Assembly: GCA_964016885.1 (NCBI GenBank) | Contig: OZ024742.1 | Span: 361,584,001 to 361,648,000, forward strand | DNA length: 64,000 nt | Direction: 5' to 3' | From: Eledone cirrhosa | Lineage: Eukaryota | Shown here: piece by piece, positions 1-64,000 of the stretch | Numbering within the stretch: the stretch's first letter is position 1 | Layout of the letters: the number at the start of each line of letters is the position of its first letter | Position numbers and translations under genes: made by a program | The notes under the pieces: model-generated | What the model was told of the DNA's origin: nothing | What the model saw: only the letters and a program-made list of their open reading frames with translations | The model's database searches: none

Positions 1-684
1 CACCATCACACCCACCCCCATATACACTACAGGCCAGTACATCGCCTTGATCCTTCTCACCAATCAAAACACCTCATTTTGTCAAACTCTTGAAACTGAC
101 TTTACCACATAGCATGTATTTCATTTTCTTATAGCATTTTAAGAGGGTTTGTCGAGCTGCCGATTATTGAGTCGGGTAGGATCGATATAGATCGAACCTT
201 GAGCTGATCAGTGGCGAAACGCGCGACAAATATCAATAAATGCAATGAAGGAATAATAAACACTAAAACTACAATCATGGTGTCAGAAAATATATGTATC
301 TCTATTGAGTATGGGGGGTGGGGGAGATTACGGCTGTCATCTCATTTTCTTTCATCAAGGCTAAGTCATGTCGGGTTTGACAACGTAGTTCAAATGATGG
401 CGGTGGTGGCGAGTGTTGTTGGTGTGGTGGTTTGGTGGCGGTGTGGTGGTTTGATGGCGGTGTGGTGGTGAAATATAAACCACGTGGAGTGGAACAAATA
501 TAATGAAATAAATAAATAAATATATATATACAAATACATTCATACACACACACACACACACACACATACATACACACATACATACACACACACATACATG
601 TAGGTGATCTCTTTCTCTTAATTTCGAATATATTTTTTGACCGGTCACCTTCCTGGTGGCAAGGTTGTAAAAGAAAAGAAATTG

Positions 685-1765
685 TCATCCCTTGAATCGC
701 AAGAATGTTTTGCAAATTTTGAAGGTGCCAACTATCGCAGCCACTTGTAGACTATGAATTAGGGAGCTGCGCTCTTTGTCAGCAAATCCAAGTTCAGTCA
801 TACTTTGGTCCAAGCGGGTTGGTATATAACCCGTAGCTCCAATAATGATGGGTATGAAGCTAAAGGTGTATTTTGGATACTGGATTTGTAAACTTCTCAT
901 CAATGGTCCGTAGATGTCCTCCTCCTGTATTTTTCTGACAACGTTTACATCAAGTGGGCAACTGATCTCCACAACACAACACGTTTTCAATGGGTGGTCC
1001 CAAACAACAATATCAGGCCGGTTGTGCTTTAATTTGGTGGCAGTTTTTATTTTCAGGTTCCACCAGTATTCCTTAGTGCAATCTGTCTCGATATATTCTT
1101 CCTCGTTTGCGTTCCAGATGGTTCTAGCTATCCCATCGTGTCTCATGGGGAGGTAGTAGCGAGATGACATTCTTTCGCAGCTGGCAACAATGTCGCTTAC
1201 ATCTTCAATCTTTGTTTTACATAAGCCTACATTTATTGTCAGCTGATGGCCCTCCTCTTTTGTGCAGCAGATATTTGGTAGGGAGTTCTTGTTCCTGTAT
1301 TGCATAGAGATATCCCTCAAGGTGTGATGTCATAAACTTGTCGGAACTCCATGCCAGGCTTTTTGAGTGGTTTATCCGCTCTATGGTCTGTGTTTTACGT
1401 CTCAAGTATACGTGCACAACTTTTTCTGTAAATTGGTCAATTTTTTCATCTTCTTTGAACAGTGAATAGGATCTTCCGATTTCTCTGGGTGAGAGATTTA
1501 TATCAGGCTTTATTCCATCTCTCCTCCAGATCAGTGGCTATCCTAATGATATTTTTTTTTTCATGCTCATAAACCTGGGCCATAAAACTTTTCCTCTGTT
1601 GAAGATGTTGCTTCAGTGTTACTATCCGGGTGTCATATGATGTTAATATGGATTTTAGACCCCGGCCACCTTCCTTGCATGACAAGTACAGCCTATCCAC
1701 ATCACCAAAGTTCCCAGTAACACTGACAAGTTTTCGAGTTCTAACATCTATCTCTCTTAAGTATG
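685..1765 (-). mobile_element. R4/Dong-like non-LTR retrotransposon 3' fragment (end of RT, CCHC knuckle, restriction-like endonuclease), frameshifted
   Basis: ORF pieces DRLYLSCKEGGRGLKS, KCRL/CKTKIEDVSDIVASC, RHDGIAR, NRPDIVVWD...VVEISCP and IPIIIGATG. Confidence 0.8.
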
Positions 1766-1796
1766 TGATATTTACATCTCAAATGATATATATATA

Positions 1797-2648
1797 CAGG
1801 GTGTTTCCAAAAATTTGTAAAGTTTATTCCGAGTTCAATCACAGCTAACAACAGTAAGTAAGGTACTCAATTCATAACAGAGTATAAATATTTAATATAG
1901 TAATGACTTCTACATGACTATAACTGTTTCATTCAGGAGAATTATATACGTGCGTGCGTGTGTTTTAATGACCGTATACATACATCCCTCCCCTCAAACA
2001 GTCCTTCACAATGTCTGGTTCCGGTTTCTCATCATTGTCAAGTCACACCTTAGCACGTTTTGTATTGAGAAGTGTCCATCCAATTCACAGTACTTGGATC
2101 CGATACTGTGCTGCCGCTGTGAAAGGGGTTTCGAGCGGCCAACTGGACTGTCACTTCTCATAACAGTGCAATCTAGTCCCAGGCTGCCACGGTCGTCTTT
2201 CGTATTGAGAAGTATCCATCGCGGGGAGAGGGCCCGGCTCCGAAATTGGGGTGCCGCTGTGAGAAGGATTCGGTGCGGCAAACTGGCCTCTTCCTCCTCA
2301 TAATGATATCACTGGTCACTTCGCATAGTTGTGCCATCCAACGCCATGCTCCAAAACTGGCTGTCGCTACATTGTCAGCTGTAAAATACTCAGCCGAAAA
2401 GAGTGTTTGGGACATAAAGGTTTTTAGATAAATATAAACACTTAGAGCGTGATTCTCGGGGAGATTCAGCATCAAACATTCATCTATATATACCACAGAC
2501 AAATTATATATATAATATACAGTTCTACTCCTGCAGAAGACATTTCTAGATTCAATATTTATACTCTGCTATGTATTGAGTACCTTACTGTGGTTACCCC
2601 AGATTGAACCTGGGACCAACTCACACACAGATTTTTATATATACACCT
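1797..2648. mobile_element. Tc1/mariner-like non-autonomous element with imperfect TIRs
   Basis: Starts TA|CAGGGTGTTTC; 1850-1893 (agtaaggtactcaattcataacagagtataaatatt) is the inverted match of 2554-2590. Confidence 0.5.
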
Positions 2649-3360
2649 ACCCATACACATGCACTCAGTTTGACATACGCACAGATACATTCTGATATAA
2701 TGGCTGCGGTTAAAGATCGGAAGTAGGGTGTATGTCAGAAATTAGATTCTTTTATTGTTAACAAAGAACAAAGAACATGGCGGTAAATGTTGACTGACTC
2801 CAAAAGATAAAAAATAAATATTCGTTAATTTTTTTAAAATTATATTTCAGCTTTTCTTTGTAAATATTCATTTCCTCTCAATAATCTATATGACATATCA
2901 TCACTGTTAGATACACATGTGTATTATCGGAATCAAAGAAACAACAACACGCGTAATTGTCTGTATCTCTATAACTGTGTCTTTCTATCTACCCCCTCCT
3001 CTCTCTATATATACATATATCTTTCTATCAGTATGTCTATCTTTCACCAATTCTATTTCCTTCACTTTGACTACGTAGCCCAACTGGTGGCGACAGTGTT
3101 GTGTAGTGGTGTGTTGGTGGTGTGTGTTGGTGTGGTGGCGTGGTGGTGTAGTGGTGTGGTGGTGTTGTGGTGATGAAATATCAACCACGTGGAACACAAA
3201 ATAGAATGAATAAATAAATATATATATATATATTTATACACACACACACACACACACGCGTATGTATGTATATGTGCGTAGTGCAATGACAAAACTAATT
3301 CCACCTCTCTCTATACCGCCCCCAACAACAAAAGCAATAACAACAATAACAACTATTAGG

Positions 3361-3419
<59 letters not shown>
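3361..3419. repeat. (ACT)n microsatellite
   Basis: About 19 ACT units read directly. Confidence 0.95.
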
Positions 3420-3606
3420 AAACAACAATAATAATTGTTTCTGCTTTGGGCAAAATGCAAACATTTTGAGAGGACGCTCTACCGATTACTGCAGGCACGT
3501 TACCCATCTAATAATAATATACTGTACATAAAAATCACAACACCATACATAATGACTGCGCCCTCGTTATCGAGTATGGCCATTGCGAGATATAACATTA
3601 TTGATA

Positions 3607-4780
3607 ACTAGCAGTTTAGCCCGGCGTTACTCGGGTTTGTTCATTTGCTATGAAAAGTTACATACAGGTAAACGTAGCTTGAAAGCGCATAATCTTATCA
3701 ATTAAGTGCATAAAGCAGTTGAACCGGTTATTAATAGTTACGAACCAATTAGCATTTTGGACAATCAATGATGGCTTAATAATCTTCCAATAGCGAATTT
3801 AGTAGAACAAAGTTGCAAGATGGTGGCCCTGATGCCGCTGCGTGTCAGATCTGTCCGCTATGGGTGACCCAACCAGTTTTCCAGACGGCATAACTCAAAC
3901 ATCTATAGCACTTCATAGTAGACGATATTGCGTGTCATCCCTTGAGGAGTGTAAGCAAAAAGTCCATTCCTGCTCCATACGCGGAAACTGGCAACAAAGT
4001 TGGCCATGGGAGAAGCATGGCTCCCCCAAATGGATGACCGCCACCAACAATGTTTGCCCTTGTGACTTGTTAATGGACTTGGAAAAAAAAAATGGTCTCA
4101 CCGGGAATTGGGATCGCCGGAAATCGAACGGGATATCTGACGCCGAGGGGCAAAGGTTCATCCTTGGAATGAAAACATTCTCCCCTCTCCAGCACCCTGT
4201 TACAATGGTGGCCTCAATCAAGTGCAGCGTCAGTGACTTGACGACCATGCGAGTACCGTTGCACTGCTTTGGTGGACGCAAGTTCCTTATTAGCATAATG
4301 GGACAGCCAACCCTAAGCTTAAGAATAAGAGGTGGGAGCCCTGGGGAATTTAATAACTCAACCGGATAATTAACGATATCGTCGGGGTCTGACGCCAGGT
4401 CGATAGATTTGAAGACGTCTTCTTTACCGGGAATCTTCTCAATCAGCTGCTCGTTAATAAAATTAACCATGGTATTTTTCCGAGCAAGGATGGCTCTTTC
4501 GCTGAGCTAATCGAGGTTTTTAAAGTTAGATGAGACATTAGAAAAAACTGCTCCCAAAAGGTCAGAAGGGTTGCTCACAATGTTGCACAGGGAGTCGATT
4601 GCTATTCCGCCTTTGTCATCCGCAGGGACCTTGCCCTCACAAAGTGCTAAAATATTCTGACCAAATGCTGCAGACATGTCACCATGCAAATGAGCACGCA
4701 TATTTGTGCTCAAGTACAAACTCTTCACCTGGAGCCACAACATGGACGACTTAAGGCAGGCAGGCACGCACTTCTGCTCT
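3607..4780 (-). mobile_element. Helitron 3' part (PIF1-like helicase remnant and 3' terminus)
   Basis: PPLILKLRVGCPIMLIRNL...CNGTR, QFPVR, SINKSQGQTL, FSHGQL; minus-strand end CCCGAGTAACGCCGGG hairpin followed by CTAGT at 3607-3636. Confidence 0.85.
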
Positions 4781-4781
4781 T

Positions 4782-5686
4782 GTCAAGGTGAACGGCTACC
4801 TCTCGGAGCCGTTCGAAATCGCGCGGTCCATCCGACAAGGGTGCCCTCTCTCCTCCCTTCTGTATGTAATGACTAGAGCCACTGTTGCAGAAGTTGGAGT
4901 TGTTAATGCCGTCGTCGGGCGGAGGTGGCGAACACATAGCGTCCGTCATCTACTACCGCCTGACCGTCGTGCCTTGCCCAAGGGAAACGCTCTCCAAAAT
5001 GGAGCGCACACTCTTCCAATTCCTTTGGAAGAAGCGGGCTCCTATGGTGAGGAGATCCATCTGCTATCAACACCCTTCGAAAGGAGGGCTGAGATGCCGT
5101 GGCTGGTGATGCGTAAACACGCATTAAGGCTACGGCACCTCCAGGTATTCATCACCGGTCAACCGGTGTGGGCCCCGTTTGTGAGGCGAGCCTTTCCCAG
5201 ACTCGTCTCGCTCACCGAGCTGCAATCCTGGGTCAAGCAAAGACCGAGAAAATTGGGCGCCTGGCACACCGAGTGTGCCCAGGCGCTCACGGCTCTCTGG
5301 CAGGCGGACCCGGCTGTCAGTGGAGAATCCAACTCGTCATTCTATAGAGGGCTGGTGGTTAGCAGGTGCGGCAACACCCTCGGAGAAGCCCTAGGCATGG
5401 AGGAAAACGAACTGGCCAACCTGTTCGGTAGGACATTCAGCCAGGGACCTATGGATAACTTCCAGAGGTCCCTGGCCTGGCAGTGCCACCGAGGGGCTCT
5501 GCCTGTTCGAGAAAGGCTCTACAGACACGGGCGCCCTGGTAGAGACCCCTCGAAAAAGATCTGTCCCAGATGCGGGTGCGACGAGGAAACAATTGCACAC
5601 GCATTGTACAGTGCTCGGGCATTGCCTATCTGTGGGGCTATGTCGAACGACTGCTGTCACGGGTGGGACCGATCCGTTTGACCACC
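4782..5686 (+). mobile_element. L1/Tx1-like LINE RT and C-terminal fragment, internally deleted
   Basis: NGYLSEPFEIARSIRQGCPLSSLLYV, KGGL, CPRCGCDEETIAHAL; followed by a G17 run at 5687-5703. Confidence 0.75.
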
Positions 5687-5703
5687 GGGGGGGGGGGGGG
5701 GGG

Positions 5704-6090
5704 TCAGCTTCGCTAAGGTGAAAATAATACTAACTAGAGACAATAGGGTTTGCCAGACTCAATTTAAGAATAAATCAAAAAAAGAAATACAAACCGGAAT
5801 TGTGGTAAGTACCAATCACCCAGACACCTTTGGTAATGCTGTTTCGCAAAATTAATTGTGAAGAGGAATACCAATTCTTGCTCATCAGTGGATGAAGAAT
5901 TATTATCATGGACATTTCTAAGTATATTAAAAAACTGAATAGTGTGCGTATATATAACGCACATGGTTTCTGAACTTAGCGTGTCTCACAAACTCACACC
6001 ACTAAAGATAGCAGCCAAGTTTGTATTTATTTTATTGATTTATTCTTAAATTGTCTATAGTTAGTATTCTTTTCACCTTAGCGAATCTGA
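5704..6090. repeat. Head-to-head inverted duplication enclosing a hammerhead (PLE pseudo-LTR-like)
   Basis: 5704-5794 is the reverse complement of 6019-6090, with a few mismatches and one ~19-bp indel. Confidence 0.75.
5816..5895 (-). ncRNA. Type I hammerhead ribozyme
   Basis: Minus strand: TCATCCA-CTGATGA-GCAAGA..TTTTGC-GAAA-CAGC..GGTG-TC-TGGGTGA; 7-bp stem I, intact core, GUC cleavage triplet. Confidence 0.8.
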
Positions 6091-6151
6091 TGCCTTACTA
6101 TTTGAACACATGTATATATCTGTGTTCGTTTTTCTTTTATATTCAATTATG

Positions 6152-6183
<32 letters not shown>

Positions 6184-6197
6184 AAAATAACAGATTA

Positions 6198-6250
6198 AAG
6201 TTTAAGCAAAGAATCGCTGCTTTCACCCTTAACGGGATCTTCTGAAACTC
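6198..6250 (-). ncRNA. Degenerate hammerhead ribozyme (core CAGAAGA)
   Basis: GAGTTT-CAGAAGA-tCCCgttaaGGGt-GAAA-GCA..TGC-TT-AAACTT; all three stems pair, U4 is replaced by A. Confidence 0.5.
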
Positions 6251-6268
6251 ACATACATACATACATAC

Positions 6269-6336
<68 letters not shown>

Positions 6337-6412
6337 CGAAGGAAATGTGGTAAGGAACCAGGTGGACCATAACGCACCAAAGTACTCAATACTTGAGGTA
6401 GTAGAGTGGGTA

Positions 6413-6523
6413 ATAGGAACCAGTAATACCCCGACAGCTGAGCTCAATCCGTTTCGACGGCTAATTCTGTCCAGAATTAGCCGTCGAAACGGCTTGAGCT
6501 CAGCTGTCGGGGTCTTACTGGTT

Positions 6524-6528
<5 letters not shown>
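6413..6528. repeat. 116-bp near-perfect palindrome built from the 3' half of a hammerhead
   Basis: 57-bp arms, 2 mismatches, 2-nt loop; each arm reads CCGTC-GAAA-CGGCT..AGCTG-TC-GGGGT. Confidence 0.85.
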
Positions 6529-6583
<55 letters not shown>

Positions 6584-6699
6584 TATCTGCGCATGCGCGT
6601 GTGTGTGTGAATGTGGCGAAGATTAACGTCATTGCTGACGTCATGGATCATAATGTCGTTATGCAGACAGCCAGACATACAAACATATTATAAGGGCAC

Positions 6700-6884
6700 G
6701 ATGGAGATCGATAACTGGTGCCTAACACCTCTTTAAAAACAGAAAATTGAAAAATAAAAGCTGCAGTTAATATCTTTAGACCACAAGGAATATATAAATG
6801 CAAGTTTGAAGCCAATCAGAGTAGAAATGTGGATTTGTATAGACTTTGCAAAAATGAGGAGACACACAGTTTTATATATATAGA
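6700..6884 (-). mobile_element. Possible Helitron 5' terminus
   Basis: Minus strand begins A|TCTATATATATAAAA, typical of invertebrate Helitron 5' ends. Confidence 0.3.
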
Positions 6885-8098
6885 TGATATGAGTGTCCGG
6901 CGTTGTATCTATAGCTATCTAATTATGTCACTTAAAACATTGCCTTTCTTTTCACATTTTAGAAATGACACACTGTTCAATTATATGACCTTATAGAAGT
7001 GTCTAGAAGAGAGAGAGAGATTAAGCATACCTTATGGTTTGGCACCACTGGGTCGGGCCTCTTTTCGTGGCAGGGTCTCCTTAGCTCCAGGGAAGTATTT
7101 CTCAAAATCATCTGGTACATTGCTGTTGCGTAGCAGAGCCCAGTCCTTAATTAGGGACAACAACGGCCGTGGTGAAGCAGTTACATATTTAGAGGTAACG
7201 TAGGAATGACGATATATCTGAAATAGAGATTTTAGGGGTTATAAAGGGCCAGGGTTAAAGGTGGGTAGATATGATATATCTGAATATATAGAATGGTGGT
7301 GTTGGTGGTGATGTAGTGTGATAGTGGTAGTGTAGTATGGCAGTGTTATAGTGTCTGGTAGTGCTGTAGTGTGTGGTAGTGTTCTAATGTAGGTTCAGTA
7401 TGTGATGGTGGGGCTTCAATGGTTAGTGTGCTGCACTCATAAACATAACATCAAACCCTAGGTCTGGCAGCACATTGTATTAATAAGCCAGTTGCTTCAT
7501 TTCAAGTTTTTCGGGATAGAACTGGAGTCTATCATTACAACAACCGGGAAACCTCCTATGTGAGGACACCCTTGTCCATCTACCTATCTATATACATAGA
7601 TCCACACACATAAATGTTTATGGATCTGTATTTTTGTGTATGAAAAAAATGGAAAAATTTAAAATCTCAAGTTAGGCTACTCTATAATTTAACTATTTGG
7701 TTCTTTGTTGGGTGTGGGTGTGTTTTATTTAGAAAGTTCAGACAGACAGCCATACAGAGGGCAATATCCATCGTCAGTTGTCTGCTAGGAATCATAGGCA
7801 TTTCTTCGCGTTAGAGACAAGATACCTCAACCTAGGGCGAACAATAACTAAAATAAGTTATTGGGATAAAAAAGAGGGGAGAGAGAGAGAAATATAAACA
7901 GACACAAAGGCTGAAGCAACAAAAAAAAAAAAAAAATCGAGTGAACAATTGATTTCGAACACAAGTTCTGGCGGGTTTGATGAGAAAAAAAGACACATTC
8001 ACTGTAGAAGTGTGAGCAAGAGAAGAGAGAGTTACGGACGAGGAAGGAAGTGAGCTAGCGGAGGAGTGAGTGAAAATAAGAGAAAGCCAGAAACATAC

Positions 8099-8172
<74 letters not shown>

Positions 8173-8233
8173 TATATACACATATAAATATATACACATA
8201 TACAAATATATACACATATACATATATATATAT

Positions 8234-8840
8234 ATGGTGGTTGCCAACTAGTTTTCGAGTACGGCCCCTACTTTATATCCATGTAGGAGAACCCCTACCG
8301 ATGGGCTGAACGAGTGTGATGTTTTAGTCCAGCCAGTGACTTGAAAACTCTGGTACAAACACTACACTTGTGACAATTATTGACAGTGCTGGGCCCATGG
8401 TACCATGTGACGACAAGTGCAGAGAGATCTCCAGATATAAAGCAATGCCTGTGCTGTGAAGCTTTTATAGTGAGCAAAGGCACTGCACAAAGCCAGTCCC
8501 ACTCTCTTAACCAAGATGATATTTACCAAAAAGAAAAACAAATCAACATCATTGGATACCATCAGGGTTGCAGGTGTTATATCAGAGTTTTCCTTCTCCT
8601 AGAATTCTGCCTTGACACAGGCTAAGGGGTCATCTCTCCCGGTGATTTTGGATGGCCATTGACTCTTAATAGCTCCTTTGCCCTTTGACAGGTTTTGTTT
8701 TTAGTCCTGCAGGATGTCCAAAGTCACCCTCCTCACCAAGAAACCTTGGTGGGGTTGCCAGTTTAGTCGCCAACGACCCGACCAGGAGACAGGTTGTACT
8801 GGGATACATGTTACCAGTAGCACCAACTGGTGATCTGACA
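8234..8840 (-). mobile_element. ~600-bp non-autonomous RTE-derived retroposon, copy 1
   Basis: Near-identical to three other copies; its 3' part encodes CSVCTRVFKSLAGLK.HTR; flanked by microsatellites. Confidence 0.75.
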
Positions 8841-8858
8841 TAATATATATGTATGTAC

Positions 8859-8927
<69 letters not shown>

Positions 8928-8928
<1 letters not shown>

Positions 8929-9355
8929 GTGAGATGCGCGATGCTGCATGGTAGTGAGACATGGACAGCAACTGCAGAGGATATGCGACGGCTGGAGAGA
9001 AATGAAGCAAGCCTGCTCCGTTGGATGTGCAATGTCAATGTGCAGGAACGACCAAGCATAGACGAGTTGAGAGAGAAACTCTGTTTAAGAGGGATAAGTT
9101 GTGGTGTGCAGGAGAGAAGACTGAGATGGTATGGACATGTGAGGCGCATGGAGGTTGAGCGCTGGGTAAAGAAGGGAGACGCAGTAGAGGAAGACCACGA
9201 AAAACATGGGTGGAGGTGGTGAGAGCTGACCTCAGATCGCTGAAACTCACCGAGGAGATGACAAAAGACCGTGACAAGTGGAGAGATGCTCTGCTCAAGA
9301 GCTCCTGTCCCACCCTTTCAAGCAGGGAAAAGCGGACGTAAAATGATGAACAGAC
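8928..9355 (+). mobile_element. RTE LINE 3' end
   Basis: AMLHGSETW...RRLERNEASLLRWMC...ERRLRWYGHVRRM plus the shared RTE 3' tail. Confidence 0.85.
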
Positions 9356-9711
9356 GATGATAATGATGCTCTCTATATATCTATCTCTCTATCAATCTAT
9401 CCAGATATCTGTGCATCAGTCTATCTATTTACCTATAAACACCCTCCGTCTCAGGATCACCGAGACATCACCAAGGACCAACCCACGCTGTGGGAAACAT
9501 TCCTCCCCGGGGCACACCCTGGTACTTCACACCTTCTGTCTGTCTCGCTGCCTAACTACCGAGAAATCCGGCTTATGTGCTTGCCTAATTTGTAGGTTAT
9601 TAGGCAGTTGGCAGAAGTTGGTTTTGCAAATGGTTAAAACACTTGCATCACAAAATTCAAGAAGCATCACTCCTTGTTTTATCTTTCTCATCTTTACCTA
9701 GGCCTGCATAA

Positions 9712-9970
9712 GTTAGTGTTATGGTTAGTGTTACGGTTAGTGTTACGGTTAGGGTTAGTGTTACTGTTAGGGTTAGTGTTACGGTTAGGGTTAGTGTTAC
9801 GGTTAGTGTTACGGTTAGGGTTTCGGTTAGGGTTTCGGTTAGTGTGACGGTTAGTGCGACGGTTAGTGTTACGGGTTAGTGTTACGGGTTAGTGTTACAG
9901 GTTAGTGTTACGGGTTAGTGTTACGGGTTAGGGTTAGTGTTACGGCTAGTGTTACTGATAGTTTTAGGGT
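9712..9970 (+). repeat. Degenerate telomere-like array of (TTAGTGTTACGG)n mixed with TTAGGG
   Basis: 12-13-bp units read directly; a short version lies at 14598-14650. Confidence 0.85.
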
Positions 9971-11572
9971 TAATTGAGGACAAGAGACTAGGTAAAGAAA
10001 AGAAATACTGCATTTACAAGCAATTTTTACAAACATCCACAATGACAGGACGGAGACATCGTTATGCTAGCAGGGGATTTCAAACTTGTGGCTGGGTCAG
10101 AGTTCCAACCAGACAGAGAGTGACATGGTGGTGGGACAGCACGGTAGATCGGGCCATTGGAGACTAAAGACTAGCATGGAATGCTTGGAAATTTAGTGCG
10201 AGTAGAGAAGAATATACAGCCGCTAAGAGAGAAGCTAGACGTCAGGTGTACTTAGCACGCAAGGAGGCTGCTCGACGGGAAGATCAAAGACGTGCGCTGT
10301 TCCGTACTGTGAGGCAGTGTGTCAGTGCAAATCGGGATTAAGTCTGTCCGCAATGATGCCGCTGTACTTTGTGTCATGAATGAGTGTTGATGAGTAGAAA
10401 AGAGGACAAAACTCTATTCCGTCAGGGAAATGGCCATGTTCGATATGCAGAAACGGAACTGGCATAAATTATATAAAACGTACACAAAAGATCGAGTGCG
10501 ATAGCAGGCACGCAGTGGGATAGCAGGCAAACTAACAGCATATTTTGATTATAATAAAACAAATAATAATAGTAATAATAATAATAATTGTCATTGTTCT
10601 TTTCTTCTGTGCCTTTCTTTGCCTTCTCTGTCATCTGAATAACAAAAATAAAAGAAAAGAATGTAAAACATATGTTGCCTTTACAAAGTGCTGTGATCAA
10701 AGTAGCTTTTAAGCAATTTCCTAACTAACAAACAACATCAACAAAATATATGCAAATATCTTTGAATGTCAAGTCCACCAAGAGAAAATAGTCATAATGT
10801 ACTTACAGATACAATGCTAGGGACTCGCATCAATGAGTTTTAGTAGAAAATGACTGACTGACTGTTGAGGGACAGAGGTGTGTTTTCAAATATTTATCAA
10901 TTCACAACAAAGCCTCACAAAGCTACATCATAATGCAAACTCACAACACCCTTCTTATGCAACCTCACCAAGCAACCCCACAACACAACCTCACGTTCAC
11001 AATTCACAACACTCAACAAGGCGTTCGTTATCTAGGGTTTACAGTAAGCATAGCGAGGTAAAACACACCCAGTACACTCTGTAAAGTGGTCATTAGGTTA
11101 AGATTAAACTGAAATCATACCTCCATTGTTATTGGCGTATATTTTCTCTAAAACTTAATTTCATTGCTTTCATTTCTCTTCTTTTTCTTCTATTCCATCT
11201 AAATATGAAAAAAATTATACAGGTCATTTCGTCTTATCAAGAGGTCAATTTAAAAATACACCGAGATAATACCTTAAAATAATGGTAAAAAAAGTGTTTA
11301 ATTACGAAAATCCTTTGAAATAACTTCCTCGCTCTTACTGGTCATACCTGCAAAACACAAAACGGTAGCATTAGAGTGAACAGTGATGCGCTGTAAAAGG
11401 ATTCAGTATGGTGCATATTTAGCCAATCTCTCAGACATTTAAAAAGCTTTCAGGATGTTTATCTGTGTGTGTGTCTGTGTCTGTCTGTCTATAAATATAT
11501 AATTATATATATATATATACATACATACATACATACATACATACATACATACATACATACATACATACATAC

Positions 11573-12183
11573 ATGGTGGCTGCCAACTCGTTTTCGAGTA
11601 CGGCCACTACTTTATATCCATGTAGGAGAACCCCTACCGATGCGCTGAACGAGTGTGACTTTTCAGTCCAGCCAGCGACTTGAAAACTCTAGTACAAACA
11701 CTACACTTGTGACAATGATTGACACACAGTGCTGGGCCCATGGTACCATGTGACGACAAGTGCAGAGAGATCTCCAGATATAAAGCAATGCCTGTGCCGT
11801 GAAGCTTTTATAGTGAGCAAAGGCACTGCACAAAGCCAGTCCCACTCTCTTAACCAAGATGATATTTACCAAAAAGAAGAACAAGTCAACATCATTGGAT
11901 ACCATCAGGGTTGCAGGTGTTATATCAGAGTTTTCCTTCTCCTAGAATTCTGCCTTGACAAAGGCTAAGGGGTCATCTCTCCCGGTGATTTTGGATGGCC
12001 ATTGACTCTCAAGAGCTCCTTTGCCCTTTGACAGGTTTTGTTTTTAGTCCTGCAGGATGTCCAAAGTCACCCTCCTCACCAAGAAAACTTGGTGGGGTTG
12101 CCAGTTTAGTCGCCAACGACCCGACCATGAGACAGGTTGTACTGGGATACATGTTACCAGTAGCACCAACTGGTGACCTGACA
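11573..12183 (-). mobile_element. ~600-bp non-autonomous RTE-derived retroposon, copy 2
   Basis: Same sequence as copy 1; sits inside a (TACA)n tract on both sides. Confidence 0.75.
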
Positions 12184-12356
12184 TACATACATACATACAT
12201 ACATACATACATACATACATACATACATACATACATACATACATACATACATACAGAGAGAATGAGAAAGAGATACATATATATGTATGTATGCATGTGT
12301 GTGTATATATATATACATACATACATACATACACATACCTATCTATCTATCTATCT

Positions 12357-13385
12357 AGGGCGGGTAAAATTCACGAGATCCATGGACAATATCTCTTCAG
12401 CGGTCTCTGTCCCTCATTATAGCTGCATTGTCCTAGGTCTCCAACAGACCAGCGTCTGTCCTTAGGGCATCAACATATGTTAACCTCAGTCTCCTGTGTC
12501 GCTTTTGAGCTGAATTCTTAATCCTCAGTGTATACTAGTTAATGTTCAGTGTATACTAATTAATGTTCAGGCTTTGCTCTTCTCGAACACATCATCTTCC
12601 GTATTCCCAATCTTTGCTCCCAAATACAGGCAGTCCTCAACCAATTCTAGCAGCTCCCCGCTTACATTAGTAATCTTCTCTGGCTTATTAATATTCTCTA
12701 GCAGATATTTTGTCTTGATCTCATTCATTCTCAGCCCGACACTCATCGACAGTCTCAACCTCCTGCATAAAATCCTCTGCCTCCTTCACTGTGTTTGTCA
12801 TCGAAACTATGTCGTCGGCAAATTCAGCATCCAATGTCTTTTTCCCTTTAACTCTCATGCTCTGAGCTGGTGTTACAGTAAAGCCAGAGTCTTGGTGTTT
12901 CTCCAGCGCAAGGCGCATACAACAGTCCACTATGATGATAAAAAGATAGGGGGGCCAATGTATTTCCCTGGAGCACTCCAGCCAGTATCTCAAAGAACTC
13001 CGTTATCCCATCAGGTGTAATGACTTGGGATTTGGTGTAGAGCAGCGATATCAGGTCCACTAGCTTCTTGGGGATTCCATAAACCTGTAAGAGCTTCATC
13101 AAGTAGTGACAGTCCACAGAAAGCATGACCGCAAGAAGGCAGTTTGCTCTAGCTCCCTCTAATATCCTCCTCAGCATCAGGATGTGATTGGTGGTTGATC
13201 TTCCCTCTTTGAAGCCGTTATGGTTGTCCCTTATCACGGGCTGGATCCTGTTAAGAATCATCCTGTTGACGGTCTTTGCCACAAGTCACGTCAGTGCGAT
13301 CCCTCTGTAGTTGTTGGTGTTAGAGAGATCTCCCTTCTTTGGCACTGGGACGATGTTACTGATCCTCCACTCAACTGGTGCTCCC
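12357..13385 (-). mobile_element. RT fragment of a second RTE-clade LINE family
   Basis: NIVPVPKKGDLS..NNYRGIAL, NRMILNRIQP, GVLQGNTLAP, FADDI, YLGA. Confidence 0.75.
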
Positions 13386-13764
13386 TGTGGCTATAAGCCA
13401 GAAAAGTCATAATGACCAGGCTGCTCCTTGACACTAATTAGCGTCTAACCCTAGTGCTGTTAAATACACTCTCCATATTTTTGTCAATGTCTAACAATAC
13501 CTTACCAGCACCACTCGAATAAGGTCATTATTTAACCTATAAATGGGGCCCTAACAGGTACTACTATTCCGAGCCAGAGAAAACCTGGGAGTTTTGACAA
13601 CTAAGGCGTAACTCCACATTCCCCACAGCTCCTGAACTCGAGCCTTGCCACTGGATGTAGTTTAATGTCATACCCAGGACAAATATATACATACATATAT
13701 ATATACATACACATACACATATATACATACATATATATATACATATATACAAATATATATATGC

Positions 13765-14220
13765 GTACGAAAGTGTGGTTACATGATGCCTATGCGAGAT
13801 GTGCGACGCTGCATGGTAGTGAGACATGGACAGCAACTGCAGAGGATATGCGATGGCTGGAGAGAAATGAAGCAAGCATGCTCCGTTGGATGTGCAATGT
13901 CAATGTGCGGAAACGACCAAGCATAAACGAGTTGAGAGAGAAACTGTGTTTAAGAGGGATAAGTTGTGGTGTGCAAGAGAGGACTGAGATGGTATGGACA
14001 TGTGAGGCGCATGGAGGTTGAGCGCTGGGTAAAGAAGGGAGACGCAGTAGAGGAAGACCACGAAAAACATGGGTGGAGGTGGTGAGAGCTGACTTCAGAT
14101 CGCTGAAACTCACCAAGGAGATGACGAAGGACCGTGACAAGTGAAGAGATGCTTTGCCCAAGAGGACCTGTCCCACCCTTTCAAGCAGGGAAAAGCGGAC
14201 GTAAAATGATGAACAGACGA
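13765..14220 (+). mobile_element. RTE LINE 3' end
   Basis: LHGSETW...LERNEASMLRWMC; paralog of 8928-9355. Confidence 0.85.
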
Positions 14221-14654
14221 TGATAATGATGCTCTCTATATATCTATCTCTCTATCAATCTATCAAGATATCTGTGCATCAGTCTATCTATTTACCTATA
14301 AACACCCTCCTGCACGTCTCACTCTGTCTCAGGATCACCGAGACATCACCAACAACCAACCCACGCTGTGGGAAACATTCCTCCCCGGGGCACACCCTGG
14401 TACTTCACACCATCTGTCTGTCTCGCTGCCTAACTACCGAGAAATCCGGCTTATGTGCTTGCCTAATTTGTAGGTTATTAGGCAGTTGGCAGGTTTGCGG
14501 AAGTTGGTTTTGCAAATGGTTAAAACACTTGCATCACAAAATTCAAGAAGCATCACTCCTTGTTTTATCTTTCTCATCTTTACCTAGGCCTGCATAAGTT
14601 AGTGTTACGGTTAGTGTTACGGTTAGCGTTACGGCTAGTTTTAGGGTTAATTGA

Positions 14655-16309
14655 GGGCAAGAAACTGCTGCTAGGTAAAGAAAAGAAAAGCTGCATTTAC
14701 AAGCAATTTTTACAAACAGCCACAATGACAGGACGGAGACATCGTTATGCTAGCAGGGAATTTCAATGGTCATGTTGGACAGCTCTAGGATGGTTACACT
14801 GAGGTACATGTTGGGCACACTTACGGCTTAAGAAATGAAGCAGTGAACCTTCTTGAATTTTGCGATGCAATTGCACTAACCATCTACAACACTAACTTAC
14901 ACAAATCTGCCAACCACCTAATAACCTACAAATCAGGCAAGCACATAAGCCAGATTGACTTCTTGCTAGTTAGGCAGCGGGACAGGCAGATGGTGTCAAA
15001 TACAAAGGAATACCCCGGGGAAGAATGTACCCCACAGCATAGGTTAGTCGTTAGTGATATCTCCGTAAGCAAGAGACTGAATGAGACATACAGGAAGGTG
15101 TGGAAAAAAGAAAGGTCTGGAAGCTAAAAGAGCTTTCACTAAAATACAAATTTAGGAAAGCCCTTCAATATGTGTATGATGAAAAAGAAGACGATTTAGA
15201 GTCGTACAACATAGATGATAACTGGAATTTCTTATGCGATACCTTACTGCAGGTTACTGATGAAACTTGTGGCTGGATCAGAGTTCCAACCAGACAGAGA
15301 GTGACATGGTGGTGGGACAGCACGGTAGATCGGGCCATTGGAGACTAAAGACTAGCATGGAATGCTTGCAAAATTAGTGCGAGTAGAGAAGAATATACAG
15401 CCGCTAAGAGAGAAGCTAGAGGTCAGGTGTACTTAGCACGCAAGGAGGCTGCTCGACAAGAAGATCAAAGACGCGCTGTGTTCCGTATTGCGAGGCTGTG
15501 TGTCAGTGCAAATCGAGATTAAGTTTGTCTGCTTAATGATGCCGGCGTACTTGGTTTCACGGATGGTCAGAAAAAAAAGGCCTGGAAATGTCATTAAGAG
15601 AGACTGATGAATGTAGAGACCCAATGTGAGAAAGAGAGAAATTACCCCCCCCCCCCAGTACATCCGACAGAGGGATCAGCTATTCAGATTGACGAATATA
15701 TGGTCCAAGAGGCGATTAAGGAAATGAATAATGGTAGGGCCGCTGGACCGTCAGGAATAGTTGCTGAGATGCTGCAGGCATCAGGGGACATAGGCACTAA
15801 ACTGGTTGCACACTTCATCAAATCAGGCTATATATGTCGGTTTTGTACTCAAAGACTGCTGCAGCAATATTCTCGTAAATTGCTACAAAGGTAAAGGGGA
15901 TGCTCTGGACATGAGCAATTATAGAGGAATAAAGCTGATGGATCAGGTTGTGAAAGTGGCAGAAAGGATATTAGCGCAACTAATTATAGAAAGGGTCCAA
16001 CTAGATGCGATGCAGTTTGGTTATGTGCCTGGGAAAAGTGCAACAGATACCCTCTTAGCGAGACAACTACAAGAGAGGTTCTTAGAAGCCACTATACTTA
16101 GCTTTTGTTGAAATAACTTCCTTTCTCTTACTGATCATAACTGCAAAATAGAAAACAGTAGCGTTAGAGTGAACAGTACAGTGCTGTGCAGTGCAGTGCA
16201 GTGTAGTGTAGAGTAGTGTGATTTAGTATGGTGCAGTTTAGTGGCACAGTACACTGTAAAACATTTAGCCAATCTCTCAGACATTTACAAATATTTCAAG
16301 ATATATATA

Positions 16310-16365
<56 letters not shown>

Positions 16366-16862
16366 GAGAGAGAGAAATTACCCTCAGTAGATCAGACAGA
16401 GGAACCAGCTATTGAGATTGACGAATATAGGGTCCAAGAGGCGATTAAGGAAATGAAAAATGGTGAGGCTGCTGGACCATCGGAGATAGTTGCTGAGATG
16501 CTGAAGGCCTCAGGGGACGTACGCACTAAACTGGTTGCACACATCAATCAGGCTATATATGGCAGTGTCATACCCAAAGACTAGTGCAAAAGTAAAGGGG
16601 ATGCTCTTGAGAGGAGAAATTATAGGGGTATAAAACTGATGGATCAGGTTATGAAAGTGGCAGAAAGGATATTAGCACAACTAATTAGAGAAAGGGTCAA
16701 ACTAGATGAGATGCAGTTTGGTTTTGTGCCTGGGAATAGTACAACAGATGCCCTCTTCTTGATGAGACAATTACAAGAGAGGTTCTTAGAGAAAAATAAG
16801 CCACTATACTTAGCCTTTGTTGACCTAGAGAAGGCCTTTGATAGGGTACCCCGATCTGTCAT
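14655..16862 (+). mobile_element. Decayed RTE LINE fragments (end of APE endonuclease to RT N-terminus; two pieces)
   Basis: ITYKSG..SQIDFLL, QHRLVV, TWWWD, AAGPSGIVAEML, NYRGIKLMDQ, LAFVDLEKAFDRVPR. Confidence 0.85.
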
Positions 16863-17244
16863 CTTATTATTTAACCTATAAATGGGGCCCTAACAGGTAC
16901 TACTACACCAGGCCAGAGCAGACCTGGGAGTTATGACAACTAAGGGGGTAACTCCACGTTCCCCACAGTTCCTCCTGAACTTGAGCCTTGCCACTGGATG
17001 TAGTTTAATGTCATACCCAGGACAAATATATACATATACACACACATATATATATATATATATATCAAAATTGATGGAAGTTACGGAGTAGGCAAACCCA
17101 GAAAAACCTGGGACGATCTGATAAATTCCGACCTTACATACATCTCTCCAAGACAATGTCACTGGACAGAGATCTTTGGCACTACGCAGTAATACAGAAG
17201 ACCTGATTTGTCTATGTACAACGCGAAACCTAGTCAGTAGGCAC

Positions 17245-17600
17245 CTCTTAACCAAAAATACACGCGCATCCCACTAACCTCTCCCCCAACCTCTTTCTCT
17301 GTAAAGTTATGTTGGTACCACAACACCCAGCCCTAAATAAATGAGGTCGTGTAGATGTCACGAGAAAAAAAAAAAAAAAAATCTCCACGCTGTAATGTGC
17401 CCGTGTAGGTAACACGGTAAAAACCTCCCAGTCCACACTAAACGTGGTTGGTGTTAGGAAGGGCACCCAACCGTAGAAAACCTGCCAGACAGTCCTATAC
17501 GAGCGAGAAAAACCAATCTTGCCTCAAGTGGGACATCTCCCGTCTAAACCCATGCTAGCGTGGAAGATAGACTTTAAACGATGATGATGATGATGATGAT
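17245..17600 (+). mobile_element. SINE-like element with RTE-type tail and (GAT)n end
   Basis: Inverted paralog of 25335-25700; contains GTTGGTGTTAGGAAGGGCA shared with the other SINEs. Confidence 0.6.
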
Positions 17601-17766
17601 GATATATACACATGGGATAACAAGTTATCGTTTTAGGTAATCCAGTGAGAGGTTTCCTTACTTAGGTAGCGAGTTTGCAATAATTCCCATGCAGGTCGAT
17701 CTTGGAGTAATAGTAGTGAAAGAATGAAGAGTAAGATGGTCGGCTGTATAAAAAGGGTTTTATTTA

Positions 17767-17866
17767 CAGTACTAACAATTGTTTCATTGAACAGGTGAGT
17801 CTAAAAGTCGCTAATCACTCGACCTTAAATACAGTGTGTGGCTCTGATAAAATCATCGGAATACTG
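17767..17866 (-). ncRNA. Hammerhead-like motif with CCGATGA core and long, weak stem II
   Basis: CAGTATT-CCGATGA-(~66 nt)-GAAA-CAATTG-TT-AGTACTG; 7-bp stem I and palindromic stem III. Confidence 0.45.
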
Positions 17867-18289
17867 GAGGGTGTAACGCATGGCATTAGCATTTATAGAT
17901 ACATCAGAGAATCGAGTGAATGAAAACGAAAACATCAATAATAAAAGATAAACAATAATAAAAGTATAAAGAAGAAAGAATAACGATGTAAAAAATAAGT
18001 ACAAAATACGGTTTCTGATAATAGTAGTAGTAGAAGTTATAGTGGTGAGTAAGTGGATGTGTAAAATAGTGATGACAGTAATGATAACAATAACATGAAA
18101 AGGAATACGATATATGTTTTGAGTTTATAAATCAGCAAAATAAAAAGGCAAGTTGTATAATAAAATATCAAAGGATTAAATAAATAATAAAAAGTAAGAG
18201 ATAGAGAGATAAGGAATAGGAGACAGGGACTGAGAATATGGATTCGATGATGAGACATAAAGGGTAGGAATAAGGAGAGGGACTAAAAG

Positions 18290-19088
18290 TTATGTTTTTC
18301 TTAACGATGATAATACAAAATTAGAGGAATCAAAAGAGAATTACAGTACTATTCACATGTAGTGCAACTGGTGAAAAGTTTAAACCCCTTTTTACTGAAA
18401 AAAGCCTTAAACCTCGTTGTTTCAAGAATATTGACATTTCTAAACAGGAATTTTATTATAAAAAGAACATTACGGATGGATGACAGACAATATATTTTCA
18501 TTTTACCTAAAAGAAATCAATTACGAATTTTTTAAACAATAGAGAAAAGTATTATTGCTCCTTGATAATGCAGCATGCCACAAACAAAGCTTTTAAAATA
18601 TAAAAGAAATTTTTTCTACCCTCGAACATAACTACAAAATTACAACCTTTAGACCAAGGAATAATTTGGTCATTCAAATGCAACTACAATACGATTTTTA
18701 TTAATAAAGTTGGTTAATAAAGATGTGAAAGTGTCAATTTAAAAGGAACGTCATGAGTTACGCCCCTTTATTTTCCGAGTTCAACTTGGCCTTTCATCCT
18801 TATAGGGTCGATAAATAAAGTACCAGTGATGCACTGGAATAATTGCTGGCAAAAGTAAAAACAGTTATTGCATGGTATTTTTGGTCAGTCCAGGCATGGG
18901 ATTCGGTTGTAAAAGAGACAATTGTAAATTGCTGGGAAAAGTCAGGTCTACGAATACAGAATTCAATGAGTGAAGATTCGCTTGCAAAAGCATTGTGTTT
19001 AGAAAATGGGGAATACGAGCTGAAATACGCACTTAAGGAACTCAAGGAGCTAAAATATGATAATGTTACTTTTACAATTAAAACTTAA
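18290..19088 (+). pseudogene. pogo/Tigger-like DDE transposase remnant
   Basis: ITVLFTCSATGEK, WMT, KVLLLLDNAACH, LQPLDQGII, AWDSV..ETIVNCWEKSG, with stops and frameshifts. Confidence 0.8.
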
Positions 19089-19264
19089 ATTTAAATTTTT
19101 ATGTCTTGTTTTTAGTTTACTTAAGGTAAACATGACAACTTAAATTCAAGTTTTTTGTCAAAAAAAAGGTCATTATTGACATTTTTACACACACACACAC
19201 ACTTATATATATATACATACATACTTATATATCCATACATATATACTTATATATACATACATAC

Positions 19265-19980
19265 ACTAGCAGAAGTACCCGGCGTTGCCCGGGTGTAAGT
19301 CGACCTTTGGTCTGTTAGAATGTGTGAAAGTAACTTCCCTCGCATCACAGGTTCAAAACTTCGAACTTCAATGAAAAAAAAATAGGTTAGTAGACGCAGG
19401 TGTGTAATTTATTAATTGTAGTTACACAGTGTATCGTTGAAATTGTTCTCTGCACGACTGACGGAAGTCAAAATCGCTTGATATTGAATGTTCAGTTAAT
19501 TTAAAGCAGGGTGAAAATGTCGATTTTTTACAGGTTTTTTTTTTTTTTTACAATTTTTGCGCTCACATGTGCAGAAGAATTAAAAGGGCCTTTATCTTAA
19601 TCGCGGCATAATGGCGAGTCTTTTGTGACAGTTTTCAAGAATATCGGACGTTCCTGTAAAAAGTTTTCCCATGTGTAACTTTGCCTTGTCTTTTTGCGCA
19701 AAGTCGAGCCCCGCTTCAGTTTTATTGATTTTTTACATCAATGCGTGATATCTGAAGTAGATTTGAGTAGCTAAAAACCTGTCACGGTAAATTTGCTATA
19801 GGTGAAAAAACGTTGATCAAAATTGTATCTAGGGTTATTGCCCTTTGCAACAGCCTCAACGTGTCTTCAAGTATGGTTTGTTAATTTGCTGTGGAACTAA
19901 ATCTACTTTCGTCAAATCGGACCGAGGAATCAATGTTTCCATTTCTCTTTCTAGCTAGTGTACCCGGATATACACGGGTT
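19265..19980 (-). mobile_element. Non-autonomous Helitron sequence with two 3' termini
   Basis: CTAG plus CCCGG..CCGGG subterminal hairpins at 19265-19294 and 19951-19979. Confidence 0.55.
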
Positions 19981-20749
19981 TATAAGGCGCTGGATTTAAC
20001 TAAATGAAGAACAAACGTTTCCCTTTGTGCTCCAATCTGTGATATTGGTATTTTGAAAAAAAATAGTCCACAAACATCTATGGAGCATGTGTAACGCATG
20101 TATCAGGTTATGAGAAAAAGGGTTTTCGATTCTCCATACATAAGATACAAAACAATTGCACGCAAATAAAACGGGATTTTAAGGCACTGCCCAATTCATA
20201 GCTGAAAGGTAAGAATCAACTAAGAGTTCTTGTGTTCGAATTCACATAAAATTTCATTGGAATCGAAAAACATTGTCATGGGGCCCGAATATCGATTTTT
20301 CGAAAATTTCAAGTAGCCTATTCCACTCTACGCTATATATATATATATACTACGGGTGGTTTTCTGCTAGCACGTGTAGTGTGTATATTGATATTATACG
20401 CAAGTATATATACATGTAGATATGATACGTCAAATAAAATCGCAATTGACAATATACACATTAGTTGAACGAAGAGTGTGTTACACTGTCTTATGTGATA
20501 AATGATACATTTATAGATAAGGATGAGGGGCTAAATATTATCTATATGATTTTACCTTGTTGTTATAGGTCTTCGAAGGATATTAGTTATAAGTGATATA
20601 ATTGAAATACCTTAATCGAAGAGTTGGTAGCTTCTTATCGGTAGTAAATGCTTCTGACTTCCAGGATATAAATAAATAGCTCTTCAATGCTCACTCCTCT
20701 ATAAATATAATTTTATTTGTCGAAAAGGATTGTAGGAGTCATTTTACAA

Positions 20750-22125
20750 TAAATTTTCGCGCGTTTGTATCATCTCCAAGTCAGTTCGGTCTGTCATACG
20801 CAACTTCCCATTGGTGAGTTTGATGTATGTTGAAAGTAAAGGAGTGTTTGAATGTGATTGTGGTGTTTGCGGTGGTGCTTGTATTGACACATTGTAGAAG
20901 AGGGGAGTATGAGGCTCTGGTGTGAGAGCATCTGTGTAGGCCCGCTTTAGTCTGTCAATAGAGTGTGTCTTTATGTCCATTAAAGTCAAAGGTGAAATGT
21001 TTATCTCTACGTGCAAGTACACGATAGGGTCCAGAATAAGGTGGAGTGAGAGGACTTCTCACTGCGTCATTTCTGACAAAAAACATGGGTCCACAAGGAA
21101 AGTACCTCGGAACAGAAGATTTAAAGGTTTGTTGCCTAGTTTTCATATGAGGCAGGACTTGAAAATACGCACGCAAACGGGTCACATATAGTGTAGAGTC
21201 CTGAGTAGCATTAGATGCAGGGTGGTAACTGGTAGTCCTAATCAGCTATGGTCAAAATCCATGAGAAATCTCTACGTAAATCCAGGTCCAAAGAGCGAGA
21301 GATTTGTCCATATGTAGGGATAGCTGAATGATTTATAGCTTGTAGTGATATGTGTGAGAGGAGGTTTTTCTTTCAAGTGTGTTAACGGCCAAATGCTGCA
21401 ATACGCACCCGTGTCGATGAGGCAGCGTGCGTGCGAGAAGGAATCCGTAATGAAAAATCTACGACTTTCAGTACTGAATTACGGAGAAGACGTCGTGCTT
21501 AATTCTCTGTTACTTCGTTGGCGATACATTTATGAGCAGAGGCTCCGAAACGGATATGGTAAAAGCATGCTCGCGATGGTGAAGGTTAGAAACGACGACG
21601 TGAATAATTCGAACGATTCAGTGACCGTTGTCGGGGAGATCTCGATCTGGATAAACGAAGAAATTGTACCTCCTTTGTAAGGTCAAGGATGGCCTTTAGT
21701 GTTGCTTCGTTTGTCGAAGTGGCGCTGGCCGAAACTGATGCGACAGGAAAAGGTGAAGCATTTGTTGCAAGTCGTGAAGGCGTAGTGGTGGTCGAATTGC
21801 CGGAGTACTCCAAAATGTTATCAGCGTAAGAGCTGTGTAGGTGTATAGTCGCCAAGGTGTACATCAAAGACGTTCGTAAACTTTAACAAAATAGTTGCGA
21901 ACAAAACATGTAAAAATAATTTTTTTAAGTCCGTAGTATCCTTGAAACAGTAAAGAGTGCGCTTATGTTGGCCAAAGTAAAAGCGCGGGAATAAGTGATG
22001 AAGAAAGAGGAGGTGAGTCGCCACATTGGACAAAAATGCCATGTACAAACAAAATATTGTGTTATTGTAAACTCGACATTTTTTTTATGTGTGTGAAGGA
22101 TGTATTCTTTACAGTCAGGTCACCA
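20750..22125 (-). mobile_element. Ty3/Gypsy LTR-retrotransposon internal remnant (gag tail, protease, integrase C-terminus)
   Basis: LIDTGAYCSIWP, RTTSYHPASN, LTPPYSGPYRVL...SIDRLK; PBS-like TGGTGACC near 22117-22125. Confidence 0.75.
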
Positions 22126-22371
22126 TTTTTATAGATACGTCTTCACGCGTCAACTGTGTCGATCTGTCTGGCACGCGACGACTGTCTCGGGTTTTTAACA
22201 AGAGAGTGAGATTGCCCATGTATTTATACGCAACCTCCCATTGGTCAGTTTGACATTATTGCGTATGCAAATGTTGGTATTGCGAGGTGCGACGTAGTTC
22301 CACTACGCATTAAAACAAAGACGATATTATATATAAACTGCATTAGAATAACTACATTTTTTTCGAAACAT

Positions 22372-22910
22372 TTACCTTCACCAGTTGGATACGTGACATT
22401 GCCACTCAAACTCCCTTAAATACGACTGAAATATTGGTCGGCTGGTACCATTGATGCGTTTTAGTTTCTTGTTGGCATCAGACCACACCCCCCTCAATAT
22501 TTTGCGTGTATGTACTTGATATGGGATCAACGAAATGCTTTTTAAATGATTGACAGTCAGATGTGTATAACGACCAGGCAAATTTGGCATACCCGCCACT
22601 CATCTGTATGGATCATAGATCCATTTGCACAGTGCCTTTCAATGAGAGGCAACAGTCTCAGCAGCCTGATCAGGGATTTCATGGAGAAAAATATTGCGGG
22701 AATTATTAGTATCAATTCCGCCAATGACACAATGTCCTTCATGCTAGAGCCCACGAGCATATTTACGATGAAAATATTTGCTCTCCTCAATTTGTACAGT
22801 TATTCGTATTCCGTTAGAATCAAGACCACCGAGTATCGCCAGATTTTGCTCAACCCATTCACTACATACATCACGCATACAATTGCACAGGTAAAAAAAA
22901 ATTACTGTAT
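22372..22910 (-). pseudogene. Merlin/IS1595-like transposase remnant
   Basis: LLPLIERHCANGSMIHTDEW, HLTVNH, GVWS, YLREFEW. Confidence 0.75.
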
Positions 22911-23919
22911 ATCGCAACAATATATTGTTTAAAGAATTTTTTTTTCTGTTGTTAAAAACTGTAAATCTGTTAAAAAAAAAATGTATTTCGCAGCAATATT
23001 TTTTCTGTTAAAAACTGTAAATAAATATTCATGTAAAAATGAAGCATAGTTTTTTTGTGAAAAACTGTAAATAAATATTTATTTTGTTCAAAAATTAAAT
23101 CAAAAATCTAATTTTCTCTGTTAATATTTTAATAAATATTTATTCTAAAAATTCAATGTTTTTTCGTGTAAAAATGAAGCATGTAAGAAAATTAACATGT
23201 AAAAATCAAGCAGCAGCAGCTGATGACGTATCGTGACGTATCGTGTAGTGGGTGGAGCTAATAACTGAATGTCGATGATAATTTAGGACACTAAAACCAA
23301 GTATCGCCCCAACCCTAACCGTAAATATATTACATTTGTTTTAATCTTTAGTCACTTTACGGATATAAACGGCGGGAGTAACTTTGGTTGGGGTTCACCG
23401 GGTGAAATTAATTCTGCACCCCTCTCAGGCACGCGCTAGCTCGTATCTAAAAAAAAACTCGTATGTCGGTTCACTCGTATCTCAAGGTATCACTGTATTT
23501 AAAACATATTTGTTATGTTATTCTACTGTAAATTTATTTATATGCTCTGTTTATATTTTCATTCTGAAAGAATTGCAAACGATTTCTAATGTTATTTATA
23601 CAACTGTGAATAAAAGAGAAATTTGATAGTTTGTTATCAACTAAATACATTTGGAACAATTATTTACATCTTACAATTTGAAATGTTATTATATATTAAA
23701 TAAAGTACCAGTAATACACTGAATATTTGCCGGCCTTGTGCCAAAAGTAGAAACAATTATTATATATTAAATAACGTTACAAATGGGAGTGAAAATATAA
23801 ACACATATGATATATACAAAGAATATAAATAAATTTACAGTAGAATAACATAAATATGTTTTAAATATATACATAACACTACAAATGCTTAACTAACAGT
23901 ATAAATTGAAGGGGTGGAA

Positions 23920-24184
23920 AACGGAGCCAACACCAGAGCAAAAGACAGCAGCCAGGGGTACTGGGCAACCTCTCTAATGATTTTTAAGGCAAGCCAGCAC
24001 ACTGGCAGTGTTACCTCGTGTGATGGCGAGGCTGAGGTGCTGGAAGAAACAAGCGCCCTCGCCAGTTACCTCTATTAGGCGAGCCGCCAGTGAAGAGAGG
24101 AACCTCGCAGTCAGCGGCCCGACTCCCCACAGGCTGAAAAATTTACCCCTCGCTGCTGTCTTTTGCTCTGATGTTGGCTCCGTT
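23920..24184 (-). mobile_element. CRE-like retrotransposon 3' tip bracketed by 41-bp inverted repeats
   Basis: Minus strand FFQHLSLAITRGNTASV resembles LFQRVSLAVLRGNAFSI near 38550; arms 23920-23960 and 24144-24184 differ at 2 positions. Confidence 0.6.
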
Positions 24185-24934
24185 GTTCAACCGTTCCTTT
24201 GCATTTTCATAAATAAATTATGACAGTTTTTCGAAGCTAGAAATCAAATAGAGATATTTTTATACACATTGTATTATGTGTTTTTATTTTCATTCTGAAA
24301 GAACTGAACAATTTGTAATGTTAATTAAACACATGTTTAGCATACCTTTGTCTTCCTCGTCTTGCTTCATTGAAAAATTCTAGTTTCCTCTCTTAATTCA
24401 TTTCTTCTTTCTTCTGTTAAATTTCCTCTGAACTCTTTTTCCTTATATCATTAATATTATTGTTGTTTAAGTTGTTGCATTGAAATGGTTATCACTATTA
24501 TGTGCTGTATCAATATTGATAGCGTAATTTTCTGAAGTGACTCTCTTGTAAAATAAATGTCTTATTTGCTCCCATGGACGAGAAAGGAGGGTAAGAATAA
24601 ATAAAAAAAAGTTTCCAGAAGAAATAATAGTGGTCCGTTTGTTCAAACAATGAAACACAACTTGTTACGTTTTCACCGAAAATCAAATTCAGCGCCGTTC
24701 GTCTACCATTGCTGTATGTGGGTGTGTCTAAGTTTGTTTGGTGTGTACGCACGTGTCAAAGTCAATCATGTAATTATCTCCCCTTGGCAAACAAGCATCA
24801 TATGGCGGAAGAGGGTGTGTAACATCTGAAGATAGACGTTGCAAAATGTTTTGAGATACATAAATAGATAAGTAGGTAGATAGATAGATATATAATTGAT
24901 AGATATGTAGGTAGATAGATAGATATATAATTAT

Positions 24935-25053
24935 CACAAGTGTAGTGTTTGTACAAGAGTTTTCAAGTCGCTGGCTGGACTAAAGTCACACTCGTTCAGC
25001 GCATCGGTAGGGGTTCTCCTACATGGATATAATGTAGTGGCCGTACTCGAAAT
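24935..25053 (+). mobile_element. 5'-truncated 3' fragment of the 600-bp retroposon
   Basis: Matches the last ~130 bp of the full copies. Confidence 0.7.
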
Positions 25054-25334
25054 GCTGATATATATATATATGTATGGGTACTGGTATGTATATGTATGTG
25101 TGAATACTAATGTATATGTATGTATATATGTATGTATGTATGTGTGTGTATGTATGTGTATGTGTGTGTATGTGTATATATGTGTATGTGTGTATATGTA
25201 TATATGTGTGTGTATATGTATATATGTGTGTGTGTATGTATATATGTGTGTGTGTGTGTATGTATGTGTGTGTATGTGTATGTATGTATATATGTGTATG
25301 TATGTGTATATATGTATGTATATGTATATATGTA

Positions 25335-25700
25335 TCATCATCATTATCTTCGTTTAACGTCCATATTCCACGCTCGCATGGGTTTGGACGGGAGTTTTCC
25401 CACTTGAGGCAAGAGTGGTTGTCTTGCTCGCATAGGACTGTCTGGCGGGTTTTCTACAGCTGGATGCCCTTCCTAACACCAACCACATTTACAGTGTGGA
25501 ACTGGGAGGTTTTTACCGTGTTACCTACACGCCCACATTACAGCGTGGACTGTGTGTTTTTGTCGTGACACCTACACGACCTCATTTGTTTCGGGCTGGA
25601 TGTTGTGGTACCAACATAACTTTACATTGAAAGGGGTGGTGTGGATGGGGTGGGGGTAGTGGGACGGGGGTGTATTTTGTTAGAGGTGCTTACTGACTGT
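25335..25700 (-). mobile_element. SINE-like element with RTE-type tail
   Basis: Reverse-complement paralog of 17245-17600. Confidence 0.6.
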
Positions 25701-25719
25701 AGTAGGTTTTACTTTGCAC

Positions 25720-27720
25720 TTAGGTAAGGCGGGTCTTCTCTATTACTGTGTAGCGCCAAAGAACTCGGTCCAGTGACATTGTCTTGGAGAGGTGTAAGTG
25801 TGTGAGGTCGGAATTTATCAAGTCGTCCCAGGTTTTTCTGGGTCTGCCTACTCCGTGGCTACCGTTTATTTTTATTGCCCTGCACATTTTTATACAGCTG
25901 TCGTCTTTCATGCGCATCACGTGACCATACCAACATAGTCTTCTCTCGAGTAAACATCTGATCCCTCTTATTTCTAATTTCTCCCTTATTTCGTTTATGC
26001 TTTGCCGTTCACGTATATTCCTATTACACATCCAGCGAAGCATGCAAGCTTCGTTTCTCTTCAGTCTGCGTATATCCTGTGCACACAATGCCCAGGTCTC
26101 ACTGCCATGTAACATTGCTGTTCGTATGCAGGCATCATACAGCCTGCCTTTCATTTTTAGAGAGAACCCTTTAACGGCCAATAGTGGTATAAGCTCTCTT
26201 AACTTTTTCCATCCCGTTCTGACTCTAGCTACTGTACTTTCAGAGCACCCTCCCCCACTGCTGATTTTATCACCCAGGTAACGGAAGCTGTCCACTATTT
26301 CTATAGAACCATCTGTGCAATGGAATGAGTTAGTATTCTGTGGGCACTTGTGTGCTACTTATTGCACCAGAGCACCGGCCACATATAAAATCTATATTCT
26401 TAGTTAGCTTACATGTGATCCCACTACATCTTTTATGTAGCCATACTTTGCATTTGGGACATAAAATGGAGTTTCTACCTACTCCTTTCCTACACACTGA
26501 GCATGGCCATTTCCCAGATGGGACCGGTGCCCTATTTTCCTTCCTACAAACTAGAACTTTAGTCTTAGACAAGTTAACTTTAAGGCCTTTTGATTCTAGG
26601 ACATGCTTCCATGTTTGGAATTTATTTTCTAGTTCAGCCATTGATTCAGCTATGAGCGTTAGATCATCTGCATATAGGAGTTCCCATGGGCAGCCGGTCT
26701 TGAACTCCTCTGTTATAGCCTGAAGGGCAATAATAAATAGTAGGGGGCTAAGGACGGAGCCCTGATGAACACCAACTTTTACGCTAAACTCTTCACTATA
26801 TTCGTTGTTAATTCTAACCTTGCTGACTGTTTCTTTATACATGGCTTGTATAGCTCTCACAAACCATTCATCAACACCTAGTTTTCTAAGGGCTCACCAG
26901 ATAATCAAGCGGGGTACTCTGTCAAAGGCTTTCTCCAAGTCAACAAAAGCTAAGTATAGGGGTTTACTTTTAGCTAGGTACTTCTCCTGTAGATGTTGTA
27001 CAATGAAAAGAGCGTCTGTTGTACTTTTACCTGACACAAACCCGAACTGCATTTCGTCTAGATCAATTCGCTCTCTGATTAGTTGCGCTATTACTTTTTC
27101 TGTGACCTTCATGACCTGGTCAATTAATTTAATGCCTCTATAGTTTCCCCTATCTAGGGCATCACCTTTACCCTTGTAGCAGTTAATGATGATGCTGCTG
27201 CGCCAGTCCTTCGGAACGACCCCATTCTGTATGACTTGGTTTACTATCCGGGTGACCATAGTGTGTCCCACCGTTCCAGATGCTTTCAGCATTTCGGCAA
27301 CTATTTCCGAAGGCCCGGACGCCTTGCCCGTCTTCATGTCTTTGATCGCCATAACTTATTATACTACCTTCAACTTTCACTGCTGGTCCCTCTATTGGGT
27401 CGATGTGGGGGAGACTGTCTTTCTCCCAATTATTCTCCTCATTTAGTAGCCTTTCGTAGTGACACTTCCAAGCTACCTTCTTATCAGCATCAGTGATGGC
27501 TAGTACACCATCATCATTTAGGACACACTTCTCCCCGACAATATCACTGTTTTCCTTGACACATTGCCTAGCAATCCTGAACACCTCACGTTTTTGGTCC
27601 TCGCGTTGTAGAACATGCTTGAACTTTCTTTCCTCTGCTTCCCTTCTTGCGAAGTACACTTGTCTCCTAGCTTCCCTCCTGGCCACTTGATAGTCTTCTC
27701 TACTTCCCCCATCCCGTCAT
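25720..27720 (-). mobile_element. RTE LINE, longest RT-containing copy (few lesions), with PHD-like finger inside the RT region
   Basis: NYRGIKL, FVDLEKAFDRVPR, GVHQGSVLSPLLF, YADDL, CSVC..CPKC..HKRC..CGRC, FRYLG, GRPRKTW. Confidence 0.9.
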
Positions 27721-27796
27721 GCTTGGTTATGTTAGCCATCCGCGGCCGAAACAAAGAGGAGCCCTTGCATTCTCGTCCATGAGGTGAATTTGTCTT

Positions 27797-28880
27797 TATG
27801 TATGTATATATATATATATGTATGCATGTGTGTGTATGTATGTATATGCATGTATGTGTATGTATGTGTGTGTATGTATGTATATGCATGTATGTGTATG
27901 TATGTATGTATATGCATGTATGTGTATGTATGTATGTATATGCATGTATGTGTATGTATGTATGTATATGTATGTATATGTATATATGTATGTGTATATA
28001 TGTGTATATGTATATGTATGTATGTATATATGTGTATGTATATATGTGTGTATGTATATGTGTGTATGTATATATGTGTGTATATGTGTGTATGTATGTA
28101 TATGTGTGTATGTATGTATATGTGTGTATGTATGTATATGTGTGTATGTATGTATATGTGTGTATGTATGTATATGTGTGTATGCATGTATGTGTATGTA
28201 TGTATATATATGCATGTATGTGTATGTATGTATGTATATGTATATATGTATGTGTATATATGTGTATATGTATATGTATGTATGTATATATGTGTATGTA
28301 TATATGTGTGTATGTATATGTGTATATGTGTGTACGTATGTATATGTGTGTATGTATGTATATGTGTGTATGTATATGTGTGTATGTATGTATATGTGTG
28401 TATGTATATATATATGTGTGTATGTATATGTGTGTATGTATATATATGTATGTGTATATATATATATGTATGTGTGTGTATATATGTATGTGTATATATA
28501 TATGTATGTGTATATATGTATGTGTAAATATATATGTATGTGTATATATGTATGTATGTGTATATATGTATGTATGTGTATATATGTATGTATGTGTATA
28601 TATGTATGTATGTGTATAGTTGTATGCATGTGTATATATGTATGTATGTGTATATATGTGTGTGTATGTATGTATGTATATGTATGTATGTATATGTATG
28701 TATGTATATGTATATATACTTATGTATATGTGTATATGCTTATGTATGCGTATGTATGTATATGTATATTATGTATATATATATGTATGTATGTATATGT
28801 CTGTATATGTGTATGTATATGTGTATGTATGTATGTGTGTGTATGTATGTATGTATATGTATGTGTATGTATATGTATAT
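27797..28880. repeat. Long cryptic (TATG/TG/TA)n microsatellite
   Basis: Read directly; related tracts at 34157-34340, 34944-35642, 41220-41802 and 44023-44632. Confidence 0.95.
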
Positions 28881-29215
28881 GGAGGCACATGGCTTAGTGG
28901 CCTGGCAATCGAAAGGTTGTGAGTTCAATTCTCAGACTGGGTGATGTGTTGTTTCCTTGAGCAAGACACTTTATTTCACATTGCTCCAGTTTACTCAGCT
29001 GTAGAAATGAGATGATAGGGACTGGGGTCCATATCATTCCACTGCAAAGTGGTCGTGGAGGTGCCATGGCAAAAAAGCACCCAGCACTCACTGTAAATGA
29101 GGTTGGTGTTAGGAAGGGCATCCAGCTGAAGAAATCAAGCCAGAATCAGTTCCCGTTCCACCCTTGCAAGCAGGGAAAAAGTGGACTTAAAACGAAATGA
29201 TGATGATGATGATGA
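28881..29215 (+). mobile_element. tRNA-derived SINE with RTE-type tail (head partly deleted)
   Basis: A box TGGCTTAGTGG, B box GAGTTCAATTC, CCTTGAGCAAGACACTT core, (GAT)n tail. Confidence 0.75.
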
Positions 29216-29260
29216 TGTATGTATGTGTATATGTATGTATGTATATGTACGTATGTGTAT

Positions 29261-30585
29261 GAGATGTAGTTTGGTTTTGTGCCTCTGAAAATTACAACAG
29301 ATGCCCTCTTCTTAGTGAGACAACTACAAGAGAGGTTCTTAGAGAAAAATAAGCCACTATACTTAGCTTTTGATGACTTAAAGGAGGTCTTTGATAGTGT
29401 ACCACGATCTGTCATCTGGTGGTCTCTAAGGAAAATAGGTGTAGAGGAATGGCTTGTGAGGACAGTGCAAGCTAAGTACAGAGGTTCTGTCAGTAAAGTG
29501 AGAGAAGTAATGGAGTTTAATGAGGAATTCCAGATACAAGTAGAAGTGCATCAGGGCTCTGTCCTCAGCCCACTCTTGTTCATTATAATTCTCCAAGCCA
29601 TAACACGAGTTTAAGACTGGCTGCCCTTGTGAACTTCTCTATGCTGACGATCTGGTACTTATAGCAGATTCAATAGAGGAACTAGAGAAGAAATTCTGTC
29701 TATGGAAAAAGCAGTTGGAATCAAGAGGACTGAGAGTAAACCTAGCTAAGACAAAAGTGTTGATAAGTAGAGAAGAGGACAAAACTCTGATTCCATCAGG
29801 GAAATGGTCATGTTCAATATGTAGAAAAGGAGTTGGGATAAATTCTATAAAATGTACACAATGCAGATCCTGGGTACACAAGAGATGTAGTGGGATAGCA
29901 GGCAAACTAACAAGTAGGGAGAAATACGTATGCAGTAGTTGTACAGAACTTGACAGTAGAAGACGCAGTGATAGACACATTTACCACATGAAGGTGGGTT
30001 CTATAGAAGTGGGTGATAGCTTCCGCTACCTAGGTGATCTGATTAGAATGGGAGCGGGTGTTCCGAGACCATAATATCTAGAATAAGGACAGGTCGGAAG
30101 AAATTTAGGGAGCTGCTTCCTCTGTTGACAAAGAAGGATTTCTCCCTGCGTACGAAAGGATGGTTATATGATGACTGTGTGAGATGCGCGATGCTGCATG
30201 ATAGTGAGACTTGGGCAGCAACTGCAGAGGATATGCGATGGCTGGAGAGAAATGAACGACTAGGCATGGAGGACTTCAGGGAGAAACTGTTTAACTGGGA
30301 TAAGTTGAAGTGTGCAGGAGAGAAGACTGTGTTGGTATAGACATGTGATGCGCTTGGAGGATGACACCTAGGTAAAGAAGTGCCAAGAAATCCCAGTAGA
30401 AGGACAACACAGTAGAGGAAGACCACGAAAAATACGGGCGGAGCTGGTGTGAGCAGACCTCAAATCTCTAAAGCTCAATGAGGAGATGACGAAGGACCGT
30501 GACAAGTGGAGAGATACTGTGCTCAATAGGTTCGTCCCACCCTTGCAAGCAAGGAAAAGCAGACGTAAAGTGATGAAGTTGATGA
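29261..30585 (+). mobile_element. RTE LINE RT to 3' end, decayed
   Basis: TTDALFLVRQLQE, HQGSVLSPLLF, PHD-like CSIC..CTQC..HKRC..CSSC, LHDSETW. Confidence 0.85.
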
Positions 30586-31839
30586 CAAGACTTGTTGCAA
30601 TTTAAACATCAACTAGGTAGATATGTATGCATGTGTGTGCAGCTATCCATCTATTTGTGTGTGCTTGTGTTCCTTTTCACTTATGTGTGCATCTGTATAT
30701 GCTTAGTATTTAGATGCACATCACCTCCAATGTTTCAAATATTTTTTATCATACTTACATCGATTATACATCGAATTACAAATATAGTCGTCTTCTTTCT
30801 ATTTCTCTAAAGCAAAGCTTCACAACTAATATGAACGTATAGTCAGGGTCGACCATGTGCAAATGCTTCCTTATTTCTGCATAGAGAGTAATATAGATAA
30901 ACAAATTATATTATCTTCACCAACAAACGCTATATTGTCTCTCACTTTCAAGGATACGCTTTTGCAATAAAACAACAGGAAATAAAGACAAACTATCTGA
31001 TTCCCTAATATATAATATTATATTGGTATCTGCTTGGCAGCGAACTCCAACTGCTGAGCGTCGTCTGTTATGCTTCCAATTCATTGCTTTTCACCGGAAC
31101 AATCCACAACTACTCTTTCTATGTCTTAAAACGTTGCTGTAACTCTCAATGTTTACTCTCGGGGATGACCTTTCTAGGGATTGCATTCTTCACACTTTTC
31201 GCCACATCTTTCCACAGCTTCTTCACATCGGTCACAACTTCAATGTTCAATCTGCACAATTTCCACTTCTTTTCACATCTAGGTCTTTTGTGTACATCCC
31301 TATCTATTCTGTGACTCAGTTAGTCTTAGTTTCAAGTTCTTATATTGTAAAATAATCTTTCAACATGGGAGACAATATAGCACTTGTTGCTGAAGATAGA
31401 CTTTTATCATCTATATTATTCTCACTCTCCAGCTTCCAGGTAACATATCCATGCATAATATTTGTGTGTGTGTGTCGTAATTTGTCTATATTTGAGAAAA
31501 GGATAATGATAAAAAGATATATACAGGGAGGAGGAGAGTGACTTGGTGGTGGAACAATATGGTAGATGAGGCAGTTAAGGTTAAGAGACAGGCATGGAAA
31601 GAATGGAAGAACAGGGCACATTACATAGAGACCAGGAGGGAAGCTAGGCGACAAGTATACTTAGCTAGAAGGGAGGTAGAGGATAGGAAATTCAAGCATG
31701 TTTTGCAACACGAGGAACAGAAACAGGAGGTGTTCCAGATTACGAGGCAGTGTGTCAGAGAGAATTGTGATGTCATAGGAGAGAATTGTTTCCAGAATAA
31801 TAAAGGTGAGCTTGCACTCACAAGTGCCCTATCCATATA

Positions 31840-33320
31840 GGAGGTAGCAGAGCGGGGGCCAAACAACATAGGCCAGTCTCCCTGACGTCACATATCAGTA
31901 AGGTCATGGAGCGAATCGTCAGAAAGAAACTGATCACTTTCCTCGAGGAAAATGACTGCCTGACTAACACGCAGCATGGCTTTCACCCAGGAAGAAGCTG
32001 CCTTACACAGCTGCTACATCATTAAGACTGGGTACTGAAACAACTGCTTGACAGCTCACATGTGGACATGATATATCTTGACTTTGCGAAGGCCTTTGAC
32101 AAAGTCGACCACGGAATGATATGTCACAAACTACACGAACTCACCATAACTAGAAAAGTAGGTGAGTGGCTGCACGACTTCTTAAAGGAGAGAAGCCAGA
32201 CAGTCGCAGCAAACGGGGGCCCTCTCAAAGGAAATATCAATAACAAGTGGGGTTCCCCAAGGCTCCTGGTTCCTGGGACCACTACTGCTTTTGGTGGCCC
32301 TCTCAGACATACCCTCTGTAGTACATACAACAACATCCCTCACTAGCTATGCTGATGACACTAAGGTAGCACAGGCAATCAAAAACCCGGCTGATGCTGC
32401 CCTTTTACAACAAGGGCTGTATGCCATATGCAAATGGGCGGAAGACAACAACATGCAGTTTAATGCTGGCAAATTCCAAGCGCTACGCAATTCCTGCAAA
32501 CACAAATACAGTACAACACAGTTACACCGGACTAGGAGGGACCAATATCCCTGGGTAAAAATCGATATGAGACCTGGGTATAGACATGAGCGATGATGCA
32601 TCTTTTTCCTCTCACATCATGAAAGTGGCGACAATGTGCAGACGACTCGCTGGCTGGATCTTGAAGACTTTCCGGACAAGAGACCGAGACACCATGTTGA
32701 CACTATGGAGGACATTTGTCCTAAGCCGCCTGGACTATTGCTCCCAGTTGTGGTCACCGGTCACCCCATAGTGTCAAACTAACCACGGAGCTTGAGGCAA
32801 TCCAGCGAAGCTACACCAAAAGGATTGCGACTATGAAGGAGATAAGCTACTGGGCGAGGCTAAAAGAACTGAACCTCTACTCCTTGGAACGAAGACGGGA
32901 GAGATCCGCAGTGATCTACATGTGGAAAATCCTGGAGGGACTAGCACTTTGGCATTGGGAGCTGGACCAACCGCCGAACAGGACGTCATTGTGTAGTGCC
33001 AAAGATCCCGTCTTCCATATCTAGAATAAGGAGCAGATATTGCAAAAGTCTGGGGTTCAAGGACCCTCAACTCTTCAACAAGCTGCCAAGGGATCTGAGA
33101 GATCTGCATGGTGTGGATGTCTTCAAGAAACATCTCGACACCTTGCTATCCAGGATCCCAGATGAGCCCACAGCAAGGCACGAGGGAAACCTAAGGGCAG
33201 CAGCAATGAACTCCCCGTTGCACCAGTGGCCAACCAATACAGCTGGAGATTAAATGTATAGCAACAAGGGCGGTGCCCCAGCATGGCCTCAGCCGGATGG
33301 CTGGAACAGGTAAAAGAGTA
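31840..33320 (+). mobile_element. CR1-clade LINE RT to 3' end, decayed
   Basis: DMIYLDFAKAFDKVDH, YADDTK, LSRLDYCSQLWSP, RLKELNLYSLERRR. Confidence 0.8.
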
Positions 33321-33354
33321 TATATACATATTTATATACATATATATATATATA

Positions 33355-33730
33355 TACAAAGTGTTAAAACGATCAAATTTTAGTTTAGAACATTTATTTG
33401 CTGACAATTGCTTCTTCCAGAAACATGTTACTAAAATCCTATCATTCAGAACATTTAAGATACATAATTGTTATTAGTGTCAAAGGCATCATGTGGAGAA
33501 TCAGGAGTTAAAAAGATGTTCTGCTTGAAAGAACACAATTACAGGCAGCACTGGTTGGAAGTGTAATAGGTATAAGGAAAAAGCACAGGCAAAAAAATCA
33601 AAGGCATAAAAGTTATAAGCAATGTTTCAACATTCCTTATGCTCCGATGATTCCAGACTTCCCTCTGGAAGAAACAATTGTCAGCAAATAAATGTTCTAA
33701 AGTAAAATTTGATCATTTTAACACTTTGTA
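33355..33730. repeat. Head-to-head inverted duplication (67-bp arms) starting inside a hammerhead
   Basis: 33355-33421 is the reverse complement of 33664-33730 with 3 mismatches. Confidence 0.85.
33640..33686 (+). ncRNA. Minimal type I hammerhead, CCGATGA core variant
   Basis: TGCT-CCGATGA-TTCCAGActtcccTCTGGAA-GAAA-CAATTG-TC-AGCA, followed by AATAAA. Confidence 0.7.
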
Positions 33731-34340
33731 TCTCGGTTCTGTAAAACACTTGAAAACTTGCATTGAGCCTTTTGTCATACCGGTAACCTTCCAGATCATT
33801 ATATGGAAGGTCATCTTCAGAGGCTAAGAGAAAGAAAATACAGCGATCTGAAGAAAGTGAAGAAGTTCGGCATGCCCGTCTAGCTGCTAACAGAGCCCAA
33901 ACAGCTTTAGCAAGAGCACACAGTTTGAATGAAAGGGAACAAAGGACTGCTGCTACTCGAGAACAACAAATTAAGGAACAACAGCAAATAAGACGAAATG
34001 CTAATCAAGCACATCGTTTTACTGCCTGAGCAGGAGAACAAGCCACAAGTAGAATAAACTGGCTGATGGGGGCTTTTTCTGATGGGGTTATGTTAGCCAT
34101 CCGCGGCCGAAACAAAGAGGAGCCCTTGCATTCTCGTCCATGAGGTGAATTTGTCTTTATGTATGTATATATATATATATATGTATGCATGTGTATGTAT
34201 GTATATGCATGTATGTGTATGTATGTGTGTGTATGTATGTATATGCATGTATGTGTATGTATGTATGTATGTATATGCATGTATGTGTATGTATATATGT
34301 ATATGTATATATGTATATATGTATGTATATGTATATATTA

Positions 34341-34943
34341 TGTCAGGTCACCAGTTGGTGCTACTGGTAACATGTATCCCAGTACAACCTGTCCCATGGT
34401 CGGGTCGTTGGCGACTAAACTGGCAACCCCACCAAGGTTTCTTGGTGAGGAGGGTGACTTTGGACATCCTGCAGGACTAAAAACAAAACCTGTCAAAGGA
34501 ACTCTTAAGAGTCAATGGCCATCCAAAATTACCGGGAGAGATGACCACTTAGCCTTTGTCAAGGCAGAATTCTAGGAGAAGGAAAACTCTGATATAACAC
34601 CTGCAACCCTGATGATATCCAATGATGTTGACTTGTTCTTCTTTTTGGTAAATATCATCTTGGTTAAGAGAGTGGGAATGGCTTTGTGCAGTGCCTTTGC
34701 TCACTATAAAAGCTTCACGGCACAGGCATTGCTTTATATCTGGAGATCTCTCTGCACTTGTCGTCACATGGTACCATGGGCCCAGCACTATGTGTCAATA
34801 ATTGTCACAAGTGTAGTGTTTGTACCAAAGTTTTCAAGTCGCTGGCCGGACTGAAAAGTCACACTCGTTCAGCGCATCGGTAGGGGTTCTCCTACATGAT
34901 ATAAAGTAGTGGCCGTACTCGAAAACGAGTTGGCAGCCACCAT
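34341..34943 (+). mobile_element. ~600-bp non-autonomous RTE-derived retroposon, copy 3
   Basis: Reverse complement of copies 1 and 2; inserted in a TATG tract. Confidence 0.75.
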
Positions 34944-35642
34944 ATGTATGTGTATATATGTGTATATGTATATGTATGTATGTATATATGTATATATGTG
35001 TGTATGTATATATGTGTGTATATGTGTGTATGTATGTATATGTGTGTATGTATGTATATGTGTGTATGTATGTATATGTGTGTATGTATATATATATATG
35101 TGTGTATGTAAATATGTATGTGTGTGTATATATGTATGTGTGTGTATATATGTATGTGTATATATATATATGTATGTGTATATATATATGTATGTGTATA
35201 TATATATGTATGTGTATATATATATGTATGTGTATAGATATATGTATGTGTATATATATATGTATGTGTATATATATATATGTATGTGTATATATATATG
35301 TATGTGTATATATATATGTATGTGCATATATGTATGTATGCGTATATATGTATGTATGTGTATATATGTATGTATGTGTATATATGTATGTATGTGTATA
35401 TATGTGTGTGTATGTATGTATGTATATGTATGTATATATATGTATGTATGTATATGTATGTATGTATATGTATATATACTTATGTATATGTGTATATGCT
35501 TATGTATGCGTATGTATGTATATGTATATTATGTATATATATATATATGTATGTATATGTGTATGTATATGTGTATGTATGTATGTATGTATGTATGTGT
35601 GTGTATGTATGTATGTATATGTATATGTATGTATATGTATAT

Positions 35643-35988
35643 GGAGGCACATGGCTTAGTGGTTAGAGCATTGGCCTGGCAATCGAAAGGTTGTGAGTTC
35701 AATTCTCAGACCGGGTGATGTGTTGTTTCCTTGAGCAAGACACTTTATTTCACATTGCTCCAGTTTACTCAGCTGTAGAAATGAGATGATAGGGACTGGG
35801 GTACCTATCATTCCACTGCAAAGTGGTCGTTGAGGTGCCACGGCAAAAAAGCACCCAGCACTCACTGTAAATGAGGTTGCTGTTAGGAAGGGCATCCAGC
35901 TGTAGAAATCAAGCCAGAATCAGTTCCTGTCCCACCCTTGCAAGCAGGGAAAAAGCGGACTTAAAACGAAATGATGATGATGATGATG
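35643..35988 (+). mobile_element. tRNA-derived SINE with RTE-type tail
   Basis: GGAGGCACATGGCTTAGTGGTTAG...GAGTTCAATTC head; (GAT)n tail. Confidence 0.8.
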
Positions 35989-36639
35989 TATGTATGTATG
36001 TATATGTATGTATGTGTATGAGATGCAGTTTGCTTTTGTGCCTCTGAAAAGTACAACAGATGCCCTCTTCTTAGTCAGACAACTACAAGAGAGGTTCTTA
36101 GAGACAAATAAGCCACTATACTTAGCTTTGGACATAGAGAAGGCTTTTGATAGAGAACTCTTATAAATGTCAACATATATATATATGTGTGTGTATATAT
36201 ATGTTTTTTTTAAAACTATATATTTATTACTCCCTTAAGCAGAATAAATATATTCCCAGATATCGAAGATTACCACAATAACTAGGGAGCGGAAGTCAAT
36301 AGATGCTGGACATTGCTGCTGAGGGTAGGATGACCTGATGAGCTGGCTCCTGTGGCGGATACCTAAACATAGTAAGACCCAAGTGGGATGACTGAGGTTC
36401 ACCTACATACATCAGATATCTCTGGATCTCCAGCTGGAGATTAATGATCTCAGGAATGCCATGAAAAATCGTGACCTCTAAAAAAGAAGAGTAGAATTGT
36501 TCTGGCCAATCCACCTGACCTAATAAACAATAATAATATTAATATATATTGATGAAAATTAATTATGGTGAAATATCTTAGAAATCATTCTCAGAGGTTT
36601 TGTATTGTAATCCACACTTGCTCCTTGTGGCTTCTGATG

Positions 36640-38637
36640 CAGACATCATGTCCGCCATCAGGTCCTTCCCAGCTAGCAGCTGCGGAGATGGTGATGGTCT
36701 CTGACCTGGCCTCCTCAAGGAGTTGATATCTCCCCTCTCCGCTGAGGCCGGGCGCCGCCTTCTGAGTGCAATTGTGGCGCTCACCAATAGGCTCATCCAT
36801 GGCGCCCTGGACTCTTATGCTCGAGGCCTCTTTTTTTCGGCCAGCCTCACCGCTCTCAGGAAGAAAGAGGGTGGCATACATCCCATTGCTGTGGGCAATG
36901 TCTTCCGGAGGCTGGCTGCCAAGGTGATCTGCAAGTCCGTAACACTCGGAACCGGCATCCAGGGACTCCAGCCACCTCATTGTCAAGTTTGACATGAGGA
37001 ATGCCTTCAACTCTTTACGCTGGGATCATCTGCTCGAGGCCTGCCTCAGCCGAGCCCCCTCTGCCTACCTGTCATATGGAGCCCCGAGCATGCGCCTTGC
37101 TGCTGATACGGTCATACCCTCGGCTACTGGGATCCAACAGGGCAACCCTTTGGGACCCCTCCTGTTCACCCTTGGTATTGACCACATCGCCCAGAGTATA
37201 ACGGCCCCTCTCAACGTTTGGTATCTGGATGATGCTACTTTGGGTGGGCCCGTACAGACGGTCTGCCATGACCTTCAATCGGTGGTTCCTGCCCTGGCGG
37301 GAATCGACCTCCAGGTCAACTCAGCCAAGTCGGAGGTGGTGAATGTCAGCCTCGATGCTGCAAGCTTTGCAGTCTCCGTCTTGGACGTGCAGTCCATTCT
37401 CCGCCAGGTTCAGGTGACCCTCAAAGAGGATGCCCTCACCGATCCACCCGCCGGCCATCCGCTCCACCATCAGGTCCAGACTCTCACGAGCCGACTGGGC
37501 TTGATTGATGGCCACCCAGTTCTCTTTCTGCTGAGGAACTGCTACGCCATTCCGAAGCTCCTCTATACACTCTGTGCTACACCCAGACATGTCTCCTCGC
37601 TGAGCTCGATACTTGTATCCTAGCAGCAGCCGATGAGATATGCAACTCTACCTGTCAGGTATGGCGGCCTTCGCCTCCAGTCCCCGATCTCACTAGCTTT
37701 GCCGGCGTATCTTTCGTCGTTAACCTCGTGCCACGTCCTCGTCAGCAGGGTTCTTCAAAACACAACAGAACCCTCTGTGTTCAGAGAACGCGTGGCCGCC
37801 TGTGAGACGTGGGACCGGCTGGGACTTAGCCCAGTAGACGTCCCTCCTCCTTCTTCCCCTGTTGACGTCAAGTCCCCCCAACACACTTGGGATGCCATCC
37901 AGTGCAGCCTGGCCTCAGACAGGCTCACGTGCCAGCTCGACCATCACCGCCTTGTTTGTTTTCGTGGGGCCTCCAAACCCCACAGTGGTGCCTGGCTCCA
38001 TGCCCTGCCCTCATTCTCCACTCGCACGCAGCTAGACAACCATAGCTTGCGCATCGGCGTTTCCCTGAGGCTCGGTCTCACACCAATGTCGCTGCCGTTC
38101 CACCATGGACTCTTTCGGCCTCCACCCGCTTTCCTGTCGCCACAGTGCCAGCCGCAATCCACGCCATGCTGCCCTCAACGAAGTCATTAAGCATGGCTTG
38201 GACGCTGCAGGCTTCCCTTCCCAGCTCGAGGGGACGGCAAAAGGCCAGATGGCATGACCATCTTCCCGTTCCGCGGTGGCAAACCCCTCGTCTGGGATGC
38301 CACTTGCACCGACACTTTCTGCAGCCGCAACCTGGTGCAGTCTGCGACTGGCCCAGGTTCTGCTGCACGTCAGACTGAGGGGGCCAAACTCCTCACATAT
38401 CGGTCACTCTCCGACAGGTTTGCGGTCGTACCCCTGGAAGTGGAGACTTCTGGTGTCCTCGGCCCCAGGGCTACCTCCTTACTCACCACCATAGGCGCTG
38501 AGCTGGCCAGCCGCAGGTGTGAGCCCCGCGAGTTGGAGTGGCTTTTCCAGCGCGTCTCCCTTGCCGTGCTCCGGGGAAACGCCTTCTCCATTCTGTCCGC
38601 CGGGGCTGTGGGTGGGCCCCATCGCGTACCGTTATAG
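36640..38637 (+). mobile_element. CRE-clade non-LTR retrotransposon (RT and RLE), frameshifted
   Basis: KKEGGIHPIAVGNVFRRL, NAFNSL, GIQQGNPLGPLLF, WYLDD, GAWLHALP, VWDATCTDT, VETSG, FQRVSLAVLRGNA. Confidence 0.8.
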
Positions 38638-39690
38638 TTGTTGAAGAAGAAACAGGGAGACAACAACTGGAATATATACAAAACAACTAAATCTCTTAAA
38701 TAACTTCACTTATATCCAAAATATGATTTGTATATACATCAACAGTGACTGATTATTATACGCCAGTCACAACCCCACTGCAAAAAACGATATCTATATA
38801 ACAACCCCACCGTAAAACTACTCTTCCCCACTTTACAAACACTTTATATTATTTGTCATTAAGGTTTCTTAAAATAAATATATATACGTATGTGTAGTAA
38901 TTAGTACGGGGGGCTAAGAGAAGGGACGAGTGTGTCTTGATGGAGGGCACATGGGACCAGCAAAGTCCTAAAAGTAGAGACCAGTAAATGAGATAAGGTC
39001 CTAGCTATGTTAAGAATATAAATAAGAAACATGTTCTATACATTTAAGAAGACAAGAGAAACATGTTCTATACATTTAAGAAATAATTATTTACCTCTTT
39101 CATGTCGGTAATATAGCGGTGTTATAAAACTAATTATAACGACCGGTGTTAAAATAGAGAGAGATAGACAGATAAATGTGTGTCACACTCTCACCCTCTC
39201 TTTAAATCTTTTACACTATCTATCTCGTGCTTCTCTCCCTCTCTTTACATCTTTTACTCTATCTCCCTCTCTTTACATCTACCTCTTATTTCTATCTGTG
39301 TACATATATATGTGTATGTATGTATCTGTCTATGTGTAACTAGGTGTACTAGAGCAATATGAAGTGAAGTGTCTTGCTCAAGAAGACATTTTGTGGAGTT
39401 ATATCATCGTTTCTTGTTATAAAGCTACTTATACTACCGGTGTAACAGTGGCTATAGGTGAAAGATGTAGAAATAAAAGGCTGTAATAGCGATATAAATA
39501 TAGATGAAATAGTTTACCACGAGACTAAGAATGAATGTTTAATGGAATTAAGTGTAATCTAATAGGAAATAAGAGGCTAGAGCAGCGAAATGTTTACGTA
39601 AAATAAAATAACAACAAACAAGAGTGCAACATGGTCATTTTTGTTTTATTTTGTCGATATAAGTGTTATTTTATGCGCGATTTGCCTTGC

Positions 39691-39770
39691 TGCCGGCGTT
39701 GCTCAGTCAGTAGCAGCCCCGCTTACGAACTTCAGGAGCCAACGACTTTACATGGTTCGAATCTCACCCT
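39691..39770 (+). other. tRNA-like (Pol III box A/B) head, probably SINE-derived
   Basis: GTTGCTCAGTCAGTAG and GGTTCGAATC; no complete cloverleaf. Confidence 0.45.
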
Positions 39771-40471
39771 CTCCGCTCTTGTCGAGTTATCTCCTACTCT
39801 TTTTACTTAGTTCCAGGTCATTGAAAAAGAGAAAAGAGGGCGCGGCGATCGGCATATGCACTGGCTACAATGTTGAACTTTGGAACTGACTGCGTAGTTG
39901 AACGTTCCATATACCAACCGCCCAACTGGCCAGTCAACCGCAAATACGGCTGGCTGGCCGGTTGGGTAGTTGGCATATGTACTGGCTACCATGCTGAACA
40001 TTGGTATGACTGTCAAGTTGAACGTTCTAACCCTCTCTTTACATCTATTACTCTATCTACCGCTTATTTCTCCCCCTCTCTTTACTTCTATAACTCTATC
40101 TCCCACTCTCTTTACATCTATTACAGTGTCTCCCTGTATATATACACGTATATATGCACTAGATTTTATAAGAAATCTACGTAATAATATAGTTAACAAT
40201 AGTTGATGAATTAGACCAGAGTTAATTAAACAATAAATATGAATGAAATGGCAGGAGATGGCGAAACTTGAGTGTTGTGTGTGCATACATATATATGAGG
40301 TAAACTGGTTCAAATACTGTCAGGATTATATTGGATCAAAGACTGTATTAAATAGAAAGTAAAAAATGAAGTGAAAATATAAAAACAAACTGAAAATTTC
40401 CCCATCCCTAGAAAAATTCATATCTTGTTATATATAGATAATTGGCGCTTTAAATTGAATAAATATTCATT

Positions 40472-40502
<31 letters not shown>

Positions 40503-40569
40503 GTACACTGATATATGTGTGTGTATATATATATATGTACATATATGTATGTGTATATGTGTACATATG

Positions 40570-40674
<105 letters not shown>

Positions 40675-40904
40675 ACTTCATCATATGTCCGCTTTTCCAT
40701 GCTTGCAAGGGTGGGATGGGAGCTGATTCTGGATTGGTTTCTACAGCTGGGTGCCCTTCCTGACGCCAACCCCGTTTGCAGTGAGTGCTGGGTGCTTTTT
40801 TTTTCCGTGGCACCTCCACGTCAGCTTTACAGTGTGGGCTGGGTGCTTTTTTGCCGTGGTGCCTCCACGACCACTTTGCGGTGGAGTGGTGGGGTGGTAT
40901 GTGT

Positions 40905-41220
40905 ATACCCAGCCCATTGTCATTTCCCACACAGAAAAGCTTATAGCATCGTTCTTTACCCACGATGAATCTAGCAGACCCACCCCTCCACCTGGTCTCT
41001 TGAATACAACAAACATCGACCTCATTACGTTCAAGCATTTCTACAACCTCGTTAGAGCCACCCTTTAAGGTGCCTACATTCATGGTACCAACTCTGAAGT
41101 TTTGGATTGCGTTTGGAGGGTGGGAGCGGTGGGGAGCGAGGATGGGGTTATGTTAGCCATCCGCGGCCGAAACAAAGAGGAGGAGCCCTTGCATTCTCGT
41201 CCATGAGGTGGATTTGCCTT
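40905..41220 (-). mobile_element. RTE LINE 5' UTR and APE N-terminus
   Basis: TMNVGTL...[11 protein letters not shown]; near-identical to 43712-44022. Confidence 0.85.
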
Positions 41221-41802
41221 TATGTATGTATATATATATATGTATGTATGTGTGTGTATGTATGTATATGTATATATGAGTGTATATGTATATGTGTATA
41301 TATGTATGTGTATGTATGTGTATATATGTGTATATGTATATGTATGTGTGTGTATGCATATATGTGTGTGTATGTATATATATATATATGTATGTGTATG
41401 TATATGTATGTGTATATGTATGTATGTGTATGTGTGTATATGTATATATGTATGTATGTATGTATGTGTATGTGTGTATATGTATATATGTATGTATGTG
41501 TATATATGTATGTATGTGTATATATGTATGTATGTATATGTATGTATGTATATGTATATATATGTGTGTATATGTATATATACTTATGTATATGTGTATA
41601 TGCTTATGTATGTATATGTATATATATGTATGTATATGTGTATGTATGTATGTATGTGTATATATATATGTATGGTGTATATATATGTATGGTGTATGTG
41701 TATATATATATGTGTATATATATATGTATGTGTATATATATATGTATGGTGTATATATATGTATGGTGTATGTGTATATATATATGTATGTGTATATATA
41801 TA

Positions 41803-42403
41803 TGTCAGGTCACCAGTTGGTGCTACTGGTAACATGTATCCCAGTACAACCTGTCTCATGGTCGGGTCGTTGACGACTAAACTGGCAACCCCACCAAGGT
41901 TTCTTGGTGAGGAGGGTGACTTTGGACATCCTGCAGGACTAAAAACAAAACCTGTCAAAGGGCATAGGAGCTCTTAAGAGTCAGTGGCCATCCAAAATCA
42001 CCGGGAGAGATGACCCTTAGCCTTTGTCAAGGCAGAATTCTAGGAGAAGGAAAACTCTGATATAACACCTGCAGTATCCAATGATGTTGACTTGTTCTTC
42101 TTTTTGGTAAATATCATCTTGGTTAAGAGAGTGGGACTGGCTTTGTGCAGTGCCTTTGCTCACTATAAAAGCTTCACGGCACAGGCATTGCTTTATATCT
42201 GGAGATCTCTTAACACTTGTCGTCACATGGTACCATGGGCCCAGCACTATGTGTCAATAATTGTCACAAATGAAGTGTTTGTACCAGAGTTTTCAAGTCG
42301 CTGGCTGGACTAAAAAGTCACACTTGTTCAGCGCATCGGTAGGGGTTCTCCTACATAGATATAAAGTAGTGGCCGTACTCGAAAACGAGTTGGCAGCCAC
42401 CAT
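41803..42403 (+). mobile_element. ~600-bp non-autonomous RTE-derived retroposon, copy 4
   Basis: Same sequence; microsatellite on both sides. Confidence 0.75.
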
Positions 42404-42410
42404 ATGTATG

Positions 42411-42489
<79 letters not shown>

Positions 42490-42506
42490 GTATGTATATG
42501 TATATG

Positions 42507-44022
42507 GTGGCCTTACTTATTATACTACCTTCAACTTGCACTGCTGGTCCCTCTATTGGGTCGATGTGGGGGAGACTGTCTTTCTCCCAATTATTCTCCT
42601 CATTTAGTAGCCTTTCGTAGTGACACTTCCAAGCTACCTTCTTATCAGCGTCAGTGATGGCAAGTACACCATCATCATTTAGGACACACTTCTCCCCGAC
42701 AATATCACGGTTTTCCTTGACACATTGCCTAGCAATCCTGAACACCTCACGTTTTTGGTCCTCGCGTTGTAGAACATGCTTGAACTTTCTTTCCTCTGCT
42801 TCCCTTCTTGCGAAGTACACTTGTCTCCTAGCTTCCCTCCTGCCCACTTGATAGTCTTCTCTACTTCCCCCATCCCGCCATGCTTTCCAAGCCTGCTTTT
42901 TGGCCTTGATTGACCTCTCCACCTTACTGTTCCACCACCAAGTTACTCTCCTCCTGCCTATAGGCCTGCTCCAGCCACAGGTTTCATCTGTAGCCTTCAG
43001 CAGGTTAGCTTTCAGGAATTCCCACTGTTCCTCTATATTGTACGACTCTCATTGCTCTTCCTTACTATCAAAAGCATCAAGTAATATGCTTTTAAATTTA
43101 TGACTGGCTGTGGGGTCCTTTAATTCCCAGATTTTTCTCCTGAGGATAGTCCTCTTCTGTTGTCGAATACATCTCGTCCTGACTATGAGGTCGCTAATTA
43201 TGAGTCCATGTTGAGACGTGCATTCTTCATGGGGGAGGGATTTAGTGTTTACAACAGACACTCTGTCATGTCTCCTGGTAAGGATATAATCTACCTGGCT
43301 TGTGTGTTCCCCCGATCTATAGGTGATCAAGTGATTGTCTCGTTTTTTGAAGTTAGTGTTACAGATAGCTAGGTTATTTGCGTCACAGAATTCCAGGATT
43401 CTGGAGCCTTCGTCATTTCTAGTACCAAACCCATAACCTCCATGGTTCCGTCATAGCCGTCACAATGTTGTCCAACGTGACCATTTAGGTCGCCAGCAAT
43501 AATTATATAGTCACTGTCGGTTATTTGGGAGGTAGTGAGCATCAGTGTCTCATAGAATCTGTCTTTTATAGTGCCGGGCAGTCCGGATTGGGGTACGTAC
43601 GCAGATATTACTGTCACCGTAGTTCTATTGAGGACAAGTCTTATTTTAATTATTCTGTCGTTCACTCTATTTACGTCTATTATCTTATCTGCTACCATGA
43701 TTCCTACTCCACCCAGCCCATTGTCATTTCCCACCCAGAAAAGCTTATAGCATCGTTCTTTACCCACGATGAATCTAGCAGACCCACCCCTCCACCTGGT
43801 CTCTTGAATACAACAAACATCGACCTCCTTACGTTCAAGCATTTCTACAACCTCGTTAGAGCCACCCTTTAAGGTGCCTACATTCATGGTACCAACTCTG
43901 AAGTTTTGGATTGCGTTTAGAGGGTGGGAGCGGTGGGGAGCGGGGATGGGGTTATGTTAGCCATCCGCGGCCGAAACAAAGAGGAGGAGCCCTTGCATTC
44001 TCGTCCATGAGATGGATTTGTC
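42507..44022 (-). mobile_element. RTE LINE 5' half (5' UTR, APE endonuclease, linker)
   Basis: NVGTL, CIQETRW, GGVGI, ISAYVPQ, AGDLNGHVG, SQVDYIL, ARREARRQV-like linker. Confidence 0.9.
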
Positions 44023-44198
44023 TTTATGTATGTATATATATATATGTATGTATGTATGTATGTGTGTATGTATGTATATGTATATATGCGTGTATATGTA
44101 TGTGTATATGTATGTATATGTATGTGTATGTATGTGTATATATGTGTATATGTATATGTGTGTGTATGTATATATGTGTGTATGTATATATGTGTGTG

Positions 44199-44249
<51 letters not shown>

Positions 44250-44559
44250 ATGTATATGTATGTGTATATGTATGTATATGTATGTATGTATGTGTATGTG
44301 TATATGTATATATATATGTATGTATGTGTATGTGTATATGTATATATGTATGTGTATGTGTATATGTATATATGTATGTATATGTGTATATGTATGTATA
44401 TATGTATGTATATATGTATGTATATGTATATATGTATATATACTTGTGTATATGTATATATACTTATGTGTATATGCTTATATATGTGTATGTATGTATA
44501 TGTATATTATGTATATATATATATATGTATGTGTATGTATGTATGTGTATATATGTATG

Positions 44560-44614
<55 letters not shown>

Positions 44615-44632
44615 ATGTATGTGTATGTATAT

Positions 44633-44980
44633 GGAGGCACATGGCTTAGTGGTTAGAGCATTGGCCTTGCAATCAAAAGGTTGTGAGTTCAATTCTCAGA
44701 CCGGATGATGTGTTGTTTCCTTGAGCAAGACACTTTATTTCACATTGCTCCAGTTTACTCAGCTGTAGAAATGAGATGATAGGGACTGGGTCCATATAAT
44801 TCCACTACAAAGCGGTGGTGGAGGTGCCACGGCAAAAAAGCACCCAGCACTCACTGTAAATGAGGTTGGTGTTAGGAAGGGCATCCAGCTGTAGAAATCA
44901 AGCCAGAATCAGTTTCGTCCCACCCTTGCAAGCAGGGAAAAAGCGGACTTAAAACGAAATGATGATGATGATGATGATGA
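44633..44980 (+). mobile_element. tRNA-derived SINE with RTE-type tail
   Basis: Paralog of 35643-35988. Confidence 0.8.
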
Positions 44981-45639
44981 TGTATGTATGTATGTGTATA
45001 TGTATGTATGTATGTATGTATATGTATGTATGTGTATGAGATGCAGTTTGCTTTTGTGCCTCTGAAAAGTACAACAGATGCCCTCTTCTTAGTGAGACAA
45101 CTACAAGAGAGGTTCTTAGAGACAAATAAGCCACTATACTTAGCATTGGACAAAGAGAAGGCTTTTGATAGAGAACTCTTATAAATGTCAACATATATAT
45201 ATATGTGTGTGTATATATATGTTTTTTTTAAAACTTTATATTTATTACTCCCTTAAGCAGAAGAAATATATTCCCAGATATCGAAGATTACCACAATAAC
45301 TAGGGAGTGGAAGTCAATAAATGCTGGACATTGCTGCTGAGGGTAGGATGACCTGATGAGCTGGCTCCTGTGGTGGATACCTAAACATAGTAAGACCCAA
45401 GTGGGATGACTGAGGTTCACCTACATACATCAGATATCTCTGGATCTCCAGCTGGAGATTAATGATCTCAGGAATGCCATGAAAAATCGTGACATCTAAA
45501 AAAGAAGAGTAGAATTGTTCTGGCCAATCCACCTGACCTAATAACCAATAATAATATTAATATATATTGATGAAAATTAATTATGGTGAAATATCTTAGA
45601 AATCATTCTCAGAGGTTTTGTATTGTAATCCACACTTGC

Positions 45640-46610
45640 TCCTTGTGGCTTCTGATGCAGACATCATGTCCGCCATCAGGTCCTTCCCAGCTAGCAGCTG
45701 CGGAGATGTTGATGGTCTCTGACCAGGCCTCCTCAAGGAGTTGATATCTCCCCTCTCCGCCGCCTTCTGAGTGCAATTGTGGCGCTCACCAATAGGCTCA
45801 TCCATGGCACCCTAGACTCTTACGCCCGAGGCCTCTTTTTTCGGCCAGCCTCACCGCTCTCAGGAAGAAAGAGGGTGGCATACGCCCCATTGCTGTGGGC
45901 AATGTCTTCCGGAGGCTGGCTGCCAAGGTGATCTGCAAGTCCGTAACACTCGGAACCGGCATCCAGGGACTCCAGCCACCTCATTGTCAAGTTTGACATG
46001 AGGAATGCCTTCAACTCTTTACGCTGGGATCATCTGCTCGAGGCCTGCCTCAGCCGAGCCCCCTCTGCCTACCTGTCATATGGAGCCCCGAGCATGCTCC
46101 TTGCTGCTGATACGGTCATACCCTCGGCTACTGGGGTCCAACAGGGCAACCCTTTGGGACCCCTCCTGTTCACCCTTGGTATTGACCACATCGCCCGGAG
46201 TATAATGGCCCCTCGCAACGTTTAATATCTGGATGATGCTACTTTGGGTGGGCCCGTACAGACGGTCTGCCATGACCTTCGATCGGTGGTTCCTGCCCTG
46301 GCGGGAATCGACCTCCAGGTCAACTCAGCCAAGTCGGAGGTGGTGAATGTCAGCCTCAATGCTGCAAGCTTTGCAGTCTCCGTCTTGGACGTGCGGTCCA
46401 TTCTCCGCCAGGTTCAGGCGACCCCCAAAGAGGATGCCCTCACCGATCCACCCGCCGGCCATCCGCTCCACCATCAGGTCCAGGCTTCAAAAGCTCCAGA
46501 CTCTCACGAGCCGACTGGGGTTGATTGATGGCCACCCAGTTCTCTTTCTGCTGAGGAACTGCTATGCCATGCCGAAGCTCCTCTATACACTCTGTGCTAC
46601 ACCCAGACAT
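45640..46610 (+). mobile_element. Partial second copy of the CRE-like element
   Basis: Near-identical to 36640-37590. Confidence 0.8.
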
Positions 46611-46619
46611 CTCAGACAT

Positions 46620-48090
46620 TTAGCTAGGTACTTCTCCTGCAGTTGTCGTACAAGGAAAAGAGCGTCTGTGGTACTTTTACTTGACACAAACCCAAACGTC
46701 ATTTCGTCTAGATCAATTCGCTCTCTTTTTAATTGCGCTATAACTCTTTCTGTGACCTTCATGACCTGGTCAATTAATTGAATGCCTCTATAGTTTCCCC
46801 TATATAGGGCATCTCCTTTACCCTTGTAGCAGTTAATGAAGCTGATGCTGTTATGCCAGTCATTTGGTATAACCCCATTCTGTATGACATGGTTTACTAT
46901 CCGGGTGACCATAGTGTGTCCCACCGATCCAGATGCTTTCAACATTTCAGCAACTATCTGTGAAGGCCCAGCTGCTTTGCCTGTCTCCATATCTTTGATT
47001 GCCTTACTTATTATACAACCTTCAACTTGCACTGCTGGTTCCTCTATTGGATTGATTTGAGGCAGACTATCTTTTTCCCACTTATTCTCCTCATTTAGTA
47101 GCCTCTCGTAGTGACACTTCCAAGCTACCTTTTTATCTGTATCAGTGATGACAAGTATACCATCATCATTACGGGCACACTTCTCCCCGACAATATCACG
47201 GTTTTCCTTGACTCATTGCCTAGCAATCCTGAACACCTCACGTTTTTGGTCCTCGCGTTGTAGAACATGCTTGAACTTTATTTCCTCTGCTTCCCTTCTT
47301 GCAAAGTACACTTGTCTCCTAGCTTTCCTCCTGGCCACTTGATAGTCTTCTCTACTTCCCCCATCCCGCCATACTTTCCAAGCTCTCTTTTTGGCCTTGA
47401 TTGACTCCTCCACCTTACTGTTCCACCACCATGTTACTCTTCTCCTGCTTATAGGTCTGCTCCAGCCACAGATTTCATCTGTCGCCTTCAGCAGGTTAAC
47501 TTTCAGGAATTCCCACTGTTCCTCTATACTGTATGTCTCTAATTGCTCTTCTTTACTGTCAAAAGCATCAAGTAATAAATTTGTTACTGGCTGTGGGGTC
47601 CTTTAACTTTCATATTCTTCTTCTCAGGGTAGTCCTCCTGTTGTCGAATACATCTCGTCCTGACTATGAGGTCACTAACTATGAGCTATGTTGGGAGGTG
47701 CATTCTTCACGGGGGAGGGAAATAGTGTTTACAACAGACACTTTTTCACATCTTCTGGTAAGGATATAATCTATCTGAATGGCATGTTCCCCTGATCTAT
47801 AGGTGATCAAGTGATTGTCTGGTTTTTTAAAGTTTGTGTTACAGATAGTTAGGTTATTAGAGTTACAGAATTCCAGGATTCTAAAGCCTTCCTCATTTCT
47901 GGTACCAAACCTGTAGCCACTATGGATTCCATCATAGCTATCACAATGTTGTCCAACATGACCATTTAGGTCGCCAACAATTATGTTGTCACTGTCGGTT
48001 AGTTGGGAGGTAGTGAGCATTAGCGACTCATAGAATCTGTCTTTAATAACGCCAGGCAGTCCACATTGGGGTGTGTAAGCAGATATTATT
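46620..48090 (-). mobile_element. RTE LINE fragment (APE C-terminal half to RT N-terminus)
   Basis: GDLNGHVG, QIDYIL, KAAGPSQIVAEML, NYRGIQL. Confidence 0.85.
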
Positions 48091-49219
48091 GTCCCCCTTT
48101 GCCCACCAGTCTCTTAAAGTAGCAGTAAAACATTGAACAATATTGAGTCAGCTTTTATAAAGTCGTTTGTCAAACGAGAGAACAGAGACAATACCAGTAA
48201 CCACGAGAGAGACAACCAACCAACCATAATTATATAATAAATCAAAGTGAAAACAAAACAATATAATTCAACAGATTTTTCCAGATAAATCTTGCAAAAC
48301 AATTTTTACCACCACCACCAACATAATTTCATCAACACACATATTATACATATATATATACATATATATCTTTCATTTTTTAACCTTAATCCCTAACAAA
48401 TCCCACCCCCTCCAGTTCTAAAAATAGCAAATTTTTCCAGAAAGATAGACAGGGAAGAGAGGAAACACAGAGAAGAGAGGAACCCAGTATTTGACTGGTA
48501 CTTTTATTCATAAAAAGATGAAGAGAAAAATAGAGAGGAAGAATTCACATCAGTATTTCACTGGTACTTTTTTTATCAACCTCCAAGGGATGAAAGGCAA
48601 AGTTGACCTCGGCGGGATTTCAACTCAGAGAGCATAGAACAAAAACGAATACTGCAAGGTATTCTAATAACTCCCATCTTATATGACATTTTATATATAT
48701 ATATAACAATTGTATATATGCATGTGTGTATATACAACAAAATGATGAAATTAATTAAATGGAAAATTTTTCCCCAATACAAAACGTAAAAATAAATTTA
48801 ACAAAGCTTTTTTTTGAAGAAATTAATTATATTTAATTTTTTTTTAAAGAAATAAATGAAATTAAACTTTTTATTTTTTAAGAAAAAAATTAAATTGAAC
48901 TTTTATTTAAGAAATAAATTAAACTGAAATTTTATTTTTTAAGAAATAAATTAAATATAAATCTGACTGACCTGCAGCCATTTGACTTCCCGTGAGGGAT
49001 TATGAAGTGGCAGGAGCTCGTGTGCTGAGATCTAACTGGTATGCAGGTGACAGAGACATATTTCCACCAGGAGCCTGGAATATGGAAAGTATAAAACGCA
49101 CACTGGTATTTATAAGGATCTCAATAAGGAATGACACATGACAATGAAAGACATAGGCGTTATCTAATTATGTAGGCGTTATCTAATTTGCAGTCAACAT
49201 ACACACACACCCACTAATA

Positions 49220-49657
49220 TCATCATCATTTTACGTTCGCTTTTCCCTGCTTGCAAGGGTTGGACGGGTCCTATTCAGCACAGTATCTCTCCACTTGTCA
49301 CGGTCCTTCGTCATCTCCTCGGTGAGATTTGAGGTCTGCTCTCACCACCTCCGCCCATGTTTTTCGTGGTCTACCTCTACTGCGTCTTCCTTCTACTGGG
49401 ATTTCTTGGCACTTCTTTACCCGGCGGTCATCCTACATTCGCATCACATGTCCATACCATCTCAGCCTTCTCTCCTGCACACCACAACTTATCCCTCTTA
49501 TACCCAGTTTCTTTCTCAACTCGTCTATGCTTGGTCGTTCACGCACTTTGGCATTGCACATCCAATGGAGCATGCTTGCTTCATTTCTCTCTAGCCGTTG
49601 CATATCTTCTGCAGTTGCTGCCCACGTCTCACTACCATGCAGCATCACGGATCTCAC
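49220..49657 (-). mobile_element. RTE LINE 3' end
   Basis: MLHGSETW...ERRLRWYGHVMRM plus tail. Confidence 0.85.
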
Positions 49658-50480
49658 ACATATGTGTGTATGTATGTATCTGTGTGTGTGTGTATAATTG
49701 TGAACCTGATGGTGGGGATGGAGATGGTAGTAGTTGTTTGGGCGGAAATTTCATTGAGATGAAAGAATAGTTTTGCCAGTCAGTGTGGGTATGTGTATGT
49801 GTGTATGTGTAACAACAACAACAACACAAACACCGCCACCACTCCCAACAACACCGCCAATCCAAACAACACCACCACCACAACGAACAATAATATCAGC
49901 AAAAACTAAAACATGATTTATTATTCTGTGAAGAAATTGAATATTTTGATCAGAACAATGTGAAATATATGTGTGTGTGTGAGTGTATGCATGTATGTGT
50001 GTACGTGTATATCGTAATTTCTATGTCTATATTTATGAGAAAGAAGGATAGAGAATCAACAGATCATGTATATAAATAGCTATTCAGTTTCATATATACA
50101 CACCCACCCAAAAACTAAAACTTAACCCTATCAATTCTTCTACAAATTGATGAATCCTGTCTTATCTAAGTGACAATCATATTTAAACAATAAAATACAA
50201 CCCCAAACCTTCCAAATACCTAACCTGTTGCAGTAATTATGTCACATGAAATATCTTTCTTTTAACAGCATACACTTAGCACTGACTGAGACCGAACCAG
50301 CCTTAACAAGGCATAAATTCAATGACAGTTTTATCAAACAACAAAATTTCCGACTAAAAGGGAAACAACTCCAATAATTTTATTAAAATATTGTAAAGTA
50401 ATCTCCCCTCGCTAATTGGAATGCTGCATAAACAGATTTGTAGTCTTATGTAAACACACAAACACTATACACAATAACAC

Positions 50481-50570
<90 letters not shown>

Positions 50571-51139
50571 AACATGGGGAGAAGAATACTGCATGGTTGC
50601 ACATGGATTACATATTATAAAATTAGTCCCTCATCAGTGATTTGCCAACGATCATTGGTATTTCATCGCATTAAAAATCAGTATATATATATATATATAT
50701 AAATCAATATATATATATATATATAAATATATGTGTATATATAGATATACATACACGTGTATACATACATAGATATATGTACACATAAGTATATACATAC
50801 ATGACAATATACTATAGCCCCACGACTCACGGCTACATCACAACTAAAGCGCAACTATTTCAACGCTGGCAATCTAGCTCAACCTATCAGAGCTACAAGT
50901 CATAATGTCAGAGTAAAAAGAAATAAAATTAAGCTTTTTAAACAAACGAGTTTTAGGGTATTATATAAAATATAACCGGTGGCAATGTAATCCATCTTAG
51001 CAATTAATTATTATTGAAATTATATTTTAAAAACAAATAGATATTTAGTGCTCTGTCTGTTCATGTGAGTGAGAGAGTGTGTGAGTGTATATATGTATGT
51101 GTGTGTTTTCTGCGTTCATTTTTTCACAAATTATTATCC

Positions 51140-52735
51140 GATAGAGGGACCAGCTATTGACAAAGATGAATATAGGGTTAGGGCATCAGAAGTAGCTACT
51201 AAACTGGTTGCACGCATCGTCAATCAGGTTATATATATGGCTGAGTCATACCCAAAGACTGGTGCAGCAGTATCCTTATAAATTGCGACAAAGGTAGAAA
51301 GGGATGCTCTGGAAATGAGCAATTATAGAGGCATCAAACTGATGGATCAGGTTATGAAAGTGGCAGAAAGAATACTATTGCAACTAATTAGAGAAAGGGC
51401 CAAACTAAATGAGATGCAGTTTGGTTTTATGTCTGGGAAAAGTACAACAGATGCCCTCTTCTTAGTGATACAACTACAAGAGAGGTTCTTAGAGAAAAAT
51501 AAGCCACTATACTTAGATTTTGATGACTTAGAGGAGGTCTTTGATAGTGTACCACGATCTGTCATCTGGTGGTATCTAAGGAAAATAGGTGTAGAGGAAT
51601 GGCTTGTGAGGACAGTGCAAGCTAAGTACATAGGTTCTGTCAGTAAAGTGAGAGAAGTAATGGAGTTTAATGAGGAATTCCAGATACAAGTAGGAGTGCA
51701 TCAGGGCTCTGTCTTCAGCCCGCTCTTGTTCATTATAATTATCCAAGCCATAACACGAGTTTAAGACTGGCTGCCCATGGGAACTTCTCTATGCTGACGA
51801 TCTGGTACTTATAGCAGATTCAGTAGAGGAACTAGAGAAGAAATTCTGTCTATGGAAAAAGCAGTTGGAATCAAGAGGACTGAGAGTGAACCTAGCTAAG
51901 ACAAAAGTGTTGATAAGTAGAGAAGAGGACAAAACTCTGATTCCATCAGAGAAATGGTCATGTTCAATATGTAGAAAAGGAGTTGGGATAAATTCTATAA
52001 AATGTACACAATGCAGATCCTGGGTACACAAGAGATGTAGTGGGATAGCAGGCAAACTAACAAGTAGGGAGAAATACGTATGCAGTAGTTGTACAGAACT
52101 TGACAGTAGAAGACGCAGTGATAGACACATTTACCACATGAAGGTGGGTTCTATAGAAGTGGGTGATAGCTTCCGCTACCTAGGTGATCTGATTAGAATG
52201 GGAGCGGGTGTTCCGAGACCATAGTATCTAGAATAAGGACGGGTCGGAAGAAATTTAGGGAGCTTCTTCCTCTGTTGACAAAGAAGGATTTCTCCCTGCG
52301 TACGAAAGGACGGTTATATGATGACTGTGTGAGATGCGCGATGCTGCATGGTAGTGAGACTTGGGCAGCAACTGCAGAGGATATGCGACGGCTGGAGAGA
52401 AATGAACGACTAGGCATGGAGGACTTCAGGGAGAAACTGTTTAACTGGGATAAGTTGTAGCGTGCGGAAGAGAAGACTGTGTTGGTATAGACATGTGATG
52501 CGCATGGAGGATGACACCTAGGTAAAGAAATGCCAAGAAATCCCAGTAGAAGGACAACGCAGTAGAGGAAGACCACGAAAAATATGGGCGGAGCTGGTGT
52601 GAGCAGACCTCAAATCTCTAAAGCTCAATGAGGAGATGACGAAGGACCGTGACAAGTGGAGAGATACTGTGCTCAATAGGTTCGTCCCACCCTTGCAAGC
52701 AAGGAAAAGCAGACGTAAAGTGATGAAGTTGATGA
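51140..52735 (+). mobile_element. RTE LINE RT to 3' end, decayed
   Basis: NYRGIKLMDQ, GVHQGSV, PHD-like finger; paralog of 29261-30585. Confidence 0.85.
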
Positions 52736-53974
52736 CAAGACTTGTTGCAATTTAAACATCAACTACGTAGATATGTATGCATGTGTGTGCAGCTATCCAT
52801 CTATTTGTGTGTGCTTGTGTTCCTTTTCACTTATGTGTGCATCTGTATATGCTTAGTATTTAGATGCACATCATCTCCAATGTTTCAAATATTTTTTATC
52901 ATACTTAAATCGATTATACATCGAATTACAAATATAGTCGTCTTCTTTCTGTTTCTCTAAAGCAAAGATTCACAACTAATATGAACGTATAGTCAGGGTC
53001 GACCATGTGCAAATGTTTCCTTATTTCTGCATAGAGAGTAATATAGATAAACAAATTATATTATCTTCACCAACAAACGCTATATTGTCTCTCACTTTTA
53101 AGGATACGCTTTTGCAATAAAACAACAGGTAAGACAAACTATCTGATTCCCTAATATATAATATTATATTGGTATCTGCTTGGCAGCGAACTCCAACTGC
53201 TGAGCGTCGTCTGTTATGCTTCCGATTCATTGCTTTTCACCGGAACAATCCACAACTACTCTTTCTATGTCTTAAAACGTTGCTGTAACTCCCAATGTTT
53301 ACTCTCGGGGATGACCTTTCTAGGGATTGCATTCTTCACTCTTTTCGCCACATCTTTCCACAGCTTCTTCACATCGGTCACAACTTCAATGTTCAATCTG
53401 CACAATTTCCACTTCTTTCCACATCTAGGTCTTTTGTGTACATCCCTATCTATTCTGTGACTCAGTTAGTCTTAGTTTCAAGTTCTTATATTGTAAAATA
53501 ATATCTTTCAACATGGGAGACAATATAGCACTTGTTGCTGAAGATAGACTTTTATCATCTATATTATTCTCACTCTTCAGCTTCCAGGTAACACATCTAT
53601 GCATAATATTTGTGCGCGTAATTTGTCTATATTTGAGAAAAGGATAATGATAAAAAGATATATACAGGGAGGAGGAGAGTGACTTGGTGGTGGAACAATA
53701 TGGTAGATGAGGCAGTTAAGGTTAAGAGACAGGCATGGAAAGAATGGAAGAACAGGGCACATTACATAGAGACCAGGAGGGAAGCTAGTCGACAAGTATA
53801 ATTAGCTAGAAGGGAGGCAGAGGATAGGAAATTCAAGCATGTTTTGCAACACGAGGAACAGAAACAGGAGGTGTTCCAGATTACGAGGCAGTGTGTCAGA
53901 GAGAATTGTTATGTCATTGGAGAGAAGTGTTTCCAGAATGATAATGGTGAGCTTGCACTCACAAGTGCCCTATC

Positions 53975-55470
53975 CATGTAGGAGGTAGCAGAGTGGAAGC
54001 CAAACAACATAGGCCAGTCACCCTGACGTCACATATCAGTAAGGTCATGGAGCGAATCGTCAGAAAGAAACTGATCACTTTCCTCGAGGAAAATGACTGC
54101 CTGACTAACACGCAGCATGGCTTTCACCCAGGAAAAAGCTGCCTTACACAGCTGCTACATCATTACGACTGGGTACTGAAACAACTGCTTGACAGCTCAC
54201 ATGTGGACATGATATATCTTGACTTTGCGAAGGCCTTTGACAAAGTCGACCACGGAATGATATGTCACAAACTACACGGACTCACCATAACTGGAAAAGT
54301 AGGTGAGTGGCTGCACGACTTCTTAAAGGAGAGAAGCCAGACAGTCGCAGCAAACGGGGGCCCTCTCAAAGGAAATATCAATAACAAGTGCGGTTCCCCA
54401 AGGCACAGTCCTGGGACCACTACTGTTTTTGGTGGCTCTCTCAGACATACCCTCTGTAGTACATACAACAACATCCCTCACTAGCTATGATGATGACACT
54501 AAGGTAGCACAGGCAATCAAAAACCCGGCTGACGCTGCCCTTTACAACAAGGGCTGTATGCCATATACAAATGGGCGGAAGAAAACAACATGCAGTTTAA
54601 TGCTGGCAAATTCCAAGCCCTACAATACAAACCTCCAAACAAACTTGCAAACACAAATATAGTACAACACAGTTACACCGGACCAGGAGGGACCGATATC
54701 CCTGGGTAAAAATCGATATGAGACCTGGGTATAGACATGAGCGATGATGCATCTTTTTCCTCGCACATCATGAAAGTGGCGACAATGTGCAGGCGACTCG
54801 CTGGCTGGATCTTGAAGACTTTCCGGACAAGAGACCGAGACACCATGTTGACACTATGGAGGACATTTGTCCTAAGCCGCCTGGACTACTGCTCCCAGTT
54901 GTGGTCACCCCATAGTGTCAAACTAACCACGGAGATTGAGGCAATCCAGCGAAGCTACACTAAGAGAATTGCGACTGTGAAGGAGATAAGCTACTGGGCG
55001 AGGCTAAAAGAACTGAACCTCTACTCCTTGGAACGAAGACGGGAGAGATCCGCAGTGATCTACATGTGGTAAATCCTGGAGGGACTAGCACCAAACTTTG
55101 GCATTGGGAGCTGGACCAACCGCCGAACAGGACGTCATTGTGTGGTGCCAAAGATCCCGTCTTCCATATCTAGAATAAGGAGCAAATATTGCAAAAGTCT
55201 GGGGTTCAAGGACCCTCAACTCTTCAACAAGCTGCCAAGGGATCTGAGAGATCTGCATGGTGTGGATGTCTTCAAGAAACATCTCGACACTTTGCTATCC
55301 AGGATCCCAGATGAGCCCACAGAAAGGCACGAGGGAAACCTAAGGGCAGCAGCAATGAACTCCCTGTTGCACCAGTGGCCAACCAATACAGGCTGGGGAT
55401 AAAATGTGTAGCAACAAGGGCGGTGCCCCAGCATGGCCTCAGCCGAATGGCTGGAACAGGTAAAAGAGTA
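53975..55470 (+). mobile_element. CR1-clade LINE RT to 3' end, decayed
   Basis: HRPVTLTSHISKVMERI, QHGF..GKSCLTQL, LDFAKAFDKV; paralog of 31840-33320. Confidence 0.8.
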
Positions 55471-55479
55471 TATATACGA

Positions 55480-57890
55480 AGTCCAAACTCATTCATGGTC
55501 CATGTGGAGTCATCAATCCAGCCTCAGCCTGCATGAAAGATAAAAAATACAGCAAACATCATCCTAGAGCTTTTATTCGGGAAACTCGGACTGACAATAA
55601 TGGATACCCCCTTTATCGTAGGCGTAGACCAGAACATGGAGGCAATACTGCAAGCCTGACAGTTCGAGGAGAGGAGCTGACCATAAACAATCAGTGGGTC
55701 GTCCTACACAAGAAATTGTTGTGTAAACTTTTAAAATATCAACAAGGGCAGGGACATGGATACCTTTATTACTGACAAAGAACTCAATGATGGTGGGCTG
55801 GATGAGGTGAAACGGCATCAAACAGGTCGATACATCTCCAGCAATGAAGCTATCTGGCGAATCTTTGGATTTGATATCCACCAACGCCACCCAACAGTGG
55901 TCAACCTCGCAGTCCATCTGGAAAATGGACAGAGAGTGTACTTCACTGATATCACTGCTCATCAGTTGGCACAAGCATCACATGACACTAACTGCTTTCT
56001 TTAAACTCTGCCAGAATGATGAATTTGCTCGATCCCTCCTATATGCTGAAGTCCCAACAAACTACACCTGGACCAATTGCAAGGTCTGCATTCGAAGAAA
56101 GCAGGGTTATTTAGTGGAAGGTCATGAAGGCAAGTCAAAGGATGTTGTTGGGTGTGTTGACAATGTCCATCCCAACAACAGAGAATGTTTTTATTTATGG
56201 CTACTTCTGCATACTGTTCGAGGACCAACATCATTAGAGGATCTTAGGTGCTTCAGAGGAAGGGAGTGCGCAACATACCAAGAAGCATGTAAACAGCATG
56301 GACTCCTGCATGACAATGGACACTGGAAAAAGTGCCTAGAAGAAGCAGCAATCACTCAAGTAGCCAGTGAAATAAGACAATTATTTGCTATTATGCTCAC
56401 AGCATGTGGAATTTGATGAAGTTCATCTACTCTGGCTGGAGTACAAAAACAATATGCCAGACAACTATCTACACCTAGCTCGAAGACATCATGGCAATAT
56501 GTATATGGAATATACCCCCAAGATTTACAATCAAGCTCTCTGTGACCTGTCCCATCGAGTTCAGGCAATGAATAGCACATTAGCTAACTGCAGGATGCCA
56601 GAGCCAGATGAAGAAATGGAGGTAGCACAAGACATTTTTTCAGGAGACAAACTACGATATTCAAGCATTGCGTAAGTTTGTGGATTAAAATGAACCTCGA
56701 TTGATGGATGACCAGAAATACGCCTACCTCAACATCATCGAAAACATTCAAAATGACAGGGGAGGACTTTTCTTCATCGATGCTCCTGCTGGCACAGGCA
56801 AGACATTCCTCATAAACCTCCTGCTTGCAAAAGTTCGCCAAAAGCCACATATTGCCCTTGCTGTGGCCTCAACTGGCATTGCATCAACACTTCTGGATGG
56901 GAGAAGAACTGCACACTCCATGTTTAAGCTGCCCATAGATCTCACACAGCATGAACAATCTTTTTGCAACATCAAGAAGAACTCACCCAAGGGCAAGCTT
57001 CTGCAAACATGCAAGATGATAATTTGGGATGAAACTACTATGAGCCATAAAGGAGAAATTGAAGCTTTGGACCGGACGATAAGGGATCTGAGAGAAAATA
57101 GTTGCATAATGGGAGGAGTGACAATGGTTCTTGCTGGTGATTCAGACAAACTCTGCCTGTAATTCTTCGAGGGACTCGAGCTGATCAGGTCAATGCCTGT
57201 CTGAAAACATCCTATGTCTGACCCCACTTTCAACTGCTGAACCTTACAACCAACATGCGAATGCACTTAACTGGTGACGAAGGTGTCAGTGAGTTTGCCA
57301 TCCAACTACTTAAATTGGGAAATGGACTTCTTGAAAAGGACTCCAATGACCATATTCAGTTGTCATTTGGCCATATCATTGACACAGAACATGAACTGAT
57401 TGCCAGAGTGTTTCCAAACATTCAGACCAGGCGATGTGATCCGAAATGGCTCTGTGAACGAGCAATCTTAGCACCTAAAAATGTTGCTGTGAAATAAATC
57501 AACAGAAGGCTGCTGGAGATGTTACCGGGAGAGAAAATATGCTACAAATCAGTTGACACAATCACTTCTCAAGACCAGGTTGTAAACTATCCAACTGAAT
57601 TTAGGGTTGAATCTGGCAGATCCTGCCTTTTCACACGCTCAACTCTATGTTGGCACAACAAGGGCTGGAACCCTGATTGTCTCTTCATTGTGGCACCACA
57701 ATGCAAAACCAAGAATGTTGTTTAACCAGAGGCTTTGGAATGCGCAATGTCGTAATACCTCATTCAATGACAATACACACAGATCCTAATTCCTTAGTCA
57801 TGTAGTTTGCAAGGAATTCTGAAGCCGCAAATTTACTGCATGGTGTTACTTTGAAAGAATATGCAGACATTCCCGGGTAACTCTGCTATA
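55480..57890 (+). mobile_element. Helitron Rep-helicase pseudogene
   Basis: GYPLYRRR, NQWVV, GRYISSNEAIWRIF, LAVHLENGQ, Walker A DAPAGTGKT, IIWDE, LAGD, ERAILAPKN, FSHAQLYV; Helitron-type 3' hairpin also at 58407-58435. Confidence 0.9.
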
Positions 57891-58974
57891 TGAAGTAGTA
57901 TAAGTGAGGACTTTGTTGGGTAGAAATAGCAGCCAAATTTCCTTCAAATTCCACCTTTCCCCGAATTACAGAAATGAGTAAGTAAACGCTTCATTCGATC
58001 ATAAACCAATGATAAATTTATTTTCTTATTTTATTTATGGTTTTTTAAAATAGTCTTTACATGTTGTTTGAATTTCAGAGGTTCAGATTGAGCAAAGAAA
58101 AAAAAAGAAAGAAAGAAAGAAAAGGATAAATAAAAAAAAATCTAAATGTATTTTTTGCGTCAAGCCCTTTTCACTGACAACATACCCAATGATTCATCTA
58201 TGAGTAAAGTATTATATATGCTGACTGTAATAGGGAGCAGTATTCAAAAAATCACCACTGGAAAAAACTAATATTTTTATCTAGATGATTTATTTGACCA
58301 AACGGCAATAAATATTCTGCTTTACTTTCGTTAAAATTCAGCAATTATATTTGAATGGTCAAATATTTTGTAATGTGTGCCAAATATATTGTAACTTTCA
58401 TAAAATACCCGGGTATCACCGGGTAGCTCAGCTAAAATAAAAATGAAATTGTTATTGTTGTTATTGCAATTTATATATTTATACTACTACTGCTGAGTTG
58501 TTACAACGTCTGATAATATTGGAGTTTTGGAGAGGAGATAGCTTGGATTTTATTTACCTATTGACACCCACGGACACACACACATATACACGCATACGCA
58601 TACACGGACACACAGACACACACACATACATGCAGCCACACACACAGACACACACACACATTCACAGACACACATACACACAGACAGGCAGACACACACA
58701 CACACAGACACACATATGAGCTTAACGGAACCAAAAAAGACACATATACGACACTCGCATTCACTGGATGCAAATTCCGTAACAACTGCTTGTGATGTAT
58801 ATATATATATATATGGGAGGAGGTTATAGTTCACTTGAAGCATTGTGTAATGAGGTATAAACGTTAGAATATGTGTAATAAGGCCAAGACAATGCAGATA
58901 TGGACATAGAAAAAGAATGCAATAGTGAGAGATATTGATGAGGATTCGTCTTTCACCTTGAATTTATTTAAATG

Positions 58975-59012
58975 TCCTTAATTTTCGAGATAATATCTCT
59001 TCTTCGGAGGGA
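58975..59012 (-). ncRNA. Atypical minimal hammerhead candidate in the PLE 3' UTR
   Basis: CCT-CCGAAGA-aGAGATattATCTC-GAAA-AT-TA-AGG, then AATAAA; short stems and one extra A. Confidence 0.4.
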
Positions 59013-59385
59013 AGTAAAAGTCTCAGACCAGCGTCTAAATTTCCAATGAAGCCATGCTGACCGGAAATAGTATAGAGTTCTAACTTTAATATCAAAGAAT
59101 TAAAATTAGGTGGGTAAAGAGTAGTCTCCCTTTAAGAGGGGTTTGTTTATGTTTTTGTTGTGTTTTTTAAATTTTATATGCGTGTCTGTATATGTGTGTG
59201 GGAGAAAGCATGAAGGTGTAGGTATGTGTGTGTGTGAGTGTGGGAAGATAGGTCTAATCGTAAAAGTGGGGGGTAGGTGTTATCTGGTGTTAGAACTGGT
59301 TTTGTGTGTGTATGTGTGAGAGAGAATAAGTGGAGGTGTGTGCGTGCGTGTGTGTGGGGTGTGTAAAGTGGGGCTAGAGGCCCTA

Positions 59386-61326
59386 TCAGGTTATAAATTG
59401 GGTGTTGAGCTCTAGTCTATTATTGATTGGTGGATGTGTTCTATCTATAATGAGTGCTTCCTTGATTCTAAGATTACCGAGGTTTCTTTCTTTAGTTTCT
59501 ATCCTAACTGTTATGTTTTTATCAGTGTTTTTGCATTTAACTAGGTGTTTCTTAAATGAGGAAGCGTTAGTATTGAGGTGTTCTTTTATTCTTATGTGGA
59601 GTGGTCTGGTGGTGCTACCTACGTAGAAGTTGTTGCATTTGTCACACTCTAGTCTGTAAACTACGTAAGCCTGGTGGCATAGGTCTGTGTCGTTGATGGG
59701 GCAGTTGGCTAGTCTGCAGCAGTTGTCATGTCTGGTGGAGTGTCTCTTAGCTAGCCGTCCACGCAAAGAAGGACCCGAATGGGCCAGTTGAATATCCAGA
59801 CCTTCTCGTCTGATGGCTCTGCGGATGGCTGTTGTTGTTTCTTCACTGAAGTGTGGGAGCTTCAGGAAGCAAGTGTTAGTGCCTCGGGTGTGGTGTCCTC
59901 TGTTCTTTCTGGCACGGTTTGTGGTGGATGTCGTGTATCCGTTCAGTTTGAGTACTTCCAGGAAATGTGTGGTGTGTGTGTCTCGGTCTCTGGCGTCGGT
60001 GCATTTGTTCTTGATACGTGCCAGTTCGTTCTTTATGTATCCGAACTTGGCACCGAGTGGGAGGGCCGATCTGAAATGTACGAACAGGTCCCTGCTGGCG
60101 GATTTTTTATAGAAGCAGGTGTGGATGTTGCCTTCCTCTGTTACCCTGAGTTGGAAGTCCAGCAGGGATAGGGATCCGCGGTCATCGGGGTGTTCTATGC
60201 TGAACTTTATACTGGCGTCCATGCTGGAGAATGTTGTGTATATTTTCTCTGCCTCTTCACGGGATGATGTAAGGATGAGTATGTCATCTACATATCGGGT
60301 GAAGAAGGCATGGGAATGGCAGGTGTTGAGGGCTCGGCATTCTAGCTGGTTCATGTAAGTGATGGCCAGCAGGCCAGAGAGGCTGGATCCCATGGGTAAT
60401 CCTGTTGTCTGTCTGTATGTGTGGTGGTGGAAGGTGAAGTACGTGTTGTCTACCGTGAAGGACAAAAGTTGGTGTATGTCCGTCGGGTGGAGGCCGTAGC
60501 AGTGGATGTTCTCTGCGACCACGCAGTCCGTCAATAAATCGACAGCTGGGTGAGCGGGGACTGTAGTGTAGAGGGAGACAACGTCGAGGCTAAAAGCGTA
60601 TTTATTAAGTTTAAGTTGTTCTGGCTGGAGTTGGTGTAATCTACGTATAACTTCGTCGGAGCTACTGACATGTCCGGGGAAGGTGGAGAGTAGAGGCTTG
60701 AGGACCTGGGAGAGAAGCCAGGAAATTTTGTATAGGGGTCCTTCTATGCTAGAGACGATGGGTCTTATATGCGTCTTAGTGCTATTCTTGTGGGTCTTGA
60801 TGAGGTGGTAGAAAGTGGGCAGTCTGCTATTTCTAGTGGTGTAGTTGAGTTTAATTTTATTCGGGAGTTGTCTTCTCCTACAGATATCGAACCAAATGGA
60901 GTTGGTCTGTTTTTCGATTTGGGCTGCGGTCATGTCCGGGATCACTGTGTACAGTTCACTGTCGCTTAGGTGTTCGAAGGCTAGGTTATTGTATGTGGCT
61001 TGAGAGATGACGCAGAACTCTTTACCTTTGTCGGATGGTAAGTAAATAAGTTCCTTATTCCGTAGGTTCTTCAGGGCGAGTTGTTGTGTCCTGGAGAGGT
61101 TAGGGGCCACCTTCTTCTGTTTCCGTAAGATGTTAAATACGGAATGTTTTAGTCTCGAGAGTTTATCTTCCAGCTCGCGGTTGGCGGGCGGTGGATAGAG
61201 TGGGCGATCTAGTTGGTATATCGGGAATCTGTATACATACATATATGTATACAGACGTACAGTAGCATGCACATATATATATATATATACATATATATAT
61301 ACATATGCATACAGGTACACATACAT
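59386..61326 (-). CDS. Penelope-like element RT + GIY-YIG endonuclease (Neptune/Nematis-type Cys-rich linker); 5'-truncated, first ~33 aa come from the fused repeat
   Basis: Uninterrupted frame with PSDKG, LIKTHK..IRPIVS, SLDVVSLYT, GLPMGSSLS, RYVDD, LSLLD, CRLANC..C, VVYRLECDKCNNFYVGST.R.L..R..EH, LRIKEALII. Confidence 0.92.
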   Translation of the reverse strand: MYVYLYAYVYIYVYIYIYVHATVRLYTYMYVYRFPIYQLDRPLYPPPANRELEDKLSRLKHSVFNILRKQKKVAPNLSRTQQLALKNLRNKELIYLPSDKGKEFCVISQATYNNLAFEHLSDSELYTVIPDMTAAQIEKQTNSIWFDICRRRQLPNKIKLNYTTRNSRLPTFYHLIKTHKNSTKTHIRPIVSSIEGPLYKISWLLSQVLKPLLSTFPGHVSSSDEVIRRLHQLQPEQLKLNKYAFSLDVVSLYTTVPAHPAVDLLTDCVVAENIHCYGLHPTDIHQLLSFTVDNTYFTFHHHTYRQTTGLPMGSSLSGLLAITYMNQLECRALNTCHSHAFFTRYVDDILILTSSREEAEKIYTTFSSMDASIKFSIEHPDDRGSLSLLDFQLRVTEEGNIHTCFYKKSASRDLFVHFRSALPLGAKFGYIKNELARIKNKCTDARDRDTHTTHFLEVLKLNGYTTSTTNRARKNRGHHTRGTNTCFLKLPHFSEETTTAIRRAIRREGLDIQLAHSGPSLRGRLAKRHSTRHDNCCRLANCPINDTDLCHQAYVVYRLECDKCNNFYVGSTTRPLHIRIKEHLNTNASSFKKHLVKCKNTDKNITVRIETKERNLGNLRIKEALIIDRTHPPINNRLELNTQFIT

Positions 61327-61451
61327 ATATGCACGTATCAGTTTAGCGGCGCTAACGTCGCTTTATTCGTTTGTAAACAAACTGAACAGCCTGAATTTAT
61401 GCCATACGGTGTTAAGGCAACCACGTCACCTTTTTGTTCAACACTGACACA
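61231..61451 (-). repeat. Inverted partial copy of the 466-bp unit, fused to the PLE ORF
   Basis: Reverse complement of about 61731-61950 with one clear substitution. Confidence 0.9.
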
Positions 61452-61683
61452 TACTGTACGTCTGTATACATATATGTATGTACGTATACATGCATACTTA
61501 CATTTAAGTAAGTGCCATACTAAGAGTGAGAAATGAAATTTCGTTTTCATTTTGTTTCAATTTATCGTTTTCGGTATGCCTGACCGATTTAACTCACTCA
61601 ATATGCAAATTAGGCTGCTCAGCCGTTAATTTTCATAAGGAAAGTATATACTTTCGAACGTTCAACTATCTGGCAGATGGGTA

Positions 61684-61728
61684 AACGGTGCTGATGATAG
61701 CTAACAAGCTTGAAACTAGTACATCGTT
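61684..61728 (+). ncRNA. Minimal type I hammerhead ribozyme, copy 1
   Basis: AACGGTG-CTGATGA-tAGCTaacaAGCTt-GAAA-CTAG-TA-CATCGTT; predicted cleavage after GUA (A61721). Confidence 0.9.
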
Positions 61729-62149
61729 CCTGTGTCAGTGTTGAACAAAAAGGTGACGTGGTTGCCTTAACACCGTATGGCATAAATTCAGGCTGTTCAG
61801 TTTGTTTACAAACGAACAAAGCGACGTTAGCGCCGCTAAACTGATACGTGCATATATGTATGTGTACCTGTATGCATATGTATATATATATGTATATATA
61901 TATATATATGTGCATGCTACTGTACGTCTGTATACATATATGTATGTACGTATACATGCATACTTACATTTAAGTAAGTGCCATACTAAGAGTGAGAAAT
62001 GAAATTTCGTTTTCATTTTGTTTCAATTTATTGTTTTCGGTATGCCTGACCGATTTAACTCACTCAATATGCAAATTAGGCTGCTCAGCCGTTAATTTTC
62101 ATAAGGAAAGTATATACTTTCGAACGTTCAACTATCTGGCAGATGGGTA

Positions 62150-62194
62150 AACGGTGCTGATGATAGCTAACAAGCTTGAAACTAGTACATCGTT
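62150..62194 (+). ncRNA. Minimal type I hammerhead ribozyme, copy 2
   Basis: Identical to copy 1, 466 nt downstream. Confidence 0.9.
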
Positions 62195-62428
62195 CCTGTG
62201 TCAGTGTTGAACAAAAAGGTGACGTGGTTGCCTTAACACCGTATGGCATAAATTCAGGCTGTTCAGTTTGTTTACAAACGAACAAAGCGACGTTAGCGCC
62301 GCTAAACTGATACGTGCATATATGTATGTGTACCTGTATGCATATGTATATATATATGTATATATATATATATGTGCATGCTACTGTACGTCTGTATACA
62401 TATATGTATGTACGTATACATGCATACT

Positions 62429-62472
<44 letters not shown>

Positions 62473-62899
62473 AGGAGACAGATAAAATAGACATTATATT
62501 GTCTCTTCAACCTTTAGATGGTCAATGGTTTCGAGAATTTAACTAAAATAAAAAATTAAATTAAATATAATTAAATAAGTAGGGGTTCTCTTTTTCAAAG
62601 AGATATAGAAGGAACATTAAAAAAGATTAATACGACTCCTTATGTGTATCTCACAGTCCAGGATTGACCCTCAGTCCTCGATTCAACCCCCAGACCACAA
62701 TTGAACACCGAAACCAGGATCTCACCATCTCTGGTACTTCCCACTAAGCTACCGAGACTGATACAAAGATTTACTGAAAATTAATATTTATAAACCTACT
62801 TTCAAAATACAATTAATTACTTTAAATTAAATTAAAATTAAATGAAATAAATCGACATTGGGGTTCTAAACTTTAATATATATATATATATATATATAG

Positions 62900-64000
62900 G
62901 TAGAATCAGTAAGTACATATTAGATCGTATTATCCCTCAAGTTAAGGCTAAGGTAAATATTAAATTATGGGGTAATACTCAACAGGCAATAAGTTGGTTC
63001 AATAACATTAGTGACAAAAACAAATCTTCTTTTATTCAATTCGATATAGATGAATACTATTCCTCTATTTCACCTGAAACTCTGCATAAGGCCCTCTCAT
63101 TCGCTAAGGTTAACTCGGACCTCACAAACGAGGATATTAATATTATACTTGAAGCTAGACGCACAGTAGTCCATTTTGAAAATAGTTATTGGGTCCGCAG
63201 GGATAGACCATCGGAATTTGACATTACGATGGGTTCTAATGATTCGGCGGAAGTTACGGATTTGGTTTGAATCTATATAGCTCACAGACTCCAGACGAAT
63301 TTATTGACCTCCACGGCGGAATCTACCGTGATGATGCACTCCTATTAGTCAAAAATATGAACAAACAAAACCTAGAAAGGCGACGTAAAAACATTAGGAA
63401 ACTTTTCTTAGAACTAGGACTTAGTATTACCTTCGAACACAATCTTAAAGTGGTCAATTTCTTGGTTGTCACCTTCAACCTTAATAACGGTAATATAAAG
63501 CCATTTCACAAACTTAATGAAAATCTCAAATACGTTAATGTAAGATCGAACCATCCACATTCCATTATTAAATCTATCCCTAAAAATATATCCATAAGGA
63601 TCTCCCGACTATCGTCTAATTTGCAGACCTTCAACGAGCATGCTGAGTATTATAACGACGCACTTAGAAAAGCTGGTTACTGCGAGAAAATAGAATATCT
63701 AGAAGATAACCACATAGGTACTATGAATAAATCACATCTAAGTCGAACTAGTATTGCACCACACAGACACATTAATAGGCATAATAATAGGTGCAAACCT
63801 ACAAATAGAGTTAGACGTAGAGAGTACATATGGTATAACCCCGTGTACAATATTTCTATTAGCACTAAGATTATCTCACAATTCTATACACTGATCAATA
63901 AACACTTTACAATTTCACATAAATACTATAAAATCTTAAACTCGCGCACCATTAGACTCTCATACTCCACTGCACCTAACATAGAACAACTAATTAAAAA
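62900..64000 (+). pseudogene. Second, unrelated Penelope-like RT (YRDD type), decayed, runs off the window
   Basis: Manual translation: FIQFDIDEYYSSI, FDITMGSNDSAEVTDLV*, GGIYRDDAL, VVNFL, SNHP, WYNP, LSYST. Confidence 0.75.

Follow-up and report, generated by a model that had tools for sequence, protein, structure and literature searches.

Inversion junctions beside hammerhead ribozyme motifs in Penelope-type insertions of Eledone cirrhosa are probably not set by the ribozyme

The 64,000-nucleotide stretch of Eledone cirrhosa DNA analysed here (the window) carries four insertions built of two head-to-head arms, and their inversion junctions lie near hammerhead ribozyme motifs or, at one locus, half of one. 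We give a probability of roughly 55% to the reading that these are two-armed Penelope-type insertions, in which two 5′-truncated DNA copies, primed from both sides of one cut, were joined. The point at which the sequence flips is likely not determined by the cut site or the stem of the motif. A preliminary description of this DNA had proposed that the ribozyme, through its self-cleaved 5′ end or its stable stem II, determines where reverse transcription stops or snaps back; that mechanism is unsupported in the two families sampled in public reads, and the lead that is left is a modest one, a pile-up of junctions just ahead of the ribozyme.

Results

Hammerhead motifs and inverted matches in the window

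Repeats are abundant in this animal DNA, which has 40% GC and many TA-type microsatellites. Two motif scans placed type I hammerhead motifs at 33644 (locus A), at 5888 on the minus strand (locus C), at 61691 and 62157 (locus D) and at 59007 on the minus strand (element F, beside locus D). There were two hits in the first scan and four in the relaxed one, the latter against a background of 0.05 hits per shuffled window, and all cut sites given below are motif-based predictions. Loci A, C and D and element F pass the motif and pairing scan for a type I minimal hammerhead, while locus B has half a motif only. Rfam gave no hammerhead among the matches listed for the window (150 of 151).

Comparison of the window with itself yielded 13 nearby inverted matches, loci A, B, C and D among them, and together with the arm alignments it bears out the four head-to-head insertions that had been described. 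At 4/4 loci an inverted, 5′-truncated copy lies directly adjacent, and many more copies exist in families A and D. The arms themselves were found, although the bounds first given for them were short: the long arm of A runs to 33784 and that of B to about 6336. Inverted repeats at 1833/2609, 14302/15101, 23496/23867, 23908/24196, 30884/31423 and 53034/53571 were left uncounted, there being no hammerhead motif in them in either scan. Three of these, the short elements 1833–2609, 23496–23867 and 23908–24196, have terminal inverted repeats and TA ends and resemble MITE-type DNA transposons.

The outer ends had been said to lie mostly in simple repeats, which is correct for 5/8 (left end of A, both ends of B, left end of C, right end of D) and not for the others, nested elements being the other surroundings of the ends; to this extent a bias towards microsatellite or AT-rich targets is seen at loci A–D. 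The one-sided extensions measure 53 letters in A, 77 in B and about 16–24 in D, the known PLE tail being 30–40 bp. None of the four loci has an ORF for a PLE reverse transcriptase (RT) with GIY-YIG, so only non-autonomous or truncated members are possible there.

Structure of the four loci

At locus A, the short inverted arm (33354–33421, minus strand) is a copy of 33664–33731 (65/68 identical) whose outer end is a (TA)n run detected by TRF at 33319–33356. The long arm (33422–33784, plus strand), delimited by family joints at 33622 and by unrelated host sequence from 33785, comprises a spacer (33427–33621), a pLTR-like part from 33622 and the one-sided extension of 53 letters (33732–33784); contig depth changes in steps near 33730 and 33780. 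Its type I minimal hammerhead motif (33640–33686, plus strand), found by the motif scans, has the core CCGATGA at 33644–33650, a 7-bp stem II (33651–33657/33664–33670) and a predicted cut after 33682, and folding predicts a hairpin directly ahead of stem I (33615–33640, plus strand). The breakpoint, 33664, is where the 3′ strand of stem II begins, 19 letters ahead of the predicted cut. At the junction, six letters (33421–33426, minus strand) are the reverse complement of 33622–33627, which by sequence match and family joints is the family's common short-arm start.

A sister subfamily of A, seen as loose ends in public reads, has an identical core and a different stem II. Core position 4 is C instead of U in two unrelated families (33644–33650 and 59007–59001); in A this is a family trait, common to the sister subfamily. 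Within 33623–33632, position 33629 is G in 80% of the contig depth of family A, which would give the hairpin before stem I a closing UUCG-type loop. To the right of A lies another multi-copy repeat (33785–34080), whose own upstream sequence appears at 33785 in 968 reads; neither the left part of this repeat nor a 14-letter piece of the host sequence expected to the left of A was found in the window, so that the left flank of A was replaced or lost. A 4-kb stretch with RT remains occurs twice at 96% identity (29269–33318 and 51419–55468); the TA run at the left end of A closes the first copy, and a short TA run with a different flank the second.

The arms of locus B (6413–6469/6472–6528, 55/57 identical) form an almost perfect palindrome around a centre of 2 letters. 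The long arm of B (6336–6471, minus strand) includes the one-sided extension of 77 letters (6336–6412), ending at (TA)30 according to self-comparison and TRF; its short arm (6472–6528, plus strand, by self-comparison) ends at (TA)27 and carries the 3′ half of a hammerhead (6486–6508), with GAAA at 6486–6489, a 5-bp stem III and a cut triplet ending at 6508. This half motif occurs four times in 64 kb on both strands together, and chance is therefore an unlikely source of it. Neither motif scan found a catalytic core at B, and with the core missing and the upstream sequence gone, stem II is here a prediction only. The long arm can form a 3-bp stem II with the palindrome centre as its 5′ foot, and the earlier placing of the breakpoint in stem II is plausible on this modelled pairing. 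An exact 23-letter piece of B had 0 matches in the metagenome collection. The 9-letter motif CTGGTTCCT (sense strand) stands just ahead of the short end and again near the long end (6336–6430), which would be in line with a signal common to two copy-start sites.

The long arm of locus C (5704–6018, minus strand; motif scan, self-comparison and folding) carries a hammerhead motif and ends at a G17 run; on the minus strand stem I spans 5895–5816, the core lies at 5888 and the predicted cut follows 5823. The short inverted arm (6019–6090, plus strand, by self-comparison) matches 5794–5704 with a 19-letter gap, and it begins at the 29th letter after the predicted cut, 28 letters being skipped. Near the G17 run, a 308-residue frame without a Pfam match occupies 4755–5681 and resembles the C-terminal end of an L1/Tx1-type element.

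In locus D, the short inverted arm (61234–61451, minus strand) is identical to 61731–61948 at 217/218 positions and begins at the 10th letter after the predicted cut (after 61721, with 9 letters skipped before 61731). The long arm (61452–62436, plus strand), recognised by self-comparison, motif scan and TRF, ends at (AT)19 and consists of two units in tandem, about 466 letters each. Over 400 letters these units are 99.75% identical, and each has a whole hammerhead (cores 61691 and 62157); copying must thus have passed through hammerheads. Folding predicts a long rod that extends stem I of the hammerhead (61660–61746, plus strand). The breakpoint positions that had been reported hold at 33664 in the 3′ strand of stem II, at 61731 nine letters past the cut and at 5794 twenty-eight letters past it; for B they depend on the predicted stem.

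The outer end of the short arm of D abuts a PLE ORF. This belongs to element F (58815–61233, minus strand), a 5′-truncated PLE identified by Pfam and the motif scan, whose 3′ end lies at a TA run and whose open frame has RT (RVT_1, 6.7e-16) and C-terminal GIY-YIG (9.9e-05) domains. It carries its own degenerate hammerhead motif (core 59007); a search with its protein returned one related locus among 82 candidates, 1418 letters long, which was left out of the analysis. Element F and both arms of D (58815–62436) lie between two TA runs, and the short arm of D joins the truncated 5′ end of F over a 6–7 letter match. The two may be one chimeric insertion, in which case F would be the enzyme donor for the retrozyme-like family D; alternatively, D was inserted later at the end of F. 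To the right of D (62470–64000, plus strand) there is a second, broken PLE reverse transcriptase with a YRDD motif and an internal TA run; the roughly 400 letters before it may include a degenerate hammerhead on the minus strand, together with a short palindrome at 62471–62517.

Junctions of families A and D in public reads

Public reads of families A and D stood in for a genome-wide plot of junction positions; these samples are small, their listings partial and the RAD library biased. Reads of family A came from three contig sets, all of a single sample, and from one RAD library belonging to a second study. The 15 joints listed of 17 comprise 11 strand switches and four same-strand skips. In ten of the 11 listed switches the short arm starts at 33621–33645 (eight at 33621–33625, one at 33631 and one at 33645), that is, 38–62 letters before the cut; the eleventh joins 33632 to 33740. 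Ends in stem II or at +1 to +29 were seen in 0/11 of these listed joints. The mode (33621–33625) lies inside the 5′ strand of the predicted hairpin 33615–33640, and in the common form of the family both arms carry a whole hammerhead. The inverted start of the long arm was seen as loose ends before 33622 in 16, 21 and 24 contigs of three runs, counts that come from one sample and are not additive, and a second variant had loose ends at 33623 in 12 contigs of one run. The main joint was covered by 58 raw reads from five starts in the second study, and the best contig across it has 93 letters on its shorter side.

The preliminary description had reckoned with junctions that are not spread uniformly, and the sharp mode of family A agrees with this; but the mode precedes the core by 22 letters and the predicted cut by 61, which speaks against the cut or stem II as its cause. 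The stem II breakpoint of the window copy is an outlier in its own family. Its long arm begins at the family's common place and keeps six letters of the common junction, and it would most simply be the common junction with a 37-letter loss between two TC pairs; it could instead be a rare fresh junction, if the six letters are the RNA's own start. The common junction is present in two sequence variants, yet the arms in the window differ at only 3/68 positions. We infer that a master copy passed on the fixed junction or else that it is made anew from an RNA whose 5′ end is fixed.

Sharp RAD read ends at 33705–33706, 33972, 61540–61542 and 61784–61785 were rejected as element boundaries: all stand on AATT sites with unrelated flanks and partly with adapter letters, and were treated as library cut-and-ligation products of a probable enzyme pair. 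One such rejected end falls 24 letters past the cut of A.

Family D is very abundant (126,492 reads from one library). Its 15 joints listed of 140, all from the RAD library, are 13 strand switches and two skips; for the count, one switch starting with AATT was dropped and three of 12 rows with letters between the parts were added. Nine rows were left out: two with AATT, two not head-to-head, three at the stretch edge, one from a contig and one of unstated kind. The last (61729 to 61706, three reads) would, if head-to-head, have its ends in loop II and at +8. Joints 61536–61788 and 61536–61628 were discarded as AATT library products.

The 15 breakpoints counted from listed rows lie at −86, −86, −80, −72, −63, −55, −51, −49, −47, −43, −43, +5, +12, +19 and +28. 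Between core and cut there were 0/15 (3.5 expected if uniform over 61632–61765, P 0.02), and at +1 to +4 likewise 0/15; at +1 to +29 there were 4/15 vs 3.2 expected. Ahead of stem I we counted 11/15 vs 5.8 expected (P 0.007), six of these 11 in the 5′ strand of the predicted rod, an excess to be read in the light of RAD cut sites and a size window that favour upstream breakpoints. Subfamily differences inside the hammerhead can shift the alignment ends, and PCR or ligation chimeras are possible. In the alignments the partner ends fall at +70 to +114; the library cut sites determine this range, but it shows that arms of family D often start far from the ribozyme. The ends counted here are those of longer arms, whereas the preliminary description had scored shorter arms.

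Clustering around the ribozyme

How far the four window breakpoints cluster was judged against a null in which short-arm lengths of at least 30 letters are drawn from a uniform or an exponential law. For the span implied by the preliminary description, which runs from where stem II begins to +29, multiplying over the four loci gives 0.0007–0.003, and 0.004–0.012 when B, whose limits are assumed, is omitted. With the ribozyme body fixed beforehand, from stem I to stem I, 2/4 loci fall inside (P 0.15–0.37). Clustering exceeds chance only when the span is drawn round the four points, and the span from stem II to +29 is fitted to the data and merges two mechanisms: the four breakpoints need an uncut template for A and B and a cut one for C and D. 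Since the cut lies 49, 20, 119 and 227 letters from the outer end of the short arm in A, B, C and D, respectively, short arms start near the hammerhead anyway.

Discussion

Origin of the inverted arms

In the account that we prefer, each end of the target would prime one DNA copy, each copy would stop on reaching the template's 5′ end, or before it, with the enzyme mostly reading through the hammerhead, and the two copies would then be end-joined head-to-head. The ribozyme would be a neighbour of the breakpoints and not their cause; the breakpoints probably look linked to it mainly because the hammerhead is only 20 to about 250 letters from the start of the copy. The data show the head-to-head layout, unequal outer ends, whole hammerheads in most arms of the families and a fixed junction in family A vs spread junctions in family D. 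Some observations count against priming from two sides: the arms of B start within 2 letters of each other, as independent copies rarely would; the A junction is fixed at both ends, contrary to what random truncation would give; and the four loci are unlikely under the simple nulls when the span from stem II to +29 is used. The readings discussed below and the preferred one are not all mutually exclusive.

That a self-cleaved 5′ end or stem II sets the stop or the snap-back now appears improbable. The window breakpoints themselves speak for it, at −19 (in stem II), +10, +29 and the centre of B, as do the 3-bp stem II at that centre, where the fit of two spacer letters has a 1 in 16 chance, and the 4/15 counted breakpoints of D at +5 to +28. 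Both families speak against it, with 0/11 listed joints of A in stem II or just past the cut and, in D, 0/15 counted from core to cut, none at +1 to +4 and a count at +1 to +29 that equals expectation. The junction of A, moreover, joins stem II to a point 240 letters upstream and not to the partner strand. Of the four loci, B alone is still compatible with such a stop, and there the product differs from that of a snap-back on the predicted stem II, which would leave the loop single; the loop is duplicated. In passages of an in vitro study (PMC11167929), uncut RNA was the main substrate and no reads began or ended at the cut.

A rule across families by which the template RNA starts, or the enzyme is released, just ahead of the folded ribozyme domain, leaving one whole hammerhead per arm, is possible though doubtful. 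In its favour are the mode of A at −61, in the hairpin beside stem I, the 11/15 counted breakpoints of D at −43 to −86 (5.8 expected, P 0.007) and the place of B at the predicted edge of core and stem II; but the excess in D is open to library bias, the mode of A may be one inherited event, and the breakpoints of C and of the window copy of D are beyond the cut. In addition, an enzyme that travels 3′ to 5′ would be expected to stall at the 3′ foot of a helix and not in its 5′ strand, which counts against this rule.

Alternatively, a single DNA copy could fold back and prime its own second arm, the first letters of the A RNA, complementary to 33622–33627, remaking the junction each time. We consider this unlikely. 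The palindrome of B with its 2-letter centre is the best fit among the loci, the 6-letter match at the A junction is in keeping with it, and so is the same A junction in two variants while the window arms differ at only 3/68; self-priming has also been proposed for such palindromes (PMC3846280, in a passage on them). Against this stand the junctions of C and D, where the one side open to checking has no pairing, the A joints from 33622 to 33448, 33483 and 33505, which have no 6-letter match upstream in the window copy, and the contig depth steps near both outer ends of A, a weak measure that suggests two set start sites. Later deletions at the centres of unstable DNA palindromes may have moved some breakpoints, the explanation to which we give least weight: the A junction as the common one with a 37-letter loss flanked by TC, the 19-letter gap in the short arm of C and single-contig A joints that keep one end and shift the other would all suit it, but the copy of D is very young (217/218 identical) with a blunt junction, and the same shifts could arise during end-joining.

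Relation to known elements

The layout is that of the known inverted-pLTR insertion of PLEs; families A and D speak against the ribozyme as the cause of its junctions. According to passages on PLE insertion units (PMC8557442, PMC3846280, PMC8969392), these consist of a pLTR and an adjacent inverted 5′-truncated copy, with a one-sided tail and a bias towards microsatellites. Like the EN+ units described there, our loci are head-to-head with unequal outer ends, microsatellite targets and palindromes at some junctions, and a PLE ORF with RT and GIY-YIG (element F) lies beside locus D; unlike them, A, B and C are without an ORF and the extensions have 53, 77 and about 16–24 letters, not 30–40. Those passages give no map of junctions relative to the hammerhead, and a search by title and the start of the abstract, covering mostly open-access papers, found no published one.

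Minimal PLE hammerheads, as described in part of PMC4209133, cleave poorly in vitro and occur in pairs on opposite strands 100–700 bp apart. The motifs in the window share with them the short stem I, longer stem II, stem III of 1–3 bp and palindromic loop, in D and F an unpaired base preceding stem II, and the opposite-strand pairs; they differ in that A and F have C at core position 4, that B is without a core and that the motifs here are predicted. In the sections consulted of the Poseidon_Ac study (PMC11167929), both strands of the target are cut and extended by the PLE protein, its copying begins at two sites a little downstream of the hammerhead, and insertion is no less efficient when the hammerhead is dead. 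Our loci resemble Poseidon_Ac in having two copy-end sites shortly downstream of the hammerhead; inversion junctions are not addressed in those sections. Family D is like the animal non-LTR retrozymes in the parts of 10.64898/2026.07.22.740005 and PMC7229834 concerned with them, with tandem type I hammerhead units and very high copy number, and it has the tandem structure by which these are recognised (at least two units with a whole type I hammerhead each); unlike them, the window copy of D has an inverted second arm.

Significance

The origin of PLE inverted pseudo-LTRs and the role of their hammerheads are described as open questions in passages of PMC8557442 and PMC3846280, and these questions would have become one if junction and cut were truly connected. 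A tentative and rather doubtful extension of our results is that inverted arms, in Penelope families generally, are run-off copies of RNAs that start just ahead of the hammerhead, so that every arm would come with one complete ribozyme, the A junction remaking itself at each insertion through six complementary letters. If this were true, the hammerhead would show where the template begins instead of cutting it, and the defined length of inverted pLTRs would be accounted for. The family data themselves argue against a link between junction and cut and point to a spot just ahead of the ribozyme, in a genome with very many copies.

Follow-up and report, generated by a model that had tools for sequence, protein, structure and literature searches.

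Does the joining of a Penelope-like element (PLE) to a tandem hammerhead repeat record a single integration event involving two RNAs, and does it reveal which enzyme moves the repeat? The question is raised by a block in the genome of Eledone cirrhosa (contig OZ024742.1), within a stretch of 64,000 nucleotides that we call the window. The features of the block are listed in table 1. Its architecture is as given in the preliminary description: a piece of the 466-bp unit (221 nt) abuts a truncated open PLE ORF with no spacer, about 2.1 near-identical units (period 466, 99%) follow in the opposite orientation, and both outer ends border (TA)n. The minus-strand reading frame is indeed open through the junction (59386–61362), but this read-through is of no consequence because the added codons are TA repeat and the first 246 residues of the protein are missing.

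Table 1. Features of the PLE–retrozyme block (window positions).
Feature	Position	Strand	Remarks
Left (TA)n target tract	58798..58814		in paralogs, TA tract kept behind the matching flank
PLE 3′ UTR/pLTR	58816..59385	-	stops at 58816, the long (tail-bearing) 3′ end that is fixed in the family; contains the native PLE ATG
Minimal hammerhead candidate of the PLE	~58976..59010	-	predicted; features per PMC4209133
PLE ORF, 5′-truncated, uninterrupted	59386..61230	-	RT with YVDD and C-terminal GIY-YIG
PLE–retrozyme junction	61229..61233	-	TA spacer absent
Retrozyme piece	61234..61451	-	monomer positions 10–227, PLE-sense; 217/218 identical
Retrozyme right arm	61452..62433	+	positions 197–466, 1–466, 1–246; terminates at the short 3′ end of the family
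Type I hammerhead motif 1	61684..61728	+	motif at 61691; predicted cleavage after 61721
Type I hammerhead motif 2	62150..62194	+	motif at 62157; predicted cleavage after 62187
Right (TA)n target tract	62434..62469		in paralogs, a tract distinct from the left one

At the junction, 3 nt match neither parent in register and can be read as a 4-nt slip plus a 2-nt (CA) microhomology. The junction sequence occurs once in the 3.0-Gb assembly when up to one mismatch is allowed. The inverted retrozyme piece is missing the final 83 nt before the long end; its sequence is entirely present within the right arm, to which it is joined bluntly, head to head.

The PLE part (59389–61230) matches RVT_1 (E 5.8e-16) and GIY-YIG (E 9e-05). 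Like canonical EN+ PLEs, the element has a single ORF with RT plus a GIY-YIG domain at the C terminus, a CCHH arrangement with two cysteines in the GIY-YIG core (CDKC between two tyrosine motifs and two later histidines, read by eye from the translation), partial pLTR tandems, an inverted 5′-truncated arm and a tail of 30–40 nt at one end. The ORF retains 614 of the approximately 860 aa of the native protein, seen in copy L005, and lacks its first 246 residues. The closest named homologues are proteins of Octopus bimaculoides (61–63%). With three private differences in 2,415 nt, this truncated copy is young by sequence divergence. A 33-mer of the PLE 3′ end has 1,401 exact matches, and in 69 of 70 two-arm PLE insertions a long 3′ end (58816 in this copy) is paired with a short one lying 40 nt further in. 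The pLTR holds its own putative ribozyme, different from that of the 466-bp unit: a minimal hammerhead candidate with a 3-bp helix I, a bulged A, a 5-bp helix II and a palindromic AAUU. The core reads CCGAAGA in young copies and CUGAAGA in older ones; the predicted motif is conserved in more than 180 counted occurrences, young copies having U4C and the 3-bp helix I.

The 466-bp unit has features of a non-LTR retrozyme. It is short and non-coding, is repeated in tandem and bears one type I hammerhead motif per copy, its arrays reach at least 17 hammerhead motifs (L216), and it is dispersed in high copy number without dependence on an ORF; an exact-pattern count gave 10,198 genome-wide matches to the 39-mer of its hammerhead. 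The motif has a 7-bp helix I, a 4-bp helix II and a palindromic CUAG helix III, and its core holds CUGAUGA, GAAA and UA. A U-U stands at G10.1-C11.1, G-C being the usual pair at this position of the hammerhead core; an older subfamily shows a G-U to U-G swap in helix I. An Rfam scan did not find the hammerhead and returned only TA-repeat or low-complexity miRNA look-alikes below the cut-off.

Two other identities were considered for the unit. That it might be the normal 5′ leader or pLTR of the fused PLE is rejected: other copies of the PLE have their own 710-nt 5′ region and pLTR, none of L002–L030 carries the unit, and the unit shows no similarity to the pLTR of the fused PLE (best E 0.61), in agreement with its first reading as unlike the 3′ UTR. 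That it might be the pLTR of another PLE is unsupported in 50 retrozyme stretches and 30 GIY-YIG loci of 10,594 candidates; in these 30 loci, BLAST with the unit gave homology only to one adjacent retrozyme copy. One of these loci, L309, was misoriented when their 3′ ends were listed, with no bearing on the BLAST result. None of the 50 retrozyme stretches touches the fused PLE. Because the unit is absent from other PLE copies and retrozyme stretches do not touch the PLE, the unit is, as judged from these comparisons, a free-standing non-LTR retrozyme.

Retrozyme insertions in (TA)n consist of arms placed head to head. In 17 of 17 pairs scored automatically, the 3′ end of one arm is long and that of the other short; one two-arm insertion read manually appears to be short + short (L057). 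The two predicted start sites lie at monomer positions ~247–251 and 305–310. A PLE protein studied in purified form cleaves and extends both strands; it initiates at a pair of internal sites, which set the tail, and has no need of hammerhead cleavage (PMC11167929). Since retrozyme copies end like PLE insertions, the family has very probably been moved by a PLE-type protein, not necessarily one of the fused PLE's family. The strongest support for PLE-type mobilization is this genome-wide signature of long and short ends, and not the single locus, which does not identify the mobilizer. The proposed partnership of PLE and retrozyme is thus supported in its general form, but the fusion cannot serve as proof of a mobilizer–cargo pair: young PLEs also fuse to other foreign DNA, and host DNA is missing at the site.

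The left and right flanks of the block come from the same host segment, in the correct order and on the correct strand. The tracts that border the block are two (TA)n tracts, not one split tract: 5 of 5 paralogous segments with both flanks have 1.6–6.3 kb between them, missing at the locus. The contiguous empty site expected for a single-event insertion was not found in these five paralogs, and a target-site duplication cannot be defined in TA. The same TA tracts have been struck repeatedly in paralogs (L167, L168 and L170). Of 38 complete young PLE insertions, 8 carry foreign non-TA DNA fused to their 5′ end (hand count), and the partners include a piece with a Gypsy-type RNase H, LINE-like ORFs and the 3′ end of another PLE. 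Some of these fusions fall in the middle of an element whose continuation is absent on the far side (L249).

Given the missing host DNA and the foreign 5′ fusions, a later insertion with deletion would also explain the block. A two-arm retrozyme would have entered the right TA tract first; a PLE primed at the left tract would later have joined its 5′ end inside the long arm of the retrozyme, with loss of 83 nt of that arm and of the interior. Two separate insertions followed by a deletion between them would look the same. Besides the absent interior and the repeatedly targeted tracts, this order of events is suggested by the left retrozyme piece, which has the form of a long arm severed at position 227, by L179, where two complete young elements, one a PLE and the other a retrozyme, are independent neighbours 300 nt apart, 25 kb away, and by L101, where a PLE is fused approximately 60 nt inside another TA-targeting element in a way compatible with a short deletion. 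It requires that the retrozyme fall into the youngest class by chance (approximately 1 in 5), that its short end face outwards (1 in 2) and that the break fall in a 300-nt arm 2–3 kb away. Young–young fusions (L272 and L227) also seem commoner than random deletion predicts, in small numbers. We regard such a two-step origin as a real possibility, somewhat short of an even chance.

A single event, by whatever mechanism, is moderately probable, and the junction may go back to a joint insertion or to two successive steps. The outer ends of the block are the long end of the PLE and the short end of the retrozyme, a combination that favours a single event, and both parts are equally young. The retrozyme parts have two private differences in 1,203 nt; only approximately 10 of about 55 sampled retrozyme insertions are as close to the window unit (hand count).

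Our preferred reading, nearly as likely to be right as wrong, is a two-ended co-insertion in which one repair event primed two cut (TA)n ends on two different RNAs. A GIY-YIG nuclease would cut (TA)n. The left end would be extended from the long start site for 2,415 nt on PLE mRNA. On the right, retrozyme RNA in multimeric or circular form would serve as template for 982 nt from the short start site, with two hammerhead sites read through. An inverted patch would then probably arise as the retrozyme cDNA copied 218 nt of its own sequence, and this cDNA would be joined to the PLE cDNA through the 2-nt microhomology, the host DNA between the TA tracts being lost during the event or earlier. The long + short rule, the equal youth of the two parts and a young–young precedent support this account, and inverted patches are known from three-piece insertions of this PLE (L130, L137 and L244/L245). 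In the precedent (L272), a 99.6% copy of this PLE with a long end stands head to head with a partner from another PLE family, joined by its 3′ end and having a short end; the partner is 100% identical over 179–181 nt to more than 40 other places. By contrast, the partner in L222 is old (≤97%), with short + short ends. Against co-insertion stand the absent interior, the 8/38 foreign 5′ fusions, the frequency of independent neighbours, the absence of any further PLE–retrozyme fusion among 136 PLE blocks and the apparent short + short ends of L057. Retrozymes lie within approximately 3.5 kb of 7 of 90 PLE 3′-end loci, a rate from samples biased to contig C1 and young copies.

The preliminary description had proposed a particular single event, in which the reverse transcriptase jumped from PLE mRNA to a self-cleaved retrozyme RNA. 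It would have landed near position 227 and copied to position 10, a second priming on that RNA giving the inverted arm. The PLE-sense orientation of the piece, the 2-nt microhomology, the pair of one long and one short end and the equal age of the parts are all consistent with a jump, as is the end of the piece 9 nt from the predicted cleavage site, a position that was correctly given. The landing site, though, is internal and not the cleaved 3′ end (466). Only 1 of 54 other retrozyme arm starts lies within 15 nt of the cleavage site (2.5 expected), in a hand-made list from which starts inside the TA-rich positions 110–250 are excluded. This offset is not above chance, and its reading as a cleaved RNA end is rejected. 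Where other three-piece insertions contain a patch, it is a self-copy in inverted orientation and does not stem from foreign RNA of the same sense, and none of the 136 other PLE blocks is alike. A jump of this kind is therefore unlikely. An AG at the junction was also considered as a splice acceptor and dropped, as it belongs to the native coding sequence of the PLE.

Assembly is difficult at inverted repeats and TA tracts, and the junction is absent from short contigs and RAD reads among the matches listed. A misassembly of two repeat loci is nevertheless very improbable: both flanks derive from one host segment, the base-level features of the junction are those of other PLE junctions, and the ends follow the long/short rule.

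The dependence of animal retrozymes on PLEs, which have been proposed as their mobilizers (Cervera & de la Pena 2020, PMC7229834), has so far been argued from co-occurrence and from homology to pLTRs; a retrozyme of 10,000 copies with a PLE-specific tail and inverted arms provides mechanistic evidence from a genome. A literature search, covering few subscription journals, found neither a PLE–retrozyme chimera nor a retrozyme tail signature. The family described here resembles animal non-LTR retrozymes in its non-coding tandem units with one type I hammerhead each, low GC, thousands of copies and absence of an LTR. It differs in unit length (466 nt, compared with invertebrate circles of ~170–400 nt) and in its two-armed (TA)n insertions, whose long and short ends are fixed, the word 'inverted' being absent from the main text of that paper (PMC7229834). 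In Xenopus, PLE dependence of retrozymes was likewise proposed, from co-occurrence and pLTR homology (Li, Clavereau & Pollet 2026, bioRxiv 10.64898/2026.07.22.740005). Here, homology to the fused PLE is undetectable; the accessible part of that preprint contains neither chimeras nor a tail signature. Non-autonomous Chlamys elements such as MRC1 are also non-coding head-to-tail insertions ascribed to PLE enzymes, but they resemble their autonomous partner at the 3′ end, and Chlamys is described as being without canonical hammerheads (PMC8557442).

With canonical EN+ PLEs, for example Anolis Poseidon (Frangieh et al. 2024, PMC11167929; Craig et al. 2021, PMC8557442), the PLE shares RT with C-terminal GIY-YIG, partial pLTR tandems, inverted 5′-truncated arms, a 40-nt tail at one end and an AT-rich target; its minimal pLTR hammerhead candidate may be a further common trait. 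The inverted arm here corresponds to another RNA, and the distance of the long end into the ORF is 29 nt, compared with 111–118 nt in PAc. If the present block and L272 each arose in a single event, the arms of PLE insertions derive from separate RNA templates, which would account for a long-noted oddity of PLE structure. It is possible, at a little under even probability, that a PLE dimer or two particles fill both ends of a break from two RNAs, always using one long and one short start. The locus would then be a fossil of the co-integration of PLE mRNA and retrozyme RNA, L272 likewise one of two PLE families, and the ~60-nt retrozyme tail would mark the RNA element by which the PLE protein is recruited.

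Pfam gave no family for the ORF of the second PLE or for the LINE-like piece of L249, so that both labels, based on sequence motifs, are presumptive. L1 chimeras and twin priming likewise involve two RNAs or two primings per insertion, and L1-mediated deletions combine target deletion with 5′ microhomology. L1 enzymes are poly(A)-primed and of the APE type, and are not known to use a fixed pair of internal start sites. The block would resemble L1 products in its two-RNA or two-priming insertion and its target deletion, and would differ from them in the fixed pair of start sites.

The anatomy given in the preliminary description, a 5'-truncated Penelope-like element (PLE) fused to a hammerhead retrozyme, is borne out by the open frame, its domain matches, the 466-bp array, the inverted piece and the hammerhead motifs. 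The closest named homologues of the PLE ORF are Octopus bimaculoides proteins (61–63%), which points to an octopod as the probable host. The hammerhead motif of the unit, not recognised in an Rfam scan, has U–U at the position where G10.1–C11.1 is usual; in an older subfamily, a G–U of helix I is swapped to U–G. The PLE–retrozyme junction occurs once in the whole 3.0-Gb assembly.

Features of the fused block and other elements of the window (window positions)
Feature	Position	Strand	Remarks
Open frame	61362–59386	minus	
RVT_1 and GIY-YIG	59389–61230	minus	part of the open frame
Inverted unit piece	61234–61451		218 nt
466-bp unit array	61452–62433		2.1 copies
Predicted type I hammerhead motif	predicted cuts after 61721 and 62187		7-bp helix I; one per unit
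Host-segment flanks	58000–58800 and 62470–62880		
Further type I hammerhead candidate	5823–5895	minus	longer helix III
Broken ORFs with helicase motifs	55735–57497	plus	resemble a Helitron Pif1 helicase
Degraded RT ORF fragment, another PLE-like	62897–64000	plus	begins at TA tract; resembles the second family's type by eye

The PLE and the retrozyme are separate families, both new but belonging to known kinds. A 39-mer from the retrozyme hammerhead has 10,198 exact matches in the genome, and a 33-mer from the PLE 3' region has 1,401. As had been proposed, the unit is not the pLTR of the PLE, with which it shares no sequence (best E 0.61). Other PLE copies do have a different 5' end: their ORF is about 860 aa long, and upstream they run into a 710-nt region and a pLTR that belong to the element itself; this rules out the unit as the usual 5' leader, and it is absent from all the PLE copies checked (loci L002–L030). 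Units also occur without this PLE, since none of the 50 retrozyme stretches contacts its family. The minimal hammerhead candidate of the PLE differs from that of the unit and resembles PLE hammerheads in its bulged base and palindromic helix III, features reported in the available text of PMC4209133. Judged on sequence, the unit corresponds to a non-LTR retrozyme as defined in the accessible part of PMC7229834. A GIY-YIG element at L325 (about 2140–2185) shares with the retrozyme, in its 3' UTR hammerhead motif, the U–U flank on helix II and a palindromic helix III; though without wider homology, it is a possible lead to the parent lineage of the retrozyme. A contig from a run labelled as another organism (run X4, record 17) is identical to the retrozyme over 365 nt and may come from a relative, from diet or from contamination.

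The strongest result of the analysis is the genome-wide end signature: two-arm insertions of the retrozyme, like those of the PLE, pair one long with one short end in (TA)n. PLE copies have two fixed end sites, 40 nt apart, each in (TA)n. Among 136 PLE blocks (109 complete), 70 are two-armed with canonical ends: 69 long + short, one short + short and none long + long. Retrozyme arms end in (TA)n at monomer position 305–310 or about 247–251, and all 17 two-arm pairs obtained by automated pairing in 50 stretches are long + short; one additional copy (L057) is short + short as judged by eye. The extra length of the long end, or tail, is known in PLEs, frequently on one end only (PMC8557442, in the text available), and is explained in the accessible part of PMC11167929 by two internal RT start sites, the protein cutting and extending both strands with no requirement for hammerhead cleavage. 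Because the arrays read through hammerhead sites, the retrozyme template is likely multimeric or circular. Spread of the retrozyme by PLE-type mobilisation is highly probable, and any of several TA-targeting PLE-like families in the genome could be the mobiliser. A preprint (10.64898/2026.07.22.740005) argues for PLE dependence of retrozymes from co-occurrence and pLTR homology; the end signature used here is not part of its argument in the text available, and our literature search found no retrozyme reported to carry such a tail signature. L007, L011, L013 and L029, four PLE copies that are among the longest, have a common start, perhaps that of the transcript, about 110 nt ahead of the long end. 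Fixed long and short ends also mark another short two-arm element, which targets TA and measures about 190 nt (L031:1774–1965, L170, L101/L228, L246; window about 6390–6580); at L101, the junction to an older PLE copy lies about 60 nt within the long arm of this element. At least five more families of hammerhead-like motifs recur in TA-rich flanks at many loci, and undescribed hammerhead elements seem to be abundant in this genome.

A second TA-targeting family, which we take to be PLE-like from its motifs, is active (L342, G000:C1:172345000–172351500, and L326–L335). It has a tandem spacing of 3,879 nt and many pLTR-only two-arm copies; its two 3' ends lie about 80 nt from each other, and its hammerhead motif reads CUGAGGA...GAAA. 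A Pfam search of it gave no match.

The outer ends of the fused block are long for the PLE and short for the retrozyme. Both parts are equally young, with three private differences in 2,415 nt of PLE and two in 1,203 nt of retrozyme; in a hand count, about 10 of the roughly 55 retrozyme insertions sampled are as close to the window unit. We tentatively read the block, at a little under an even chance, as a two-ended co-insertion: one insertion would have joined a PLE arm (long end) to a retrozyme arm (short end), and the 218-nt piece would be an inverted patch self-copied from the right arm. Three-piece insertions with such a patch are present in the family of the fused PLE. The sequence of the piece is entirely contained in the right arm, and therefore a jump of the RT onto foreign RNA is not needed. 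Such a jump, from the PLE mRNA onto a self-cleaved retrozyme RNA, had been proposed, with the piece noted as starting 9 nt after the cleavage site; however, only 1 of 54 other arm starts lies within 15 nt of that site, against 2.5 expected, which undermines the piece as a self-cleaved end. The jump is improbable.

An insertion made from two RNAs is most cleanly suggested at L272/L344 (G000:C4:215247336–215249373), where a young, 99.6% copy of the fused PLE with the long end is head-to-head with the young 3' end of the second PLE-like family, with 2 nt of microhomology at the junction. The partner piece, which matches more than 40 other places at 100% identity, starts at its own family's usual fold-back point and stops at the short end. 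In contrast, L222 has an old partner and two short ends, as a deletion would give.

The flanks of the block are part of a multi-copy host segment. In all five paralogues with both flanks, 1,609–6,307 nt separate two different TA tracts; eight of ten left-flank paralogues run on into this interior, whereas the remaining two continue into a long TA array and into some other sequence, respectively. Beside the fused block this interior is missing, and the insertion can therefore not be called clean. Many copies of the segment lie near contig ends and in regularly spaced runs, and internal deletions are frequent. Sequential insertion with deletion, which is quite possible though somewhat doubtful, would account for the missing interior. 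It is also favoured by the 5' ends of young PLE insertions (at least 98.5%), 8 of 38 complete ones being joined to non-TA foreign DNA in a hand count that omits one gapped locus and one running into another arm. Among the partners are other hammerhead elements as well as LINE-like ORFs, and a 95.7% copy is joined to a Gypsy-type RNase H, so that PLE fusions are not limited to cargo. Moreover, the PLE and the retrozyme can be independent neighbours, as at L179 (G000:C3:361668136–361673000), 25 kb right of the window, where complete young two-arm copies of both, a second young pair near the first, have nothing but TA repeat, about 300 nt long, between them. The long + short outer ends, the equal youth of the parts and the young–young precedent at L272 argue against sequential insertion. 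Given the missing interior, the foreign fusions, the neighbours at L179, the arm starts away from the cleavage site and the lack of a second fusion to this retrozyme among the 136 PLE blocks, the locus is weaker physical evidence of a partnership than the preliminary description took it to be.

Roughly estimated, the rates of co-insertion and of insertion with deletion are similar, and co-insertion is slightly favoured because of the L272 precedent; misassembly is very improbable. These gradings are judgements from small, C1-biased samples rather than computed posteriors. No hetero-armed PLE–retrozyme insertion was found reported in our literature search. Elsewhere (L042/L217:4886 and L191/L232:4131), retrozyme short-end arms are fused head-to-head, without TA, to a SINE-like element that is 5'-truncated and has (GAT)n at its end; at L042 the far side carries no retrozyme remainder.

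Follow-up and report, generated by a model that had tools for sequence, protein, structure and literature searches.

Two identical copies of a hammerhead ribozyme motif lie 466 nt apart near one end of the window, the 64,000-nt stretch of DNA analysed here. The locus bears on two questions: which enzyme mobilises animal retrozymes, and whether a circular RNA is the template. Directly visible are the twin motifs, the tandem repeat that contains them, an inverted arm of the same unit, (TA)n borders, and an adjoining Penelope-like ORF whose own end is unrelated to the unit (Table 1). The reading that we consider probable, taken as a whole, is that this is a copy of a metazoan non-LTR retrozyme with two back-to-back arms, inserted at (TA)n by a Penelope-like enzyme acting in trans.

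Much of this has precedent. Dimer cleavage, unit-length RNA, and circles have been published for the retrozyme/hammerhead class (PMC7229834, PMC4209133), the circle was proposed as the template in 2014 (PMC4209133) and in 2020 (PMC7229834), and a Penelope origin of retrozymes was proposed in 2026 (bioRxiv 10.64898/2026.07.22.740005). With class, dimer mechanism, and circles already in print, the locus is a further member and not surprising. The earlier note on this DNA, which predicted a dimer-cleaved RNA able to circularise, was right about the motifs and the tandem; its idea is not new, and it missed both the inverted arm and the Penelope-like ORF. What the locus offers is a young, nearly unmutated unit beside an uninterrupted frame for a Penelope-like reverse transcriptase (RT) and endonuclease, and a single locus cannot settle how mobilisation occurs.

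Table 1. Positions of the features of the composite insertion (monomer positions, in nt, count from the first predicted cut)
Feature	Position	Strand	Remark
Left border of composite insertion, (TA)n	58798..58814	.	likely target microsatellite
3' untranslated end of Penelope-like element	58815..59385	-	no similarity to 466-nt unit
Hammerhead-like motif of Penelope-like element, min-HHR type	58976..59010	-	predicted cut after 58979
Penelope-like ORF, RT and C-terminal GIY-YIG, 615 codons, uninterrupted	59386..61233	-	
Left arm, inverted 218-nt copy of unit	61234..61451	-	monomer nt 10-227
Right arm, 2.11 tandem units	61452..62433	+	from monomer nt 197 to nt 246-248
Octamer ATGCAAAT	61603..61610, again at 62069	+	candidate promoter element
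Hammerhead type I, copy A	61684..61728	+	predicted cut after A61721
Predicted 466-nt monomer	61722..62187	+	GC 0.36, highly self-paired
Hammerhead type I, copy B	62150..62194	+	predicted cut after A62187
Right outer end of array, (TA)n	62434..62469	.	likely target and primer

The two 45-nt motifs are identical, as are the 106-nt stretches that surround them. In copy A, stem I consists of 7 bp (61684-61690 paired with 61722-61728), and its predicted extension reaches about 61660 and 61747. The core sequences CUGAUGA and GAAA start at 61691 and 61712, respectively. Stem II begins with a U-U mismatch, followed by 4 bp and an AACA loop, and the sequence ACUAGU at 61715-61720 provides helix III, a single base pair capped by a palindromic tetraloop. 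The predicted cut site is GUA in both copies, with a spacing of 466 nt between the cuts. A strict descriptor search of the 64-kb window returned two sites only, both within the array, and none of 100 dinucleotide shuffles of the 64 kb yielded the motif. All coordinates that the earlier note gave for its twin identical hammerheads were correct. At gathering level Rfam reports no match for the array hammerheads; in E-value mode, Hammerhead_HH9 appears below threshold at both sites (18.5 bits against a cut-off of 52, E 0.61). The top rows in that mode were microRNA models placed on a TA/TG hairpin of the unit; they fall far below their cut-offs and were set aside as composition artefacts.

The array motif has the characters of a type I hammerhead, that is, CUGANGA, GAAA, and NUH sequences and three helices, open at helix I. 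It lacks the G10.1-C11.1 pair at the base of helix II, where the U-U mismatch stands instead. This is still compatible with type I membership, because the active axolotl ribozyme HHR_Amex2 has the same defect (PMC7229834). A helix I of 6-7 bp, a helix II of 4 bp, and a helix III of 1 bp with a palindromic tetraloop describe both the canonical metazoan type I (PMC4209133) and axolotl HHR_Amex1 (PMC7229834). Newt satellite 2 is likewise a tandem repeat with a type I hammerhead, a 1-bp helix III, and a palindromic tetraloop; its ribozyme is active as a dimer, and its unit is about 330 bp long, compared to 466 nt here (PMC7229834). The earlier note called the twin ribozymes minimal, a term that does not apply in its published sense. 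The min-HHR of Penelope elements is defined by a helix II of 7-8 bp, an unpaired base before G10.1-C11.1, a helix I of 4-5 bp, and no helix III loop (PMC4209133); with a 4-bp helix II, a 7-bp helix I, and a tetraloop, the array motif is a canonical type I hammerhead with a weak helix III.

Whether such a ribozyme could cut was addressed by folding models. The supposition that a lone copy is too weak to fold agrees with the predicted energies, -2.0 kcal/mol for the active fold versus -9.5 for an inactive hairpin that buries the core. Two strands paired as a double hammerhead reach -20.8 kcal/mol, compared to -4.0 for two lone active folds. The ribozyme packs three palindromes into positions 61698-61720 (UAGCUA, CAAGCUUG, and ACUAGU), and two copies therefore have several pairing registers, only one of which is active. 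An inactive dimer formed through the second palindrome, CAAGCUUG, is predicted at -21.7 kcal/mol, 0.9 more stable than the double hammerhead. In a tight dimer in cis, the share of the double hammerhead is 1.5e-3 versus 7e-9 for the lone fold, a gain of about 2e5. With the extended stem I included, the shares are 1.3e-5 and 5.5e-7; in the nascent transcript the gain is gone (1e-7 versus 1.4e-7), and in the whole array the order is reversed (2.4e-10 versus 5.6e-7). With flanking sequence, each copy is predicted to be locked in its own inactive hairpin. In these models, which contain no tertiary contacts, the active double fold is thus feasible and never dominant. A dependence of the array hammerhead on dimers is plausible on this basis; that dimers cleave efficiently, as had been claimed, is unsupported, given the more stable inactive dimer, the double-fold shares of 1.3e-5 to 2.4e-10, and the missing G10.1-C11.1 pair. 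Published ribozymes span a similar range of outcomes: axolotl HHR_Amex1 and HHR_Amex2 cleave better as dimers and give circles (PMC7229834), the min-HHRs of Penelope elements cleave poorly even as dimers (PMC4209133), and one of nine predicted dimers from Xenopus cleaved (bioRxiv 10.64898/2026.07.22.740005).

In the linear monomer, the two ends are closed by stem I with a predicted share of 0.38. In the circular monomer the lone active fold has a share of 5.6e-7, so that the lone ribozyme is predicted to be inactive in the circle. Self-pairing is thus predicted to block the ribozyme here, while most metazoan circles are predicted to leave theirs free (PMC7229834).

The array was delimited by Tandem Repeats Finder (61452-62433, period 466, 2.1 copies, 99% matches), and its 982 nt correspond to 2.11 units. 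The tandem units, 99.2-99.6% alike, differ by one C/T substitution and one 2-nt microsatellite indel. That indel falls past the second cut site, and the two predicted cuts therefore delimit a monomer of exactly 466 nt, as the earlier note had stated. Over all copies, the differences amount to two C/T substitutions and a single 2-nt microsatellite indel; with so little divergence between copies, the insertion is judged to be young. The monomer includes a long TA/TG hairpin at about 61840-61957. The fold of the circular monomer has a z-score of -9.8 (60 shuffles), a value inflated by that hairpin; for 61975-62312, which excludes it, the z-score is -4.7 (100 shuffles). Stop-to-stop frames of the array do not exceed 142 aa and run through the microsatellite. 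The octamer ATGCAAAT, which we liken to snRNA-type promoter elements, is a weak candidate, as it occurs seven times on the + strand of the window. An octamer-type promoter element is also associated with newt satellite 2.

At the sequence level the repeat has the characters of a metazoan non-LTR retrozyme. At least two units, each a few hundred bases long and bearing one type I hammerhead, follow one another; the repeat has no protein-coding capacity and no LTR; its GC content is below 50%; and its monomer is highly self-paired. The retrozymes of the axolotl (Rtz331 and Rtz353), mussel, and coral share the noncoding tandem units with one type I hammerhead each, the GC content below 50%, the strong self-pairing, and a weak palindromic helix III that needs a dimer (PMC7229834). 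The U-U at the base of stem II also occurs in axolotl HHR_Amex2 (PMC7229834). The unit of 466 nt lies just above the 150-450 bp given in one account (PMC7229834) and inside the 51-972 bp given in another (bioRxiv 10.64898/2026.07.22.740005). Dimer-sized arrays and a proposed mobilisation by Penelope-like elements are further points in common (PMC7229834, bioRxiv 10.64898/2026.07.22.740005).

The left arm, an inverted second copy of part of the unit, differs from 61731-61948 by one mismatch. It adjoins the start of the array directly, begins 9 nt past the predicted cut, and abuts the truncated ORF with its outer end. The outer ends of the two arms lie 19-21 nt apart in the unit, a proximity expected by chance in about 9% of cases on a 466-nt unit. 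The inner end of the right arm falls on the unpaired base that immediately follows a 22-bp hairpin (there are eight such sites in the linear fold), and the inner end of the left arm lies 1 nt from another helix foot; these two ends, for which the helix-foot criterion was picked after the fact, fit stalling of RT on a folded RNA, as modelled. The left arm end also lies 9 nt from the cut, for which chance gives about 2%, again judged after the fact. These figures describe one locus with four ends. The whole block, ORF and both arms, is bordered by (TA)n on both sides. With (TA)n or the ORF at every border, no target-site duplication is readable; in retrozymes that have one, it is longer than 4 bp.

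This anatomy resembles that of the pseudo-LTRs (pLTRs) of EN+ Penelope elements, which include partial tandems, an inverted 5'-truncated adjacent copy, an end offset, and (TA)n targets (PMC8557442, PMC3846280). The spacing of the outer ends is reminiscent of Penelope-like elements, which prime at paired sites and have a "tail" (PMC11167929, PMC8557442), although at 19-21 nt it is shorter than the published tail of 30-40 bp (PMC8557442). In the portions of the retrozyme reports available to us (PMC7229834, bioRxiv 10.64898/2026.07.22.740005), an inverted second arm with paired outer ends is not described.

A chain of five steps would account for the locus. By analogy with the published biology of the family (PMC7229834), tandem arrays would be transcribed into multimers, two copies of the ribozyme would pair through ACUAGU into a double hammerhead, and slow cutting would release a 466-nt monomer whose ends could be held together by stem I. 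A host ligase would then close part of the monomer into circles; RtcB is the ligase in published in vitro tests (PMC7229834). From the anatomy of the locus we infer the remaining steps. A Penelope-like enzyme would nick AT-rich DNA, and from the two sides of the break two cDNAs would be primed internally, about 20 nt apart, at monomer nt 227 and nt 246-248. One of these cDNAs would extend for 2.1 turns, for which a circle is the simplest template; the other would end 9 nt before reaching the cut end, and both would then be joined head-to-head. The predicted priming sites (nt 227 and nt 246-248) and stop sites (nt 10 and nt 197) are suited to the existing in vitro Penelope assay.

Two intact cut sites fall within the right arm. 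Unless this stretch of DNA was duplicated afterwards, the template of the arm was therefore a circle or an uncut multimer. With efficient cutting the template would have to be circular; with slow cutting it would not. The left arm, by stopping 9 nt from the cut, is consistent with a linear RNA that had been cut. The earlier note took the mid-unit ends and the approximately 2.1 turns as signs of reverse transcription round a circle. The ends do lie within the unit (start at nt 197, end at nt 246-248), but they are not diagnostic of a circle, because internal priming, as reported for a Penelope enzyme (PMC11167929), together with 5' truncation would also yield them from a linear multimer.

The strongest alternative keeps the element and the enzyme but dispenses with the circle. 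It holds that the ribozyme is sluggish: a larger array would have been transcribed into a long linear multimer that stayed uncut and served as the template, with internal priming and truncation at the 5' end. The Penelope enzyme of Anolis primes internally and prefers unprocessed RNA, with no reads ending at the cut site in the data reported (PMC11167929), and multimeric RNAs are also present in axolotl tissues (PMC7229834). Inactive local hairpins dominate every longer context that was modelled here, and the distance of 9 nt between the end of the left arm and the cut suits the end of a linear template. However, an end beside the cut site also implies some cutting, the unit folds compactly with the ends of the monomer paired, and coral, mussel, and axolotl, those examined in vivo, all yielded circles (PMC7229834). 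On this evidence we consider a linear template rather unlikely.

Which Penelope-like element might supply the enzyme in the favoured reading, a retrozyme mobilised in trans, is a separate matter. The ORF beside the left arm matches RVT_1 (E 5.8e-16) and GIY-YIG (E 9e-5) and has a DKG motif, a Cys linker, and CCHH in the endonuclease. It thus shows the characters of an EN+ Penelope-like element: a single ORF, an RT, a C-terminal GIY-YIG, DKG, and CCHH. A conserved C-x4-C with a further Cys is present in all 11 aligned rows, which is not the full CX2-5CxxC of the Neptune/Nematis linker. The closest named protein matches among the relatives listed are from Octopus bimaculoides (61-63%), which, together with the wealth of microsatellites in the window, suggests that the host is probably a cephalopod. 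When the ORF is compared with contigs from sequencing runs, 30 of the 40 differences listed (85 more exist) fall on third codon positions, the bias expected of a lineage under selection.

The ORF is truncated by about 230 residues at its 5' side. Among the best 120 of 167 relatives, 54 of the 55 that are at least 800 aa long have 192-428 residues upstream of the junction, and the remaining one aligned from query residue 385 only. ORF and left arm are joined without a spacer (61233/61234), with the arm in sense orientation. The possibility that the left arm is the natural 5' region of the ORF, with an intron ending at the junction, was considered and rejected, given the roughly 230 additional residues that relatives have upstream.

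Two origins are conceivable for the junction: nesting of one insertion at the edge of a (TA)n target common to both, or a jump between templates within a single event. In the latter case, the Penelope-like enzyme would have copied its own mRNA, jumped at about codon 230 to the priming zone of the retrozyme RNA, and run to the cut end, while a second enzyme, starting on the opposite side of the break, went twice round the circle. We regard this single event as distinctly unlikely. If true, it would name an autonomous partner of the retrozyme that shares no sequence with it, and cut-linear and circular templates would have served in the same insertion. The unit shares no sequence with the ends of the adjoining ORF and so does not point to a mobilising element, which weighs against the favoured reading. 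A literature search of titles and the starts of abstracts, with subscription journals mostly outside its coverage, returned no chimeric or template-switched Penelope-retrozyme insertion and no paper on a cephalopod retrozyme. The word "ribozyme" does not occur in the available text of an octopus repeat annotation (PMC13282606).

A very unlikely explanation is that the array is a run of pLTRs of an autonomous Penelope-like element, either that of the adjoining ORF or another beyond the window. Such elements typically have pLTRs with hammerheads, in tandem and inverted (PMC8557442, PMC4209133), their hammerhead has been proposed to act as a dimer, and the circle was proposed as their template in 2014 (PMC4209133). 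In Xenopus, homology of retrozymes to pLTRs is frequent: of 57 families, 24 had a match among known elements, and 21 of 22 matches were Penelope-like elements (bioRxiv 10.64898/2026.07.22.740005). At this locus, too, the left arm is joined directly and in sense to a Penelope-like ORF. Against this, that ORF is cut about 230 residues into the protein, and its own 3' end is unrelated to the unit: BLAST of one against the other gave no match, and local alignments scored 23 and 32, with shuffle maxima of 32 and 34. A pLTR upstream of the ORF should repeat the element's own 3' end, and this repeat does not. Judged by these sequences, the array is not a pLTR of the adjoining ORF, though a parent ORF elsewhere in the genome would be compatible with them. 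In addition, its ribozyme is of the canonical retrozyme type, not the min-HHR of Penelope pLTRs (PMC4209133).

The 3' end of the ORF has a different hammerhead-like motif of its own, which may be assigned to the min-HHR type by comparison with PMC4209133. This motif (58976-59010) has an unpaired A before G10.1-C11.1, a 5-bp stem II, a palindromic AAUU, and a 3-bp stem I, and its core bears one change, a C at position 4. It was found with a relaxed core and a stem I of 3 bp, and the shuffle controls covered other settings. In run X2, 23 contigs match the 3' end of the ORF only up to 59018 and then diverge. On the minus strand this point lies just upstream of the hammerhead-like motif, and the ribozyme-bearing 3' end would appear to be common to other families.

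The abundance of the unit in sequencing runs also bears on a pLTR origin. In run X2 the unit far exceeds the ORF in summed contig depth, with 732,502 over 61368-61451, a non-repetitive bin of the unit, compared to 7,745-14,699 over the four 5'-most bins of the ORF and 86,507-163,995 over its 3' end. Summed contig depth is not a copy number, and the contrast comes from one run. Four runs were compared on the ORF and left arm, and only X2 covers nearly all of this region; X4 covers mostly the ORF, and X23 consists of nine partial reads. The contrast was not seen in the other runs, as X1 had no match and X4 was without depth over most of the unit part, although both are listed among the runs that contain the sequence. 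Half or more of the words of the unit occur in 17 of the 24 listed runs, and the listed runs include no RNA run. The depths give a hint that the unit may be a separate family, more abundant than the ORF.

It is also highly improbable that a shorter insertion, of about 1.1 units, grew afterwards at the DNA level through tandem duplication or unequal crossing over, which would make the 2.1 turns uninformative about the template; an arm of 1.1 units would have terminal direct repeats of about 50 nt able to recombine, units 99.2-99.6% alike fit either route, and Li et al. favour local amplification by unequal crossover (bioRxiv 10.64898/2026.07.22.740005), but this account leaves the inverted arm, the paired outer ends, and the (TA)n borders unexplained, has little time available in a young insertion, and, because 1.1 units already span one intact cut site, still needs an uncut or re-ligated RNA.

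Microsatellites are abundant in the window, which also contains several other elements. A second (TA)n run at 62876-62897 is followed by a 5'-truncated, frameshifted Penelope-like RT at 62900-64000 (+), which continues past the end of the window. The best relative of this remnant is P0121 (42% over 95% of the second frame), whose C-terminal GIY-YIG is accompanied by a CxCX5C linker, and the remnant is therefore regarded as Hydra-like; the same endonuclease and linker led us to reject Naiad as its identity. Between this (TA)n and the one that ends the array lies an AT-rich stretch of about 400 nt (62470-62875), unique in the window and unrelated to the unit. It may be an inverted arm of the Hydra-like element, and the descriptor search found no hammerhead in it.

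A small two-armed insertion with 68-nt inverted ends (95.6%) is present at 33354-33731, beside (TA)n at 33319-33356. Its hammerhead-like motif (about 33640-33686) has a 7-bp stem II and an 8-nt palindromic helix III; the core has C at position 4, the same as in the motif at 59007, and this shared change may be a natural variant or decay. In the relaxed-core hammerhead search, 0 of 100 shuffles gave a match.

Positions 55500-57725 (+) contain a broken Helitron-like element with a match to PIF1 helicase (E 6e-44), and the frames upstream of the helicase presumably correspond to the Helitron replication protein. Fragments of RT at 54722-55402 (+), 29644, and 51794, including two near-identical stretches with RT motifs, are taken here to be of LINE type. 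Finally, an element of 75-83 nt is present in four copies that are 94-100% alike (27725-27799, 34081-34160, 41141-41223, and 43945-44027), each running directly into a long TATG-type microsatellite.
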